64,000 nt of DNA from Macrostomum hystrix. Lineage: Eukaryota > Animalia > Platyhelminthes. How positions within the stretch are numbered: the stretch's first letter is position 1; each line of letters starts with the position of its first letter. Below the pieces are notes generated by a model. That model ran no database searches. It saw only the letters and a program-made list of their open reading frames with translations, and had not been told where the DNA came from. Of the stretch, positions 1 through 64,000 are shown piece after piece. Position numbers and translations under genes: made by a program. The stretch spans positions 6,820,001 through 6,884,000 of the forward strand of contig CATNEN010000034.1 in NCBI GenBank assembly GCA_950097015.1. The letters are read 5' to 3'.

Positions 1-346
1 GGGAGTGGGTGCTGCCAGACTGGGGGGAGTGGGTGCTGCCAGACTGGGGAGTGGGTTCTGCCAGACTGGGGAGTGGGTTCTGCCAGACTGGGGAGTGGGT
101 TCTGCCAGACTGGGGAGTGGGTTCTGCCAGACTGGGGAGTGGGTGCTGCCAGACTGGGGGAGTGGGTGCTGCCAGACTGGGGGGAGTGGGTGCTGCCAGA
201 CTGGGGGAGTGGGTTCTGCCAGACTGGGGGGAGTGGGTGCTGCCAGACTGGGGGGAGTGGGTGCTGCCAGACTGGGGGGAGTGGGTGCTGCCAGACTGGG
301 GGAGTGGGTGCTGCCAGACTGGGGGAGTGGGTGCTGCCAGACTGGT
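1..346. repeat. G-rich minisatellite, ~21-24 bp unit GGGAGTGGGT(G/T)CTGCCAGACT(G)n, truncated by window start
   Basis: Direct tandem repetition; the overlapping ORFs at 5..535, 9..368 and 73..387 are repeat translations. Confidence 0.95.
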
Positions 347-2504
347 GGGATTGGGTTCTGGGCTCTGAGAATGTGGGAGTGTGTTAGGAATAGTAATTCC
401 TTAAAGTACATGCAGCTGATATCAGTATTCTCTACTAGTCAAGCTAAGCTGCGAGTATTTGTCGCAAAAACCTATTCTCTTAGAGCTGAGAGCGGCGGCG
501 CAAGCGGCGGCAGTGTCAGCAGCGGCGGCCTTTGAACTGGTTTTCGCAGTTGTTTTAGAAAACAATCTTTTATATCTCCCAGTGATTTAGCATAATTAAT
601 AATAGCACTCATTTTATTAATTTATGGCAAGAATGTCCTTTTGATAGGCTTAAACTCCTTGAGGATGATAGATAACAGATCCATGAGGATGATGAAATAC
701 AATTATATTATTTTCCAATTGTCAGTGCAGTTGCATAGGTGTCTTGGCAGTTCTTCGGTCGCTGATGTTTGTTTGATTCCACTCTAAAGTAAACCTTTAA
801 TCACAATAGTTTTCATTTTCATTAGAATTTTTTTCTCATTTTATTAAACCTAAATTGAGACTGCTCAAATTCTATTTTTATTGTTCTAAGTGCATATGTA
901 TAATATGTATAACTGTGTAAAAGGCTTCACGCCAGACGCTGCTTTCTCAAAGTCACTTTTAAAGTACTTTTCGGCTTCAAAGTCTCATTTCAAACTGAAA
1001 TTAAAACGATACGTATGTAGATTTTCAAATGTTTCGCTGAAGCTATTGTACTTGTACTTTTATTGAATAGCCACAAACACTTCAATCATGCGTGTGCCTT
1101 TTAGTGTCAAGAAATGGATCGCTTGCTGTTCTTTTTTTATTTTTTTCGTTTTTACTGGCCCTTTTGGCAACTTTAATTAAATAGTTTCCTGCAGACTGCT
1201 TTCCAAATTGTTACTGTACATAGATCATAACTCAATACTCTTTTCAGAAACCTACTGCATACGTCTGTGCCTGAAAATAGTTTCTTTGCTTTTGTTTTCA
1301 TAGTATCGCAAGATTTTCTTACATTTTTTGTTTTCCCGCACATTTTGCCTCGGATTTACTGATAGTGCTAGATGCATCAGTGCCGTGTTTTTTGTCTCAT
1401 AATTCCAAAATAAAATACGAGCGTAGCTTGCAAATCATGATCACGATAATGATCTTGGGAATCTAAATTTCTACTAGACAAGGTGGGTCACATACATAAT
1501 ATAGAGATTGATAGAACTGGTTTCCAAGAATTGCAAAAGACTAAGCACCATCGACCAATAAAGTAGCTCCTCAAACTATAGCATTTCAGTAGTCTGTTAC
1601 GCTTGTCAAACTAGTAAAATGTTAAAGTAACACGAAATGCAGCATCTTCTAATTAAGCTGCTCTGACTTCTGAACATTCATTTAAATAAACAAAGGCAAC
1701 GTATGCACTTCAGAGCTGATGCTTGTTCGCTTTTTTCAAGTGCGCAAATTACCATAAATAGTGTGGTATAGCAAACACTCTAAACGAGTAAGCACTAGTA
1801 TGATCTTTTAGTTACATGGGCAGTCTCAATTTATTTACACTTTATGGCTCCAGTCAGATAATTTTCATCATATCGAAGTTTTTTCAGAAACAAAATACTC
1901 GTATTACTGAAGCATGGATGGCGACTGTTTACATTTATCCACTAAGTACACAAACCCAATCAAATATGTTCTAAGAGCTAACATATGATTTTTGACCAAT
2001 GCAAAATTATAATTTAACATAGGCATTGAAAAGCACCACCAAGTGGAGAATCTTGACTTTTTAGAAACAGAGATGTAAAAAAATTATTTGCTGAGTAATT
2101 ATTATTAGTGTTAGGCATTATTTTAGATTTCTTCTCTACTGAGAAGTTTGAACTTTTGAGTGGCAAACAATATATTTAAAAACGAATTCAGTTAGCTAAC
2201 TGAGTTTTTATTTTTTTTCTGTAAACTGAGCCATGGAACAATCTGGTTGCTTACATACATTGCTACATTGTCATCCTAAATTGATTCAACAATTTTTGCT
2301 GAGTAATGACAGTAGGCCTAGCTAAGAAAATATTTTATATTTGTCAAAAAGATGTTAACTTCTATATAAAAAAGTAGTTCATGAAAAATCTTAATATTGA
2401 AAGAAGTATGCATAATGTCTTAAACTTTTATGCTTTAGCATGATAGGTTTAAATAAATTCAATTCAACAACAATTATACAGCACAAAAGAGTTCACCCAA
2501 TCAT

Positions 2505-3215
2505 TCAAGTTGAATAATTGGCCTGCATTGTTATGGGGCCTTGAAATGTGACATTCTTACAAAATGCCAATCCATGAACCATCTTGCTGTTAAGGTGATG
2601 AGCTGTTTGGCAAACTAAAAGAAATGTTTGACGCTTTACTTTTTTAAACATGAAATGAGACATATAGACAAATATCCATGGATATCAATGCACATTGACT
2701 TACTCAAAGGGATTTGTTGTTGAAACTTTTGTAGTGCACTTTGAAATGCTATGATGAAGGCCAAAAAGTTATAGATTACAAAGACGAATAATATCAATGC
2801 CAGCGTGAAGACAATACACAAGGTAACTTGAATTCGCGGACTGCTGCAATAGGAAGCAATTAAAAAATATGACAGTGACCATCTAGAAAAACTACAACAC
2901 ACAATTCAAATATTTTCCTTAAAAAAGACGCTACTGAACACAGAATCTAAAAGTTAGACAAATAGTCCAAGCCAAATCAAACTCCATGACGCAATTAATA
3001 ATTACAGTTTTTATCATATTTCATACAACTTACAATGTTGTGAAGCCCTGTTTCCTCTTCTTTGGTCCATTCAAAAAAACGTCCGATGAATCGCTGTCAC
3101 GATCTTCATCATCTTCATCGACGATAACATAATTGTAATTAGTTTCAGGCTTTCCTGCATCTTTTTTTCTTTCGTAAGCCATTCGATTAAGTCTATTATG
3201 AAGCACAAGTGACAT
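2505..3215 (-). CDS. Putative small type II membrane protein of unknown family; spliced, 3' end uncertain
   Basis: Exons 3215-3034 (donor GTAAGT), 2843-2704 (acceptor TTGCAG, donor GTAAGT) and 2614-2505 (acceptor TTTCTTTTAG) join in compatible phases. Product: acidic N-terminus (DEDDEDRDSDSSDVFL), basic KKRK, then hydrophobic VTLCIVFTLALILFVFVIYNFLAFIIAF. An alternative donor at 2560 could continue the gene further. Confidence 0.45.
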
Positions 3216-3771
3216 GCCAAATTTAAACCTTCAATAAGGGAAACATTGAGCACGCGCGGTGGTCAAGGTAGAAAAAAATATATCAAAAGTTGAAGTTGAA
3301 GTCTAATGTTTTTAATAGTGCAAAACGTTTAACAAAACATGTAGTAAGTTTATAAAATTAGCGAGAAAAATATATAAAATAATAGTTTTGCAGAGTGGAT
3401 GCAAAAGCATTACTAGAACTCTATAGTATACTTTGTGTTGGAAGCATTGACGCGACAAATTTTAAATTATACTTTTTATTTCCATGATTAAACATCTTTA
3501 AAAAATGAAATCATGTCATAGAAACTCATATCTTCCTTTCTGCCTTATCAGTTGTTCAAAAACCGATAAGAAAACATTAGTGAGTCTACTGAAATACCGT
3601 GCTTAAATATAGGATTTCTTACAAAAAATCTAGAGCCACTATTATTCTCGGGAACAGAAGGGTCAATCTTTCCGCGTCGTAGCCTAGCAGCAGTTATTAT
3701 TATTTTTTGCATTATAGGCGCTGCTTTAAATTCTATAGCTGACTGGATTTAGCATACATTTAATTGAGAAT

Positions 3772-6700
3772 ATGCCTTTATTTGGAAAGAAAAAGAAAGA
3801 TATTTCCCAGTCGGAGAGTCCAACTCATCATCATTCTCCAACAAAGTCTCAAAACCACAATAATAGCAACCATGATCATGAATATCATGGACAGCAGCCA
3901 ACTCACAATAGAGCCCAAGACGAATGCTATGATGCTCCTCGTCCAAAGTATAATTTTCATTGCCAACTGGCCCATGGAAGTCCAACTGGAATTATTAGTG
4001 GTTTTACAAATGTGAAAGAGCTATATGCTAAAATAGCAGAGTGCTACAACATTGAACCACAAGAAGTAAGTTACTATAATATTGTTTAGTACATTTATCA
4101 TTTATAAATATGTATAGGCAAGCTACATATTCCTTGCAAATTAAGTTTTAAAACTTTTTTATCTTTTAATATCTAGCTGGGTTTTGTTTAGTTTAGTAAT
4201 ATTTTAATACAAAAATAGGTTATTCTGTAATTTTCTGCTTTTTTGCTTCTGTTGCATACTTGAAGCAGATGAACATACCCATTTAATAGCTTATAATATT
4301 GTCTTTGAAAATTGAATGACTCAAAGTGTCATTACACAATATCCTAACTGATTTATTCTTTGCTTCTAGAGCAACTGTTTTTAGTAAAAGTGAGTGGTAG
4401 TTTTACATATTTATGGTATATTTACAGTAAAAACAAAATTTTCATTGCTTTACTTTTTTTTAATTGTTAAGGAGTATGCACAAAAACCTTTTATAATTTA
4501 AATGCATGCATACTTTTTAATTGTAACAGGGCTTATCACTCTATCTTTCTCCCTATTGGTAGCCTATCACTCAGGTCGATCTTATTCTCTCTTCCGTCAT
4601 TAGTTCTGCATGCATTTCCCCCATGCTTTTTAAATTGGAGGCCCTGAAAAGGGCCGTTTTCACGTTTAATACTCCGCGATTCTTATCTCCGCGGGCTTAA
4701 CGCTCTAATAGTAGCGACTCTTATGGCCCAAGCGGTCTCCTTCTAAGGCTTTCAACGATATCTCAGTCTTCAGGGCTCTCCTGGACTGGAGGGCCACAAC
4801 CTCAATCTCGAACAGAGAAAAGAACTAACACGTTGGAACACCTTCGCAGGATCAATTTACTATTTTAGCACAACAGTATAATTGAGCTCAGGCTTGTATG
4901 CCGCACTGGCAAGGTGTCTTGTTGCACAGAAATTGCAACCACTTATATACACAGAATATATTTTGCTAGAACGAGTAAATTTCACAGAATATTCTTAATA
5001 TTTTACATATGCACAATATTTGACAGTTAATCATTCAAACAAAAATATTAGTTTTGATTTAATTTACAGAAAAAGCATCCCTACTATATAATTAAGTAAG
5101 TTTCAGTTTACTAAGTTTAGATAATATACTATTGAAGGCATTTATTTCTATAGTAATTCCTATACCAGTAACAATATTCTGTTCTAACATCTTTATCTAT
5201 AACAAAAACTGATCGGATGGCAGATTGTTTCACAAATTTGATTTGAATGAATTGATTTCTTGTAATGGAAAATCAAAGTACAATTTTCCACTAAATAAAC
5301 CTGCAAGTAATTCTGTTTGATTATTTTTACTCGTTTCTAAATAACGCAGATAATCTTCTGTACGCTCAACACGCACAAGATTGAAATGGATCACCTGCTA
5401 GGCGGTCAGATTGGCCTCGACGACTTTCTCTTCGCCCACATTAAAGGCCAGAAAAAGGAGATCGAAGTAGAGAAATCCGAGGACGCACTGGGCCTGACCA
5501 TCACTGACAATGGCGCCGGCTATGCCTTCATTAAGCGCATCAAGCCAGGCTCCATTATCGATAGGATTGAGCACATTCAGCCAGGAGATCACATTGAGAA
5601 GATTGATGGCGAGAATTTTGTTGGTCAGTGCCTACCTACTGCTTTGGGCCTTTGCACTTTACTCCTAAAAACTCCTTGACCACAGGACCTTCAGTAATTC
5701 TATTCTATGAGCTACTGTTAGAAATATAAATTCATGTCGTATTTTATTAGGTGTCTGTGTACATGGGTCAACACTTTAGCATACTTTAACCTAAATAAAT
5801 TTGTCAACATTGCTTTAGGCAAGCGCCACTTTGATGTGGCCAAACGACTGAAAGAAATTCCTAAAGGCAGCTCATTTGTTCTGCGCCTAGTAACACCGGA
5901 GAAGTCACCGTACGCCAATCTGAATCCAAGGTCCGGCTCGAGGGGTCACACGGGTGGCGGCGGCGGCCTTGGCAGCGGCAAGAAGACCATTCGGTTGAAG
6001 GCGCGTGGCGGGGGCGGCGGCGCTAGCGAGGAAGATGTTCGTGCAGTTTTATATTATAAGTTTTTGTTTACACAAATCTGGCTTCAAGGTTAACATCACA
6101 TGGTTCTTAAGGACTATGTATTTTGCAACAGAACCCTCAAGTCCATAGGATTAAGTACTTAAGGGTTTGAGATCACATGGTTCTGAAAGACTATGGGTTT
6201 GAGATCACATGGTTCTGAAAGACTATGGGTTTGAGATCACATGGTTCTGAAAGACTATGAGTTTGAGTTCACATGGTTCTGAAAGGCTATGAGTTTGAGA
6301 TCACATGGTTGTGAAAGGCTATGGGTTTGAGATCACATGGTTCTGAAAGGCTATGAGTTTGAGATCACATGGTTGTGAAAGGCTATGGGTTTGAGATCCC
6401 ATGGTTGTGAAAGACTATGAGTTTGAGATCACATGGTTGTGAAAGGCTATGGGTTTGAGATCACATGGTTCTGAAAGGCTATGGGTTTGAGATCACATGG
6501 TTCTGAAAGGCTATGAGTTTGAGATCACATGGTTGTGAAAGGCTATGGGTTTGAGATCCCATGGTTGTGAAAGACTATGAGTTTAAGATCACATGGTTGT
6601 GAAAGGCTATGGGTTTGAGATCACATGTTTCTGAAAGACTTAGGGTTTGAAACTATGTATCTCACATCTGTGCGTTATTATAGGCACCGGACCAAGCGGC

Positions 6701-7007
6701 GGCCGCGGCCATCGAGGCCATCAATCGGCTGATCGAAGGCCTGCTGGGCATCTCGGACGCCGAGCTGGCGCAGAGCATCTGGGAGATCGGCCAGGCTGCC
6801 AGCAATCCGCACGAATTCGCTCTGACGGTGGATCGCGATCTGGGCGAATTCGCTTTCCCAGACGGCCTCGTGTTCGACTTCTGGGGCGCCGTGTCTGACG
6901 CCAAGGCGGGCCGCATCAGACCGGGCAGCGGCGCCTCCGGAGAATCGCACAACGATCAGCCTGCCGAGGACGAAGAGGGAGCGGTTGAGTTCACAGAGGA
7001 GTTCTGA
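3772..7007 (+). CDS. GIPC: PDZ domain-containing protein GIPC (GIPC1/kermit family), 4 exons, 369 aa
   Basis: Exons 3772-4065, 5350-5623, 5819-6036 and 6684-7007 with GT-AG and consistent phases. GIPC signatures: [76 protein letters not shown]. Confidence 0.95.
6166..6650. repeat. 32-bp minisatellite (GAGATCACATGGTTCTGAAAGACTATGGGTTT) filling GIPC intron 3
   Basis: About 15 tandem copies, period 32. Confidence 0.95.
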
Positions 7008-7173
7008 GTGTACTCTGGCAAGATTATATAGTTGATGATAGTTGGTTGGCTATTCTGTGGTTCGTAGTTTTCATATATTTAAATTAAAGTGACGAGAATT
7101 TTGGACCATCGAGTTGTATGTTCGTTTATTTTAGTAACCTAAAAGTCAGTGGTGATTCTATAAATTAGTCCAT

Positions 7174-8231
7174 TCGATCGATAAAGTCGATTCGATCGAT
7201 AATGATAAAGTCGATTCGATGGAATTCGATTTGTTGTACCTGTGGTAGCGTGGCACACACAATTGGCAAATAACCAAGACAGGACACTGGATTCAGAGAG
7301 GAGATTTTGCCGTCCTCATACGCAGATGCTTCCTAGCAGAGGAACAATCCGGTAGTCAGGCTCCGAATTGCTAAGCTTTCCCTCAGCTAACTATTCTCAC
7401 AGATCTTACTCTTGATCGGGCGGCACACTATGCTTCTAAATGCAGTATGCGGCCTAGACCAACAAAAGCTTTGTAGGATCTTAGAGTCTTTTGCCAAACG
7501 AGAACGTAAACGAAATCGCAGACGAAAACGCATGAAGACTGGAGACAAGAAAGTGCCATCAATATACAGAAATAGTGCTACCATGATAACAACACCATCT
7601 CAAGGATTCGTCGGACTGTGCTCTACTTATAGTAGGAGCATTTGAGCGTTGTTCTGCCAGTCTTCTTCCGAACTTAAGCGATTGCACCATGGTGTGCAAT
7701 GTGACTCAGTGCGCAGACAGAGCTGGAAAGAGAAAGAGCAAGCGGAGGGGGTGGCGAGCGGAGGTGACAGTGCACGGGAAACACTAACTACCAACCCTAG
7801 CCCACCCACAGACCTAGAACAGCCTGACTCACAGATTGCCTGGAGGCTGCTCAGCAGTCTACAGCACATCAGATTCGATCGATAATGATAAAGTCGATTC
7901 GATTGATAAAGTCGATTCGATCGATAAAGTCGTTTCGATCGATAAAGTCGATTCGATCGATAAATTCGATTCGATCGATAATGAAAAAGTCGATTCGATC
8001 GATAAAGTCGATTCGATCGATAAAGTCGATTCGATCGATAAAGTCGATTCGATCGATAAAGTCGATTCGATCGATAAATTCGATTCGATCGATAAAGTCG
8101 ATTCGATCGATAATGATAAAGTCGATTCGATCGATAATGATAATGTCGATTCGATCGATAAATTCGATTCGATCGATAAATTCGATTCGATCGATAAATT
8201 CGATTCGATCGATAAATTCGATTCGATCGAT
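7174..8231. repeat. 18-bp palindrome-rich satellite (GATTCGATCGATAAAGTC), interrupted by a 640-bp insert
   Basis: Units at ~7174-7220 and 7872-8231; ORFs 7836..8306 and 7885..8355 are repeat translations. Confidence 0.9.
7232..7871. mobile_element. Probable solo LTR inserted in the 18-bp satellite
   Basis: Unique 640-bp insert beginning TGTTG and ending CATCA (TG..CA), flanked by GATT on both sides (7228-7231 and 7872-7875); no coding capacity recognised. Confidence 0.5.
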
Positions 8232-9984
8232 ACGTTATCGGGGTCTAAGTATGATGGCTTGCTTTATCTCCAAATTCAACAAAAAGGTCTTGCCATTATA
8301 TGCTAATAAAATGTTGCGATTCGGTTGTGGTTGTGTGTGTCAATTTACACTTTGAGCATAAAATTTGATTGTATCCTCCTATCAACATGATTATAGTTTG
8401 TTAGTTGACTTTTCACAAATTTTTCTCCTTTACAAAAGTGCTTCTGTAGTACTTTTTGTAATCTCATTTGTCCGTTTTTATTAAGTCACGAGTGACAAAG
8501 CCAGTTTTTTTTCTTGTTTTTTATTCCGGCAATAATTTTTTCTTCCAGTCGTTTTTTGTTCCAGCTAATCTTTTCAGTTGTAGCTTTAGTTTCTTTCTTA
8601 ATTATATTATGCTCATACTTTAGGTCCTTTTTTATAGATATTCGTAGATTGGGAGTCGTCAACTTCCCCTAGTTGTAGGGAACAATTCCTGCGCTTTTGC
8701 GCACGTACGCTTACATGCATTCCTTTGTTTTTACTTGCGCCAAAGTGTCATTTTTTATAACTATTAGCTTCACCTGTGCACCAAGTGCTATTTTATGCAG
8801 GCATATTATTTGCGCACCGATTTTAACAAATCCAGTTTTGCACTGGCTGTCGGCTGCTTTACTTGACTTACTAATTTAACTAGGCGCGCTTAATCTTTCA
8901 GATGAAAAATACACACTTTTTAATTGCTTTATTTGCCAAATAATAATCTATTCTAAAAGTATATTTATAGGAAACGGTGCCCTCCTCATTGTTTTTATGC
9001 TCCAATCACCAGTTTTTTGTGGCTTTTTACTTACTTTTCTCATTGGTATTTTTCTCGTCAATTTTTTACTTTTGTCATTTTACAAGCAAAATAGTCTACT
9101 TATACAAGTAGGAAGTTGTTGTATGTATATGTGATTTCAACTTTTCTCCAAAAAGATAAATTCTGCGAAGTTTACAGCTCATTTTTTAAAATAAATTTTT
9201 AATGTTTTTTTCAGAAGTTCAAACATAATCACTGCGGTACACTCAGTCTAATATATTGTTTTAACCCATAGTATACATATTCTTAACTGTAGTACAAACG
9301 ATTATTTTTGTCTCTTAAATATGGTAAAATAATTTTTTTTCAACTTTTTACTGAGTAGAATCTTTGTCGTTGCAAAATGAACTCATTATTTATCTGTTTA
9401 AGAATATACACGACCTTAAACATATGTAATTAAGTCACCTTTTAAATTCAAACGACAAGCATGGATAAAAATTTAATAATTATTGACTGAATTAATTTAG
9501 CTACTTCGTATTAAACGCCTAACTTATGCTATGTAACAAGCGAGTTTTTATAGAAGTTTGCGATGTAGGATAATAGAAGACTTAATTATCGGTTTTTTAT
9601 ATCACTTGCTGTTTTTTTTACGAACAATAGTGCTTGGGAGTATTCTCGAGCAAATAAGCGACTCTAGCCTAAGACCGTTGAATTCTCGTTGCATTCAATA
9701 AATTAGATTTACAATGAATTAAGGTCCATTGCCGTCGCCTTCTGGTGGCGCACCTGAGCAGTCTGGACCACAGAGTATTACATTATATTCTGCGGTCTAG
9801 ACTCACGGCCTCGCGTAGACCCGAACAGGAGAAGTGCAGCAACCACGACCGGATCCACCCCCGTTAGTCGGTCAGAGTCGATGGCGGCGATGATGTTGAG
9901 GACGGTGGTGATGATGATAATGGCGGCGAATTTGGGTGCTTCCTAAGCACGATAAAGTCGATAAAGTGCTTCCATCGGCCCGAA

Positions 9985-11960
9985 CGATCATCTGGAAAGA
10001 TGAGACCGCAAATAGGTGGCAGCGGCGTCTTTGTCGAGCCCGATACCGAGCTGTGCTTCGCTGCCGACCTCCAGCTTCCACGTGGAGCGCATGGCGATCG
10101 CTAAGGCCCTGCGCTGGGTGCTCTTGGCCCCACCCCTGCTGCACTCTCCCCGGTCCGGATCTACACGGACTCACTTAGCGCACTGGCAGCACTCGAGTCC
10201 GGCACTGGATCCTCTGGTGTCACCCACTTGACTTACTTGACTTAGCTGCAGGGGGCATCTTCCGGATGCAGCGGGGAGGCGTTGCCGCCCATTCCGCTAG
10301 CCCCTGGCGACCACGGGCAACTAAAGCTGCGGTGTCGCGCAGGGGGATCCGGTGGTGCCGGCGTCCGCAGCGCGGTCCTCCTCCGGAGAGTCCAGGAGGT
10401 GGAGGGTTGCTCGCCCGGTGGCCCTCAGGTATCGGACGAGCTGGCAGATGTTCTCAGGCCTGAAAACGTCGGGAGATCCGGGTTTGGGCCGAGATAGGTG
10501 AGCTGGTCCTGAGTGAAGGCGGGGCAGTCGCAAATAAAATGCTCTGCATCCTCAACATAGGAGAGGCAGAATTGGGGCATTGCCTTGCGGATTTTGCCTT
10601 GCAGGAAGCGGTGCCTGGCGAAACAGCCATGGCCAGAGAGGGCCATGGTAACTGCCCTGATGTCCTTGCGGTTCAGGCCAAGCAAGGCTTTGCGAAGGGC
10701 AGTGGAGGGACAAGGGACAGCAGCGCGAGACTGCCGACAATCGGCGGTATTGATGCATCTGTCCTTGTGCTTTGAGGTCACCCACTGGTTAATCCGAGTG
10801 TTGACGACGGCGGTAGGGGTGGAGACCGCAGGCACGGGGCCAAAAAGCGAACCCGTCGAACCGGCCTTATGGAGGCTGTCGGCCAATTCGTTACCAGGGT
10901 GGCCAGAGGGCCCTGGAATCCACCTTAGGGACACCTTGTTTTGGGTCTCTAAGCGGTTGAGTTGCGCGACGCAGTCGAGGACTGTGCGCGAGCAGGTGTG
11001 CGTGCGTCCAAGGGCATGGATCGCCGCCTGGCTGTCCGAATGGAGGAAGATTTCTGCTCCGTGGACGTTTTGGTTGATCAGCTCCAGGGCGCAGGAGCTG
11101 ATGGCGAGAACTTCGTTCTGGAAAACGGTAGAGTTTATGCCGGTGTGCTGGGAGAAGGTCGCCACAGTTTTCCCTCCGGACATAATGCAGTAGCCGAAAC
11201 CAGAGACCGAGTTGATTTGCGATCCGTCGGTGAAGCAGTGAATTTCACGGGGTTGGCCGTGGTCACGTACTTCCTGGCGAGGCGGAATGCTGGTTTTGAA
11301 TTTTTGCGGTGGGCACAGCGTCGACGGGATTCCGTCGGAGAGAATTTTGAGACCTCCTGCTCCGTCCAGGTCCCGTAGGCTGAGGTCGCCATGGGGCTGG
11401 AGGTTCCGCTTGCTGAAGGCAAGTTGCTTCCGGATGGAGATGCCCGCGTCCAGAAGACGACGAGCCGTCTTCATCGCCTCCCCCTTGATAAAAATATCTA
11501 AAGGGGGAAGGTCCATGGTGTCACCCACGGTCGACAACGTCTGGGCCAGCCTCGACGCACTATAGCTGCAGCAGGAATTAATTTATCTGCAATGGATCCC
11601 GGGCATTCTCGGCCAACAACACAGCTGTCGCGATGGCGCAAGACAACAAGCTCATTTCGTTTTCCGCCTCGCAGGCCGCCATCCATCGCCACTGCCTAGA
11701 TCGCGGTCATGAAACCTACGGCGCCACTGCCACCGGTGCACCAGCCACGAGTTGCCTGCACTGCTGATCACCTCGCACATAAGCCAGCGTAATACCTCTC
11801 GCGACGGCAATAGAGGCTTATCTGTCAGCTGCGCGCCAACCGCTGCCCTGCGTTGCGGGGCTTTCAGGCCACCATCGGTCTCCAGGTGGCGCCAACCTGC
11901 CGTTTCAGTGGCGAGGGCGTTACCCGAGCAGCTAGTTTCCGCCATGATGGCGATTAACCA
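9985..11960 (+). mobile_element. Old, degenerate RNase H-bearing non-LTR retrotransposon fragment (host), split by a nested insertion
   Basis: + strand motifs SFHVERMAIAKAL and IYTDSLSALAALES before 10227 continue after 11516 as [20 protein letters not shown] and IGLQVAPTCRFSGE; frameshifts and stops present. Confidence 0.7.
10228..11515 (-). mobile_element. 5'-truncated non-LTR retrotransposon (I/R1/Loa-like group) with RNase H and a C-terminal Cys-His motif
   Basis: ORF with [40 protein letters not shown] and [13 protein letters not shown]. 3' tail AAGTCAAGTAAGTCAA. 13-bp TSD TGGTGTCACCCAC at 10215-10227 and 11516-11528. Confidence 0.9.
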
Positions 11961-14353
11961 CGAGAACGGAAGCTGCTCTAATGACCGGACTGCCTATCGG
12001 ATCATTTTGACACGTTCTCGGAGTTATGTGGCAGCAATTATCATTTGTCAATACAAAAGTATTATCCGATATTGATCATTTAGAAGATTTTTAATAAGAA
12101 AAAAAAACACTGCTTGTTTAACAAATCCTGAGGAGACGTTTCTGCTGATTAGTAATAGTCCAGGTACCTTGGCTCTATTTACATCACAAATAGAATAATT
12201 CAGCTTTATTTTAAGTAATTTTTTGTTTCATCGAAATGGTAATTTCTTATATTAATTACATTAAGTCCCAAACGGCGTACTGCAGCACAATAGATGTCAA
12301 ACTGAAGTTCTATAATTTTTCAGCCAAATCGGTAAGAGAGTTATTTATTGAAAGAGTTGAAACAAAGTGGCAAGAATTTAAACAGTGCGATAGGTTGTTG
12401 CAAGGCTTGTACCGCCCATCTAATACATTGACTACATGAACGCAAAGTGCGTTTAGATATTTATGTAATCAAAGTTCGGTACTATTCCGCTTTAGTGATT
12501 TTCGCATGCGCGTTAAGCTAGTTCGTAGAATGTTCAGCTGTTCACGAATTCTGTGGGCATGGATTCCCCATTTTACCACGCTAATTCCGTACTGATTCCG
12601 CTGCGGATTCGGCATTTTACTTTCATTTGCGGAATCCGCACCATGCTAGGCCTATTCTATTTTGTTCCTGATTCCCGCATTTTACTGGGTAGGCCCTAGG
12701 GGCCTACTGAATTTTCAGGCATATACTAGCTAATACTATGTGATCCAGACTTTGGGTTGCTGACTCATTATCCTAGGAATAGCAATAGCAGTCTTGTTAA
12801 TTATGAACCACAGACTAGGTCTTTATGTAGGCCTACACCTTGATAGGCCAATATAAAGTTTAGTGATGGATCGTTATTTATTTCAATTATAAATTTAAAA
12901 AATCCTTTACATGAATGCCAAATTATTATCAAATGTGACAATTTTTGTATATTTATTTGGTATTCAATTAAATAGTAGGCTACTAATAAAACAGTGTGCC
13001 ACACTTGAGTATGACTGCCAAGCTATTTTGCCACCCATTTTCTCATAGGGGGGTAACTAGAGATTGTAATCCTGGGATCCTAATCCTACTCCTATAATTC
13101 CTAGTAGGCCTATTCAATCCTAAAACTAAAGTTCCATCCTAAAATGTATTAGGCCTAATTCCTGAATATCTAGTTTTCTAGTCCAAATTATATAGGCTCC
13201 AATGATTTAGAGGGTCATCACTGCCTCATAGTCCCATACTAGTTAAGTACTTTTTCTCAATCTTTCCTTCTCTCTCTGAGTCTCTAGAGACTCCAGAGAC
13301 TCTGGATCTATTATAAAACTATGGATCTATTCAAACACTGGTACACAGTTAATGTATCTTAATTGTTGATAAATGATACTGTGAAAGTCTGGGAATTTCC
13401 TTCAGAACTCAGAGTTCAGACAAACTAAAATAAGCTTGAAAAAAGCATTTTGATTGCTATGTCCTTGACTCCTGCAAAATTGTTGCATAAATGACATTTT
13501 ATTTGCAAATTAGCCAGTTGGCAATTTACATTAAACCCAAAGCTATGATTTTAGACTAGAGTTTATAGTACATAAAATATTTAAATGGCATCAGATTTGA
13601 GTGCCTCTTGAATGAAAAACAACTTTAAGCATGTATTTTGATTTAAAATCCTAACTCCAGAGTTTCAAAATTATGTTTTTTTCTGATTCTATGATTGACC
13701 AGATTCTGGGATTTTGTGATCCCTAGGGGTAACCCCCTGACAAATACTTGTGCTGCAATCAAGAGTTTCATTTGTATGGCTTCAAAATTTGTAGCCATGC
13801 AAATTTATTTGCACAAATCTATGTATCAAATTGTCATTTTTATTTTATTGTCTTTTGTGTTTGATTGACTGCTACAGGTGGCACATTGCTAATAAATATG
13901 AATACATGTATCTATTGTAATTTGTTATACTGTGTTGACTGTACAGATATACTGTGGTGCAACTTATCTAACATTAAAAAATGTTGTACATGTACATCCA
14001 CAGGATCAAGAATGTACATGGCATTATGGACATGGTTCACCATAAAAATAATATACAGTTGTATGTTCTGGCCTTATTTGATTGGATAGCCTTGTGAATG
14101 AGCCATAAAATGCTCAACATGCTAACCGGCTATACAAAAATCTAATTTGCTAATATAGTTGCTAGTTAGGATATTGTAGCTTGTTTAATGAGGACAAATA
14201 TTTACATGCTTGTATTTCAAACAGCCATTACTTTTTCCATAGTATTGCTATAGAAAAGCCAATAAGAATATAAAATTTGCTTAAATTGCAGGTTTGTAAA
14301 GCAAGGCAGAGAATTTTTGTGCCAAGAAAAATAAGAAAACTTGATGAAAGAAA

Positions 14354-16285
14354 ATGTCTAGTGCTGTGTCAAGACCCACCCAGCCCAAATTGGAGCTTAT
14401 CTACTTCCCCATGCGAGCCAGAGGCGATGTGATTCGCCGCATCCTTATAGAGGCTGGCCTGACATTCACAGAGGTTCGCGTAGACATGGACGACAGCTGG
14501 CCTAGTCGCAAGTCGGAATTCCCGTTTGGCCAGCTGCCGGTGCTGCGAGTCGATGATGGTCGCCTAGTTGTGGCACAGTCGCATGCAATCGCCCGCTTTG
14601 CTGCCAGACTCACTGGCAATCACACACTGCTGGGGGACACGCGCGAGACTGCCGCCCTGATCGACATGTGGTACTACCAGGTAGTGGCTACTGTTGACCT
14701 TGTTTTTCTATACTTCACTGTGCTCTCATCCACCCCACCCTACACTCATCCACTCCACCATGCTCTTATCCACCCCACCCTACACTCATCCACTCGACCC
14801 TGCACTCATCCACCCCACCCTACACTCATCCACCCCACCCTATACTCATCCACCCCACCCTACACTCATCCACCCCACCTTACACTCATCCACCCCACCC
14901 TACACTCATCCACCCCACCCTACACTCATCCACCCCACCCTATACTCATCCACCCCACCCTACGCTCATCCACCCCACCCTACACTCATCCACTCCACCA
15001 TGCTCTTATCCTATCCACTCTAATCTCATCCACCCCACCCTACACTCATTCACTCGACCCTGCACTCATCCACCCCACCCTACACTCATCCACCCCACCC
15101 TATACTCATCCACCCCACCCTACACTCATCCACCCCACCCTATACTCATCCACCCCACCCTACGCTCATCCACCCCACCCTACACTCATCCACTCGACCC
15201 TGCACTCATCCACCCCACCCTACACTCATCCACCCCACCCTATACTCATCCACCCCACCTTACACTCATCCACCCCACCCTACACTCATCCACCCCACCC
15301 TATACTCATCCACCCCACCCTACGCTCATCCACCCCACCCTACACTCATCCACTCGACCCTGCACTCATCCACCCCACCCTACACTCATCCACCCCACCC
15401 TATACTCATCCACCCCACCCTACACTCATCCACCCCACCTTACACTCATCCACCCCACCCTACACTCATCCACTCCACCATGCTCTTATCCTATCCACTC
15501 TAATCTCATCCACCCCACCCTACACTCATTCACTCGACCCTGCACTCATCCACCCCACCCTACACTCATCCACCCCACCCTATACTCATCCACCCCACCC
15601 TACACTCATCCACCCCACCCTATACTCATCCACCCCACCCTACACTCATCCACCCCACCCTACACTCATCCACTCGACCCTGCACTCATCCACCCCACCC
15701 TACACTCATCCACCCCACCCTATACTCATCCACCCCACCCTACACTCATCCACCCCACCTTACACTCATCCACCCCACCCTACACTCATCCACCCCACCC
15801 TACACTCATCCACCCCACCCTATACTCATCCACCCCACCCTACACTCATCCGCCCTACCCTACTCATCAACCCACCTTACTTATCTACTCCACCCTACAC
15901 TCATCCACCCCACCTCCTTCTCCAATGTCAGGCCGAGGACGTGTTCGCCGAGTTCATTCCGCCATTCTACCTGGCGCCGGACACCGTGGACCAGAAGCTA
16001 ACAGACAACTGGAGCCGCTGGATGGCCCCTTTCGAGCGCGTCCTGAGTGGCGCAGATCGGCAGTACCTGGCCGGTGGGCCGGACATCAGTGTGGCTGATT
16101 ATCACTTTCTAGACGTGCTGGACATGGCATTCGCCTACGAGGCGCTGAACCATGACAGACTAGGCCTGAGGCAGCTAACGCCAGCCATTAGCAACTATCA
16201 CAACCGGCTGAGTCAGCGTCCCGGCTTACTGCGCTTCGCCGAGCATGTCAAAGACATTCGCTTCACTTTGGATGGGCCCCTGTAA
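14354..16285 (+). CDS. Cytosolic glutathione S-transferase (sigma/pi/alpha-like), 2 exons, 226 aa
   Basis: Exons 14354-14680 and 15932-16285 (CAG|GTAGTG ... TGTCAG|GCC). GST-N motifs LIYFPMRARGDVIR and FPFGQLPVL..D..VAQSHAIARF; GST-C motif YLAGGPDISVADYHFLDVLD. Confidence 0.9.
   Translation: MSSAVSRPTQPKLELIYFPMRARGDVIRRILIEAGLTFTEVRVDMDDSWPSRKSEFPFGQLPVLRVDDGRLVVAQSHAIARFAARLTGNHTLLGDTRETAALIDMWYYQVVATVDLVFLYFTVLSSTPPYTHPLHHALIHPTLHSSTRPCTHPPHPTLIHPTLYSSTPPYTHPPHLTLIHPTLHSSTPPYTHPPHPILIHPTLRSSTPPYTHPLHHALILSTLISSTPPYTHSLDPALIHPTLHSSTPPYTHPPHPTLIHPTLYSSTPPYAHPPHPTLIHSTLHSSTPPYTHPPHPILIHPTLHSSTPPYTHPPHPILIHPTLRSSTPPYTHPLDPALIHPTLHSSTPPYTHPPHPTLIHPTLHSSTPPYTHPLHHALILSTLISSTPPYTHSLDPALIHPTLHSSTPPYTHPPHPTLIHPTLYSSTPPYTHPPHPTLIHSTLHSSTPPYTHPPHPILIHPTLHSSTPPYTHPPHPTLIHPTLHSSTPPYTHPPHPTLIRPTLLINPPYLSTPPYTHPPHLLLQCQAEDVFAEFIPPFYLAPDTVDQKLTDNWSRWMAPFERVLSGADRQYLAGGPDISVADYHFLDVLDMAFAYEALNHDRLGLRQLTPAISNYHNRLSQRPGLLRFAEHVKDIRFTLDGPL
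14727..15915. repeat. 20-bp C-rich minisatellite (CACCCCACCCTACACTCATC) in the GST intron
   Basis: About 59 tandem units with variant blocks. Confidence 0.95.
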
Positions 16286-16626
16286 ATGTAGGAAGCGCAA
16301 CATTGGACTGTAGACTTTGGCATACGCGTTTGTACGCTATTTGGATAACACTAAATTATCAGTAATGCTTGCCGTAGCTTTTACAATGAAGCTTTATTTT
16401 GCTGTGAATTCGCCTTCATTTTTTATTGTTGCTGTAGAAACTATTTTCCGAGATTTATGTATTGCTCTTATAAAATATATACCACTTTTACAAAAATAAT
16501 AATAATATATAACTGCCTAAATGACAAGCCTCTACTTATTTTCCAAATACATATATTTACTAGCATGTCCTAATCATTCTACTCTAAGTAGCAATCAAAG
16601 CAAACTGCTTCTGTTCCTTCGCAGCG

Positions 16627-17373
16627 ATGCTGTCGCCCCACTCTGTGTCCGACCAGCTCAGCGATGGCGATGCCCAGCCTGGCAGCAGCGTTGTCGCTAA
16701 TGAAAACAATCAACTTGACGACACCGATGACCTTGATGAGCCGAATCCGCCGCCGCCGGCTGCTGCTCTTCTTGACGACGCCGATGTTGAACGATGCAGC
16801 CGTGACGACCTGCTGGCGATGCTGCGCGACCTGCTGGCCGATCGGGTTCGCCTACTTCGCCGACATTCGCGCACCGTCGACCAACTTGGCGGCCGGCTGC
16901 GCCTGCGCTCCGACGAGCTGCAGTCTCTCCGACAGTCGGCGGAATCTGTTGGGCGCGAGAATGCCGACCTGCGGCGCCTCCTGGCCGGTGTTGAGTCCGA
17001 GCGGCTGCGCCTGATGGACACCGGCCGGCAGTGGCAGGTGCTGGCCGGCCAGAGCGGCTCCGCTTTGGCCAATCAACTGGGCGACCTGCGCGCCAAGGTG
17101 GCGGGCCTGGAGCGGCTGCTCGGCCAGCTGGACTCCGGGCGCCGGTTGCCAGCCGACGGTCAGGAAGCTTCGTCCTCGTCGGCGGCTCACGTCGCAGTCT
17201 CCGGAGGTTCCATCGACGCTGGCATCGCTCGGCGTCTAGACGCTGTTGAAGCCTCGCTAGCCGACTGTTCAGCATCGACAATGTCGGCAGCCGAGGCGCT
17301 GATGCTGCGGCATTTGCTGACGCTGGCGAGGCAGAAGGCGGCCGGGGGAATGCCAACTAGTGTGACATCTTAG
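16627..17373 (+). CDS. CCDC85: CCDC85-family (DIPA-like) coiled-coil protein, single coding exon, 248 aa
   Basis: ATG ORF preceded by acceptor TTCCTTCGCAG. Segment ENADLRRLLAGVESERLRLMDTGRQWQVL...LGDLRAKVAGLE parallels the CCDC85 core (EN.ELR.L..FLDSERQR....RQWQLF...LAELE), compared from memory. Confidence 0.7.
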   Translation: MLSPHSVSDQLSDGDAQPGSSVVANENNQLDDTDDLDEPNPPPPAAALLDDADVERCSRDDLLAMLRDLLADRVRLLRRHSRTVDQLGGRLRLRSDELQSLRQSAESVGRENADLRRLLAGVESERLRLMDTGRQWQVLAGQSGSALANQLGDLRAKVAGLERLLGQLDSGRRLPADGQEASSSSAAHVAVSGGSIDAGIARRLDAVEASLADCSASTMSAAEALMLRHLLTLARQKAAGGMPTSVTS

Positions 17374-17765
17374 CCACTCCTGTGCGCTGCTAACTTGTCA
17401 CAGCTGTGTCTCAGTGGCCCATTGAACTGTTAGTGCTGTACGGTTCTGCCAACTGAAAGCTTCGTACATAAGATCAATCCGTGTTTTTTGTCTTTTTAAA
17501 TTATAGTTTTGACAAACTTTTCTCTTCGCAATCCGTTTTATTTTGCATGATAAAGTGTTTTGTGTCATGCCTATCTTCTAACAGAAGTTTTTTTGTTAAG
17601 AATGCAATCTATAGTTGTGTAATTAAACTTTTACAGCCCGTCTTTTATATTTTCTCTATAGAGTTTTCGTGTCTGGCTTGCTTTACTTTTTTATGCTTAG
17701 GGATTTTTTTCTCATTTATACCCTAAATTAGCCTGGCTAATGGCTAATCCTGGTATCGATTTAAA

Positions 17766-17895
17766 AGCTGGGTGAACTGAAGCACTGCAGACATAAGTGT
17801 CTTGCTAAAGGACACAATTTGTTCCAGTGGAGTCGGGAATCGAACCCCCGACCTTCAAGTCGTGAGTCGGGCGCTCTCACCACTAGGCTACAACC
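17766..17895 (-). mobile_element. tRNA-derived SINE family A, 3'-truncated copy
   Basis: Minus strand: A-box TAGCCTAGTGG, B-box GGTTCGATTCC, then body TGTGTCCTTTAGCAAGACACTT...TTCAGTTCACCCAGCT shared with copies at 27.0-27.3 kb and 29.2 kb. Confidence 0.85.
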
Positions 17896-18156
17896 TGATA
17901 CTCTAAGTACTCTGAAACTCTAGTAAAAATGTTCTTCTTTCTATATTAATAAGGTAATACGATTTAGTCTTCGAGTTTCCAGTAGATTTTAAAAGAAAAT
18001 TTTGTTTTCGCATATCTGAAGTCTCCTGTTCTGAAGTGTGGTTTTAAATGGCGTCGAGCCAAGCGCTGTTAATGTAATGTCTGAAATTAGTTTAATCTGT
18101 TTCTAACTCGAATGGAATAAAACCGCTACTTAAAAAATACAACGCTCTGTTTTCAG

Positions 18157-18534
18157 TCGCGCCCAAGCGGTACCGGAAGTCCAGCCTTTCCTTTGTCCTA
18201 TTATAAGGACCCCTATTTTCGCGTTGTCTGCCCGTTGCTAGGCAACGCTGCCGCCGCCAGCCTGTCGGTGTGCCTGTACGCCGGCAGCAGGCGCCTGCTG
18301 GGCAGGGACCGGCTGATCAGCCTGGTCATAGCTCTGCTGCCCTCTCCGTTCGCTATGGTCAGTGGCACCCGCTATTTCCGATTCACCTACGTCATTCACC
18401 GGACTGTCCAGCTTCCTAGAGATGCCTCTGGCAGGCAGACAAGCGCGAGGTTTCCTATGTGGGCCGGCATCATCGGCTGGCTGGAGCCCATGTTCGGCCC
18501 GCCTGTTTTGTCATCAGCTGGTTGGAAAAGTTGA
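18157..18534 (+). CDS. Putative small membrane protein of unknown family; no ATG start seen
   Basis: Open frame from acceptor TGTTTTCAG (18156) to TGA at 18534; GC3-rich island in AT-rich DNA; two hydrophobic segments. Confidence 0.4.
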   Translation, partial: SRPSGTGSPAFPLSYYKDPYFRVVCPLLGNAAAASLSVCLYAGSRRLLGRDRLISLVIALLPSPFAMVSGTRYFRFTYVIHRTVQLPRDASGRQTSARFPMWAGIIGWLEPMFGPPVLSSAGWKS

Positions 18535-19057
18535 GCCTAGACTAATTTATTTGTTCATGGTAGTTTTGTCTGAATTAGGCATTTTTTCATAGATTATTTA
18601 CGAATATAATGTTGAATGCTTTGATGGTCCGAAACAGACCAGTCGGTTGGGATCTAGTTGTCCAAAATCACGAAATCTGGGATTTTAAGTTTACAGATCT
18701 GAATCTTTGTCCCAAAATGTAGGCGTTTTGAATTTTGTCCGTTGTGCTCAATTTTAATTGCCATATTGCATACACTGATTGTCATTATGAAATATATAGT
18801 AAATGCAGTTTTGTATTTTCGTTAGGGACATAAAATTCGCTTGTACTCGTTTAATTAAACCAAATTGAATTATTTAATTTCCATAAATTTATTCCGCGCA
18901 TTCCTGCGCCTTCCTAGCTGCCGCCCACGCATCCGAGTCATTTGATGGCAAGATTTTGTAGAAAAATCAAATGCATTTCGCTGTGGCAAGCTGGGCTGCT
19001 GCAGATAACAGCCACGCTTGCAGACATTGTTGTATTTTTGATCCCAGCTGGGAGATT

Positions 19058-19345
19058 CTACAGCTGGATGCAGTTGATGATCTGGCTTGCACTGTTGCCG
19101 CACCTGCTTGCCAGGCAGCTGGCCACGCCAAGCTGGTTCGGGCCGTGCGACAAGAAGCAGATAAGCAGGTTGGTCACCACGCAGGTCACCGAGCTGATGC
19201 CGTTCTGCTGCAGACAGCCGGTGTCAATGCGTATCATTGGCACCATCTTGTGTAGGATGTCGTTCGCGATCTCAGTTCTCAGCTCGGAAGTATAGACGGC
19301 TGCTGACAGGGCCGCCAGAGCGAACAGACAGATCAGCTTGTGCAT
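19058..19345 (-). CDS. Secreted six-cysteine peptide, copy A (diverged paralog, 95 aa)
   Basis: ATG ORF with signal peptide; 61/95 identical to copies C-F with no indels and all cysteines conserved. Confidence 0.85.
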   Translation of the reverse strand: MHKLICLFALAALSAAVYTSELRTEIANDILHKMVPMIRIDTGCLQQNGISSVTCVVTNLLICFLSHGPNQLGVASCLASRCGNSASQIINCIQL

Positions 19346-20026
19346 GGCCGCTGTGCTGTCGGGTGCTTGACGCTAAGGATTAGGACAAATTATTCTGGTG
19401 CTGAATTTGTCGGTTAGTCTTTTCGACAATTATTTTCCATGGACTAAGAAATACTCGGCATTCAGCTAGCCCGAGTTGCCTTCCTTTCGGGCAGTGCAAC
19501 CGCCCACGGCCTTGTCACGACTGACGTGGGACCTTCACAGCTTTATCCAGCGCCCTTATGCTTGCCTGCAGTCCGCTGCCTGGCCTGTCACGATAAAGCT
19601 GTAGATATCCTGGCCTTCTCTTAACTACTAATCATGTCAATGAGACAGGCATTTCGCATTTGACTCTTACTTGCGGCTATTCCTGACCCCTGCTTGTTTA
19701 GCGAACCTTCTGCACTTATGACCGGCACTTTAGGTGTTTAGAAAAATCATTTGAGTCGGCATAAACATGTCCCCGAAATAAAAACTTTAATAATTCAATA
19801 GTAGCAGCACAAAGGGTGCTCACCCCAATTTACGATTTGAAATCTAGACAATTGATGCGAGTCGGACACTACTACTTAATCATCATCATTATTCCATCCT
19901 TCCAACTTAGTGAGTTAAGTTGTTCAGTATGTGACATCTGTGACACTGTCACTAGTTAAGTGACAGAAATGCGAGAATTCTGCATGTCTTTCCTAAATTC
20001 CAAAAGCACTCTTCCGCGTCTTCCAG

Positions 20027-21281
20027 TCGTCGTCAGTCAGCTCTGCGAGCTGGCTTCTCTTTCCGTTGCCAGCGAGCAGAACTGTCCTGGCAGTTGAGCC
20101 GCGCCAATGCAGCCTACTTGCCATCGGCGAATCTCAGATTGCCCTGGCTGAGGCGTCCGGCAGTTTGGCGACCATTCAAACTGTGCGCGAGCTGATCGAG
20201 CAGCCTCTAGGGCCAGGCAAGGACACAGAACTGGCGATCGCTGCGGCTACGTCGAACGCTAATCAACTCCGGCGTCGGCGCTGGTTCGCCCGCGCCACAT
20301 GCGAACTTCTTACCGTCGGGCTATCCTCGGTGGAGTCAGTATCGCCCGACTTCACCGCAGCCACACTGATCAGTGCCGAAGGCATCCGGCTGCGCGTCGC
20401 TGCCCGTGGACTCGACTGTCCTGACTATCGCTTGGTTGACACGGAACTTCCAGTGCCTTTCTCTGGCGGCAGTTGTGGCGAAAGTAGAAGCGGCAGTCTA
20501 CGTCGACTGTTTGATCACTTTGTGGAAGTTTCTCGCTCATTGCTGCCGCATTGGGAGCTACTAGAGCTGCTGGACACTCGCCTGGTGGTGCTTGAACCTC
20601 GACTCCTTGCAGCCCAGTTGAAGGCGGCTCCCGTAATGCAATTGCAGAGGCCGCGCTGCCTTTACAGACGAGTGCTGCTTGCTGAGTAAGACCCGCATTT
20701 CTGCCTTCAGTATGTCTAGTGTCTGACAGTTAGATTGTCTGTCTCCAGTCACATAATTCCGATCCTTCGCATCCCACAGTCGTGCCAGCAGCCTGCTAAT
20801 CAGCCTTGATCCCGGCGCCAGTCCTTTTGCCCTGCCTTCCGTCAGCGCCGCCGGACCGGCTGCCGAAGCCGTAGAGGCCGCGTTGGCCGCTAACGCCACC
20901 GCCTGGCAACTTGGCGTTGAAGGTCATGGCGCTGATAATTTCCTGCGCAATCTGGCCGCCCTGCTTGGCCAGTCGGCCTCCCTGGCCTGGGCCTCGCCAG
21001 CCGCCTCTGTTGCAGCGGAGCTCAATGACGAATACCAGATCGGTAGAATTGAAAGCGTCGATGCTGTCGAGGAGACCATTGATTGCATTATCTGCTACGC
21101 CGACTGCGACGCCGCCGCGGAATGGATCGCTTGCGAGCGTTGCCGGCGCCGCTACCACCGCAGCTGCGCGGTGGAATGGCTGCGCGGCCTGCCGGACACG
21201 CGGCGCGGATTCAATCGGCTGCACGGCTGCTGCCTCTACTGCCGCGCCAGGATCAGCGTGCTTGCTGAGTCCAAGGACTGA
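20027..21281 (+). CDS. FANCL: E3 ubiquitin-protein ligase FANCL, 2 coding exons, start codon unresolved
   Basis: Exons 20027-20685 and 20780-21281 (GA|GTAAG ... CACAG|T). C-terminal FANCL RING: CIICY...CERCRRRYHRSCAVEWLRGLPDTRRGFNRLHGCCLYCRARISV; upstream LYRRVLL..LLISLDP..LP resembles the FANCL RWD region. Confidence 0.85.
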
Positions 21282-21706
21282 CTGCCTGTCCCTAATTAAA
21301 TATCGAGGATCTTCGACCGGAAACCCTAGAAGCTAATGCACGAATATTTTCTTACTTTAGTAGTTTCTGTGCACTTCATCTCCATACGAAGTCCGCAGCA
21401 CTGAATGTTTAGTTTGATTTCGGCTTGTCTGCATTTTTCCAATGTACAATCATCATATTGTACATTGTATTTCTATACCACTTAGTTCCATCGCATTTGT
21501 GTTCAAATTCCTCTTCTTTGCCTAGTAAAACATAAAACAGCTTATGTTATACATCAGCAATACTACGAGCTATTATTGAAATGCTAAGAAAAGAAAATAC
21601 ATTTAGACTAGAAGCAATTTGCAATAACATCGCAATCAACCCGCCATGACTGGCTGCAGCACTATAATTCAAAATATGTATTTCTGAGCTTGGACTAAGC
21701 AATAAT

Positions 21707-21995
21707 TTACAGCTTGATACAGCCGATGATCTGGATGGCGCTGCCAGCCGCACTTGCTGGCCAGGCAGCCGGCCAGTCCGCTGATGTTGGTGCCGTGGGA
21801 GAAGAAGCAGGTGATCAGGTTGCTGACCAGGCAGGTGATGGAGCTGACGCCGTTCTGCAGCAGGCAGTTGGTGTCGATGCTGAGCACGGGAACCATCTCG
21901 TGGATGATGTCGTTCACGACCTCATTCCTCTGCTCAGGGGTGTAGGAGGCGGCAGCGAAGGCCACGAGAGCGAACAGGCAGATCAGCTTGTACAT
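21707..21995 (-). pseudogene. Secreted six-cysteine peptide, copy B, with +1 frameshift near the 3' end (pseudogene, variant or sequence error)
   Basis: 289 bp versus 288 bp; extra base at ~21746 (CTGCCAGCCGC versus CTGCCGCCGC); shifted reading ends at 21669. Confidence 0.7.
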
Positions 21996-22990
21996 GGCTG
22001 CTGTGCTGTGGATTTCGAGAGTGCTTTGGAGCTGATGCGGAGCTGAGGACACGACTGTGTGTTGACTGTGATGATTGGGCTGCTTCAGTCGGTCGCTGAG
22101 GTCTCATTTATGGACTGGCTGAGCTGCTGCAGGTGACGCGGTCTCGGACACTCACGCCGCCCACGGCCTGTCACGCCTGTCAGCCAGTTCCCACTATCAG
22201 CGTGGTAGAATGTAGTTGAATGGCAACTTTTCGTCAATGCTAAATCACCGGCATGCATGATAGCCGGTCTTGCATAGAGCGGCTTTCTGTTATTGGAAAG
22301 AGATCCTGCTGTGCCTGCTGTTGCTTCAAGTTGCAAGTAGTAAAACTCTGATACGACGTACGATGACCACTTGGGTTGAAAAGAGGCACGTATCTTGAAT
22401 CTCAGTACATTGAAAAAGTTTAGATAATCTTTGTCATACGATGCTGTTTAATATTTCTCAGTTTTTTATCGATATTTATTGAGTGAATCTCATTTTCTTT
22501 CTAAGAATCTTGTTCCTTGATTGTCATTTGAGTTTCTTAAATAGTAACGGCAGTTTGTTCTTGCGTTGGATTAAGAGTTGCAGCCTGTAAGCGCGAGCTG
22601 TTCGTTGTACTCCAATCAACCTGCCGCATTGCGAGTGTAGTGGCTAAGGAGCTCGTACAAGGTTGTAACACCTGGCCTTCTCTCTCGCAAGCCATGTCTG
22701 TTCTTGACTTACGTCGTCTACCGAAACCAGTATACAGAAATAACTGAACAGCTGTGTCGATGTTGTCGTCGGAGCTTTAGTCGGAAGACAGCTTTTACAC
22801 TTCTATAGAAGCCACATTATTAAAGCCTAGTTTCGCCATTGAAGAACCGACTTATTAAAGACTAAGTGACCAGACTGTCACATACCGATCAGATGATTCG
22901 TTCTAGTTACAATATATTAAAAGCAAACTAAGGAATGATGATGATCGACACTGGCTGGAGAATGGTGATCTGCCACTTTAGTTGGAGTTG

Positions 22991-23285
22991 AGTGGCAGAG
23001 CGGTCAAAGCCGTTTGTCGCTCGTAACAATGTCGCTAAGCTCGATTCCGTGGGGAGGCCACATGCATTTGGGGCGCAGGCTTGGGGGCTTGTCAATTTAC
23101 GCCCTTGAGAGGCAACGTCCAAGACACAGTGAGAAAAGTCAGGGCAGATGTGTGACTTCGTGCCTGCGTACGTTGTCTATGTGAAAGTTTGCTCAGGAGA
23201 CAGCAAATCGGTCAGAACCGCCTCCTCGCTGGCTGCGGGTCTACAGGCACAAATTGATGTGCCAGCTAGTGCCCACTGGCAAAAA
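22991..23285 (+). mobile_element. tRNA-derived SINE family B, diverged copy
   Basis: A-box TGGCAGAGCGG, B-box-like GCTCGATTCC, body AAAGTCAGGGCAGATGT...GCCTCCTCGCTGGCTGCGGGTC shared with copies at 43.0 kb and 58.4 kb. Confidence 0.75.
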
Positions 23286-23735
23286 AGAATATTTTAATCG
23301 TACAGATCGTACTCGTCAGTCTGAATCGCCTAAAATGAGTAACATAGATTTGACCTTGAAAAGAAGACCCAGAGTGGCACGAGTTCAGTTTGCCCGCCCT
23401 CGCACTCTCGGTGCGAATCACACCCACACGATCTGTGCCTCGAACTCGACTACCATGCAGCAAAGAACCAAGTCAATAGCTCGTATCTAATCACTCGTCG
23501 AATTGACAGCCTAACCAGCCAGCTGTGAAATGCTGACACTGACAACTGCCGTCATCATGACGCGCGATTGGCAGTGGGAGTGTCCGAGACCGCGTCACCT
23601 GCAGCAGCTCAGTCAGTCCATAAATGAGACCTCAGCGACCGACTGAAGCAGCCCAATCATCACAGTCAACACACAGTCGTGTCCTCAGCTCCGCATCAGC
23701 GCCAAAGCACTCTCGCAATCCACAGCACAGCAGCC

Positions 23736-24023
23736 ATGTACAAGCTGATCTGCCTGTTCGCTCTCGTGGCCTTCGCTGCCGCCTCCTACACCCCTGAGCA
23801 GAGGAATGAGGTCGTGAACGACATCATCCACGAGATGGTTCCCGTGCTCAGCATCGACACCAACTGCCTGCTGCAGAACGGCGTCAGCTCCATCACCTGC
23901 CTGGTCAGCAACCTGATCACCTGCTTCTTCTCCCACGGCACCAACATCAGCGGACTGGCCGGCTGCCTGGCCAGCAAGTGCGGCGGCAGCGCCATCCAGA
24001 TCATCGGCTGCATCAAGCTGTAA
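23736..24023 (+). CDS. Secreted six-cysteine peptide, copy C (95 aa)
   Basis: ATG in GCAGCCATGT context; signal peptide MYKLICLFALVAFAAA; Cys at 44, 55, 63, 77, 82 and 92; CATAAAT TATA-like box at 23619-23625. Confidence 0.9.
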   Translation: MYKLICLFALVAFAAASYTPEQRNEVVNDIIHEMVPVLSIDTNCLLQNGVSSITCLVSNLITCFFSHGTNISGLAGCLASKCGGSAIQIIGCIKL

Positions 24024-24082
24024 AGTCTCTTCAGCCTGTTAAATCCTTCAAATACACAACACTTTGCTTTGATATCTTGTCG

Positions 24083-24293
24083 GTTGAGTTGATTCAGTTG
24101 ATTCAGTTGATTGAGTTGATTGAGTTGATTCAGTTGATTCAGTTGATTCAGTTGATTCAGTTGATTGAGTTGATTGAGTTGATTCAGTTGATTCAGTTGA
24201 TTCAGTTGATTCAGTTGATTGAGTTGATTCAGTTGATTCAGTTGATTCAGTTGATTCAGTTGATTCAGTTGATTCAGTTGATTCAGTTGATTC
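24083..24293. repeat. 9-bp microsatellite (GTTGATTCA/GTTGATTGA)n just downstream of copy C
   Basis: About 23 tandem units. Confidence 0.95.
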
Positions 24294-25521
24294 ATGGTTC
24301 AAATGCCCATTGCCTACGTCACGACAGCTCCAAAACCGAATGAAAGATTTTGTTGAATGTCCACCATATGGATCAAATCATCTGCCCTTAGACGATGAAA
24401 TAGAATTCAAAGCCGTCCTACGTCAGCATAGTCGAGATATTCAGTGATTATTGTCGAAGACCATGGTCACAAGGACAACTAACATTACTAAATAAGCCTC
24501 TATGGCGAATCCGTAAAGTTCAATAATAAAATAAATTACAGTATAATCAGTAACATATAGTCAACAACAAAAAGATGAAATAGGTAGTTCATGCCACTAA
24601 ATACACGACAGGAGTCTTTGAATATCTCGACGATGTCGATGTTTTGAATAGAGCGCAAAAGTTTAGTCCGTGTTCTTGATTTTCATGGCCATTGGTTGAA
24701 TATTTTAGGCAGATTCAGAAAAAAGAAACATGTGGGGTATTTGAAATTCCCCCATTGTCTTTCAATGCTGTTTTAGAGCCAGCGCGCGAACAAAGGCCGC
24801 TCCGCCGCATAGTCCATTGCTTCAAAAAAGTTTGAAAGTTTTCAAATTCTTCTTTTCACTCATCGCATGTGCAAATATATTCTGCTTTGAAATCAGGTCT
24901 GTATATAATAAAACTCATTGTTTAATTTGCACTGAAAGCGACATAGTTAACGAAAAACAAAGGCTTTTACAATTCAATTAAAAATAATTCAAGTGCAGAA
25001 ATGATCAGTACCGCACTCTAATCGGCATGAGTCCGTCTCGATCCGCCGAATAACTTTTATGTCGCTAAGGAAGCTAAAAACTTATATTTTAACGCTTAAT
25101 GCACGAAAGCAGGAATACTCCTAGGCCAAAATTAAACGCGGCACCAAGGCCTCACATTCAAATTACTTCTGCTTACATTTCTAAACGACAATGCTTGTTC
25201 ATTCATGCGTCAAGCAAGCAAATTTCAGCAGAATGCATTCTGTTCCCTTAGCTTCATAAATATTCTCAAATTATAAACTGAAGGGCTAAGTAAGGCTGAA
25301 ATTTACTTCTTTCTAGCAGCTAGCTAAGGCTCTCAATATATACAATATATATACAATATATAGATTATGTGAAAACGGAACCCAAAAACTAATCTCCAGA
25401 TGAAACGATAAAAATGAATAACTGAGAGCATGTTTACGCGCTAGACTTTTAATAATGTCTAATGTCTAAGATTCAAATATCTAAGCATAATATGTATTTG
25501 AAGAATGTGACGGCCAGACAT

Positions 25522-25809
25522 TTACAGCTTGATGCAGCCGATGATCTGGATGGCGCTGCCGCCGCACTTGCTGGCCAGGCAGCCGGCCAGTCCGCTGATG
25601 TTGGTGCCGTGGGAGAAGAAGCAGGTGATCAGGTTGCTGACCAGACAGGTGATGGAGCTGACGCCGTTCTGCAGCAGGCAGTTGGTGTCGATGCTGAGCA
25701 CGGGAACCATCTCGTGGATGATGTCGTTCACGACCTCATTCCTCTGCTCAGGGGTGTAGGAGGCGGCAGCGAAGGCCACGAGAGCGAACAGGCAGATCAG
25801 CTTGTACAT
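25522..25809 (-). CDS. Secreted six-cysteine peptide, copy D (95 aa)
   Basis: Protein identical to copies C, E and F. Confidence 0.9.
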   Translation of the reverse strand: MYKLICLFALVAFAAASYTPEQRNEVVNDIIHEMVPVLSIDTNCLLQNGVSSITCLVSNLITCFFSHGTNISGLAGCLASKCGGSAIQIIGCIKL

Positions 25810-26989
25810 GGCTGCTGTGCTGTGGATTGCGAGAGTGCTTTGGAGCTGATGCGGAGCTGAGGACACGACTGTGTTGAGTGTGATGATTGGGCTGCTTCAG
25901 TCGGTCGCTGAGGTCTCATTTATGGACTGGCTGAGCTGCTGCAGGTGACGCGGTCTCGGACACTCACACCGCCCACGGCCTGTCACGCCTGTCACATGGG
26001 GCCTACTATCAGCGTGGTAGGCATTGTTATCTTCCACTTTGATTTGAGGTATTGCTGCTGGATTGTGGTTTCCTGATGAGACTTATCGAGCGTCGACTTT
26101 TTCGGATCATCTCGCGTCGCTGTTTGTGCCTGTCAAAATTGACTCGAATTGTTCGGTACTTAGTTACCACTGAGCTCATTGCCTATTTCGTTTGGCGCAA
26201 AAATCGCTTGTCAATTCACCCTACGAGTTTGAACTGTGGGTTCGGTTCTTGCCCCGATTTTCCTCTGTAATTTCTCAGGCTTGGCTCCCCAGCAGTTTGT
26301 TACTGTCTCGTTGCAGTGACCTGGCAGTCTTATCATATAGAGGTTATTGGGTTTACTAGTTCACGATGAAGTCTCAAGATTTCAGAAATGCAAGTTAAAT
26401 TTACAACGAATCGGTTTTTTATTTACGAACATCTAAATTAGTTCTCATGTCTGTGCTCATATTGTGCTAAATGATTCTGCTAATTGCCTGCCCTGTATCA
26501 ACCTGCATTTTAGAACTCGTTTCATGCCAACTCAAATCAAATGAAATGTCATGTACAAGTACACCACCCTTCGTGACCCCCTATGAGGTCGTGTATTTTG
26601 GCATCCAACTGGAAGCAATGCTTTTGGAGTTGTTCTAGTTGAAGAAGAAACAATTTCCAACAAGTTTTTCGCTATATTATAAGTACACAAGAACCAGTAT
26701 GAGCAACTGCAGCATCCTGACCATCGTGAAAAAAAGAAGTCGGTTCCTATAAAGACAAAAATTAAATTCATTTCTCTGTACAAATGGATCTAAAGATAGT
26801 TTCAACAGACATCTGTCTGATTTCGAATGCATTGAATTCAGGGCCCGCGGTGAAAAAATTCTCCCGATGTATCTATTGGACATTTCAATAGGACATGGCG
26901 TCACACTCTACAACAGGTGATGGAGTTGGTAAGAATTTGTTCCCAGATTGAGTGAGGAATTCTCGTTCTGCGACTCCATATACTGATAA

Positions 26990-27301
26990 TTAATAATAAT
27001 TAATAACAACTGATTACACCTGCCCCAATTGGGCCAGATGTGCAGCCGACAGCACAGCCGCAGCTATTGCGCGGCGCATCTGGAGGCAGCTGTTCAGTCC
27101 ATGGACTGAGGAGACGCCACACCCACCCTCAATTATAGAGTATACCCCAGCTAATGCTGGTACCCATTTAACAGCTGGGTGAACTGAAGCAATGCAGATT
27201 AAGTGTCTTGCTAAAGGACACAAATTGTTCCAGTGGAGTCGAGAATCGAACCCCCGACTTTTTAGTCGTGAGTCCGACGCCCTAAAAACTAGGCTACAAC
27301 C
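26990..27301 (-). mobile_element. tRNA-derived SINE family A, near full-length (~310 bp) with (TTA/ATT)n tail
   Basis: tRNA-like head at 27301-27230; central CACCCAGCTGTTAAATGGGTACC block; 3' tail at ~26990-27012. Confidence 0.85.
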
Positions 27302-27340
27302 TCTCTTGGTTGAGCAAGAGCATAAATACGAGCCCTTATA

Positions 27341-28092
27341 TCACTCGTAATTACATGTTACTAGGTTCGGGATAAAATCACTCGTAATTACATGTTTCTA
27401 GGTTCGGGATAAAATCACTCGTAATTACATGTTACTAGGTTCGGGATAAAATCACTCGTAATTACATGTTACTAGGTTCGGGATAAAATCACTCGTAATT
27501 ACATGTTTCTAGGTTCGGGATAAAATCACTCGTAATTACATGTTTCTAGGTTCGGGATAAAATCACTCGTAAATACATGTTACTAGGTTCGGGATAAAAT
27601 CACTCGTAATTACATGTTTCTAGGTTCGGGATAAAATCACTCGTAATTAAATGTTACTAGGTTCGGGATAAAATCACTCGTAATTACATGTTACTAGGTT
27701 CGGGATAAAATCACTCGTAAATACATGTTACTAGGTTCGGGATAAAATCACTCGTAATTACATGTTTCTAGGTTCGGGATAAAATCACTCGTAATTACAT
27801 GTTACTAGGTTCGGGATAAAATCACTCGTAAATACATGTTACTAGGTTCGGGATAAAATCACTCGTAAATACATGTTTCTAGGTTCGGGATAAAATCACT
27901 CGTAAATACATGTTACTAGGTTCGGGATAAAATCACTCGTAAATACATGTTTCTAGGTTCGGGATAAAATCACTCGTAATTACATGTTACTAGGTTCGGG
28001 ATAAAATCACTCGTAATTACATGTTACTAGGTTCGGGATAAAATCACTCGTAAAATACATGTTTCTAGGTTCGGGATAAAATCACTCGTAAA
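27341..28092. repeat. 37-bp minisatellite (TCACTCGTAATTACATGTTACTAGGTTCGGGATAAAA)
   Basis: About 20 head-to-tail copies with no spacers. Confidence 0.95.
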
Positions 28093-28515
28093 AGTTCCAT
28101 TTCAAAATACTTAAAGTACCAAAATGGATTTGACCTTGAAAAGAAGACCCAGAGTGGCACGAGTTCAGTTTGCCCGCCCTCGCACTCTCGGTGCGAATCA
28201 CACCCACACGATCTGTGCCTCGAACTCGACTACCATGCAGCAAAGAACCAAGTCAATAGCTCGTATCTAATCACTCGTCGAATTGACAGCCTAACCAGCC
28301 AGCTGTGAAATGCTGACACTGACAACTGCCGTCATCATGACGCGCGATTGGCAGTGGGAGTGTCCGAGACCGCGTCACCTGCAGCAGCTCAGCCAGTCCA
28401 TAAATGAGACCTCAGCGACCGACTGAAGCAGCCCAATCATCACAGTCAACACACAGTCGTGTCCTCAGCTCCGCATCAGCTCCAAAGCACTCTCGAAATC
28501 CACAGCACAGCAGCC

Positions 28516-28803
28516 ATGTACAAGCTGATCTGCCTGTTCGCTCTCGTGGCCTTCGCTGCCGCCTCCTACACCCCTGAGCAGAGGAATGAGGTCGTGAACG
28601 ACATCATCCACGAGATGGTTCCCGTGCTCAGCATCGACACCAACTGCCTGCTGCAGAACGGCGTCAGCTCCATCACCTGTCTGGTCAGCAACCTGATCAC
28701 CTGCTTCTTCTCCCACGGCACCAACATCAGCGGACTGGCCGGCTGCCTGGCCAGCAAGTGCGGCGGCAGCGCCATCCAGATCATCGGCTGCATCAAGCTG
28801 TAA
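28516..28803 (+). CDS. Secreted six-cysteine peptide, copy E (95 aa)
   Basis: Protein identical to C, D and F; lies in a 678-bp block (28127-28804) shared with copy C (23347-24024). Confidence 0.9.
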   Translation: MYKLICLFALVAFAAASYTPEQRNEVVNDIIHEMVPVLSIDTNCLLQNGVSSITCLVSNLITCFFSHGTNISGLAGCLASKCGGSAIQIIGCIKL

Positions 28804-29199
28804 ATGCCTCTCTGTCTGTAGTTTGCAGCAGTAAATATACCGCGTTGACAACGGCTGTAGTGCCTTAAATTCCTAAATTTTAAACTTTTTCGCATTTTTG
28901 GTGCTTGGTTAACGACAAAGCAGCTTCATCACAAGTTGCTCTGGTGTATCATCCTGTCGCGCCACTGTGAATTATATCTCCAGCTGACTGGAGTCTCCTA
29001 AGAGTCTTAACGCTCGAAAAAAGCGTTGAAGCTCTTGCATGCCATGACCAAGGCAGCGGATCCTTAATTGGTTCGGCCCATGTACGAGTATGAATGTCGA
29101 GAGCCTAATCTTTCTGAACGCCATCGACTGCTAGCTTACTTACTTACGAGTTCTTACAACTGGCGCGTCTGTGCCAGTATCGTCTGTGTACGCTATTTA

Positions 29200-29303
29200 A
29201 CGACTAAAAAGTCCCGGGTTCGATTCTCGACTCCACTGGAACAAATTGTGTCCTTTAGCAAGACACTTAATCTGCATTGCTTCAGTTCACCCAGCTGTTA
29301 AAT
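29200..29303 (+). mobile_element. tRNA-derived SINE family A, internal fragment
   Basis: GGTTCGATTCTCGACTCCACTGGAACAAATTGTGTCCTTTAGCAAGACACTT...CCCAGCTGTTAAAT matches the other two copies. Confidence 0.85.
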
Positions 29304-29710
29304 ATGTCGCGCGAGGCCCCTATCGCAACCCCAAGGTAAAAGAGAAAAGACAGCCTGGGGGTGCGCCCACCCCGCACTAATCAGGTTCTCTGGGCCGCGT
29401 CGGCGATCTCCACCCGGCCTGTGTATCGAATTAATGAAGGCGTGGAGGTCGCGGATCGTCTCCGGAGTGATCAGCTCGTCGATCCCAAGGAGGTGACCGA
29501 GATGTTGTCTGCGCTCTTTCTCAAAGAACGGGCAGAAGGTGACGTGGTGTGCCGCGGTGTCCTCACCCAGGCCGCAGAAACAGCAGGTGGGAGCACCCGG
29601 TTTGGAGTGAAATATGTCTCTGGATGAAGCCATGACCCGTAGTGCCCATGCGAATCTCCCTCCTGATGAGAGAAATAATCAGAGACTTTCCGGATTATTT
29701 CCGACATAGC
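29304..29710 (-). mobile_element. 3' fragment of a non-LTR retrotransposon ORF2 (Cys-His zinc motif)
   Basis: APTCCFCGLGEDTAAHHVTFCPFFEKERRQHLG resembles the LINE C-terminal CxxC...H....C motif. Confidence 0.65.
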
Positions 29711-30320
29711 GGAACGGGCTTGCCTGTAGTCGTCAGAACTGTGGGTGGTGCTGGCTGTTGACCCATTTCTTAACAGAGAACGAACACGTGGTATTTCAAA
29801 TACTCATGCACATTTTTTTCCGCATCTCAAAAAATCTGCTCATTCACCAATGGCTGTCATTTATTGCGTTGTTGCAAGAGGCAAGAGACCGCTCTGCCAC
29901 TCACCCCCCTGAAGCTCTGAAGCTATAGTGTGTGGCCAGTCTGAACAGACATAGTAAATCCCACAGGTTCCTTTTTGTGGTAGCGAAAATTTATCTATCT
30001 ATAAGGTTGATCAGAACGTCCTTAGTCAAATAGTGTGCATCACCCAACAGGGCTTCAGTTTAGTTTCTAGGCAAGGACAACAGCGTATTAAAAACCACAC
30101 TAGCATCAAGCAGGCTTCGGTTGTCAAGCCCACCAGACCCACCGCTAAATGTTGCTGACTGACTGTGTAGTTGACACATTAGCTTGTGAACATATTCCTT
30201 TTCTGATCTATATTAATGTCACAGAAAGAAGCCAAGGACTAAAATACTAATATTAGGCAAGACACACGAAATGTCGTTTATTTGTTATGAGCTCCGATCA
30301 AAAGACAGTCATACAGGCAT

Positions 30321-30608
30321 TTACAGCTTGATGCAGCCGATGATCTGGATGGCGCTGCCGCCGCACTTGCTGGCCAGGCAGCCGGCCAGTCCGCTGATGT
30401 TGGTGCCGTGGGAGAAGAAGCAGGTGATCAGGTTGCTGACCAGACAGGTGATGGAGCTGACGCCGTTCTGCAGCAGGCAGTTGGTGTCGATGCTGAGCAC
30501 GGGAACCATCTCGTGGATGATGTCGTTCACGACCTCATTCCTCTGCTCAGGGGTGTAGGAGGCGGCAGCGAAGGCCACGAGAGCGAACAGGCAGATCAGC
30601 TTGTACAT
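30321..30608 (-). CDS. Secreted six-cysteine peptide, copy F (95 aa)
   Basis: Protein identical to C, D and E. Confidence 0.9.
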   Translation of the reverse strand: MYKLICLFALVAFAAASYTPEQRNEVVNDIIHEMVPVLSIDTNCLLQNGVSSITCLVSNLITCFFSHGTNISGLAGCLASKCGGSAIQIIGCIKL

Positions 30609-31635
30609 GGCTGCTGTGCTGTGGATTGCGAGACTGCTTTGGCGCTGATGCGGAGCTGAGGACACGACTGTGTGTTGACTGTGATGATTGGGCTGCTTCA
30701 GTCGGTCGCTGAGGTCTCATTTATGGACTGGCTGAGCTGCTGCAGGTGACGCGGTCTCGGACACTCACGCCGCCCACGGCCTGTCACGCCTGTCACATGG
30801 GGCCTACTATCAGGTTGACAGCCCTTTTTATTAGTATCTGCGCGGCTTGGTTATGCTGTCCGTTAGGTAGCTTCTTACGAGTAATTCCCTGCTGAGTTGT
30901 ACTCGACACGTTTTGGGGCTAATTAATCATCGACGTGACTTATCGGGAAACCAGTTAGCTGCCAAGCAGATTTCACTAATCGTTTGTCATTCCACCCTAA
31001 GATAAAAATATTTTCTGCGTGCTAAAATGACCGCTCCTGATTTCTAACCATGGCCACTAAGCACAGCAAAGCGCTCCTGTCACTGCTTTTCAATTTTGAC
31101 AGTTCCCATGCAACACATTTAATAAAAAATGTGGTTTTGTGTTGCCTACTAAATTGACTATTCGATAAAGTTAATTGATTGTGGTATCTTTGAATATTTA
31201 TATCTGTGGTAATTCATGCACCATCGCACATAACTTCAAATCACTTTAAACTGTGAGGTCTGCGTTCTGCTTTGCGTCAGGTAATAACTAAAGATGTATG
31301 AAAAATGATTGAATTCTGGTCTATTATTTTTTGCGAAACTTTCATGCGAGTTCAAACAATGTTAATCAATGCGAGTCAGGTAGTACGAGCTAGAATTATA
31401 GAATACTAAATCTGTGTGTGAGAATTTATTCTGGATAATAAATATTAGAAAAAGTATTAGACTAGTGCGTCATGATATTAAGCTTGAAACATACTCAGGG
31501 CTATTCAAGAAGCAGCTAGTTGTTTTCGAAGGAGCTGCACCAATAAAAAACACCTCACATTCAGAAAAAATTATTTCACCCAACAGCATTGTCTTTCATT
31601 AAAGTCTTGATACTTCACTGCTAATAGTCATGACA

Positions 31636-32270
31636 CTCCTACCAATAATCCTGTCACTCTCCTACCAATAATCCTGTCACTCTCCTACCAATAATCCTGT
31701 CACTCTCCCACCAATAATCCTGTCACTCTCCTATGTCACTCTCCTGCCAATAATCCTGTCACTCTCCTATGTCACTCTCCTACCAATAATCCTGTCACTC
31801 TCCTGCCAATAATCCTTTCACTCTCCTGCCAATAATCCTGTCACTCTCCTGCCAATAATCCTTTCACTCTCCTGCCAATAATCCTGTCACTCTCCTGCCA
31901 ATAATCCTGTCACTCTCCTACCAATAATCCTGTCACTCTCCTGCCAATAATCCTGTCACTCTCCTGCCAATAATCCTGTCACTCTCCTATGTCACTCTCC
32001 TACCAATAATCCTGTCACTCTCCTGCCAATAATCCTTTCACTCTCCTGCCAATAATCCTGTCACTCTCCTGCCAATAATCCTGTCACTCTCCTGCCAATA
32101 ATCCTGTCACTCTCCTGCCAATAATACTGTCACTCTCCTGCCAATAATCCTGTCACTCTCCTACCAATAATCCTGTCACTCTCCTGCCAATAATCCTGTC
32201 ACTCTCCTGCCAATAATCCTGTCACTCTCCTGCCAATAATCCTGTCACTCTCCTGCCAATAATCCTGTCA
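31636..32270. repeat. 23-bp minisatellite (CTCTCCTGCCAATAATCCTGTCA) abutting the amine oxidase stop codon
   Basis: About 27 tandem units. Confidence 0.95.
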
Positions 32271-32271
32271 A

Positions 32272-35200
32272 CTAGCCGAGTGCAGCTACGGCGGCAGAGG
32301 CGGCTCTCTCGGCACTCTCCAGCGCTCCCTCCATGTAGCCAATCCACTCGCTGGCGAACTCGGTGCCAGCGAATAGTAGGCGGCCTCGGCAGGCGCCACC
32401 CGAGGCCAGGCTGGCCAGATGCAGCCGGCCGTAGCCGCAGGGCGTAACATCGGCCGGGCAGCCGCCGTTGAATGGCTCAGCGCGCCAGAACTTCTCGGCG
32501 AAGTGTAGACAATCGCGAACAACGGCCGACTCGCCGGCTGGAAAGAATCTGGCGAGATGGTCCAGGACGGCGTCGCGACGGGCCTGCGGTGTGGTCAGGC
32601 ACTCCAGGTCCTGGGAGGGTCGGCCAGCAGCCAGCAGGACTAGTGCTGCTGAACCAGAGCTGGTTGTGCCTGAATGGGTAAGGAACAAGCAGCGATAGGA
32701 CTGGATAGTGAGACTTAGGCTGGAGCTCAAGGACTGAATGATCTGCGGGTTCAAGGATTGGAGGAGCTCAAGGACTGAATGATCTGCGGGTTCAAGGATT
32801 GGAGGAGCTCAAGGACTGGAAGAGCAGCGGGTTAAAGGATTGGAGGAGCTCAAGGACTGGAAGAGCAGCGGGTTAAAGGATTGGAGGAGCTCAAGGACTG
32901 GAAGAGCAGCGGGTTAAAGGATTGGAGGAGCTCAAGGACTGGAGGAGCAGCGGGTTCAAGGATTGGAGGAGCTCAAGGACTGGAGGAGCAGCGGGTTCAA
33001 GGATTGGAGGAGCTCAAGGACTGGAGGAGCTCAAGGACTGGAAGAGCAGCGGGTTCAAGGATTGGAGGAGCTCAAGGACTGGAGGAGCTCAAGGACTGGA
33101 GGAGCAGCGGGTACAAGGACTGAAGGGGCAGCGGGTTCAAGGATTAAAGGATCATCTCAGCAAGGAAAGCCCACCATCAAACCCAGCGACAATGGGTGAG
33201 GCCGGATCGCAGCTAAACAGTTCGCCAGAGTAGCCCAGCTTGCGCCACCAGGCGTCAGCATAGGTAACAATGAACTTGGCGTAGTGTGAGGGCAGCGCTG
33301 CCGCAGCGGCAGTCAAAATTCGGCAGGTCGCCGGCTCGTTCGGCAATGACAGCCGAGCCAGCTGATTAGGCGGCGCAGTTGAGATCACTAGTCGGGCGGT
33401 CAGCCGTTCTCCGTTGGCCAGGCGAACTGTCAGCAGCTGGTCAGTGTCCGACGACTCTGCGATCTCCACCCCTGACACGACTGCGCCGAGGCGAAGACGG
33501 TCTGGACCAAGGCGCTCCGCGAGGCGATGGCTCAAACACTGCGCGCCGCCAACTAAGCGATAGCCCTGATTGATGGACAATTAGGCGCCTTCAAGTGAAG
33601 ATTAGAAAAAAAACAATGCTAAGGGAGGTCCACACCACAAAGAACAGCCTGAGCAGTGTGCTCAATGACAGAAAGAAACAGCGGGTTCAAGGACTGGAGG
33701 AGCAGCGGGTTTAAGGACTGGAGGAGCTCAAGGACTGGATGAGCAGCGGGTTCAAGGACTGGAGGAGCAGCGGGATCAAGGACTGGAGCAGCAGCGGGAT
33801 CAAGGACTGGAGGAGCAGCGGGATCAAGGACTGGAGGAGCAGCGGGATCAAGGACTGGAGCAGCAGCGGGTTCAAGGTCTGGAGCAGCAGCGGGTTCAAG
33901 GTCTGGAGGAGCAGCGGGTTCAAGGACTGGAGCAGCAGCGGGTTCAAGGTCTGGAGGAGCAGCGGGTTCAAGGTCTGGAGGAGCAGCGGGTTCAAGGACT
34001 GGAGCAGCAGCGGGATCAAGGCGGCAGATAATGACATGAGGAAAGGGCAGTGGCAAACCTGAGCACCCTTCGGCGCGCAGCTAAGCAGGCGCTCAAAGTC
34101 TCCAGCCGAGTGGCACATCCTGGCCGCGTACAGTGCCGAAGTGGCTCCGGGCTCCTGGCCGCATAGGATGCGAATGGCGGAAGCAAACAGGGACCGAACG
34201 GTGCCGCTCCAGCAGAGACCGGACGCCTCAGCCTCCATTGTTCGGGCGTCCAGCGCTGCCTGAGCAGATTTGGGGCAGGCAGGGGAAGTGCTAATTGACG
34301 AGATGCATTTAGCTACTAATAGTAGAATCATTTGCCTATCACAACTATCAAAATGATCATCGGCACTTCGGATGAACGATCGATAGTTCGTTCAAACATC
34401 GGAGCATCAATTCAAACTTGAATTTTCCCTGTGGTCCGAGTTTTCATGGCGATTGGTTAAATATTTTAGGAGATACAGAAAAAAGTGGTCACAGGTAGAA
34501 ACAGTGCCACAGGTTCAAGATAGAATAGTTGTGAAGGCCACGCACCAGGTCCGCTGGCAGCTCTGGCGGATTGGTCGAAGCGTCATCAACTCGCGATTCC
34601 GGATTGCGACCAGCGGTTGGCAGGCGGGCCTCGAACCGGTAGATGGCCTGCACCAGATCCAGGTTGCCCAGTAGGCCAATGCTCGGCAGTTCGCCGCTAT
34701 AATCGGTGACTCGACCGTCTGACAGCTGCAGCAGCTTGCGGCCCTGCAGTTCAGAGATAAGAAATCTCCCTGAGACTACTGGCTGGCTGTGCAGAAATCT
34801 CACTGAGACTACTGGCTGGCTGTGCAGAAATCTCACTCAGACTACTGGCTGGCTGTGCCGAAATCTCAGTGAGACTTCTGGCTGACTGTGCCGAAATCTC
34901 ACTGAGAATACTGGCTGGCTGTGCCGAAATCTCACTGAGACTACTGGCTGGCTGTGCAGAAATCTCACTGAGACTACTGGCTGGCTGTGCCGAAATCTCA
35001 GTGAGACTACTGGCTGGCTGTGCCGAGATCTCACTAAGACTACTGGCTAGCTGTGCCGAAATCTCACTGAGACTACTGGCTGGCTGTGCCGAAATCTCAG
35101 TGAGACTACTGGTTGGCTGTGCCGAAATCTCACTGAGACTACTGCATGGCTGGCTGTGCAGAAATCTCACTCAGACTACTGGCTGGCTGTGCCTAAATCT

Positions 35201-35716
35201 CAATCTTTTTTTGCTTGAAACTCTTCTGAATCTATTTGTAAGTATAATCTGATTTCGTATATTTTCTACTAAAAGTAGTTTGTACCGAACTTTTTCAATG
35301 TAAATATACAATAATTGCTAACTGTGCCAACAGACCTTTGAGAATTGCTCGTACCGCTGCACGCCCAGCTGCTCAGCCATGCGGCAAACCCTTGGCTGGC
35401 TGTCCCCAATCCACTGGCCGCCTAAATCCCATCTGTCAGTGGCCGCATGCCCAGCGCCGCCGCAAGGCAAATCCAAGCTCAGCGTGCGACCGCCGACACG
35501 ATCCTTGGCCTCCAGCACCAGCAAGCGAGTTCCGGGTCGGGCCTCCAACAGTTTGGCAGCTGCTGAGAGGCCCGCCAGGCCAGCCCCGATTATCAGGGCG
35601 TCAAGCGGCCCCGCCTCCAGTGGGGTAGGGAAGAGAAATGGAATGAGATTGGGAATGGGAATGCGAATTATTATATCAATGGAGGGATCCCGATGGATAA
35701 TAACTAGGCCAATCAT
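32272..35716 (-). CDS. Flavin-containing amine oxidase (MAO-like), 5 exons; start either ATG 35716 or spliced in at 35614
   Basis: Exons (35716 or 35614)-35336, 34743-34546, 34259-34059, 33565-33175 and 32669-32272 with consistent phases. FAD motif DALIIGAGLAGLSAA..LEAKDRVGGRT, DLGGQWIG, RLVGGAQ, and C-terminal LLFAGTEFASEWIGYMEGALESAERAA. Confidence 0.9.
32720..33150. repeat. 41-bp minisatellite (GGATTGGAGGAGCTCAAGGACTGGAGGAGCAGCGGGTTCAA) in amine oxidase intron 4
   Basis: Tandem units, period 41; shares subunits with the intron 3 array. Confidence 0.9.
33678..34020. repeat. 24-bp minisatellite (AGCAGCGGGTTCAAGGACTGGAGG) in amine oxidase intron 3
   Basis: About 14 tandem units. Confidence 0.9.
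34765..35195. repeat. 33-bp minisatellite (GAAATCTCACTGAGACTACTGGCTGGCTGTGCC) in amine oxidase intron 1
   Basis: About 13 tandem units. Confidence 0.9.
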
Positions 35717-38700
35717 CCCCTTCGCTTTCCCAAAAAATTCTTTTGTGTCTAGATTTCTGCACCAGCCAAATTTAGCCTGCTGATTCTAAAAGCAACTGAC
35801 GACTAAAAATATGCGATTAATTTGTAGTTCGCCTATTTTTATAATAGATTTGAATAACTTTTACATGCAAAAATTTATACAAATAAAGAATTTATTTGAA
35901 TTCATAAAATACTTTAAATACGAGTAAATACGAGTAAACATGAAATGCTAGAATCTTTTATTAAAAATGCAAAAGTTTTCATTCAGACTACTAATAATAG
36001 GCTCTTATGAAGCCAAATACTCCACCATTCGTTTTTTAAGTCTTCATTCATATAGGCCCCTACAATCACTCTTTTGGATTAGGAAAGAAAACCAAAACAT
36101 TTTAGGAATTTTAATTGATTTGAGCTTGCATGTTACTTCTCAAGTATCAATTCTCAAGTATTTCACAATAATTTAATTAAATTATTAAATAGCGATTAAA
36201 TGAAAAAAATAAATAGTTATATGGATAAGTAAATTTATTGGATTTAATTCATTTTGTGGCGCTCTTGAAACTTCAAAAAGAAAGCAGTTAGATGAATTAA
36301 ACTGTACATTCTAAATTTCGACAGCACTTTTACTAAAGCACATATAAGTTAAATGACGTGAAATAAAGAATTTTTAGTTAAACAAGCTGTCTCTACAACT
36401 TAGCTCAAAACCCTTAATAAAAACAAAGTAAAGAAATATAACCTTTTTAGTAAATGTAAAAAGACAAATGAATAACAAGCATGAATTTGTTCATTGTGTC
36501 AATAAATATGGTCTTTAGCAAAGCGTTTTGAAGGGCGCTTCTAGTAATTGATATATTATATATAACAGATTTATAAGCAAAATAGAAGCATAGAAGTTTT
36601 CGAAGTTTCGGCTCCACACTTCTCAAGCATCTGTCTGGAAAAGTGACCCAGTTTAGTATGTAAGTTACGACTTCCAGCTTTCTTAGGAATTTAAACATTC
36701 AAACTAAACTAATATTCTAGTTTCTAATAATTTTTATCGTTGCAGTACAGATAAACAAATTAGTTAAATATATATTTAAAAATATATAATGGAACTTTTG
36801 AACAACCCTGCTTCTAAGAACCGAAGAGTTTACTTTGATAATTATTCTGGCTGAAAGTTAAAACTCTTTGACAATAAATAACTTTTTGCTTAATTTTAAA
36901 ATATATACTTTGTTAGAAGAGAATGTTAGCTTTTCCAATAGTAAACAATTAAACACTTTTTCCAAATATAGGTTTATTTTTAACACCATCCGTAAGTAAT
37001 TACCGATTTTACTGTTTACTTACTTACTTTTTTTATTCAAGTTTTTATAAACTTTTTAGTGGTTTGATACCTTTAGTATTTAAATAGAACATTGGCGTCT
37101 CTTAAAAAACCCAGCAACAATTATTGTGATTAGAAATATATCAATGTATAATTTCTGACTAATTAGGTTTAAATTTTTTCTACAGCAGTAGATTAGAAAG
37201 CAAGAACTTGATATATAAAATGAAGGGTTAATTTGATCATTGATTAATCTGCATATGGCCAATACTGTTTATTAGATTTAGTCAAGGTTTCTTTTTAGAA
37301 ATTAGCTTGTCCTAATTAACTTATCTATAATTAGCTCCTATATTTATTAGGACATATAAAAAATAGATCACACTTCTTATCTATATTTAATGTATATTAT
37401 TAAAGCCAGGTATAGTGTCCAGCTCAAGTATTTAATACATAGCTCGTAGTAATGAAACTTTAACTTACAAGTCAAGTACCATGAAATCTTACTAAATGTG
37501 TGTTACAAATTAGTTTAAAAATACTGCGCTAATGTGACAATGCTAATCACCAACGAGTCAAATATGCGAGGGATCAGAAATTGACTCGTATCTAATGAAT
37601 TCATTAATTGCTTGACAGAGTTTTCTGTGTTATGAGTCGATTATTTGGTATCCAATTCAGAGCTTGGCTATTAATATACTGGCCTAAAATAAGGATGCCA
37701 ACATTTTTCTCACAGCAGTATCTGATCTGATTGGCAGGATTACAATTGTCGAAATTCGTGATTACATTCACGTGGACACGTTACAGACGCACACACTTGC
37801 ACATTTTTAGTACATCTGCCCTGAACTTCTTTGGACAGGCAGTATACACTCTAACTGCGCATTGGAAACCCTTCTCACGGGTATATATTGCGTGAAAAGT
37901 CTTCTCTATACCCTCGAGTTAATGCTTCGATCATTCGGAGTGAATCAATTTAGGAACCAAATGTGCGCTCGTGCCTATTTACCAGCCTGACAAATGCGTA
38001 TTTGTTGTTTTTTTGTTGAGCACATTTCGCTTCGAACTGCGATGAATTCCTTTACAATACAGCATGCAGAAATGAAACTGAGTAGTATTCCGGGCCTCAA
38101 GACAAGCCACCTTTATGGCCGAACTGTATTAGAGGATCCAACGTACAGTGATGCTGAAATCATGACAAATAACTGAGAGTCTTGCAAACTTTGATGGAGA
38201 TAAAGGACAGAGATCTCGAGCAAGCTGATCCGCTTCTTCTGCTCATTTCGGCTGTATTATTAAGCTGATAAATATAATTTTCACTTGGGGGTCGAGGGCA
38301 AGGCGGTTAACACGTGTGCCTCTCTCGAATGATGTGCCATTGCCCGCAGCCCTCCTGCAAATATTATTAATAATATTATATTATCTTTTTCACTTATTAA
38401 CTCGGAGCTAAGCCATACTGACAGACCACGTGTAGTAGTAGTGCTAAAAGTGTAGTAGAACTTGCACAAGAGTATCCAGGTTAGGCTGTAGGAAATTGGG
38501 CCCAGTCGGCCCTCTAAACGCGCCATACATGATAACGAGAGTGTATGCATTTAGTCTGGGTTGTCTGAATGAAACTTGCAATGCTCTGCTTTCCTTGCTT
38601 TCCTGGGGCCAGCAGGTGTTGACCTTTCAAAGATGGTCTGTCTCAACAGACATGATAGGTGCCCGGGACAACAAGGAAAGGAAAGGAAAAGAAAAGATAA

Positions 38701-39204
38701 ACAGTGGGTGCTCAGCACTCACGCCCGCGCCGCGATTAATGTAGAATGTTTTACAGCCTAACTGAAAGGGACTAGTATTTCTCTATACTTTCCATTCTAG
38801 TCCATCTGGCACCTGAGCTGTCACGAAAACTCTCCACCCCCAGCTGATACAATTAGGGCTGGCGCAAAGCCTATAATCTATTGTCTGCAACTTGCTCTAG
38901 CCACATAATTGTCTAATTATTGTCTAACCAATAATTATCTTTGGCCTTAAGCTCGTTGCTTTGTACTTTTGCAAGAAAGTTTCATCACAGTCTATTGAAA
39001 AGCACAATTAGCTAATTTCATTGTCAAAATTTATTATTGTTTTAAATTAACGCAGAAAGCTTTCTTTTAACAGAAATAATTAAATAGAAATTGGGACAAT
39101 CTAAACCGAACAGATTCTGGAATACGCATTCAATACGGCTACAGTCCAAACAGTAAATCAGTGTTCAGTTCACTCTCTCGCGAACCAAGTGTGTGATTGT
39201 CTGC

Positions 39205-39708
39205 TCACATCCTTGAATAGACAGCAGCCAGAGCAGCCGCTGGCAGCAGCAGCAGCAGCCAGGAGGCGCCGCGCAACGACATGGCGGAGTTGCAGAGCTC
39301 TCCGCTGCAGCAGTAGACGTAGTTGCCATAGATGTCCTTGCCGGAGGTGCAGCTGCTGGCGCAGATGCGGTTCACATAGCCAGTGCTGGTGTACTTGTAT
39401 TTCTGGTGTGGTAGCCGGGTTGGCAGGTTAGCACAAGAGCCAAAGTATTCTTATCTTATACTAATTAATATTTATTATCGCTATCACTCACAGCACAATA
39501 AGTGCAGAAGTTGGATTTCGAGTTCTCGCTATTGATGAAGGTCTCACTGCAGGCTGTACAGGTGTAGCACTGATAGGAGGCCTCAGCGGTGAGCAAGGAG
39601 GCTGCGGAATTAATGAGTTAAACAAAAGTGAACTCAAAGCTGAAACAGTGAGTATTCAAATCGCGCACTCTTACCTCCGAGCACTAGAAGTAGTAGGGCG
39701 CAGTGCAT
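39205..39708 (-). CDS. Ly6/uPAR (three-finger, CD59-like) GPI-anchored protein 1, 3 exons, 113 aa
   Basis: Exons 39708-39675, 39601-39492 and 39402-39205. Signal peptide MHCALLLLVLGASLLTAEA; 10 Cys with CYTC start and CCSGELCN end; hydrophobic C-terminal GPI signal. Confidence 0.9.
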
Positions 39709-40789
39709 TTTCGTTGACGCTATTCGTTGCTGCTGCTGCTGCCGATGCTGATTCTGCCGTTGCGGCTTGACGCAGCGCGGCTGAGCAGACTAATATACAG
39801 GCGCTTGGTTGCCATGGGCAACTGGGGTAAGAGATTGGCAGAGCGTTACAACGCCTGTGATGTTGACGAATGCCAGCGCCTATCGCTTTGGGCTGGTGAC
39901 CCACCCAGTATAAACAACAGACTCAGTCTGTCTGAGCCCCTCCATCTCCACTCCCCCCACGTGAGTTGTTTTTCAACCGATTCCACGAATTGCAATGTTG
40001 AGTTGAAAAAAAAACTGACACACTTATCAACCTGTCTACGAAGATGCATCGAATGAGTTGAGCAACTTATTTCTAGGGTTCTGCTAGACAATAGTACTCT
40101 TTTCTTGTCCATGCATGCAGCGCCAATTTCTCATTCTCTCATTAGGATGCGTGCATTTCCTTTCGAATTCGCTACGCTAACATCACTCTGCCATTTTTGT
40201 GTGGCATCGTTGAAAAAGTATTTCGAAGGCCGACTATAATTAGCGGCCCACTCGTCTGATGCACGAGTCTGAGAAATACGAATGTAAATAAGGCATCACA
40301 AGCACGCAGCTAAATTTCATGCAAACGAAAATATTTTCTGTCGCGGTAGAAACTTTTGTGCGACGAATGGCCAGCTTGTTGCCATGCAAAACTTGAGTGC
40401 GAAACGGACGAATGGGCGCCTATTAGCTTGAATTGCAGAAGCAAAGAATTCTAAGTCTCCGTGTCTCCTAGCTTACGCTCTGAAGAATGCTTTTGAGTAT
40501 ATGTCGAAAATAGGCATATTTAGTTAATGAAAAGCACGCTTGGTTAAGCTTCAACAAAATTTTTCGTTGCAATGAAAGACTACTCACCGAACACATGAAT
40601 GAGAACAGAAAAATGGTTCATCAAACAGTTTGTGTTTTACTGGGAACATGAAGATTTAAATTTAAGTTTGAAAGGTAAATTGAATTAGAAAAAATGTTGG
40701 TCAAATCGAATTTAAGCACGGGCGTAGACAGGGGGACAAGGGGCCGACCTCCTCACAGCGACCGATTCAGTGAATCCATAACCAATGGT

Positions 40790-41760
40790 GTCGCATACAT
40801 CACAAATCCATGGTGTCACGTACTCCACAAATCCATGGTGTCGCGTACACCACAAATCCATGGTGGTGTACCCCCTATATCCATGATGTCGCGTACTCCG
40901 CAACTCCATGGTGTCGCGTACACCACAAATCCATGGTGGCGTACCAAACAAATCAACGGTGGTGTACCCCCTATATCCATGATGTCGCGTACTCCACAAC
41001 TCCATGGTGTCGCGTACACCACAAATCCATGGTGGTGTACCCCCTATATCCATGATGTCGCGTACTCCACAACTCCATGGTGTCGCGTACACCACAAATC
41101 CATGGTGGCGTACCAAACAAATCAACGGTGGTGTACCCCCTATATCCATGATGTCGCGTACTCCACAACTCCATGGTGTCGCGTACACCACAAATCCATG
41201 GTGGTGTACCCCCTAAATCCATGGTGTCGCGTACTCCACAAATCCATGGTGTCGCGTACACCACAAATCCATGGTGGTGTACCCCCTATATCCATGATGT
41301 CGCGTACTCCACAACTCCATGGTGTCGCGTACACCACAAATCCATGGTGGCGTACCAAACAAATCAACGGTGGTGTACCCCCTATATCCATGATGTCGCG
41401 TACTCCACAACTCCATGGTGTCGCGTACACCACAAATCCATGGTGGTGTACCCCCTATATCCATGATGTCGCGTACTCCACAAATCCATGGTGTCGCGTA
41501 CACCACAAATCCATGGTGGTGTACCCCCTATATCCATGATGTCGCGTACTCCACAAATCCATGGTGTCGCGTACACCACAAATCCATGGTGGTGTACCCC
41601 CTATATCCATGATGTCGCGTACTCCACAACTCCATGGTGTCGCGTACCCCACAAATCCATGGTGTCGCGTACCCCACAAATCCATGGTGTCGCGTACCCC
41701 ACAAATCCATGGTGTCGCGTACACCACAAATCCATGGTGGCGTACCAAACAAATCAATGG
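40790..41760. repeat. Composite minisatellite of 23-25 bp subunits (CCATGGTGTCGCGTACACCACAAAT / CCATGGTGGTGTACCCCCTATAT) between the two Ly6 genes
   Basis: Tandem related subunits in recurring order; the many overlapping ORFs are repeat translations. Confidence 0.95.
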
Positions 41761-42047
41761 TGTACCCTACAAATCCGCAGTGGCGTACCCCCATAAACAT
41801 TGTGGCGAACCCCCATAAAATCCCCATTTTGATAGGTGGCGTACCCATCTAAACTTCTGAACTAAACTTCTAAATTTGGCCTTCAATTTCGAACAGTGAT
41901 TTGCATTCTCAGCACCTAAAAACCTTATAAAACCATCTTATAGGACTTCACAAACATGTCGCATAGTAGACGAACTGGGCGAACAGTGTGACAAGACTGA
42001 ACACGCTGTCACCGCGGTAAAGCTGCCAAGACTGCTGAAGACTGGCA

Positions 42048-42950
42048 ATGCATGGCACTGTCGCCCTGCTTCTGCTGGCCATCGGAGGTGAGAATCGGCC
42101 TGCATAATTGTGGAACTGCGTTCCAAATTATTTAAAATGGTATTTAAAGGGCCCACATTTATTTATTTTATTTTCAGTATTTTTATTTCTGTATCAAAAT
42201 ATTCAACTAATCGCTATGAAATTTTCATAGATTCTCGTCGTGGTGTCAAGTGGCAAAAACCACTAAAATAGGCATCATTTTTCTGCTTCTGCTCCCTTAA
42301 CAATGTCAATCAGTCGTAGAGTAGAAGGATGGGAAACTACGTTTCTTAGAAACGTTTTTCGCGAAAACCAGCCTTCAATTTTTTTCTAAGAAACGTAGTT
42401 TTCACTCTTTTTACTCCTAGTGGCCCTTGCTTTCCCCAGGGGGAATAGTGTCCTTGAGCTCGAAAAGTCCGCGGCGAGGCCACATTCACGTGGGGCGAAG
42501 TCGCAACCTTTTTTCGGTTCTCACAAGACACAAGATTTGTTATACGAAAGCTCCCATTCTGAAATTCTTAAACTGTTTCCTCAGCTGCCACCGTCAGTAG
42601 GGCCGATGGAATGAGCTGTTATTACTGCCTTAAGTGTAGCGACAGCTTCAAATCAGACGAGGCAACCGTTTTAACATCGTGCACTGCGTGTGGGGTGAGT
42701 GCCAAAGTTATCTTTCCATACATCGATAAGCCGCAGATAGGACTTGTATCCCTGATTTCAGAAGAGCAAAATTGGCAGCCTGATCAGTCGCCAGTGCCTG
42801 AATTTCTGCATCCCGGCCACAGACTCCAAAGGCAACGGGCAGTACTGCTGCTCCGGGGACTTCTGCAACTCGGCCATGCGACTGTACTCCGTCTCCTACG
42901 CGCTGCTGCTGCTGCTCAGCGTTCTCGCTGTCACCTGCCCCAGACTCTGA
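42048..42950 (+). CDS. Ly6/uPAR (three-finger, CD59-like) GPI-anchored protein 2, 3 exons, 112 aa
   Basis: Exons 42048-42087, 42585-42694 and 42762-42950. MHGTVALLLLAIG signal; 10 Cys from SCYYC to CCSGDFCN; hydrophobic tail; same exon phases and same 110-bp exon 2 as paralog 1. Confidence 0.9.
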
Positions 42951-42957
42951 TTGCCTT

Positions 42958-43290
42958 TCTTAGTGGTCGGCAGCTAGCCGATCCGCACAATGTTCCTAAG
43001 CTCGATTCCGCGGCGAGGCCACATTTATTTGGGGGCTAATTTTTCGTGCAATTTACGCCCTTGATGGCCAAACTCTAAGGCACAGTGAGAGTGTACACTG
43101 CCTGACGATGAGAAGAAAGTCAGGGCAGATGTACACACCTGTGTGAGCGTGTGCCTGCGTACAGTATCTGTGTGCGTGTGTGCTCAGGAGTCAGCTTAAT
43201 GGGCAGAATTGCCTCCTCGCTGGCTGCGGGTCTAGTGTCACCAAATGATGTGCCTTTGCCCACAGCCCTCCTCTGATTATAATTATTTTT
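42958..43290 (+). mobile_element. tRNA-derived SINE family B, near full-length
   Basis: Head with GCTCGATTCCGCGGCGAGGCCACA, body highly similar to the 58345-58687 copy, tail ATTATAATTATT. Confidence 0.8.
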
Positions 43291-43364
43291 ATCCGATCCA
43301 CAATGGTCCATCTCTTCCGCGTGTCATATCACCTTTTAGCTAGTCACCACTACCTTCTCATCAC

Positions 43365-46300
43365 TCCGAGTCTCCCGTTTCATTTCTCCCTGTCTAGTCC
43401 ATCCCGTTTCATTTCTCCCTGTCTAGTCTATCCCGTCTCATTTCTCATTGTCTAGTCCATCCCGTTTCATTTCTCCCTGTCTAGTCTATCCCGTCTCATT
43501 TCTCCCTGTCTAGTCTATCCCGTCTCATTTCTCCCTGTCTAGTCTATCCCGTTTCATTTCTCCCTGTCTAGTCTATCCCGTCTCATTTCTCCCTGTCTAG
43601 TCTATCCCGTTTCATTTCTCCCTGTCTAGTCCTTTCCGTCTCATTCTCCCTGTCTAGTCCATCCAGTCTCATTTCTCCCTGTCTAGTCCATCCAGTCTCA
43701 TTTCTCCCTGTCTAGTCCATCCAGTCTCATTTCTCCCTGTCTAGTCCATCCAGTCTCATCTCTCCCTGTCTAGTCCATCCAGTCTCATCTCTCCCTGTCT
43801 AGTCCATCCAGTCTCATTTCTCCCTGTCTAGTCCATCCAGTCTCATTTCTCCCTGTCTAGTCCATCCAGTCTCATTTCTCCCTGTCTAGTCCATCCAGTC
43901 TCATTTCTCCCTGTCTAGTCCATCCAGTCTCATTTCTCCCTGTCTAGTCCATCCAGTCTCATTTCTCCCTGTCTAGTCTATCCTGTCTCATTTCTCCCTG
44001 TCTAGTCTATCCCGTTTCATTTCTCCCTGTCTAGTCTATCCAGTCTCATCTCTCCCTGTCTAGTCCATAGTCTCATTTCTCCCTATCTAGTCCATCCAGT
44101 CTCATTTCTCCCTGTCTAGTCCATCGTCTCATCTCTCCCTGTCTAGTCCATCGTCTCATCTCTCCCTGTCTAGTCCATCGTGTCATCTCTCCCTGTCTAG
44201 TCCATCGTCTCATCTCTCCCTGTCTAGTCCATCGTCTCATCTCTCCCTGTCTAGTCCATCGTCTCATTTCTCCCTGTCTAGTCCATCCCGTCTCATTTCT
44301 CCCTGTCTAGTCCATCCAGTCTCATCTCTCCCTGTCTAGTCCATCGTCTCATCTCTCCCTGTCTAGTCCATCGTCTCATTTCTCCCTGTCTAGTCCATCC
44401 CGTCTCATTTCTCCCTGTCTAGTCCATCCAGTCTCATCTCTCCCTGTCTAGTCCATCCCGTCTCATTTCTCCCTGTCTAGTCCATCCAGTCTCATCTCTC
44501 CCTGTCTAGTCCATCCCGTCTCATTCTCCCTGTCTAGTCCATCCAGTCTCATTTCTCCCTGTCTAGTCCATCGTCTCATTTCTCCCTGTCTAGTCCATCC
44601 AGTCTCATTTCTCCCTGTCTAGTCCATCCAGTCTCATTTCTCCCTGTCTAGTCCATCGTCTCATTTCTCCCTGTCTAGTCCATCCAGTCTCATTTCTCCC
44701 TGTCTAGTCCATCCAGTCTCATTTCTCCCTGTCTAGTCCTTTCCGTCTCATTCTCCCTGTCTAGTCCATCCAGTCTCATTTCTCCCTGTCTAGTCCATCC
44801 AGTCTCATCTCTCCCTGTCTAGTCCATCCAGTCTCATTTCTCCCTGTCTAGTCCTTTCCGTCTCATTCTCCCTGACTAGTCCATCCAGTCTCATTTCTCC
44901 CTGTCTAGTCCATCCAGTCTCATTTCTCCCTGTCTAGTCCATCCAGTCTCATTTCTCCCTGTCTAGTCCTTTCCGTCTCATTCTCCCTGTCTAGTCCATC
45001 CAGTCTCATTTCTCCCTGTCTAGTCCATCCAGTCTCATTTCTCCCTGTCTAGTCCATCCAGTCTCATTTCTCCCTGTCTAGTCCATCCAGTCTCATTTCT
45101 CCCTGTCTAGTCCATCCAGTCTCATTTCTCCCTGTCTAGTCTATCCAGTCTCATTTCTCCCTGTCTAGTCTATCCCGTTTCATTTCTCCCTGTCTAGTCT
45201 ATCCAGTCTCATCTCTCCCTGTCTAGTCCATAGTCTCATTTCTCCCTATCTAGTCCATCCAGTCTCATTTCTCCCTGTCTAGTCCATCGTCTCATCTCTC
45301 CCTGTCTAGTCCATCGTCTCATCTCTCCCTGTCTAGTCCATCGTCTCATCTCTCCCTGTCTAGTCCATCGTCTCATCTCTCCCTGTCTAGTCCATCGTCT
45401 CATCTCTCCCTGTCTAGTCCATCGTCTCATTTCTCCCTGTCTAGTCCATCCCGTCTCATTTCTCCCTGTCTAGTCCATCCAGTCTCATCTCTCCCTGTCT
45501 AGTCCATCGTCTCATCTCTCCCTGTCTAGTCCATCGTCTCATTTCTCCCTGTCTAGTCCATCCCGTCTCATTTCTCCCTGTCTAGTCCATCCAGTCTCAT
45601 CTCTCCCTGTCTAGTCCATCCCGTCTCATTCTCCCTGTCTAGTCCATCCAGTCTCATTTCTCCCTGTCTAGTCCATCGTCTCATTTCTCCCTGTCTAGTC
45701 CATCCAGTCTCATTTCTCCCTGTCTAGTCCATCCAGTCTCATTTCTCCCTGTCTAGTCCATCCAGTCTCATTTCTCCCTGTCTAGTCTATCCAGTCTCAT
45801 TTCTCCCTGTCTAGTCTATCCCGTTTCATTTCTCCCTGTCTAGTCTATCCAGTCTCATCTCTCCCTGTCTAGTCCATAGTCTCATTTCTCCCTATCTAGT
45901 CCATCCAGTCTCATTTCTCCCTGTCTAGTCCATCGTCTCATCTCTCCCTGTCTAGTCCATCGTCTCATCTCTCCCTGTCTAGTCCATCGTCTCATCTCTC
46001 CCTGTCTAGTCCATCGTCTCATCTCTCCCTGTCTAGTCCATCGTCTCATCTCTCCCTGTCTAGTCCATCGTCTCATTTCTCCCTGTCTAGTCCATCCCGT
46101 CTCATTTCTCCCTGTCTAGTCCATCCAGTCTCATCTCTCCCTGTCTAGTCCATCGTCTCATCTCTCCCTGTCTAGTCCATCGTCTCATTTCTCCCTGTCT
46201 AGTCCATCCCGTCTCATTTCTCCCTGTCTAGTCCATCCAGTCTCATCTCTCCCTGTCTAGTCCATCGTCTCATCTCTCCCTGTCTAGTCCATCGTCTCAT

Positions 46301-47322
46301 TTCTCCCTGTCTAGTCCATCCCGTCTCATTTCTCCCTGTCTAGTCCATCCAGTCTCATTTCTCCCTGTCTAGTCCTTTCCGTCTCATTCTCCCTGTCTAG
46401 TCCATCCAGTCTCATTTCTCCCTGTCTAGTCCATCCAGTCTCATTTCTCCCTGTCTAGTCCATCCAGTCTCATTTCTCCCTGTCTAGTCCATCGTCTCAT
46501 TTCTCCCTGTCTAGTCCATCCAGTCTCATTTCTCCCTGTCTAGTCCATCCAGTCTCATTTCTCCCTGTCTAGTCCATCCAGTCTCATCTCTCCCTGTCTA
46601 GTCCATCGTCTCATCTCTCCCTGTCTAGTCCATCGTCTCATTTCTCCCTGTCTAGTCCATCCAGTCTCATTTCTCCCTGTCTAGTCCATCCAGTCTCATT
46701 TCTCCCTGTCTAGTCCTTTCCGTCTCATTCTCCCTGACTAGTCCATCCAGTCTCATTTCTCCCTGTCTAGTCCATCCAGTCTCATTTCTCCCTGTCTAGT
46801 CCTTTCCGTCTCATTCTCCCTGTCTAGTCCATCCAGTCTCATTTCTCCCTGTCTAGTCCATCCAGTCTCATTTCTCCCTGTCTAGTCCATCCAGTCTCAT
46901 TTCTCCCTGTCTAGTCCATCCAGTCTCATTTCTCCCTGTCTAGTCCATCCAGTCTCATTTCTCCCTGTCTAGTCCATCCAGTCTCATTTCTCCCTGTCTA
47001 GTCCATCCAGTCTCATTTCTCCCTGTCTAGTCCATCCAGTCTCATTTCTCCCTGTCTAGTCCATCCAGTCTCATTTCTCCCTGTCTAGTCCATCCAGTCT
47101 CATTTCTCCCTGTCTAGTCCTTTCCGTCTCATTCTCCCTGTCTAGTCCATCCAGTCTCATTTCTCCCTGTCTAGTCCATCCAGTCTCATTTCTCCCTGTC
47201 TAGTCCTTTCCGTCTCATTCTCCCTGTCTAGTCCATCTAGTCTCATTTCTCCCTGTCTAGTCCATCCAGTCTCATTTCTCCCTGTCTAGTCCATCCAGTC
47301 TCATTTCTCCCTGTCTAGTCCA
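43365..47322. repeat. ~4 kb pyrimidine-rich minisatellite, 27-29 bp unit (CTCCCTGTCTAGTCCATCCAGTCTCATTT)
   Basis: About 140 tandem units with variant blocks repeated at higher order. Confidence 0.97.
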
Positions 47323-47496
47323 ATAGTGTTGTTTATTTTTTGCGGCAATTAGCTCGTATTTACTTTTTTACACTGTCTAGTCTGCACCAGCGACAAAATT
47401 TTTTAATACACGACTTTTCTACTACTTCTATTGAAAAAATGCATTAGTATTTTATTCTCACGAGCCTTTTGATTTCTTAGGGTCGTTACTCATGTT

Positions 47497-50400
47497 TAAG
47501 TGATTGATTGATTGATTGATTGATTGAGTGAGTGAGTGAGTGTGTGAGTGATTGATTGAGTGAGTGAGTGATTGTGTGATTGATTGATTAAGTGAGCGAG
47601 TGAGTGTGTGAGTGATTGATTGAGTGAATGAGTGAGTGAGTGAGTGTGTGAGTGATTGATTGAGTGAGTGAGTGAGTGAGTGAGTGATTGATTGATTGAG
47701 TGAGTGAGTGAGTGAGTGTGTGAGTGATTGATTGAGTGAGTGAGTGAGTGAGTGAGTGAGTGATTGATTGAGTGAGTGATTGATTGAGTGAGTGAGTGAG
47801 TGAGTGAGTGAGTGTGTGAGTGATTGATTGAGTGAGTGATTGATTGAGTGAGTGAGTGAGTGAGTGTGTGAGTGATTGAGTGAGTGAGTGAGTGAGTGTG
47901 TGAGTGATTGAGTGAGTGAGTGAGTGTGTGAGTGATTGAGTGAGTGAGTGAGTGAGTGTGTGAGTGATTGAGTGAGTGAGTGAGTGAGTGAGTGAGTGCG
48001 TGAGTGATTGATTAAGTGAGTTAGTGAGTGTGTGAGTGATTGATTGATTGAGTGAGTGAGTGAGTGTGTGAGTGAGTGAGTGAGTGAGTGTGTGAGTGAT
48101 TGATTGAGTGAGTGATTGAGTGAGTGAGTGAGTGAGTGAGTGTGTGAGTGATTGATTGAGTGAGTGAGTGAGTGTGTGAGTGATTGAGTGAGTGAGTGAG
48201 TGATTGATTGAGTGAGTGAGTGAGTGAGTGAGTGATTGATTGATTGAGTGAGTGAGTGAGTGAGTGTGTGAGTGATTGATTGAGTGAGTGAGTGAGTGAG
48301 TGAGTGAGTGATTGATTGAGTGAGTGATTGAGTGAGTGAGTGAGTGAGTGAGTGTGTGAGTGATTGATTGAGTGAGTGATTGATTGAGTGAGTGAGTGAG
48401 TGAGTGTGTGAGTGATTGAGTGAGTGAGTGAGTGAGTGTGTGAGTGATTGAGTGAGTGAGTGAGTGTGTGAGTGATTGAGTGAGTGAGTGAGTGAGTGTG
48501 TGAGTGATTGAGTGAGTGAGTGAGTGTGTGAGTGATTGAGTGAGTGAGTGAGTGAGTGTGTGAGTGATTGAGTGAGTGAGTGAGTGAGTGAGTGAGTGCG
48601 TGAGTGATTGATTAAGTGAGTTAGTGAGTGTGTGAGTGATTGATTGATTGAGTGAGTGAGTGAGTGTGTGAGTGAGTGAGTGAGTGAGTGTGTGAGTGAT
48701 TGATTGAGTGAGTGATTGAGTGAGTGAGTGAGTGAGTGAGTGTGTGAGTGATTGATTAAGTGAGTTAGTGAGTGTGTGAGTGATTGATTGATTGAGTGAG
48801 TGAGTGAGTGTGTGAGTGAGTGAGTGAGTGAGTGTGTGAGTGATTGATTGAGTGAGTGATTGAGTGAGTGAGTGAGTGAGTGAGTGTGTGAGTGATTGAT
48901 TGAGTGAGTGAGTGAGTGTGTGAGTGATTGAGTGAGTGAGTGAGTGATTGATTGAGTGAGTGAGTGAGTGAGTGTGTGAGTGATTGATTGAGTGAGTGAG
49001 TGAGTGAGTGAGTGAGTGATTGATTGAGTGAGTGATTGATTGAGTGAGTGAGTGAGTGAGTGAGTGTGTGAGTGATTGATTGAGTGAGTGAGTGATTGAG
49101 TGAGTGAGTGAGTGAGTGTGTGAGTGATTGAGTGAGTGAGTGAGTGTGTGAGTGATTGAGTGAGTGAGTGAGTGAGTGTGTGAGTGATTGAGTGAGTGAG
49201 TGAGTGAGTGAGTGAGTGCGTGAGTGATTGATTAAGTGAGTTAGTGAGTGTGTGAGTGATTGATTGATTGAGTGAGTGAGTGAGTGTGTGAGTGAGTGAG
49301 TGAGTGAGTGTGTGAGTGATTGATTGAGTGAGTGATTGAGTGAGTGAGTGAGTGAGTGAGTGTGTGAGTGATTGATTGAGTGAGTGAGTGAGTGTGTGAG
49401 TGATTGAGTGAGTGAGTGAGTGATTGATTGAGTGAGTGAGTGAGTGAGTGAGTGATTGATTGATTGAGTGAGTGAGTGAGTGAGTGTGTGAGTGATTGAT
49501 TGAGTGAGTGAGTGAGTGAGTGAGTGAGTGATTGATTGAGTGAGTGATTGAGTGAGTGAGTGAGTGAGTGAGTGTGTGAGTGATTGATTGAGTGAGTGAT
49601 TGATTGAGTGAGTGAGTGAGTGAGTGTGTGAGTGATTGAGTGAGTGAGTGAGTGAGTGTGTGAGTGATTGAGTGAGTGAGTGAGTGTGTGAGTGATTGAG
49701 TGAGTGAGTGAGTGAGTGTGTGAGTGATTGAGTGAGTGAGTGAGTGTGTGAGTGATTGAGTGAGTGAGTGAGTGAGTGTGTGAGTGATTGAGTGAGTGAG
49801 TGAGTGAGTGAGTGAGTGCGTGAGTGATTGATTAAGTGAGTTAGTGAGTGTGTGAGTGATTGATTGATTGAGTGAGTGAGTGAGTGTGTGAGTGAGTGAG
49901 TGAGTGAGTGTGTGAGTGATTGATTGAGTGAGTGATTGAGTGAGTGAGTGAGTGAGTGAGTGTGTGAGTGATTGATTAAGTGAGTTAGTGAGTGTGTGAG
50001 TGATTGATTGATTGAGTGAGTGAGTGAGTGTGTGAGTGAGTGAGTGAGTGAGTGTGTGAGTGATTGATTGAGTGAGTGATTGAGTGAGTGAGTGAGTGAG
50101 TGAGTGTGTGAGTGATTGATTGAGTGAGTGAGTGAGTGTGTGAGTGATTGAGTGAGTGAGTGAGTGATTGATTGAGTGAGTGAGTGAGTGAGTGTGTGAG
50201 TGAGTGAGTGAGTGAGTGTGTGAGTGATTGATTGAGTGAGTGATTGAGTGAGTGAGTGAGTGAGTGAGTGTGTGAGTGATTGATTGAGTGAGTGAGTGAG
50301 TGTGTGAGTGATTGAGTGAGTGAGTGAGTGATTGATTGAGTGAGTGAGTGAGTGAGTGAGTGATTGATTGATTGAGTGAGTGAGTGAGTGAGTGTGTGAG

Positions 50401-50990
50401 TGATTGATTGAGTGAGTGAGTGAGTGAGTGAGTGAGTGATTGATTGAGTGAGTGATTGAGTGAGTGAGTGAGTGAGTGAGTGAGTGTGTGAGTGATTGAT
50501 TGAGTGAGTGATTGATTGAGTGAGTGAGTGAGTGAGTGTGTGAGTGATTGAGTGAGTGAGTGAGTGAGTGTGTGAGTGATTGAGTGAGTGAGTGAGTGTG
50601 TGAGTGATTGAGTGAGTGAGTGAGTGAGTGTGTGAGTGATTGAGTGAGTGAGTGAGTGAGTGAGTGAGTGCGTGAGTGATTGATTAAGTGAGTTAGTGAG
50701 TGTGTGAGTGATTGATTGATTGAGTGAGTGAGTGAGTGTGTGAGTGAGTGAGTGAGTGAGTGTGTGAGTGATTGATTGAGTGAGTGATTGAGTGAGTGAG
50801 TGAGTGAGTGAGTTAGTGAGTGAGTTATTGGGTGAGTGAGTGAGTGAGTTAGTGAGTGAGTTATTGGGTGAGTGAGTGAGTGAGTTATTGAGTGAGTGAG
50901 TGAGTGAGTGAGTTAGTGAGTGAGTTATTGGGTGAGTGAGTGAGTGAGTTATTGAGTGAGTGAGTGAGTGAGTGAGTGGGTGTGTGTGCG
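47497..50990. repeat. ~3.5 kb compound microsatellite (GAGT)n/(GATT)n/(GT)n
   Basis: Direct inspection. Confidence 0.97.
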
Positions 50991-51606
50991 TGAAGCGTTA
51001 TAAGTTCTACCTCTTAAAAGTATATTAATATATAAAAAATCATCAACACCAATTGAGAGCTAAAACAGAGGCAGCAAATCTGTTTAGTATGGCTGTGATG
51101 TGCCGAAGATCATTTACAAACAGTTTTGCAAGGGTTTAGAAACAAAATCTCATGTGATTTGGTGAACTGTTATATTTTATAGCAAATTAACAACTACTAA
51201 ATTATTTAGGCACGTGACAAAAAACAAAACGCAGAATACTACTGTAGAAAAGAATAAGTAGTTAAATGTTAAAAAGCAAAAAATGCACAGAATATGTGAA
51301 GCAAGAATATGGTAATTGTAAAACAAGTTGGCATCGCACAGTTAGTACTTTATATAATTGGCGCCGATAAGGGGAATCAAGACGATATGACAGCTGCGGG
51401 TCGATAAATACACAAGAGGTATGTAAATAATTTCTAATTAAGCACCATCAAAGATATCACAGATAACATTTTTAGGACAGCATATAATACAAGATAAAAT
51501 ACCTACCTACCAAATATGCTAATTTGTATTGCTATATTTTTTCTAATCAAATTGTAACTATGGTGTAAATATATTAATAAAATTGTTGATTTGTACTAAA
51601 AAAGCA

Positions 51607-52729
51607 CTGTCAGCTGTACAGCAGTCAGTTGTCACAGCAGTCAGTTGTCACATCAGTCAGTTGTCACATCAGTCAGTTGTCACAGCAGTCAGTTGTCTCA
51701 TAACTCAGTTGTCACAGCAGTCAGTTGTCACAGCAGTCAGTTGTCACATAATTCAGTTGTCAATGCAGTCAGTTGTCAATGCAATCTGCTGTCACAGCAG
51801 TCATTTGTCACAGCAGTCAGTTGTCACAGCAGTCAGTTGTCACAGCAGTCAGTTGTCACAGCAGTCAGTTGTCACAGCAGTCAGTTGTCACAATTCAGTT
51901 GTCAATGCAGTCAGTTGTCACAGCAGTCAGTTGTCACATAATTCAGTTGTCAATGCAGTCAGTTGTCAATGCAATCTGCTGTCACAGCAGTCATTTGTCA
52001 AAGCAGTCAGTTGTCACAGCAGTCATTTGTCACAGCAGTCAGTTGTCACAGCAGTCAGTTGTCACAGCAGTCAGTTGTCACAGCAGTCAGTTGTCACAGC
52101 AGTCAGTTGTCACATCAGTCAGTTGTCACAGCAGTCAGTTGTCACAGCAGTCAGTTGTCACATAATTCAGTTGTCAATGCAGTCAGTTGTCAATGCAATC
52201 TGCTGTCACAGCAGTCATTTGTCACAGCAGTCAGTTGTCACAGCAGTCAGTTGTCACAGCAGTCAGTTGTCACAGCAGTCAGTTGTCCCAGCAGTCAGTT
52301 GTCTCATAACTCAGTTGTCACAGCAGTCAGTTGTCACAGCAGTCAGTTGTCACAGCAGTCAGTTGTCACAATTCAGTTGTCAATGCAGTCAGTTGTCAAT
52401 GCAATCTGCTGTCACAGCAGTCAGTTGTCACAGCAGTCAGTTGTCACAGCAGTCAGTTGTCATAATTCAGTTGTCAATGCAGTCAGTTGTCAATGCAATC
52501 TGCTGTCACAGCAGTCAGTTGTCACAGCAGTCAGTTGTCACAGCAGTCAGTTGTCACAGCAGTCAGTTGTCACATTAGTCAGTTGTCACAGCAGTCAGTT
52601 GTCACAGCATTCAGTTGTCAATGCAATCTGTTGTCACTGCAGTCAGTTGTCACAGCAGTCAGTTGTCACAGCAGTCAGTTGTCACAGCAGTCAGTTGTCA
52701 CATCAGTGAGTTGTCACAGCAGTCAGTTG
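51607..52729. repeat. 16-bp minisatellite (GTCACAGCAGTCAGTT) just 3' of the RGS12-like stop codon
   Basis: About 70 tandem units; the long SQQSVVTAVSCH ORFs are repeat translations. Confidence 0.95.
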
Positions 52730-52770
52730 TACGCAGGCAATTGTCGTGCTGCCAAAAATTGTCAAGTATA

Positions 52771-55700
52771 TTATTCCGGGGCTGATAAAAAAATTTCATG
52801 GGTTGTTGGGGAAGGCGTTAAAGAACGCGTTTGCCAACAGCCGCTGTCGTCTTTAAACACCGATGGAGGCGACGGAGTACGCGGCGTTGGCAGCGGCTGC
52901 GGTTGGACAGGCTGTCGACGCCTCGGAGGAGGAGGAGGCGGCGCGGGTTGACGGCGCAGGAAGTCGGGCAGTCGCTGGCAGTCAGCGGTGATAGGGACTC
53001 GCTGATCGTCCAGCCTGGCTGACTGGGCTTTGGCTAGCAGCGACAAAAGCCGGCTGTCGGAGCCGCCTCTGCTGCCGCAGTCGCTGTCATTGTCGTCAGC
53101 GTCGATGCGAGATCGAGGCGGTGGCGGTGGCGGCGGTGGTGGCGGTGGCTGAGGCATCAGCTCTTTGGCGATTGGTTCTGTAATACAAGGCAACAGTTAA
53201 TGAAACTAATAAACTGGACAAGTAATAACAATACTCTCAGTGGTTGGCCCTGATAGCCGTAAATTGTAAATTAGGATTGAGCAAATGAACCTATCAGTTA
53301 ACTATCAACGAGTTAGAAAATAAGAAAAGAAGTTAATTTTTACTGCAGATGATAAATTATGCTATTTATTAAATAGTCAATAAAAATGCATTATTAGACA
53401 GTAGCAAAAATAAAACAGAAGACATTAGAACTAAAAATTGCACCTGAAAAATCTGGTTCACTGGGCCTGAATAATTGGCTAAAAATGCAACTCAAATAAC
53501 TAGTAATTTGAAAGTTTCATCATAAAAGCAACTCAGCAAGCGCAAGACGTATTAGTCGGTAATCAAACAAATATGTCAATAAAAACTCTAAAAATCTGGT
53601 TTCAAGCTTTATAGTATAAAACTAGCTTCGTCTCATATAAAATTGCGTTTGAGAAAGGAGTAAATGAATTAAGAGGTGTGTACAGAAGCCAGAGCCAGCT
53701 AATCAAAGAATACCAGGGAGTGAGGCGGATAGATAAGGAAATAAATGACTTGGAAAGCGTGAACACAATTCAGCCAACCATAGAAGACCAGGGAGTGAGG
53801 CGGATAGATAAGGAAATAAATGACTTAGAAAGCGTGAACACAATTCAGCCAACCATAGAAGACCAGGGAGTGAGGCGGATAGATAAGAAAATAAATGACT
53901 TAGAAAGCGTGAACACAATTCAGCCAACCATAGAAGACCAGGGAGTGAGGCGGATAGATAAGGAAATAAATGACTTGGAAAGCGTGAACACAATTCAGCC
54001 AACCATAGAAGACCAGGGAGTGAGGCGGATAGATAAGAAAATAAATGACTTGGAAAGCGTGAATACAATTCGAATGTACGAGCGTACATTGTTAAAAGTT
54101 AAGTCAGCCAGTAAAAAGCTGATTGACTGTTTTAAGTCTGTATAAAAGCGAAAGGTCTATAAAACAGGGCGGGTTAGGCAAATGAGCTTTTAAGCAGCTT
54201 CTGCATCACGTGACCGATGCTAGAGCGCTTGACCGCAGTGGCTGCCGAAGCAGCAGTGACGGTCGCTGTCTTGTGCTGCAACTGCTGCCGGCGACGCGGC
54301 TGTGCCCTGTCGCCAAACAGGTGGAAGTCTGGAAATCCGAAAGTGCGCTTGAACTAGTTTTAGACTAATCTACCCAAGAAGGGGCTAATAAATACTTTTC
54401 TGCAGTGATCGAAAGGAAGTGCACTAGTTAGCATTGCAAGAAATACATCAATTAATCAACTTTGGTTAATGTACAGCACTTCAAGATTCTGTTGTTAAAG
54501 CTATCGTTAGTCAAAACGTAGAATATTTTTAACGACGACGAAAAAAGGCCGCAGCGGAGCAGCAACCCTCTGAGAACAGCCAAAATTGACAACCCACTAA
54601 CAGACAACCGTAATGGGCAACGCACTAACAGACAACCATAATGGGTAACCCACTAACAGACAACCGTAATGGGCAACCCACTAACAGACAACCATAATGG
54701 GCAACCCACAAATGGACAGCTCTAATGGGCAACCCACTAGCAAATTAGAGAGGCTTGCTACTTTGCTCACCAACAAAGTCCTCTTTAGGAAGGGCGCACA
54801 GTCGAAGGCCGTCCACGCAGTCAACGGGAGCGTCCAGTCCAAGCGGCACGAAGCCGCACTCGCGACAGACAACCAGGCGGTCCAGCCGCAGGCCGTATCT
54901 ACCGCACACCGGACGCAGAACGTCGCGCAAGGATTTGGCCGGCCGAGCACGAACTCCAACGAAGCGGGCGGCCGGAGCCGGCAGCTCCAGGCGGAACAGG
55001 ACCCGGCGCTCCATGCGTACCAGGCGGCCGGCGAATGCGGACAGCGGCGCGTCCAAGCCGACGCCGAGCGGGTGATCGATGTCGACGGCGTTAGCACGAC
55101 CGGCGCTACAGTCGGGATCGACAGCCACCCGAACCTCGGCGGCGGCAAAGTTGAGGCCCCGAGGTTCGCACAGGTCTAGCAGGGCCTCGCGTAGGCTGCG
55201 CTGACCAGCCGGGCCACCGCGGACATCTAGCAGGGCCGAGGAGCCGTCAGCCAGTTCAACACGACAGAAGCCGCCAGTTGTGGCGGCAGTTGGTGGTGAA
55301 GGAGAACGGGAGCGGAGCTGCTGCTGTTGCTGATCAGAGAAACGTCGAAGTGTGCGCCCTGGAATGTGAATTTTCAAACTGGACTCGATCGAAATCGGAA
55401 ATGAAATCGGACACGATGCGAGCGACTTCGTTAGACAGCTGATCTAGGGATCCCAAATCTAGGGATCTGGGAAGGTGGCGGCCTCAATCTAGGGATCTGG
55501 GAAGGTGGCGGCCTCAATCTAGAGATCTTGGAAGGTAACATCCACAATCTTGGGATCTGGGAAGGTGGCGGCCTCGATCTAGGGATCTGGGAAGGTGGCG
55601 GCCTCGATCTAGGGATCTGGGAAGGTGGCGGCCTCGATCTAGGGATCTGGGAAGGTGGCGGCCTCGATCTAGGGATCTGGGAAGGTGGCGGCCTCAATCT

Positions 55701-58700
55701 AGGGATCTGGGAAGGTGGCGGCATCGATCTAGGGATCTGGGAAGGTGGCGGCCTCAATCTTGGGATCTGGGAAGGTGGCAGCCTCAATCTAGGGATCTGG
55801 GAAGGTGGCAGCCTCAATCTTGGGATCTGGGAAGGTGGCAGCCTCAATCTAGGGATCTGAGAAGGTGGCGGCCTCAATCTTGGGATCGATCTGGGATGGT
55901 GGCGGCCTCAATCTAGGGATCTGGGAAGGTAACATCCACAATCTTGGGATCTGGGAAGGTCTTACCGCGCACCAATCCGGCTAAGAAGCCTCGCCGTTTC
56001 GCTCCGCCTCCGCTGCCATTATCGCCGGCTTCTGCGCCAATCGTTAACGGCCGCTGCTTTTTGCTGCTGCTGCTGCTTCAGTGTTGCCGCCACCAAAGCC
56101 TCGCGGTAGATGCCGGACCTGAGGAAGCGGGAATAGCTGTCCAATCGCATCAGGTCGTAGATGTGTCTCTGGGCGCGGTCGAATGCGTTTCGACTCGGAG
56201 GCGGCCGACTGGCGTCTAGGACATCAGCCCGAAGCTGCTCGACGGTGGCACCGTCAAGATTGACGCAGTGCGGCGCGTTGATGCCGATGAAATCGGACAC
56301 GATGCGAGCGGCTTCGTTAGACAGCTGAATGGAGTGGTAGAACAAAGGTGGAAGCGGCATATTTCCTAAATCAATCAATCACTTCAGATTCCCACCCTAC
56401 GACCCTAACGGGTTCCTAAATCCCTAAATTATAGAATCAGAGAAACAATCCGATCCGATAATCCTAGAATAAGGAGCCCCAAATCCTAGATTAAGGATCC
56501 CAAATCCTAGACTATTGTACCTAAAAACCTAGAATTAGGAGCCGTAAATCCTGTAATTAGGAGCCCTAAATCCTGTATTAGAAGCCCTAAATCCCAATTA
56601 GACAGGACAATAAAAGCGATTAATGCAAATAAAAAAATCCGATTCATAATTACGGGTTATGGGATTACGGGATTCTAGAAATCCATCAGCCAAGCGTCAA
56701 AACAAAGACTCACCGCCTCCTGATCTTCCATTGCCCTATAACGCTCAACGGCTAGCCAGAATGCCACATTCTCTTCGCTGAATTCTCCGCGCAAAAATTC
56801 GGCAAACAATTTCACTCCGGCTGAATCGCGCAGCAGTTTATCTAGCCCGGTGGCCCAGTCAGCTGGGCCCGCAGCTGAAGCTCCTTCCTCCTTGCACGTG
56901 GTGCTGACGATATCAACGCCGGGTGGCAGGCCGGCGCCAAGGGCCATCGCCGACTGAGGCCGCGGACGCGGCTGCTTAGTGGCGACAAAGTCGGCGCCGA
57001 TGCCGCGGCTGAAATCTTCGCTGCGCCGACGATTGAACTCGGCGATGCGGCCGGATGCGGTAGCGGCTTTGGAAGGAGATGGCGGCTCCGCCTCGTCGGA
57101 GGAAGCGCTGCTGGCCAGGTTCTGGGGATGCACAACAAATGTTGGGATAAGATGCGGCCAAGGGATTCTGCAAAAATTCTAAATGGCTTCTTATTATTGA
57201 TTCGTGCTTCAAATATTATCATCCACAGTTTCTGTAGCCGAACATTTTTTAAAAGTCATTTCAAATATATTTCAGAATAAAACTAAATCTGTTTCTTAGA
57301 AACGTGAAATCTATTTTGAGGAAATGCGAAATTCATTCAATCAAAATATGAAATATTTTTCTAAGAAACTAAAAATTAATTTCTAAGAATTGTTAGGTCG
57401 ATTTTTTGGAAATTTGATCTTTATTCCTAAGAAGTAAGAAAGTTATAAGAAATGTTATGACATGTTTCGGAAATTGTACAATATTTTTTCTAAGAAATGT
57501 GACGTATATTACTATATACGACGGCTACGATTTCTAAGAAATGAATCTTTCCACAAGAACATTGAGCTTTCAAAGATTGCCATGACTTGCGGTTTTCATC
57601 TCAGATCTCTGCCGCATTCTAAGCTCGAAATTAGCTTCCTCGTAGATTAACCGGCCTCACCTCGCAGGACAACGCCCCGAGTACAGGGGCCCAACGAGTC
57701 GACGACGCCGCCGGCTCCAGTGATGACTGATCAGCGAATCCAGCCAGGATTCGATTAGAGATCATCAGCTCGGAGGCCAGTGTCCGCACTGTAGAATCAG
57801 ACATGGCGCCGGTCAGTGTAGCCGAAGATTCGGTGGCGGCAGCGGCTGTCAGATCAGCTTCAGCTGACATCGCTGTCATCGGCCTCAGCAGCCCGACTGT
57901 CGGCCTCCGGCGGCGTCGGGTAGCTCAGACTGGGCGGCAACGCGCCCTCCCTATCGGCGAACAGGCGGACAAGCCGGTGAACAATGGGCGCCTGCCAGTT
58001 GCGGCAGCTGGGCGCAGCCGCCGGCGCCGTCCGGACGACAGGACAAGCCGAAGGCCGCCGTCCAGCGGGCGTGTCCGCCGCGCCGATGATCGGCTAGTCG
58101 GCCGCTAACGCGAAAGACGTGCACAACGCCCTGTAGGGTTAGGAGAGCGAAGTAGCGCGCATCCTCGCTATAGGCACAGGCGAATGCCAGACTGTCCGGC
58201 GACAGGCTGAGCAAGGGGCGTCGGCGGGCGTCGGCGAGGCGAATGGCGAGCGGAGTGACCTCCAGCAGGACCGGCTGCGAAGGCGGGAGAATTCAAATCA
58301 TTCATAGAATACTTCTACCACTTCTTCACATTGTCTCGAATAACAATAATTGCAGGAGGGCTGCGGGCAATGGCACACCATTTGGTAACACAAGAACTGC
58401 AGCCAGCGAGGAGGCAATTCTGCCCATTTCGCTGACTCCTGAGCACACACGCACACAGATACCGTACGCAGACACTCACTCACACAGGTTTGTACATCTG
58501 CCCTGACTTTCTCGTCGTCAGGCAGTGTACACTCTCACTGTGCCTTGGAGGTTGGCCCACAAAGGCGAAAGTTGCCAGACAAGCCTCCAAGCCTTCTCTC
58601 CTCAGCTGCACCCTAATTTAAAATGCGGCCTCGAGCTCAGGAATCGACCTTGGTGCGAGAGGCAAACTCGCTAACTGCTCTGCCAGTCATTATTATCATA

Positions 58701-60114
58701 TTCTCTTTATAATTATCCGGTAATCTTACGACTTGTAATATTTTTCTAATTATCTAAAACAATTCGAATCAGCTGAATGTTATCTCAGAATTATCTTGTT
58801 CTTTCCAAGAAACTTATGTCATAGTATTCAAAGCGTTATAGGGGCATGAGCATAGTTAATGCTGTAAAGCCTGACTCGCTATAAAAGTCGTTTGAAACTT
58901 TAAATAAAAGGCCCACTCCCCACTTTCGGTCTCCACTCACTACTAGAAGTAGAGAATAAAGATGAGTGCACTGGTTTCATCGACTGAAGGTCTTACGAAT
59001 ATTTTACGAATTATTCCATCCTTATCTAAATCATTCTATCCTACTGCTGCATTCACCCATTTGCGCCTAGGAAAACATTATCAGCTTCCTAAAAAAAGCT
59101 CTGAAATTACCCAGAATTATTCCTGCCAATCCAGGTTCCTAAAATGAAACCCACCCACGCACTCACCCCACTGGCTGACTGCACCGCTCCAACCGATGGA
59201 GTCGGCGAAGATGCAGGCGATGGCGGCAGACGGGCAGCCCGCACATTGGCGATTGCCTGGCGCACCGCACGCAGACGATCCGCGGGCGGAGGCAGCGGCG
59301 ACGGCAACTGCAGGCTGGCGACGTGGATGACCAGCCAGCGGGCGGGCGGCTCCGCCGACTCGCCGGTGATGGCGGCAGCCGGGGCGCCGGCGTCCTCGTA
59401 GCGCTGCTCCGGACCGATGGCGCCGGCGCGACGATCGCTGGGCTGATGCCGGGGCGGCGGCGGGGGCGGCGGTGGAGATGGCAAAGGAAGCTGCTGCTGC
59501 TGCAGAGCTGGTGCAGTTTCATCGTCCGAGCAGCCTCCAAGATGACTGGGCTCGGCCTGATATTGAATTTCAATTTGGCACAAGCTTGACTAACAGTTAA
59601 ACGACCACGGGAGTGATTTCAAGAACCCACATGTTTCTGGATCTCCCAAAATATTCAACCAATCGCCATGAATATCCAGAACAGGTGCCAAAAGTTTCCG
59701 CTTTATTTTATTTATGCTCCATTCTCTCGGATTCTCTCGACTCACCCCTTATCTGAGTCCTCAGATGTGACCGTTCTCTCCCACCATCTCAGTCAGGGCA
59801 CTCACCGACACAACCTGCAAAGCCAGCGAATCGCCACTAGCGGCAATGAGAGCGGCAACCTTCTCGTGCTCTGCGGCGTCAACCGGGCGACCATTGACGC
59901 CTAGCAGGTAGTCGCCAGGTCGAAGTCCAGCCGATTGAGCCGCGCTGCCTGGCACAATGGCACTGACAACGCAGGGTCGCTGGCCGCTGATGCTGAAGCC
60001 GTAGCCGCCGCTCAGACGGCGCATAGGAACTGTCCGTACCGCGTGCACCGTGCGGCACTGACGGTGGCAGCGGTGGCGCCAATCAGCAGCTCTCAGTGCA
60101 GCTGCAGCAGCCAT
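52771..60114 (-). CDS. RGS12: RGS12/loco-type regulator of G-protein signalling (PDZ-PTB-RGS-RBD-RBD-GoLoco), about 8 coding exons, with apparent frameshifts
   Basis: Exons 60114-59806 (PDZ GYGFSISGQRPCVV), 59556-59167 and 58274-57661 (PTB), 57121-56714 and 56324-55966 (RGS: FAEFLRGEFSEENVAFW, AQRHIYDLMRLDSYSRFLRS), 55358-54771 (RBDs), 54328-54215, and 53177-52771 (GoLoco LLSLLAKAQSARLDDQR). Splice phases agree if single-base indels at ~57991 and ~56060 are corrected. Confidence 0.88.
53713..54070. repeat. 75-bp tandem repeat (~4.7 copies) in the last RGS12 intron
   Basis: Period 75; ORF 53678..54145 is its translation. Confidence 0.9.
54592..54740. repeat. 28-bp minisatellite (CACTAACAGACAACCGTAATGGGCAACC) in an RGS12 intron
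   Basis: About 5 tandem units. Confidence 0.85.
55441..55960. repeat. 30-bp minisatellite (GATCTGGGAAGGTGGCGGCCTCAATCTAGG) in an RGS12 intron
   Basis: About 17 tandem units. Confidence 0.92.
58345..58687 (-). mobile_element. tRNA-derived SINE family B, full-length copy in an RGS12 intron
   Basis: Minus strand A-box TGGCAGAGCAG, B-box GGTCGATTCC, body matching 42958-43290, tail ATTATTGTTATT. Confidence 0.8.
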
Positions 60115-62094
60115 TGTTGAGACTGTAGCCGATGGCTGCAGGCTAGAAAAGCCAATGATTAAGGAAGCATAGTCAGGTTGAGACAGCTTGTTCAGCATTT
60201 TTATATTGCTTTTAGTTGCTCCAAAAGTTGTGAGTTTTGTGAGCTAATGATAAAACTTCAATATAAGCTCACAGATTACTAAAAATAGTAATTAAAAGCA
60301 AAATTACAACAAGATGGTGTCAGCTAGCATGAGATACTTGAAGAACTTGGAGAGAAAATCTTTGAGAAAACATATCTAGGAAATAATATAAGTAACTAAT
60401 AATTAGCAATAAATACATGCAACTCTTCTTTGGACAGCAATGGATGGCTAATCCTATATAGATTTAGTTATTAAATAACTTGTAAACAGCTATGCTAAGC
60501 CTGAGTATCTTCTCTCTCATTTTCAATTGGAAAACTCAGAATAAAGAAAAATGTCTAGATTTCAAAACTATGAAGATACTTAGAGATACTTATAACTTTG
60601 AGAAGCTATAGCTATATAATAAAAAGTAATTTTTTGTGAAACAGTCCTATCCTTCTATGCTGTACTGATTTGCTGATTCCTTAGAAATGTGACTAAATAT
60701 TAGTTGATAAACAATGGTATTGTGGTAGACCAACAACAGAACTCATAGAAATGTCTGACCTGGCTGTCTTGACTACAGTACAAACATACAGCCAATGATG
60801 CGCTGGCTAGCCAAGTACAGGCTGTTGTCAAACAAGCACCGGTGCCACTACTGCCCTATAGCACCCCAAATGCAGCTTCAACATTGCCAAAAGAAACACT
60901 CTGTCAAACTCTGTGAACATATTTTTGGAAATTTTTGGGTTTAATATAGCATTTCCCATACTTGTAGTATATTAATTTAAATAGCCAATTTATTCATTCA
61001 CTGATTTAATAAGAGCACTTTCTTAAGTATCAGAAGGGCAAGGCTATAATATAGATTTATACTTTTAGAGAAAAGCCTACAACTAATAAGGCCTAGTCAG
61101 AATATACAATTCTCAATTTGAGAAACCATTGGACAAACAAACTTATAGAATAATAGGAAACAATTGCAATAGGCATAGCATGCTACTCTTGCAATGTGGA
61201 AATACTATTCTAAGATATGTGCTCTAAAAATATGACATTAGAGTAGGCCTAGCTAGTTTTGGCATAAAACCTTTTGCTATGCTATGATAATGGCAAATTT
61301 AAAAAATCAATTCATGCATTGCTTTTTCATATTTTTCGGCTAATAATTTTTTGTTAGCTATAGTCACTAGTTGAATCTGCCTGCTTTATAGTTTCAGTTG
61401 AATCGCATTGTTTGTGGATTACTTAAAATATGTCCCTCCTTTTTCTTAAAACTTTAGAAAAGCAGAGATAAACTGATTAATCTGGGACTGACAAGATTCG
61501 TCCCAAACATCAAAACAATCATAATCATAATCATAAACTAAAAGTTTTGTCTAGGTCGATGCAGCAGTTTCATCGTCGAGTCTAGTTCGACAGCGGCATT
61601 ATGGTTGATATTTAAACTGCCGCCATTTCCTGCCTCGAAAAGTACTATGTATAAGAAATTTAATGTTTTTAGATTACCTAAGGTTTTAGGTACAGAATAG
61701 CCGTTGGATGAATTTGATAAGGTTAAAAATTTGCGCTTGACAGTTTTTATTTAATACATTCTTAGTTGCTTTCGCTATTAATATCAACGGTTGCTAAGGG
61801 ACATACTATTCGAGTTCGATTGCACATGTGTGGCAGTTGAGCAAAGTATATGCCGTTTCGCGACAATTTAAAAGGTGTCGCGAATTGAATAAGTTGCCAC
61901 ATGCACACTACACGCAGATAAAACATCCATAGGCACACATGCACTGGAAAGCAAGGATTATCAATAAAATTTTTGATGTTCATGATTGTTAATTTAACTC
62001 CAATAACAAATCCTTCGAACTTTTTATCTTGACCTATACAAATGTATATCAATGCGCGATAACGTACAAATGAAAGTAGTTGTAGCCTATTTAG

Positions 62095-63600
62095 TAGTAG
62101 TACGCCAACAATAATGCATGCTTCTGCATCGCGTCTACTAGACTCAGCCCCAACCCAATCGCTTCTGCCTGGAGCTCCAAACAAGCCGGGCACCAGCTGT
62201 ACCAGGGAGCGTGTTTAGAATTGCCACTTTTAACTGTCGCACTCTCAAATCTGCTTGGAGGAGAGAAATGCTGACGCAGCAGGAGGTATCATTTCTGACA
62301 GGACGGCCTCCAACGTGAGGATCTCGATGGCGGCTGGACCCTATTTTTCACCTCAGCGGACATTCGCGAACGTGGAGGAGTCGGCGCTCTGGTCGGACTG
62401 TGGTTACAGCAGAGTGTCTGCTTTGTCGCCGCGTCACCTCGGCTGCTTGTGGATGTGAGGCAGCGACGCCGTAACGCCCGGCTTTCCTGTGCGTATGCAC
62501 CAACAGCTGACCCTCAGCATTCTTTGATTTCGTGTTGGAGCAGCTCGAGCCGGTCGCGTCGCGGAACACTCTGGTGGTGCTCGGTGCTCAATCTCAACGC
62601 TATCGCGGAGGTCTGAGCGCTCCACATTGGTGTCCCCGCGCCATAATGGTAACTCTCTTGCGCTTGCGGACCTTAATTCGCGGCAAGATCTGGAGTGGGT
62701 GAACACGAGTTTCCGCAAGCCTGCTTTTCGGTTGGCAACCATTGTTAGTGCACTTTGCTCGCCAGGCGCCGGGAGGTCGCGCCCCCAGACCGGACGAGGT
62801 GCCTATTGAGGTCACTGAGATGATGATCGATGTCCTCTCTGGAGATGCCGTACCCCGCGAGTGGACAACCGCGCACATCGTCACGTGATTCCTGGGGCAA
62901 GGCACGACTCGAAAGAAGGAGCACAGAGGGATTTCACTCATGTCCTGCGCCGCGAAGCACAAGAAGAACCGCTACACAACCGCGTGCTGCTTGCTCGGTT
63001 ACAGCCTGCGCTTTGAACAGAACGGGGTTCAGCCCACTTTGCTGTACGGTAAATCAAAATTGTAGCCTTCATCGAGGAGGTGCGCTAGTCAAGTCTTCTG
63101 GTGATCTTCATTGAATTTCTCAAGGCTCTCGACGCGCTGGCTCGCGGCGCGCTGCCTCTCATGCTTCGTGCGTACAATCTACCGGAGCAGCTGATTTCCG
63201 CCATTATGGCGATTATCAGGACACGACCGCTTCGGTGCTGACGCCAGATGGACTGTCTAACCAATTTAGCATGTCTTCAGGCAGCGGCCCAGGCAGCGAG
63301 ACCAATGCTGCGCTCAATGTAAGAGCGCGCCTGACGCGGCCTTCTGAAGTGCTGCATGGGCGGTGACTTCGACTGGCCGGCCACGTCATCCGGATGGAGG
63401 CCCGCTGCCCTGAGCCGCTACTCGAGGTGCTGCTGCTCAAGCTGCAGGGACCGCCCAGGCGAGGCCAAAAGGGCGAACGGCGAGATTTCCTGACCGGCTT
63501 CTGAGGGATGCCGGCGCCCCGTACCAAGCTGGCGGGTGTGACTTTTTTAGATTGTTGGCCCAGAGACGCGCTCTCTCAGTCATTTGTTGTTGTTTTGTTG
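62095..63600 (+). mobile_element. Decayed, internally deleted RTE-type non-LTR retrotransposon
   Basis: APE start FRIATFNCRTLK (~62213); VPREWTTAHIV..IP..G...RGISLMSCAAK; RT IFIEFLKALDALAR...LRAYNLPEQLISAI; C-terminal LAGHVIRM..; (TTG)n tail at ~63585; many frameshifts. Confidence 0.8.
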
Positions 63601-64000
63601 CATTGCAGTACCCATATTTAATCTTTGTGGAAGCACGCATGATTATCAACTCAGAAAGTCAAGAGATTACATATAGAAAGGTCCCCCTTTGCTCCGAGAA
63701 AAGAAGAAGTATGAAGCCTTAAGATGGCACAAATCCAAATGGGAAAGTCCATAAAACTCCCAAACAGGATTTGGCAGCGGAATGTATTGGGTAATAAGGC
63801 ACAAAAAATCAATATACAAATATATTGATTTTCAATCGCTATCAATTTTAAACGGGCTAAAGAGGTCTGTGATCTAATGTATGTGACTAGTGAAATATAA
63901 CAAGCAAAGCGGGTACGAATTAATCCCATAAAGCGATACATATTTTGGAAGAATGGTTTGTCATTGTGCTTGCATGTCTCCTGCCGCAGCCAATAGAAAT

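Follow-up and report, generated by a model that had tools for sequence, protein, structure and literature searches.

Within a 64,000-nt stretch of the Macrostomum hystrix genome, hereafter the window, six copies of a short gene lie close together, and the locus raises the question of what their product is and why it is encoded so many times over. Our reading is that the cluster is probably a dosage array, in which the compact single-exon genes together supply an abundant secretory protein that is made in somatic tissue and is restricted to Macrostomum. Taxon-restricted, highly expressed secreted proteins are the seat of much lineage-specific biology (mucus, defense, surface chemistry), and this family has so far been unstudied in Macrostomum, a free-living flatworm model.

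Organization of the Gene Cluster

The original prediction described six intronless 288-bp open reading frames. Copies A, C, D, E, and F are indeed intact (Table 1), and each comprises 95 codons plus a stop. Copy B spans 289 bp and carries a single-base frameshift, after which the frame runs into an unrelated tail (ORF 21669-22052), and tblastn matches it over residues 1-83 only; the frameshift may mark a genuine pseudogene or stem from an indel in the assembly. Copies C to F were confirmed to share one translation, with no nonsynonymous and at most one synonymous difference, and the divergence stated for copy A was likewise reproduced (64.2% identity to C across 95 aa, with no indels). Family ORFs are kept in two other Macrostomum genomes, which places these reading frames far beyond chance. 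Scans of the window for tRNAs and Rfam families gave no matches.

Table 1. Features of the cluster region, with positions in the window.
Feature	Position	Strand	Description
Small conserved neighbor ORF	18193..18534	+	Tail-to-tail with A; syntenic anchor; 64% identical to M. lignano L001:14951-15259
Copy A	19058..19345	-	Intact 95-codon CDS of a divergent "A-type" subfamily; GC3 0.81; 64% identity to C; no E-box/TATA module, unlike B-F
FANCL-like gene, two ORFs	20066..21281	+	Separates A from the array; syntenic anchor outside the family; FANCL_C 7e-13; 53-54% identical to M. lignano L001:9409-11561
C-type array	21705..30831	.	Five units, B-F
Copy B	21707..21995	-	C-type copy with one single-base frameshifting indel; promoter module intact; treated as one part, first to last base
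Promoter module of B	22106..22135	-	E-box CACCTG, 17 nt, then TATA-like CATAAAT
Promoter module of C	23596..23625	+	CACCTG-N17-CATAAAT
Copy C	23736..24023	+	Intact CDS; predicted 16-aa signal peptide and 79-aa mature six-cysteine protein
Copy D	25522..25809	-	Intact CDS; same protein as C
Promoter module of D	25918..25947	-	CACCTG-N17-CATAAAT
Promoter module of E	28376..28405	+	CACCTG-N17-CATAAAT
Copy E	28516..28803	+	Intact CDS; same protein as C
Copy F	30321..30608	-	Intact CDS; same protein as C
Promoter module of F	30719..30748	-	CACCTG-N17-CATAAAT

The array consists of five units of 455-518 bp that are 97-99% identical, with 684 bp shared between C and E. Each unit contains the promoter, the 5′ leader, and the CDS only. 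The units alternate in orientation, forming the head-to-head pairs B/C and D/E, and are separated by unique spacers made of satellites and retroelement pieces; homogenization between copies is confined to promoter and CDS. A retrocopy origin was ruled out because the repeated unit takes in the promoter.

The promoter module was found five times in the window, where 0.01 matches would be expected, and every match lies upstream of one of copies B-F; that of B begins approximately 140 nt and ends approximately 110 nt upstream of the ATG. The module is conserved in M. lignano and in a third species with a spacing of 17-18 nt. Copy A may be regulated differently or weakly, given that the module is absent there. 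The C-type genes also show an extreme codon bias, as nearly all codons of the 288-nt CDS end in C or G (GC3 of 0.94 vs. 0.59-0.73 in neighbor genes). The gene unit is about 0.5 kb long, with an E-box and TATA-like promoter, a leader of approximately 90-115 nt, the CDS, and a short 3′ end. The proposal that the gene was amplified for dosage fits the codon bias, the conserved promoter in each unit, and the very strong expression seen in a closely related M. lignano paralogue (see below).

Synteny and Evolution

The window is syntenic with contig NIVC01000671.1 of the sister species M. lignano, which contains the neighbor gene, an A-type copy, the FANCL-like gene, and the array. When the window proteins were compared with the M. 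lignano locus by tblastn, the position beside the FANCL-like gene, whose two ORFs were searched separately, was found to be conserved, and copy A occupies a position that makes it the ortholog of the A-type copy of M. lignano (63% identity; L001:13124-13408). The small neighbor ORF matched no Pfam family. The layout of A-type copy, FANCL-like gene, and C-type array predates the split from M. lignano. The wider set of M. lignano paralogues (BOX15_Mlig001791, Mlig000320, Mlig013012, Mlig018888, Mlig029556, Mlig019425/026862, and others) belongs to the same family, with 40-87% identity and six invariant cysteines, and the cluster has its syntenic counterpart in the Mlig001791/013012 loci. The M. 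lignano locus differs in that its flanking genes are just 53-64% identical to those of the window, and the window copies, which alternate in orientation, have been homogenized separately from those of M. lignano.

Synonymous divergence (dS) among the window copies is 0-0.02 and among those of the M. lignano array 0.03-0.08, but it rises to 0.15-0.22 when the two arrays are compared, a pattern of concerted evolution. Near-identity of promoter and CDS would be maintained by gene conversion or recent re-amplification while the spacers drift, making this a clean case of concerted evolution limited to promoter and CDS among unrelated spacers. The C-type gene is under purifying selection (dN 0.11 and dS 0.20, compared to dN 0.27-0.31 and dS 0.75-1.40 in the flanking genes). 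Although dN/dS between species looks high (0.5-0.86), rapid evolution was ruled out, as dS is suppressed by codon bias and dN is 2.5-fold below that of the flanking genes.

Features and Distribution of the Protein Family

The mature cysteines occur at residues 28, 39, 47, 61, 66, and 76, which bears out the predicted spacing of C-x10-C-x7-C-x13-C-x4-C-x9-C. All six are invariant in the 16 aligned family sequences, which also share a signal peptide, a mature part close to 79 aa long, and invariant P20, D25, G33, and G67; in distant paralogues the gap between the third and fourth cysteines ranges over 11-13. The N-terminal region has a conserved n/h/c layout resembling a signal peptide, and from this we infer that the family is secreted. 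The net charge is -2 in C and 0 in A, as given previously. The mature part had also been called hydrophobic and amphipathic; the former was upheld (GRAVY +0.54 for C and +0.46 for A), while amphipathicity is weak, as the hydrophobic moment exceeds that of shuffled sequences in one of five predicted helices (41/2000). Given the weak amphipathicity and negative net charge, there is no indication of classical pore formation or of cationic antimicrobial action.

We observed the family in Macrostomum only, on the basis of a HMMER profile search of 1.84 billion proteins and two word-indexed searches. Family matches had E-values of 1e-25 to 1e-47. The HMMER search of the 1.84 billion representatives returned M. 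lignano proteins, a chimeric 979-aa gene model, and one doubtful match, a 1977-aa repeat protein with nine weak stretches that was taken as spurious. A second profile search (5.8-billion database, E ≤ 1) recovered the same eight proteins, and none of 65 pattern matches in a scan of metagenome contigs was confirmed. The family had been described as unrecognized, and indeed no described family in Pfam, PDB sequences, or PDB folds claims it; its members are nevertheless already present in databases, as roughly 20 entries from M. lignano labeled "hypothetical protein," a few of which are automatically named "Saposin B-type domain-containing protein" in UniRef. The literature searched contained nothing on this family and no main-text mention of 12 M. 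lignano family gene IDs, and the family IDs were likewise absent from supplementary tables (PMC5816591, PMC5730564, and PMC12732829).

Predicted Structure

The original prediction of a small, helical, six-cysteine protein of the secreted type is supported by an AlphaFold model with five helices (pLDDT 85.4, pTM 0.71), and a 47%-identical paralogue was modeled with the same helix layout. The disulfides probably pair in a nested arrangement (1-6, 2-5, and 3-4), in which two bonds would staple the hairpin of helices 3 and 4. Pfam and a Foldseek comparison of the model had been proposed as checks. In Pfam, neither window protein had a match at E ≤ 10, and hmmscan of 13 aligned members gave nothing meaningful. 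Matches in a profile hmmsearch of 177,635 PDB sequences (E ≤ 10) were confined to SecB and a viral phosphoprotein, each at chance level. Neither of the two models had a Foldseek match in the PDB at E ≤ 0.001 (best E 2.1 and 3.5, TM ≤ 0.35), in a comparison that is weak for short helical proteins and in which the second model had a pLDDT of just 70; one model was also compared with BFVD, with no significant neighbor.

This is a confident structural model without a PDB neighbor. It is possible, though we propose it tentatively, that the family represents a fold new to the PDB, a five-helix bundle whose N-terminal helix is free and whose other four helices are held together by three nested disulfides; it would have arisen within Macrostomorpha and would now be among the most abundant body-wide secretory products of these worms. 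If true, it would constitute a new class of extracellular protein that binds hydrophobic partners or forms a surface barrier.

Expression of the M. lignano Paralogue

The M. lignano paralogue Mlig000320.g4 (P0016) is 87% identical to C and has the same promoter module and a GC3 of 0.94. Published DESeq2 baseMean values are 7601 for Mlig000320.g4 and 6647 for g3 (PMC10092323 Table S2), figures that describe this paralogue and not the window locus, and for which reads are not cleanly assignable among near-identical copies. The difference between adults and hatchlings is not significant (log2 fold change of 0.12 for g4 and 0.07 for g3; PMC10092323 Table S2). Positional counts A/B/C/D for the 288-nt model are 3806/7806/5528/3575, giving the class "Non-Specific"; expression of the paralogue is thus not confined to testis, ovary, or tail, and head fragments contain as much of its transcript as entire animals do (PMC7336406 Table S8). 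Contrasts in social group size were not significant for either g3 or g4 (PMC7336406). Very high, body-wide expression from hatching suggests that the protein serves the soma and not reproduction.

Alternative Explanations

Among the reproductive genes of Macrostomum it is common to find lineage restriction as well as tandem amplification, a theme of PMC7336406, and these traits, together with the apparently high dN/dS, could be taken to indicate a seminal-fluid component or mating pheromone, as the original prediction had suggested. However, the dN/dS is an artifact of suppressed dS, as described above, and the adult-biased, testis-, ovary-, or tail-limited, socially sensitive profile of a reproductive gene was not found for Mlig000320.g3/g4; hatchlings, which lack gonads and prostate, express the paralogue at the level of adults. 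We consequently regard a reproductive role as very improbable. Even less credence can be given to the idea that the array is an assembly artifact or a set of dead copies. The near-identity of the units and the frameshift in copy B are what one would expect in that case, but every unit is surrounded by unique flanking DNA, the independent M. lignano assembly contains at least three C-type copies and one A-type copy at the syntenic site, and the four intact copies have accumulated no nonsynonymous changes and retain their promoters.

A more serious, yet unlikely, possibility is that the product is a genuine saposin-like protein (SAPLIP; e.g., amoebapore, NK-lysin, or fluke SAPs) that has diverged very far and would insert into membranes or extract lipids from them in digestion or antimicrobial killing. 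SAPLIPs are secreted, hydrophobic, often multi-copy proteins of about 80 aa with four to five helices and three probably nested disulfides, and the family has a markedly hydrophobic mature part of 79 aa with about five helices and six cysteines that probably also pair in nested fashion; the UniRef name of a few M. lignano members points in the same direction. SAPLIPs carry a pair of cysteines toward either terminus and a third pair in the middle, an arrangement that fastens helix 1 to the C-terminal helix by two bonds. In this family, by contrast, the first cysteine is at mature residue 28 and the predicted helix at 4-18 has none, so that the N-terminal helix would be unstapled and the hallmark double staple absent. 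Moreover, SapB_1 (PF05184) and SapB_2 (PF03489) matched none of 13 members at E ≤ 10 by hmmscan, no saposin-family chain was among the PDB sequence-profile matches at E ≤ 10, and no saposin was among the Foldseek PDB matches listed (the best 50 of 88 at E ≤ 10 for the first model and 44 for the second). The automatic label sits on only some of several near-identical paralogues and fails every test run, so that the saposin likeness noted originally does not extend to membership. Euplotes pheromones, Aplysia attractin, and insect odorant-binding proteins are likewise secreted and helical with three disulfides. Members of all three families are present in the PDB, where we found no sequence or fold match. 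For odorant-binding proteins (PBP_GOBP), whose fold has six helices and three interlocked disulfides, there was no Pfam match, and AgamOBP5 was the sole such fold match among those listed (E 5.6, TM 0.27). The paralogue's expression, neither reproductive nor sensory, also differs from that of such small signaling and binding proteins.

Possible Function

Under the reading that we favor, that of a dosage array for a somatic secretory protein, the product would shed its 16-aa signal peptide to give a mildly acidic, hydrophobic 8.3-kDa bundle of five short helices and three disulfides, made at a very high level along the whole body from hatching on, by homology with the M. lignano paralogue. Tentatively, it may serve as a barrier or defense factor that binds hydrophobic partners (lipids, membranes, or other components of the secretion) outside the cell, be it in the mucus of the body surface or in what rhabdites or glands release. 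Both this activity and the cell type are what we infer, with gut, epidermis, rhabdite glands, and pharyngeal glands all candidate sources; the protein would work somewhat like a SAPLIP without demonstrable membership, and Pfam and Foldseek revealed no lipid-binding or saposin signature. Alternatively, it could be a self-assembling structural component of a body-wide secretion (rhabdites or mucus matrix) that binds neither ligands nor membranes. The very high, constitutive expression of the M. lignano paralogue is compatible with this, as are the abundance of small and aliphatic residues, the scarcity of charged ones, and the strong sequence constraint relative to neighbor genes; still, we consider it rather improbable, as the predicted fold is compact, globular, and disulfide-locked, without matrix-type repeats or low-complexity stretches. 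These results correct the automatic "saposin" label and remove the reproductive reading. The E-box and TATA module, which is compact, conserved, and evidently very strong, could also mark the producing cell type descriptively.

Organization and Homogenization of the Array

Of the six 288-bp ORFs originally predicted to be intact, copies A, C, D, E, and F proved to be so, whereas copy B is frameshifted and may be either a true pseudogene or the product of an assembly indel. The proteins encoded by C-F are identical, as had been claimed, and these copies differ at no nonsynonymous site and at no more than one synonymous site; a tblastn comparison of A with C reproduced the reported 64% identity without indels.

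In a self-comparison of the window, copies B-F shared a block of 455-518 bp at 97-99% identity (684 bp for C and E). The block begins about 165-220 bp 5′ of the ATG and ends a few bases beyond the stop codon. The units alternate in orientation: B and C form one head-to-head pair, D and E another, and F has no partner. The DNA between the units is all unique, with satellites and retroelement pieces. Unique spacers between near-identical units argue against an assembly artefact, and the inclusion of the promoter in the repeated unit argues against retrocopies. Synonymous divergence (dS) was 0-0.02 within the window array and 0.03-0.08 within that of M. lignano, compared with 0.15-0.22 between arrays. 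Because copies are closer within than across species, the sequences indicate concerted evolution via gene conversion, or recent re-amplification, confined to the promoter and coding sequence.

About 140 to 110 nt 5′ of the ATG, each of B-F is preceded by CACCTG-N17-CATAAAT; these are the only five matches in the window, where 0.01 would be expected. The E-box/TATA pair, spaced by 17-18 nt, also lies 5′ of the M. lignano array copies and of the Mlig000320 locus and, as a CAGCTG variant, upstream of a gene from a third species; it was not found upstream of copy A. At 20-50 nt past the stop codons lie either candidate poly(A) signals or a hexamer, AAATAC, that recurs among copies. Of 11 family copies from three species, 7 have AAATAC at 21-50 nt past the stop (window A, C, and D, and copies at L001, the syntenic M. 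lignano locus, and L002, another locus with family members). The hexamer may serve as a variant polyadenylation signal, in which case the 3′ UTR would be very short. In the other four copies, signals of the AATAAA or AGTAAA type occur at 24-39 nt.

Features of the window (window coordinates)
Feature	Position	Strand	Remarks
RNase H-domain ORF, 370 aa	10428-11537	-	RNase H domain, 2.7e-10
Satellite, 20 bp x60	14725-15914
CCDC85-domain ORF	16627-17373	+	1.7e-09
Interspersed repeat, 100-150 bp, three copies	17743-17896, 27150-27302, 29200-29303
Small conserved ORF	18193-18534	+	No Pfam family; 64% identical to L001:14951-15259, adjoining the A-type copy in M. lignano
Copy A	19058-19345	-	Intact 95-codon ORF (ORF listing and tblastn)
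FANCL-like E3 ligase gene, two ORFs	20066-21281	+	FANCL_C, 7e-13; between copies A and B
Copy B	21707-21995	-	Not intact; one single-base frameshifting indel; unrelated tail at end
Copy C	23736-24023	+	Intact 95-codon ORF (ORF listing and tblastn)
Satellite, 9 bp x23	24087-24294		Directly 3′ of copy C stop
Copy D	25522-25809	-	Intact 95-codon ORF (ORF listing and tblastn)
Satellite, 37 bp x20	27340-28091		Between D and E
Copy E	28516-28803	+	Intact 95-codon ORF (ORF listing and tblastn)
ORF, 111 aa	29298-29633	-	Cys/His motif; abuts one interspersed repeat copy; no Pfam match at E<=0.01
Copy F	30321-30608	-	Intact 95-codon ORF (ORF listing and tblastn)
Satellite, 29 bp x139	43373-47322
(AGTG)n, about 3.5 kb	47499-50986		GC skew near +1
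RGS-domain ORF	56675-57133	-	7e-12

Conservation in M. lignano

The gene order of the window (small ORF, copy A, FANCL-like gene, array B-F) recurs in mirror image at the end of M. lignano NIVC01000671.1, where three C-type copies plus a fragment are succeeded by the FANCL-like gene, then by an A-type copy, and finally by the small ORF, a useful syntenic anchor. In separate searches with the two FANCL-like ORFs, the M. lignano gene, which occupies the same place, was 53-54% identical. A partial extra family copy closes the M. lignano array (L001:1511-1780). Given that the flanking genes retain this order at just 53-64% identity (dS 0.75-1.4), the window derives from a Macrostomum species other than M. 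lignano, and the layout of A-type and C-type subfamilies is older than the split between the two. The distant paralogues Mlig026862 and Mlig029556, as well as the highly expressed Mlig000320, are mostly single copies elsewhere in M. lignano (L004-L008, with two further weak tblastn matches near L004), and among the M. lignano loci examined only the FANCL-linked one has an array.

Compared with the flanking genes, the C-type gene shows good conservation of its protein (dN 0.11 vs. 0.27-0.31) and a synonymous divergence 4-7 times lower. The seemingly high dN/dS of 0.5-0.86 would suggest fast protein evolution; however, low dN combined with strongly lowered dS indicates that this ratio reflects selection on codon usage. 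Nearly all codons of the C-type coding sequence end in C or G (ATC 11/11, TGC 7/7, ACC 5/5), with a GC3 of 0.94 vs. 0.59-0.73 in neighboring genes.

Family Assignment and Predicted Structure

As the original prediction held, the peptides could not be assigned to a described family: no Pfam family was matched by the two window proteins or by the 13 members of the alignment, and the PDB yielded no significant structural neighbor for either model (best E 2.1 and 3.5, TM<=0.35), nor did BFVD. When the full set of 1.84 billion representative proteins, which lacks the window's own, was searched with an HMMER profile, the matches were all M. lignano proteins apart from two exceptions, one a chimeric gene model and the other a spurious repeat protein. 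No additional members were retrieved from a 5.8-billion set at E<=1, and none was found in a metagenome scan. Residues 103-187 of the M. lignano protein P0009 (UniRef A0A1I8GVX6, 979 aa) are a family copy; this long chimeric model, which bears the name "C-type lectin domain-containing," probably arose by fusion during annotation. For a few M. lignano members the automatic UniRef name is "Saposin B-type domain-containing protein." Membership in the saposins, which the predicted resemblance had raised, is not supported, since saposin profiles, solved saposin sequences, and the saposin fold all failed to match the family and the cysteine layouts differ; a saposin-like mode of action is possible.

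The 79-aa mature part has cysteines at 28, 39, 47, 61, 66, and 76, exactly the spacing predicted. These six and P20, D25, G33, and G67 are invariant in 16 sequences, down to 40% identity. AlphaFold2, supplied with a 13-sequence alignment, gave a confident model (pLDDT 85.4, pTM 0.71) with helices at 4-18, 26-31, 37-51, 55-66, and 70-74; residues 23-24 and 77-78 are joined by a small bridge. A 47%-identical paralogue was modeled with a matching helix layout at lower confidence. From helix geometry only, we infer that the disulfides may be nested as 1-6/2-5/3-4. Recomputed net charges agreed with those expected (-2 for copy C, whose product is 8.3 kDa with pI 5.4; 0 for copy A, pI 6.85). The mature part is indeed hydrophobic (GRAVY +0.54 for C), whereas its supposed amphipathicity is modest, with predicted helix 37-51 alone exceeding shuffles.

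Expression and Possible Function

Mlig000320.g4 (P0016, PAA46020.1), an M. lignano protein 87% identical to that of C-F, has the promoter module of the window array and a GC3 of 0.94. In the available part of PMC10092323 Table S2, comparing four pools each of adults and hatchlings, baseMean was 7601 for g4 and 6647 for g3, values that belong to a paralogue in another species rather than to the syntenic array and in which reads of near-identical copies are inseparable. Neither changed significantly (log2 fold change adults/hatchlings 0.12 and 0.07), and of the approximately 95 rows listed, a single gene lay above 7,600, with most values near 100-300. The two 288-nt models had approximately 3,800, 7,900, 5,700, and 3,700 reads in body fragments A, B, C, and D, where A is the head only and D the whole worm, and both were classed "Non-Specific" (PMC7336406 Table S8, available rows). 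In the portions available of the same source, the Mlig000320 models showed no effect of social group size (Tables S9, S10) and carried no germline or neoblast flag (Table S6). For a third model, g1, the values available in the two papers' tables are inconsistent.

Together, codon bias, a promoter motif at each array copy, and high paralogue expression, as far as these tables extend, fit the proposed amplification for dosage and point to a gene for a very abundant somatic secretory protein, made in the whole body from hatching. The same tables argue strongly against the seminal-fluid and mating-pheromone roles originally put forward, because paralogue expression is equal in hatchlings and adults, present along the body, and socially unresponsive; they favor a constitutive product, perhaps of epidermis, rhabdite glands, other glands, or gut. 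The acidic charge of the protein and its weak amphipathicity are at odds with a classical cationic pore-former, in line with the claim that this is not a typical cationic antimicrobial peptide. The hydrophobic, disulfide-locked helical build suggests that the protein would bind hydrophobic partners extracellularly, whether microbial membranes, lipids, or other components of the secretion. Clusters of small, secreted, cysteine-rich proteins restricted to one lineage are familiar, and this family is already in databases as M. lignano entries, unnamed or mislabeled. What is new is a Macrostomum-confined family with a confidently modeled fold lacking a PDB neighbor, a conserved, putatively strong promoter module, apparent concerted evolution restricted to promoter and coding sequence, and, within the tables available for the M. 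lignano paralogue, a very high, constitutive, somatic expression profile.

Other Elements of the Window

The interspersed repeats are probably truncated retrotransposon ends dispersed in the spacers; the 111-aa ORF resembles the tail of a retroelement ORF, and the RNase H ORF is presumably a retroelement fragment. The CCDC85 and RGS ORFs are ordinary flanking genes or exons. The satellite arrays are very large, and several of them give rise to long spurious ORFs.
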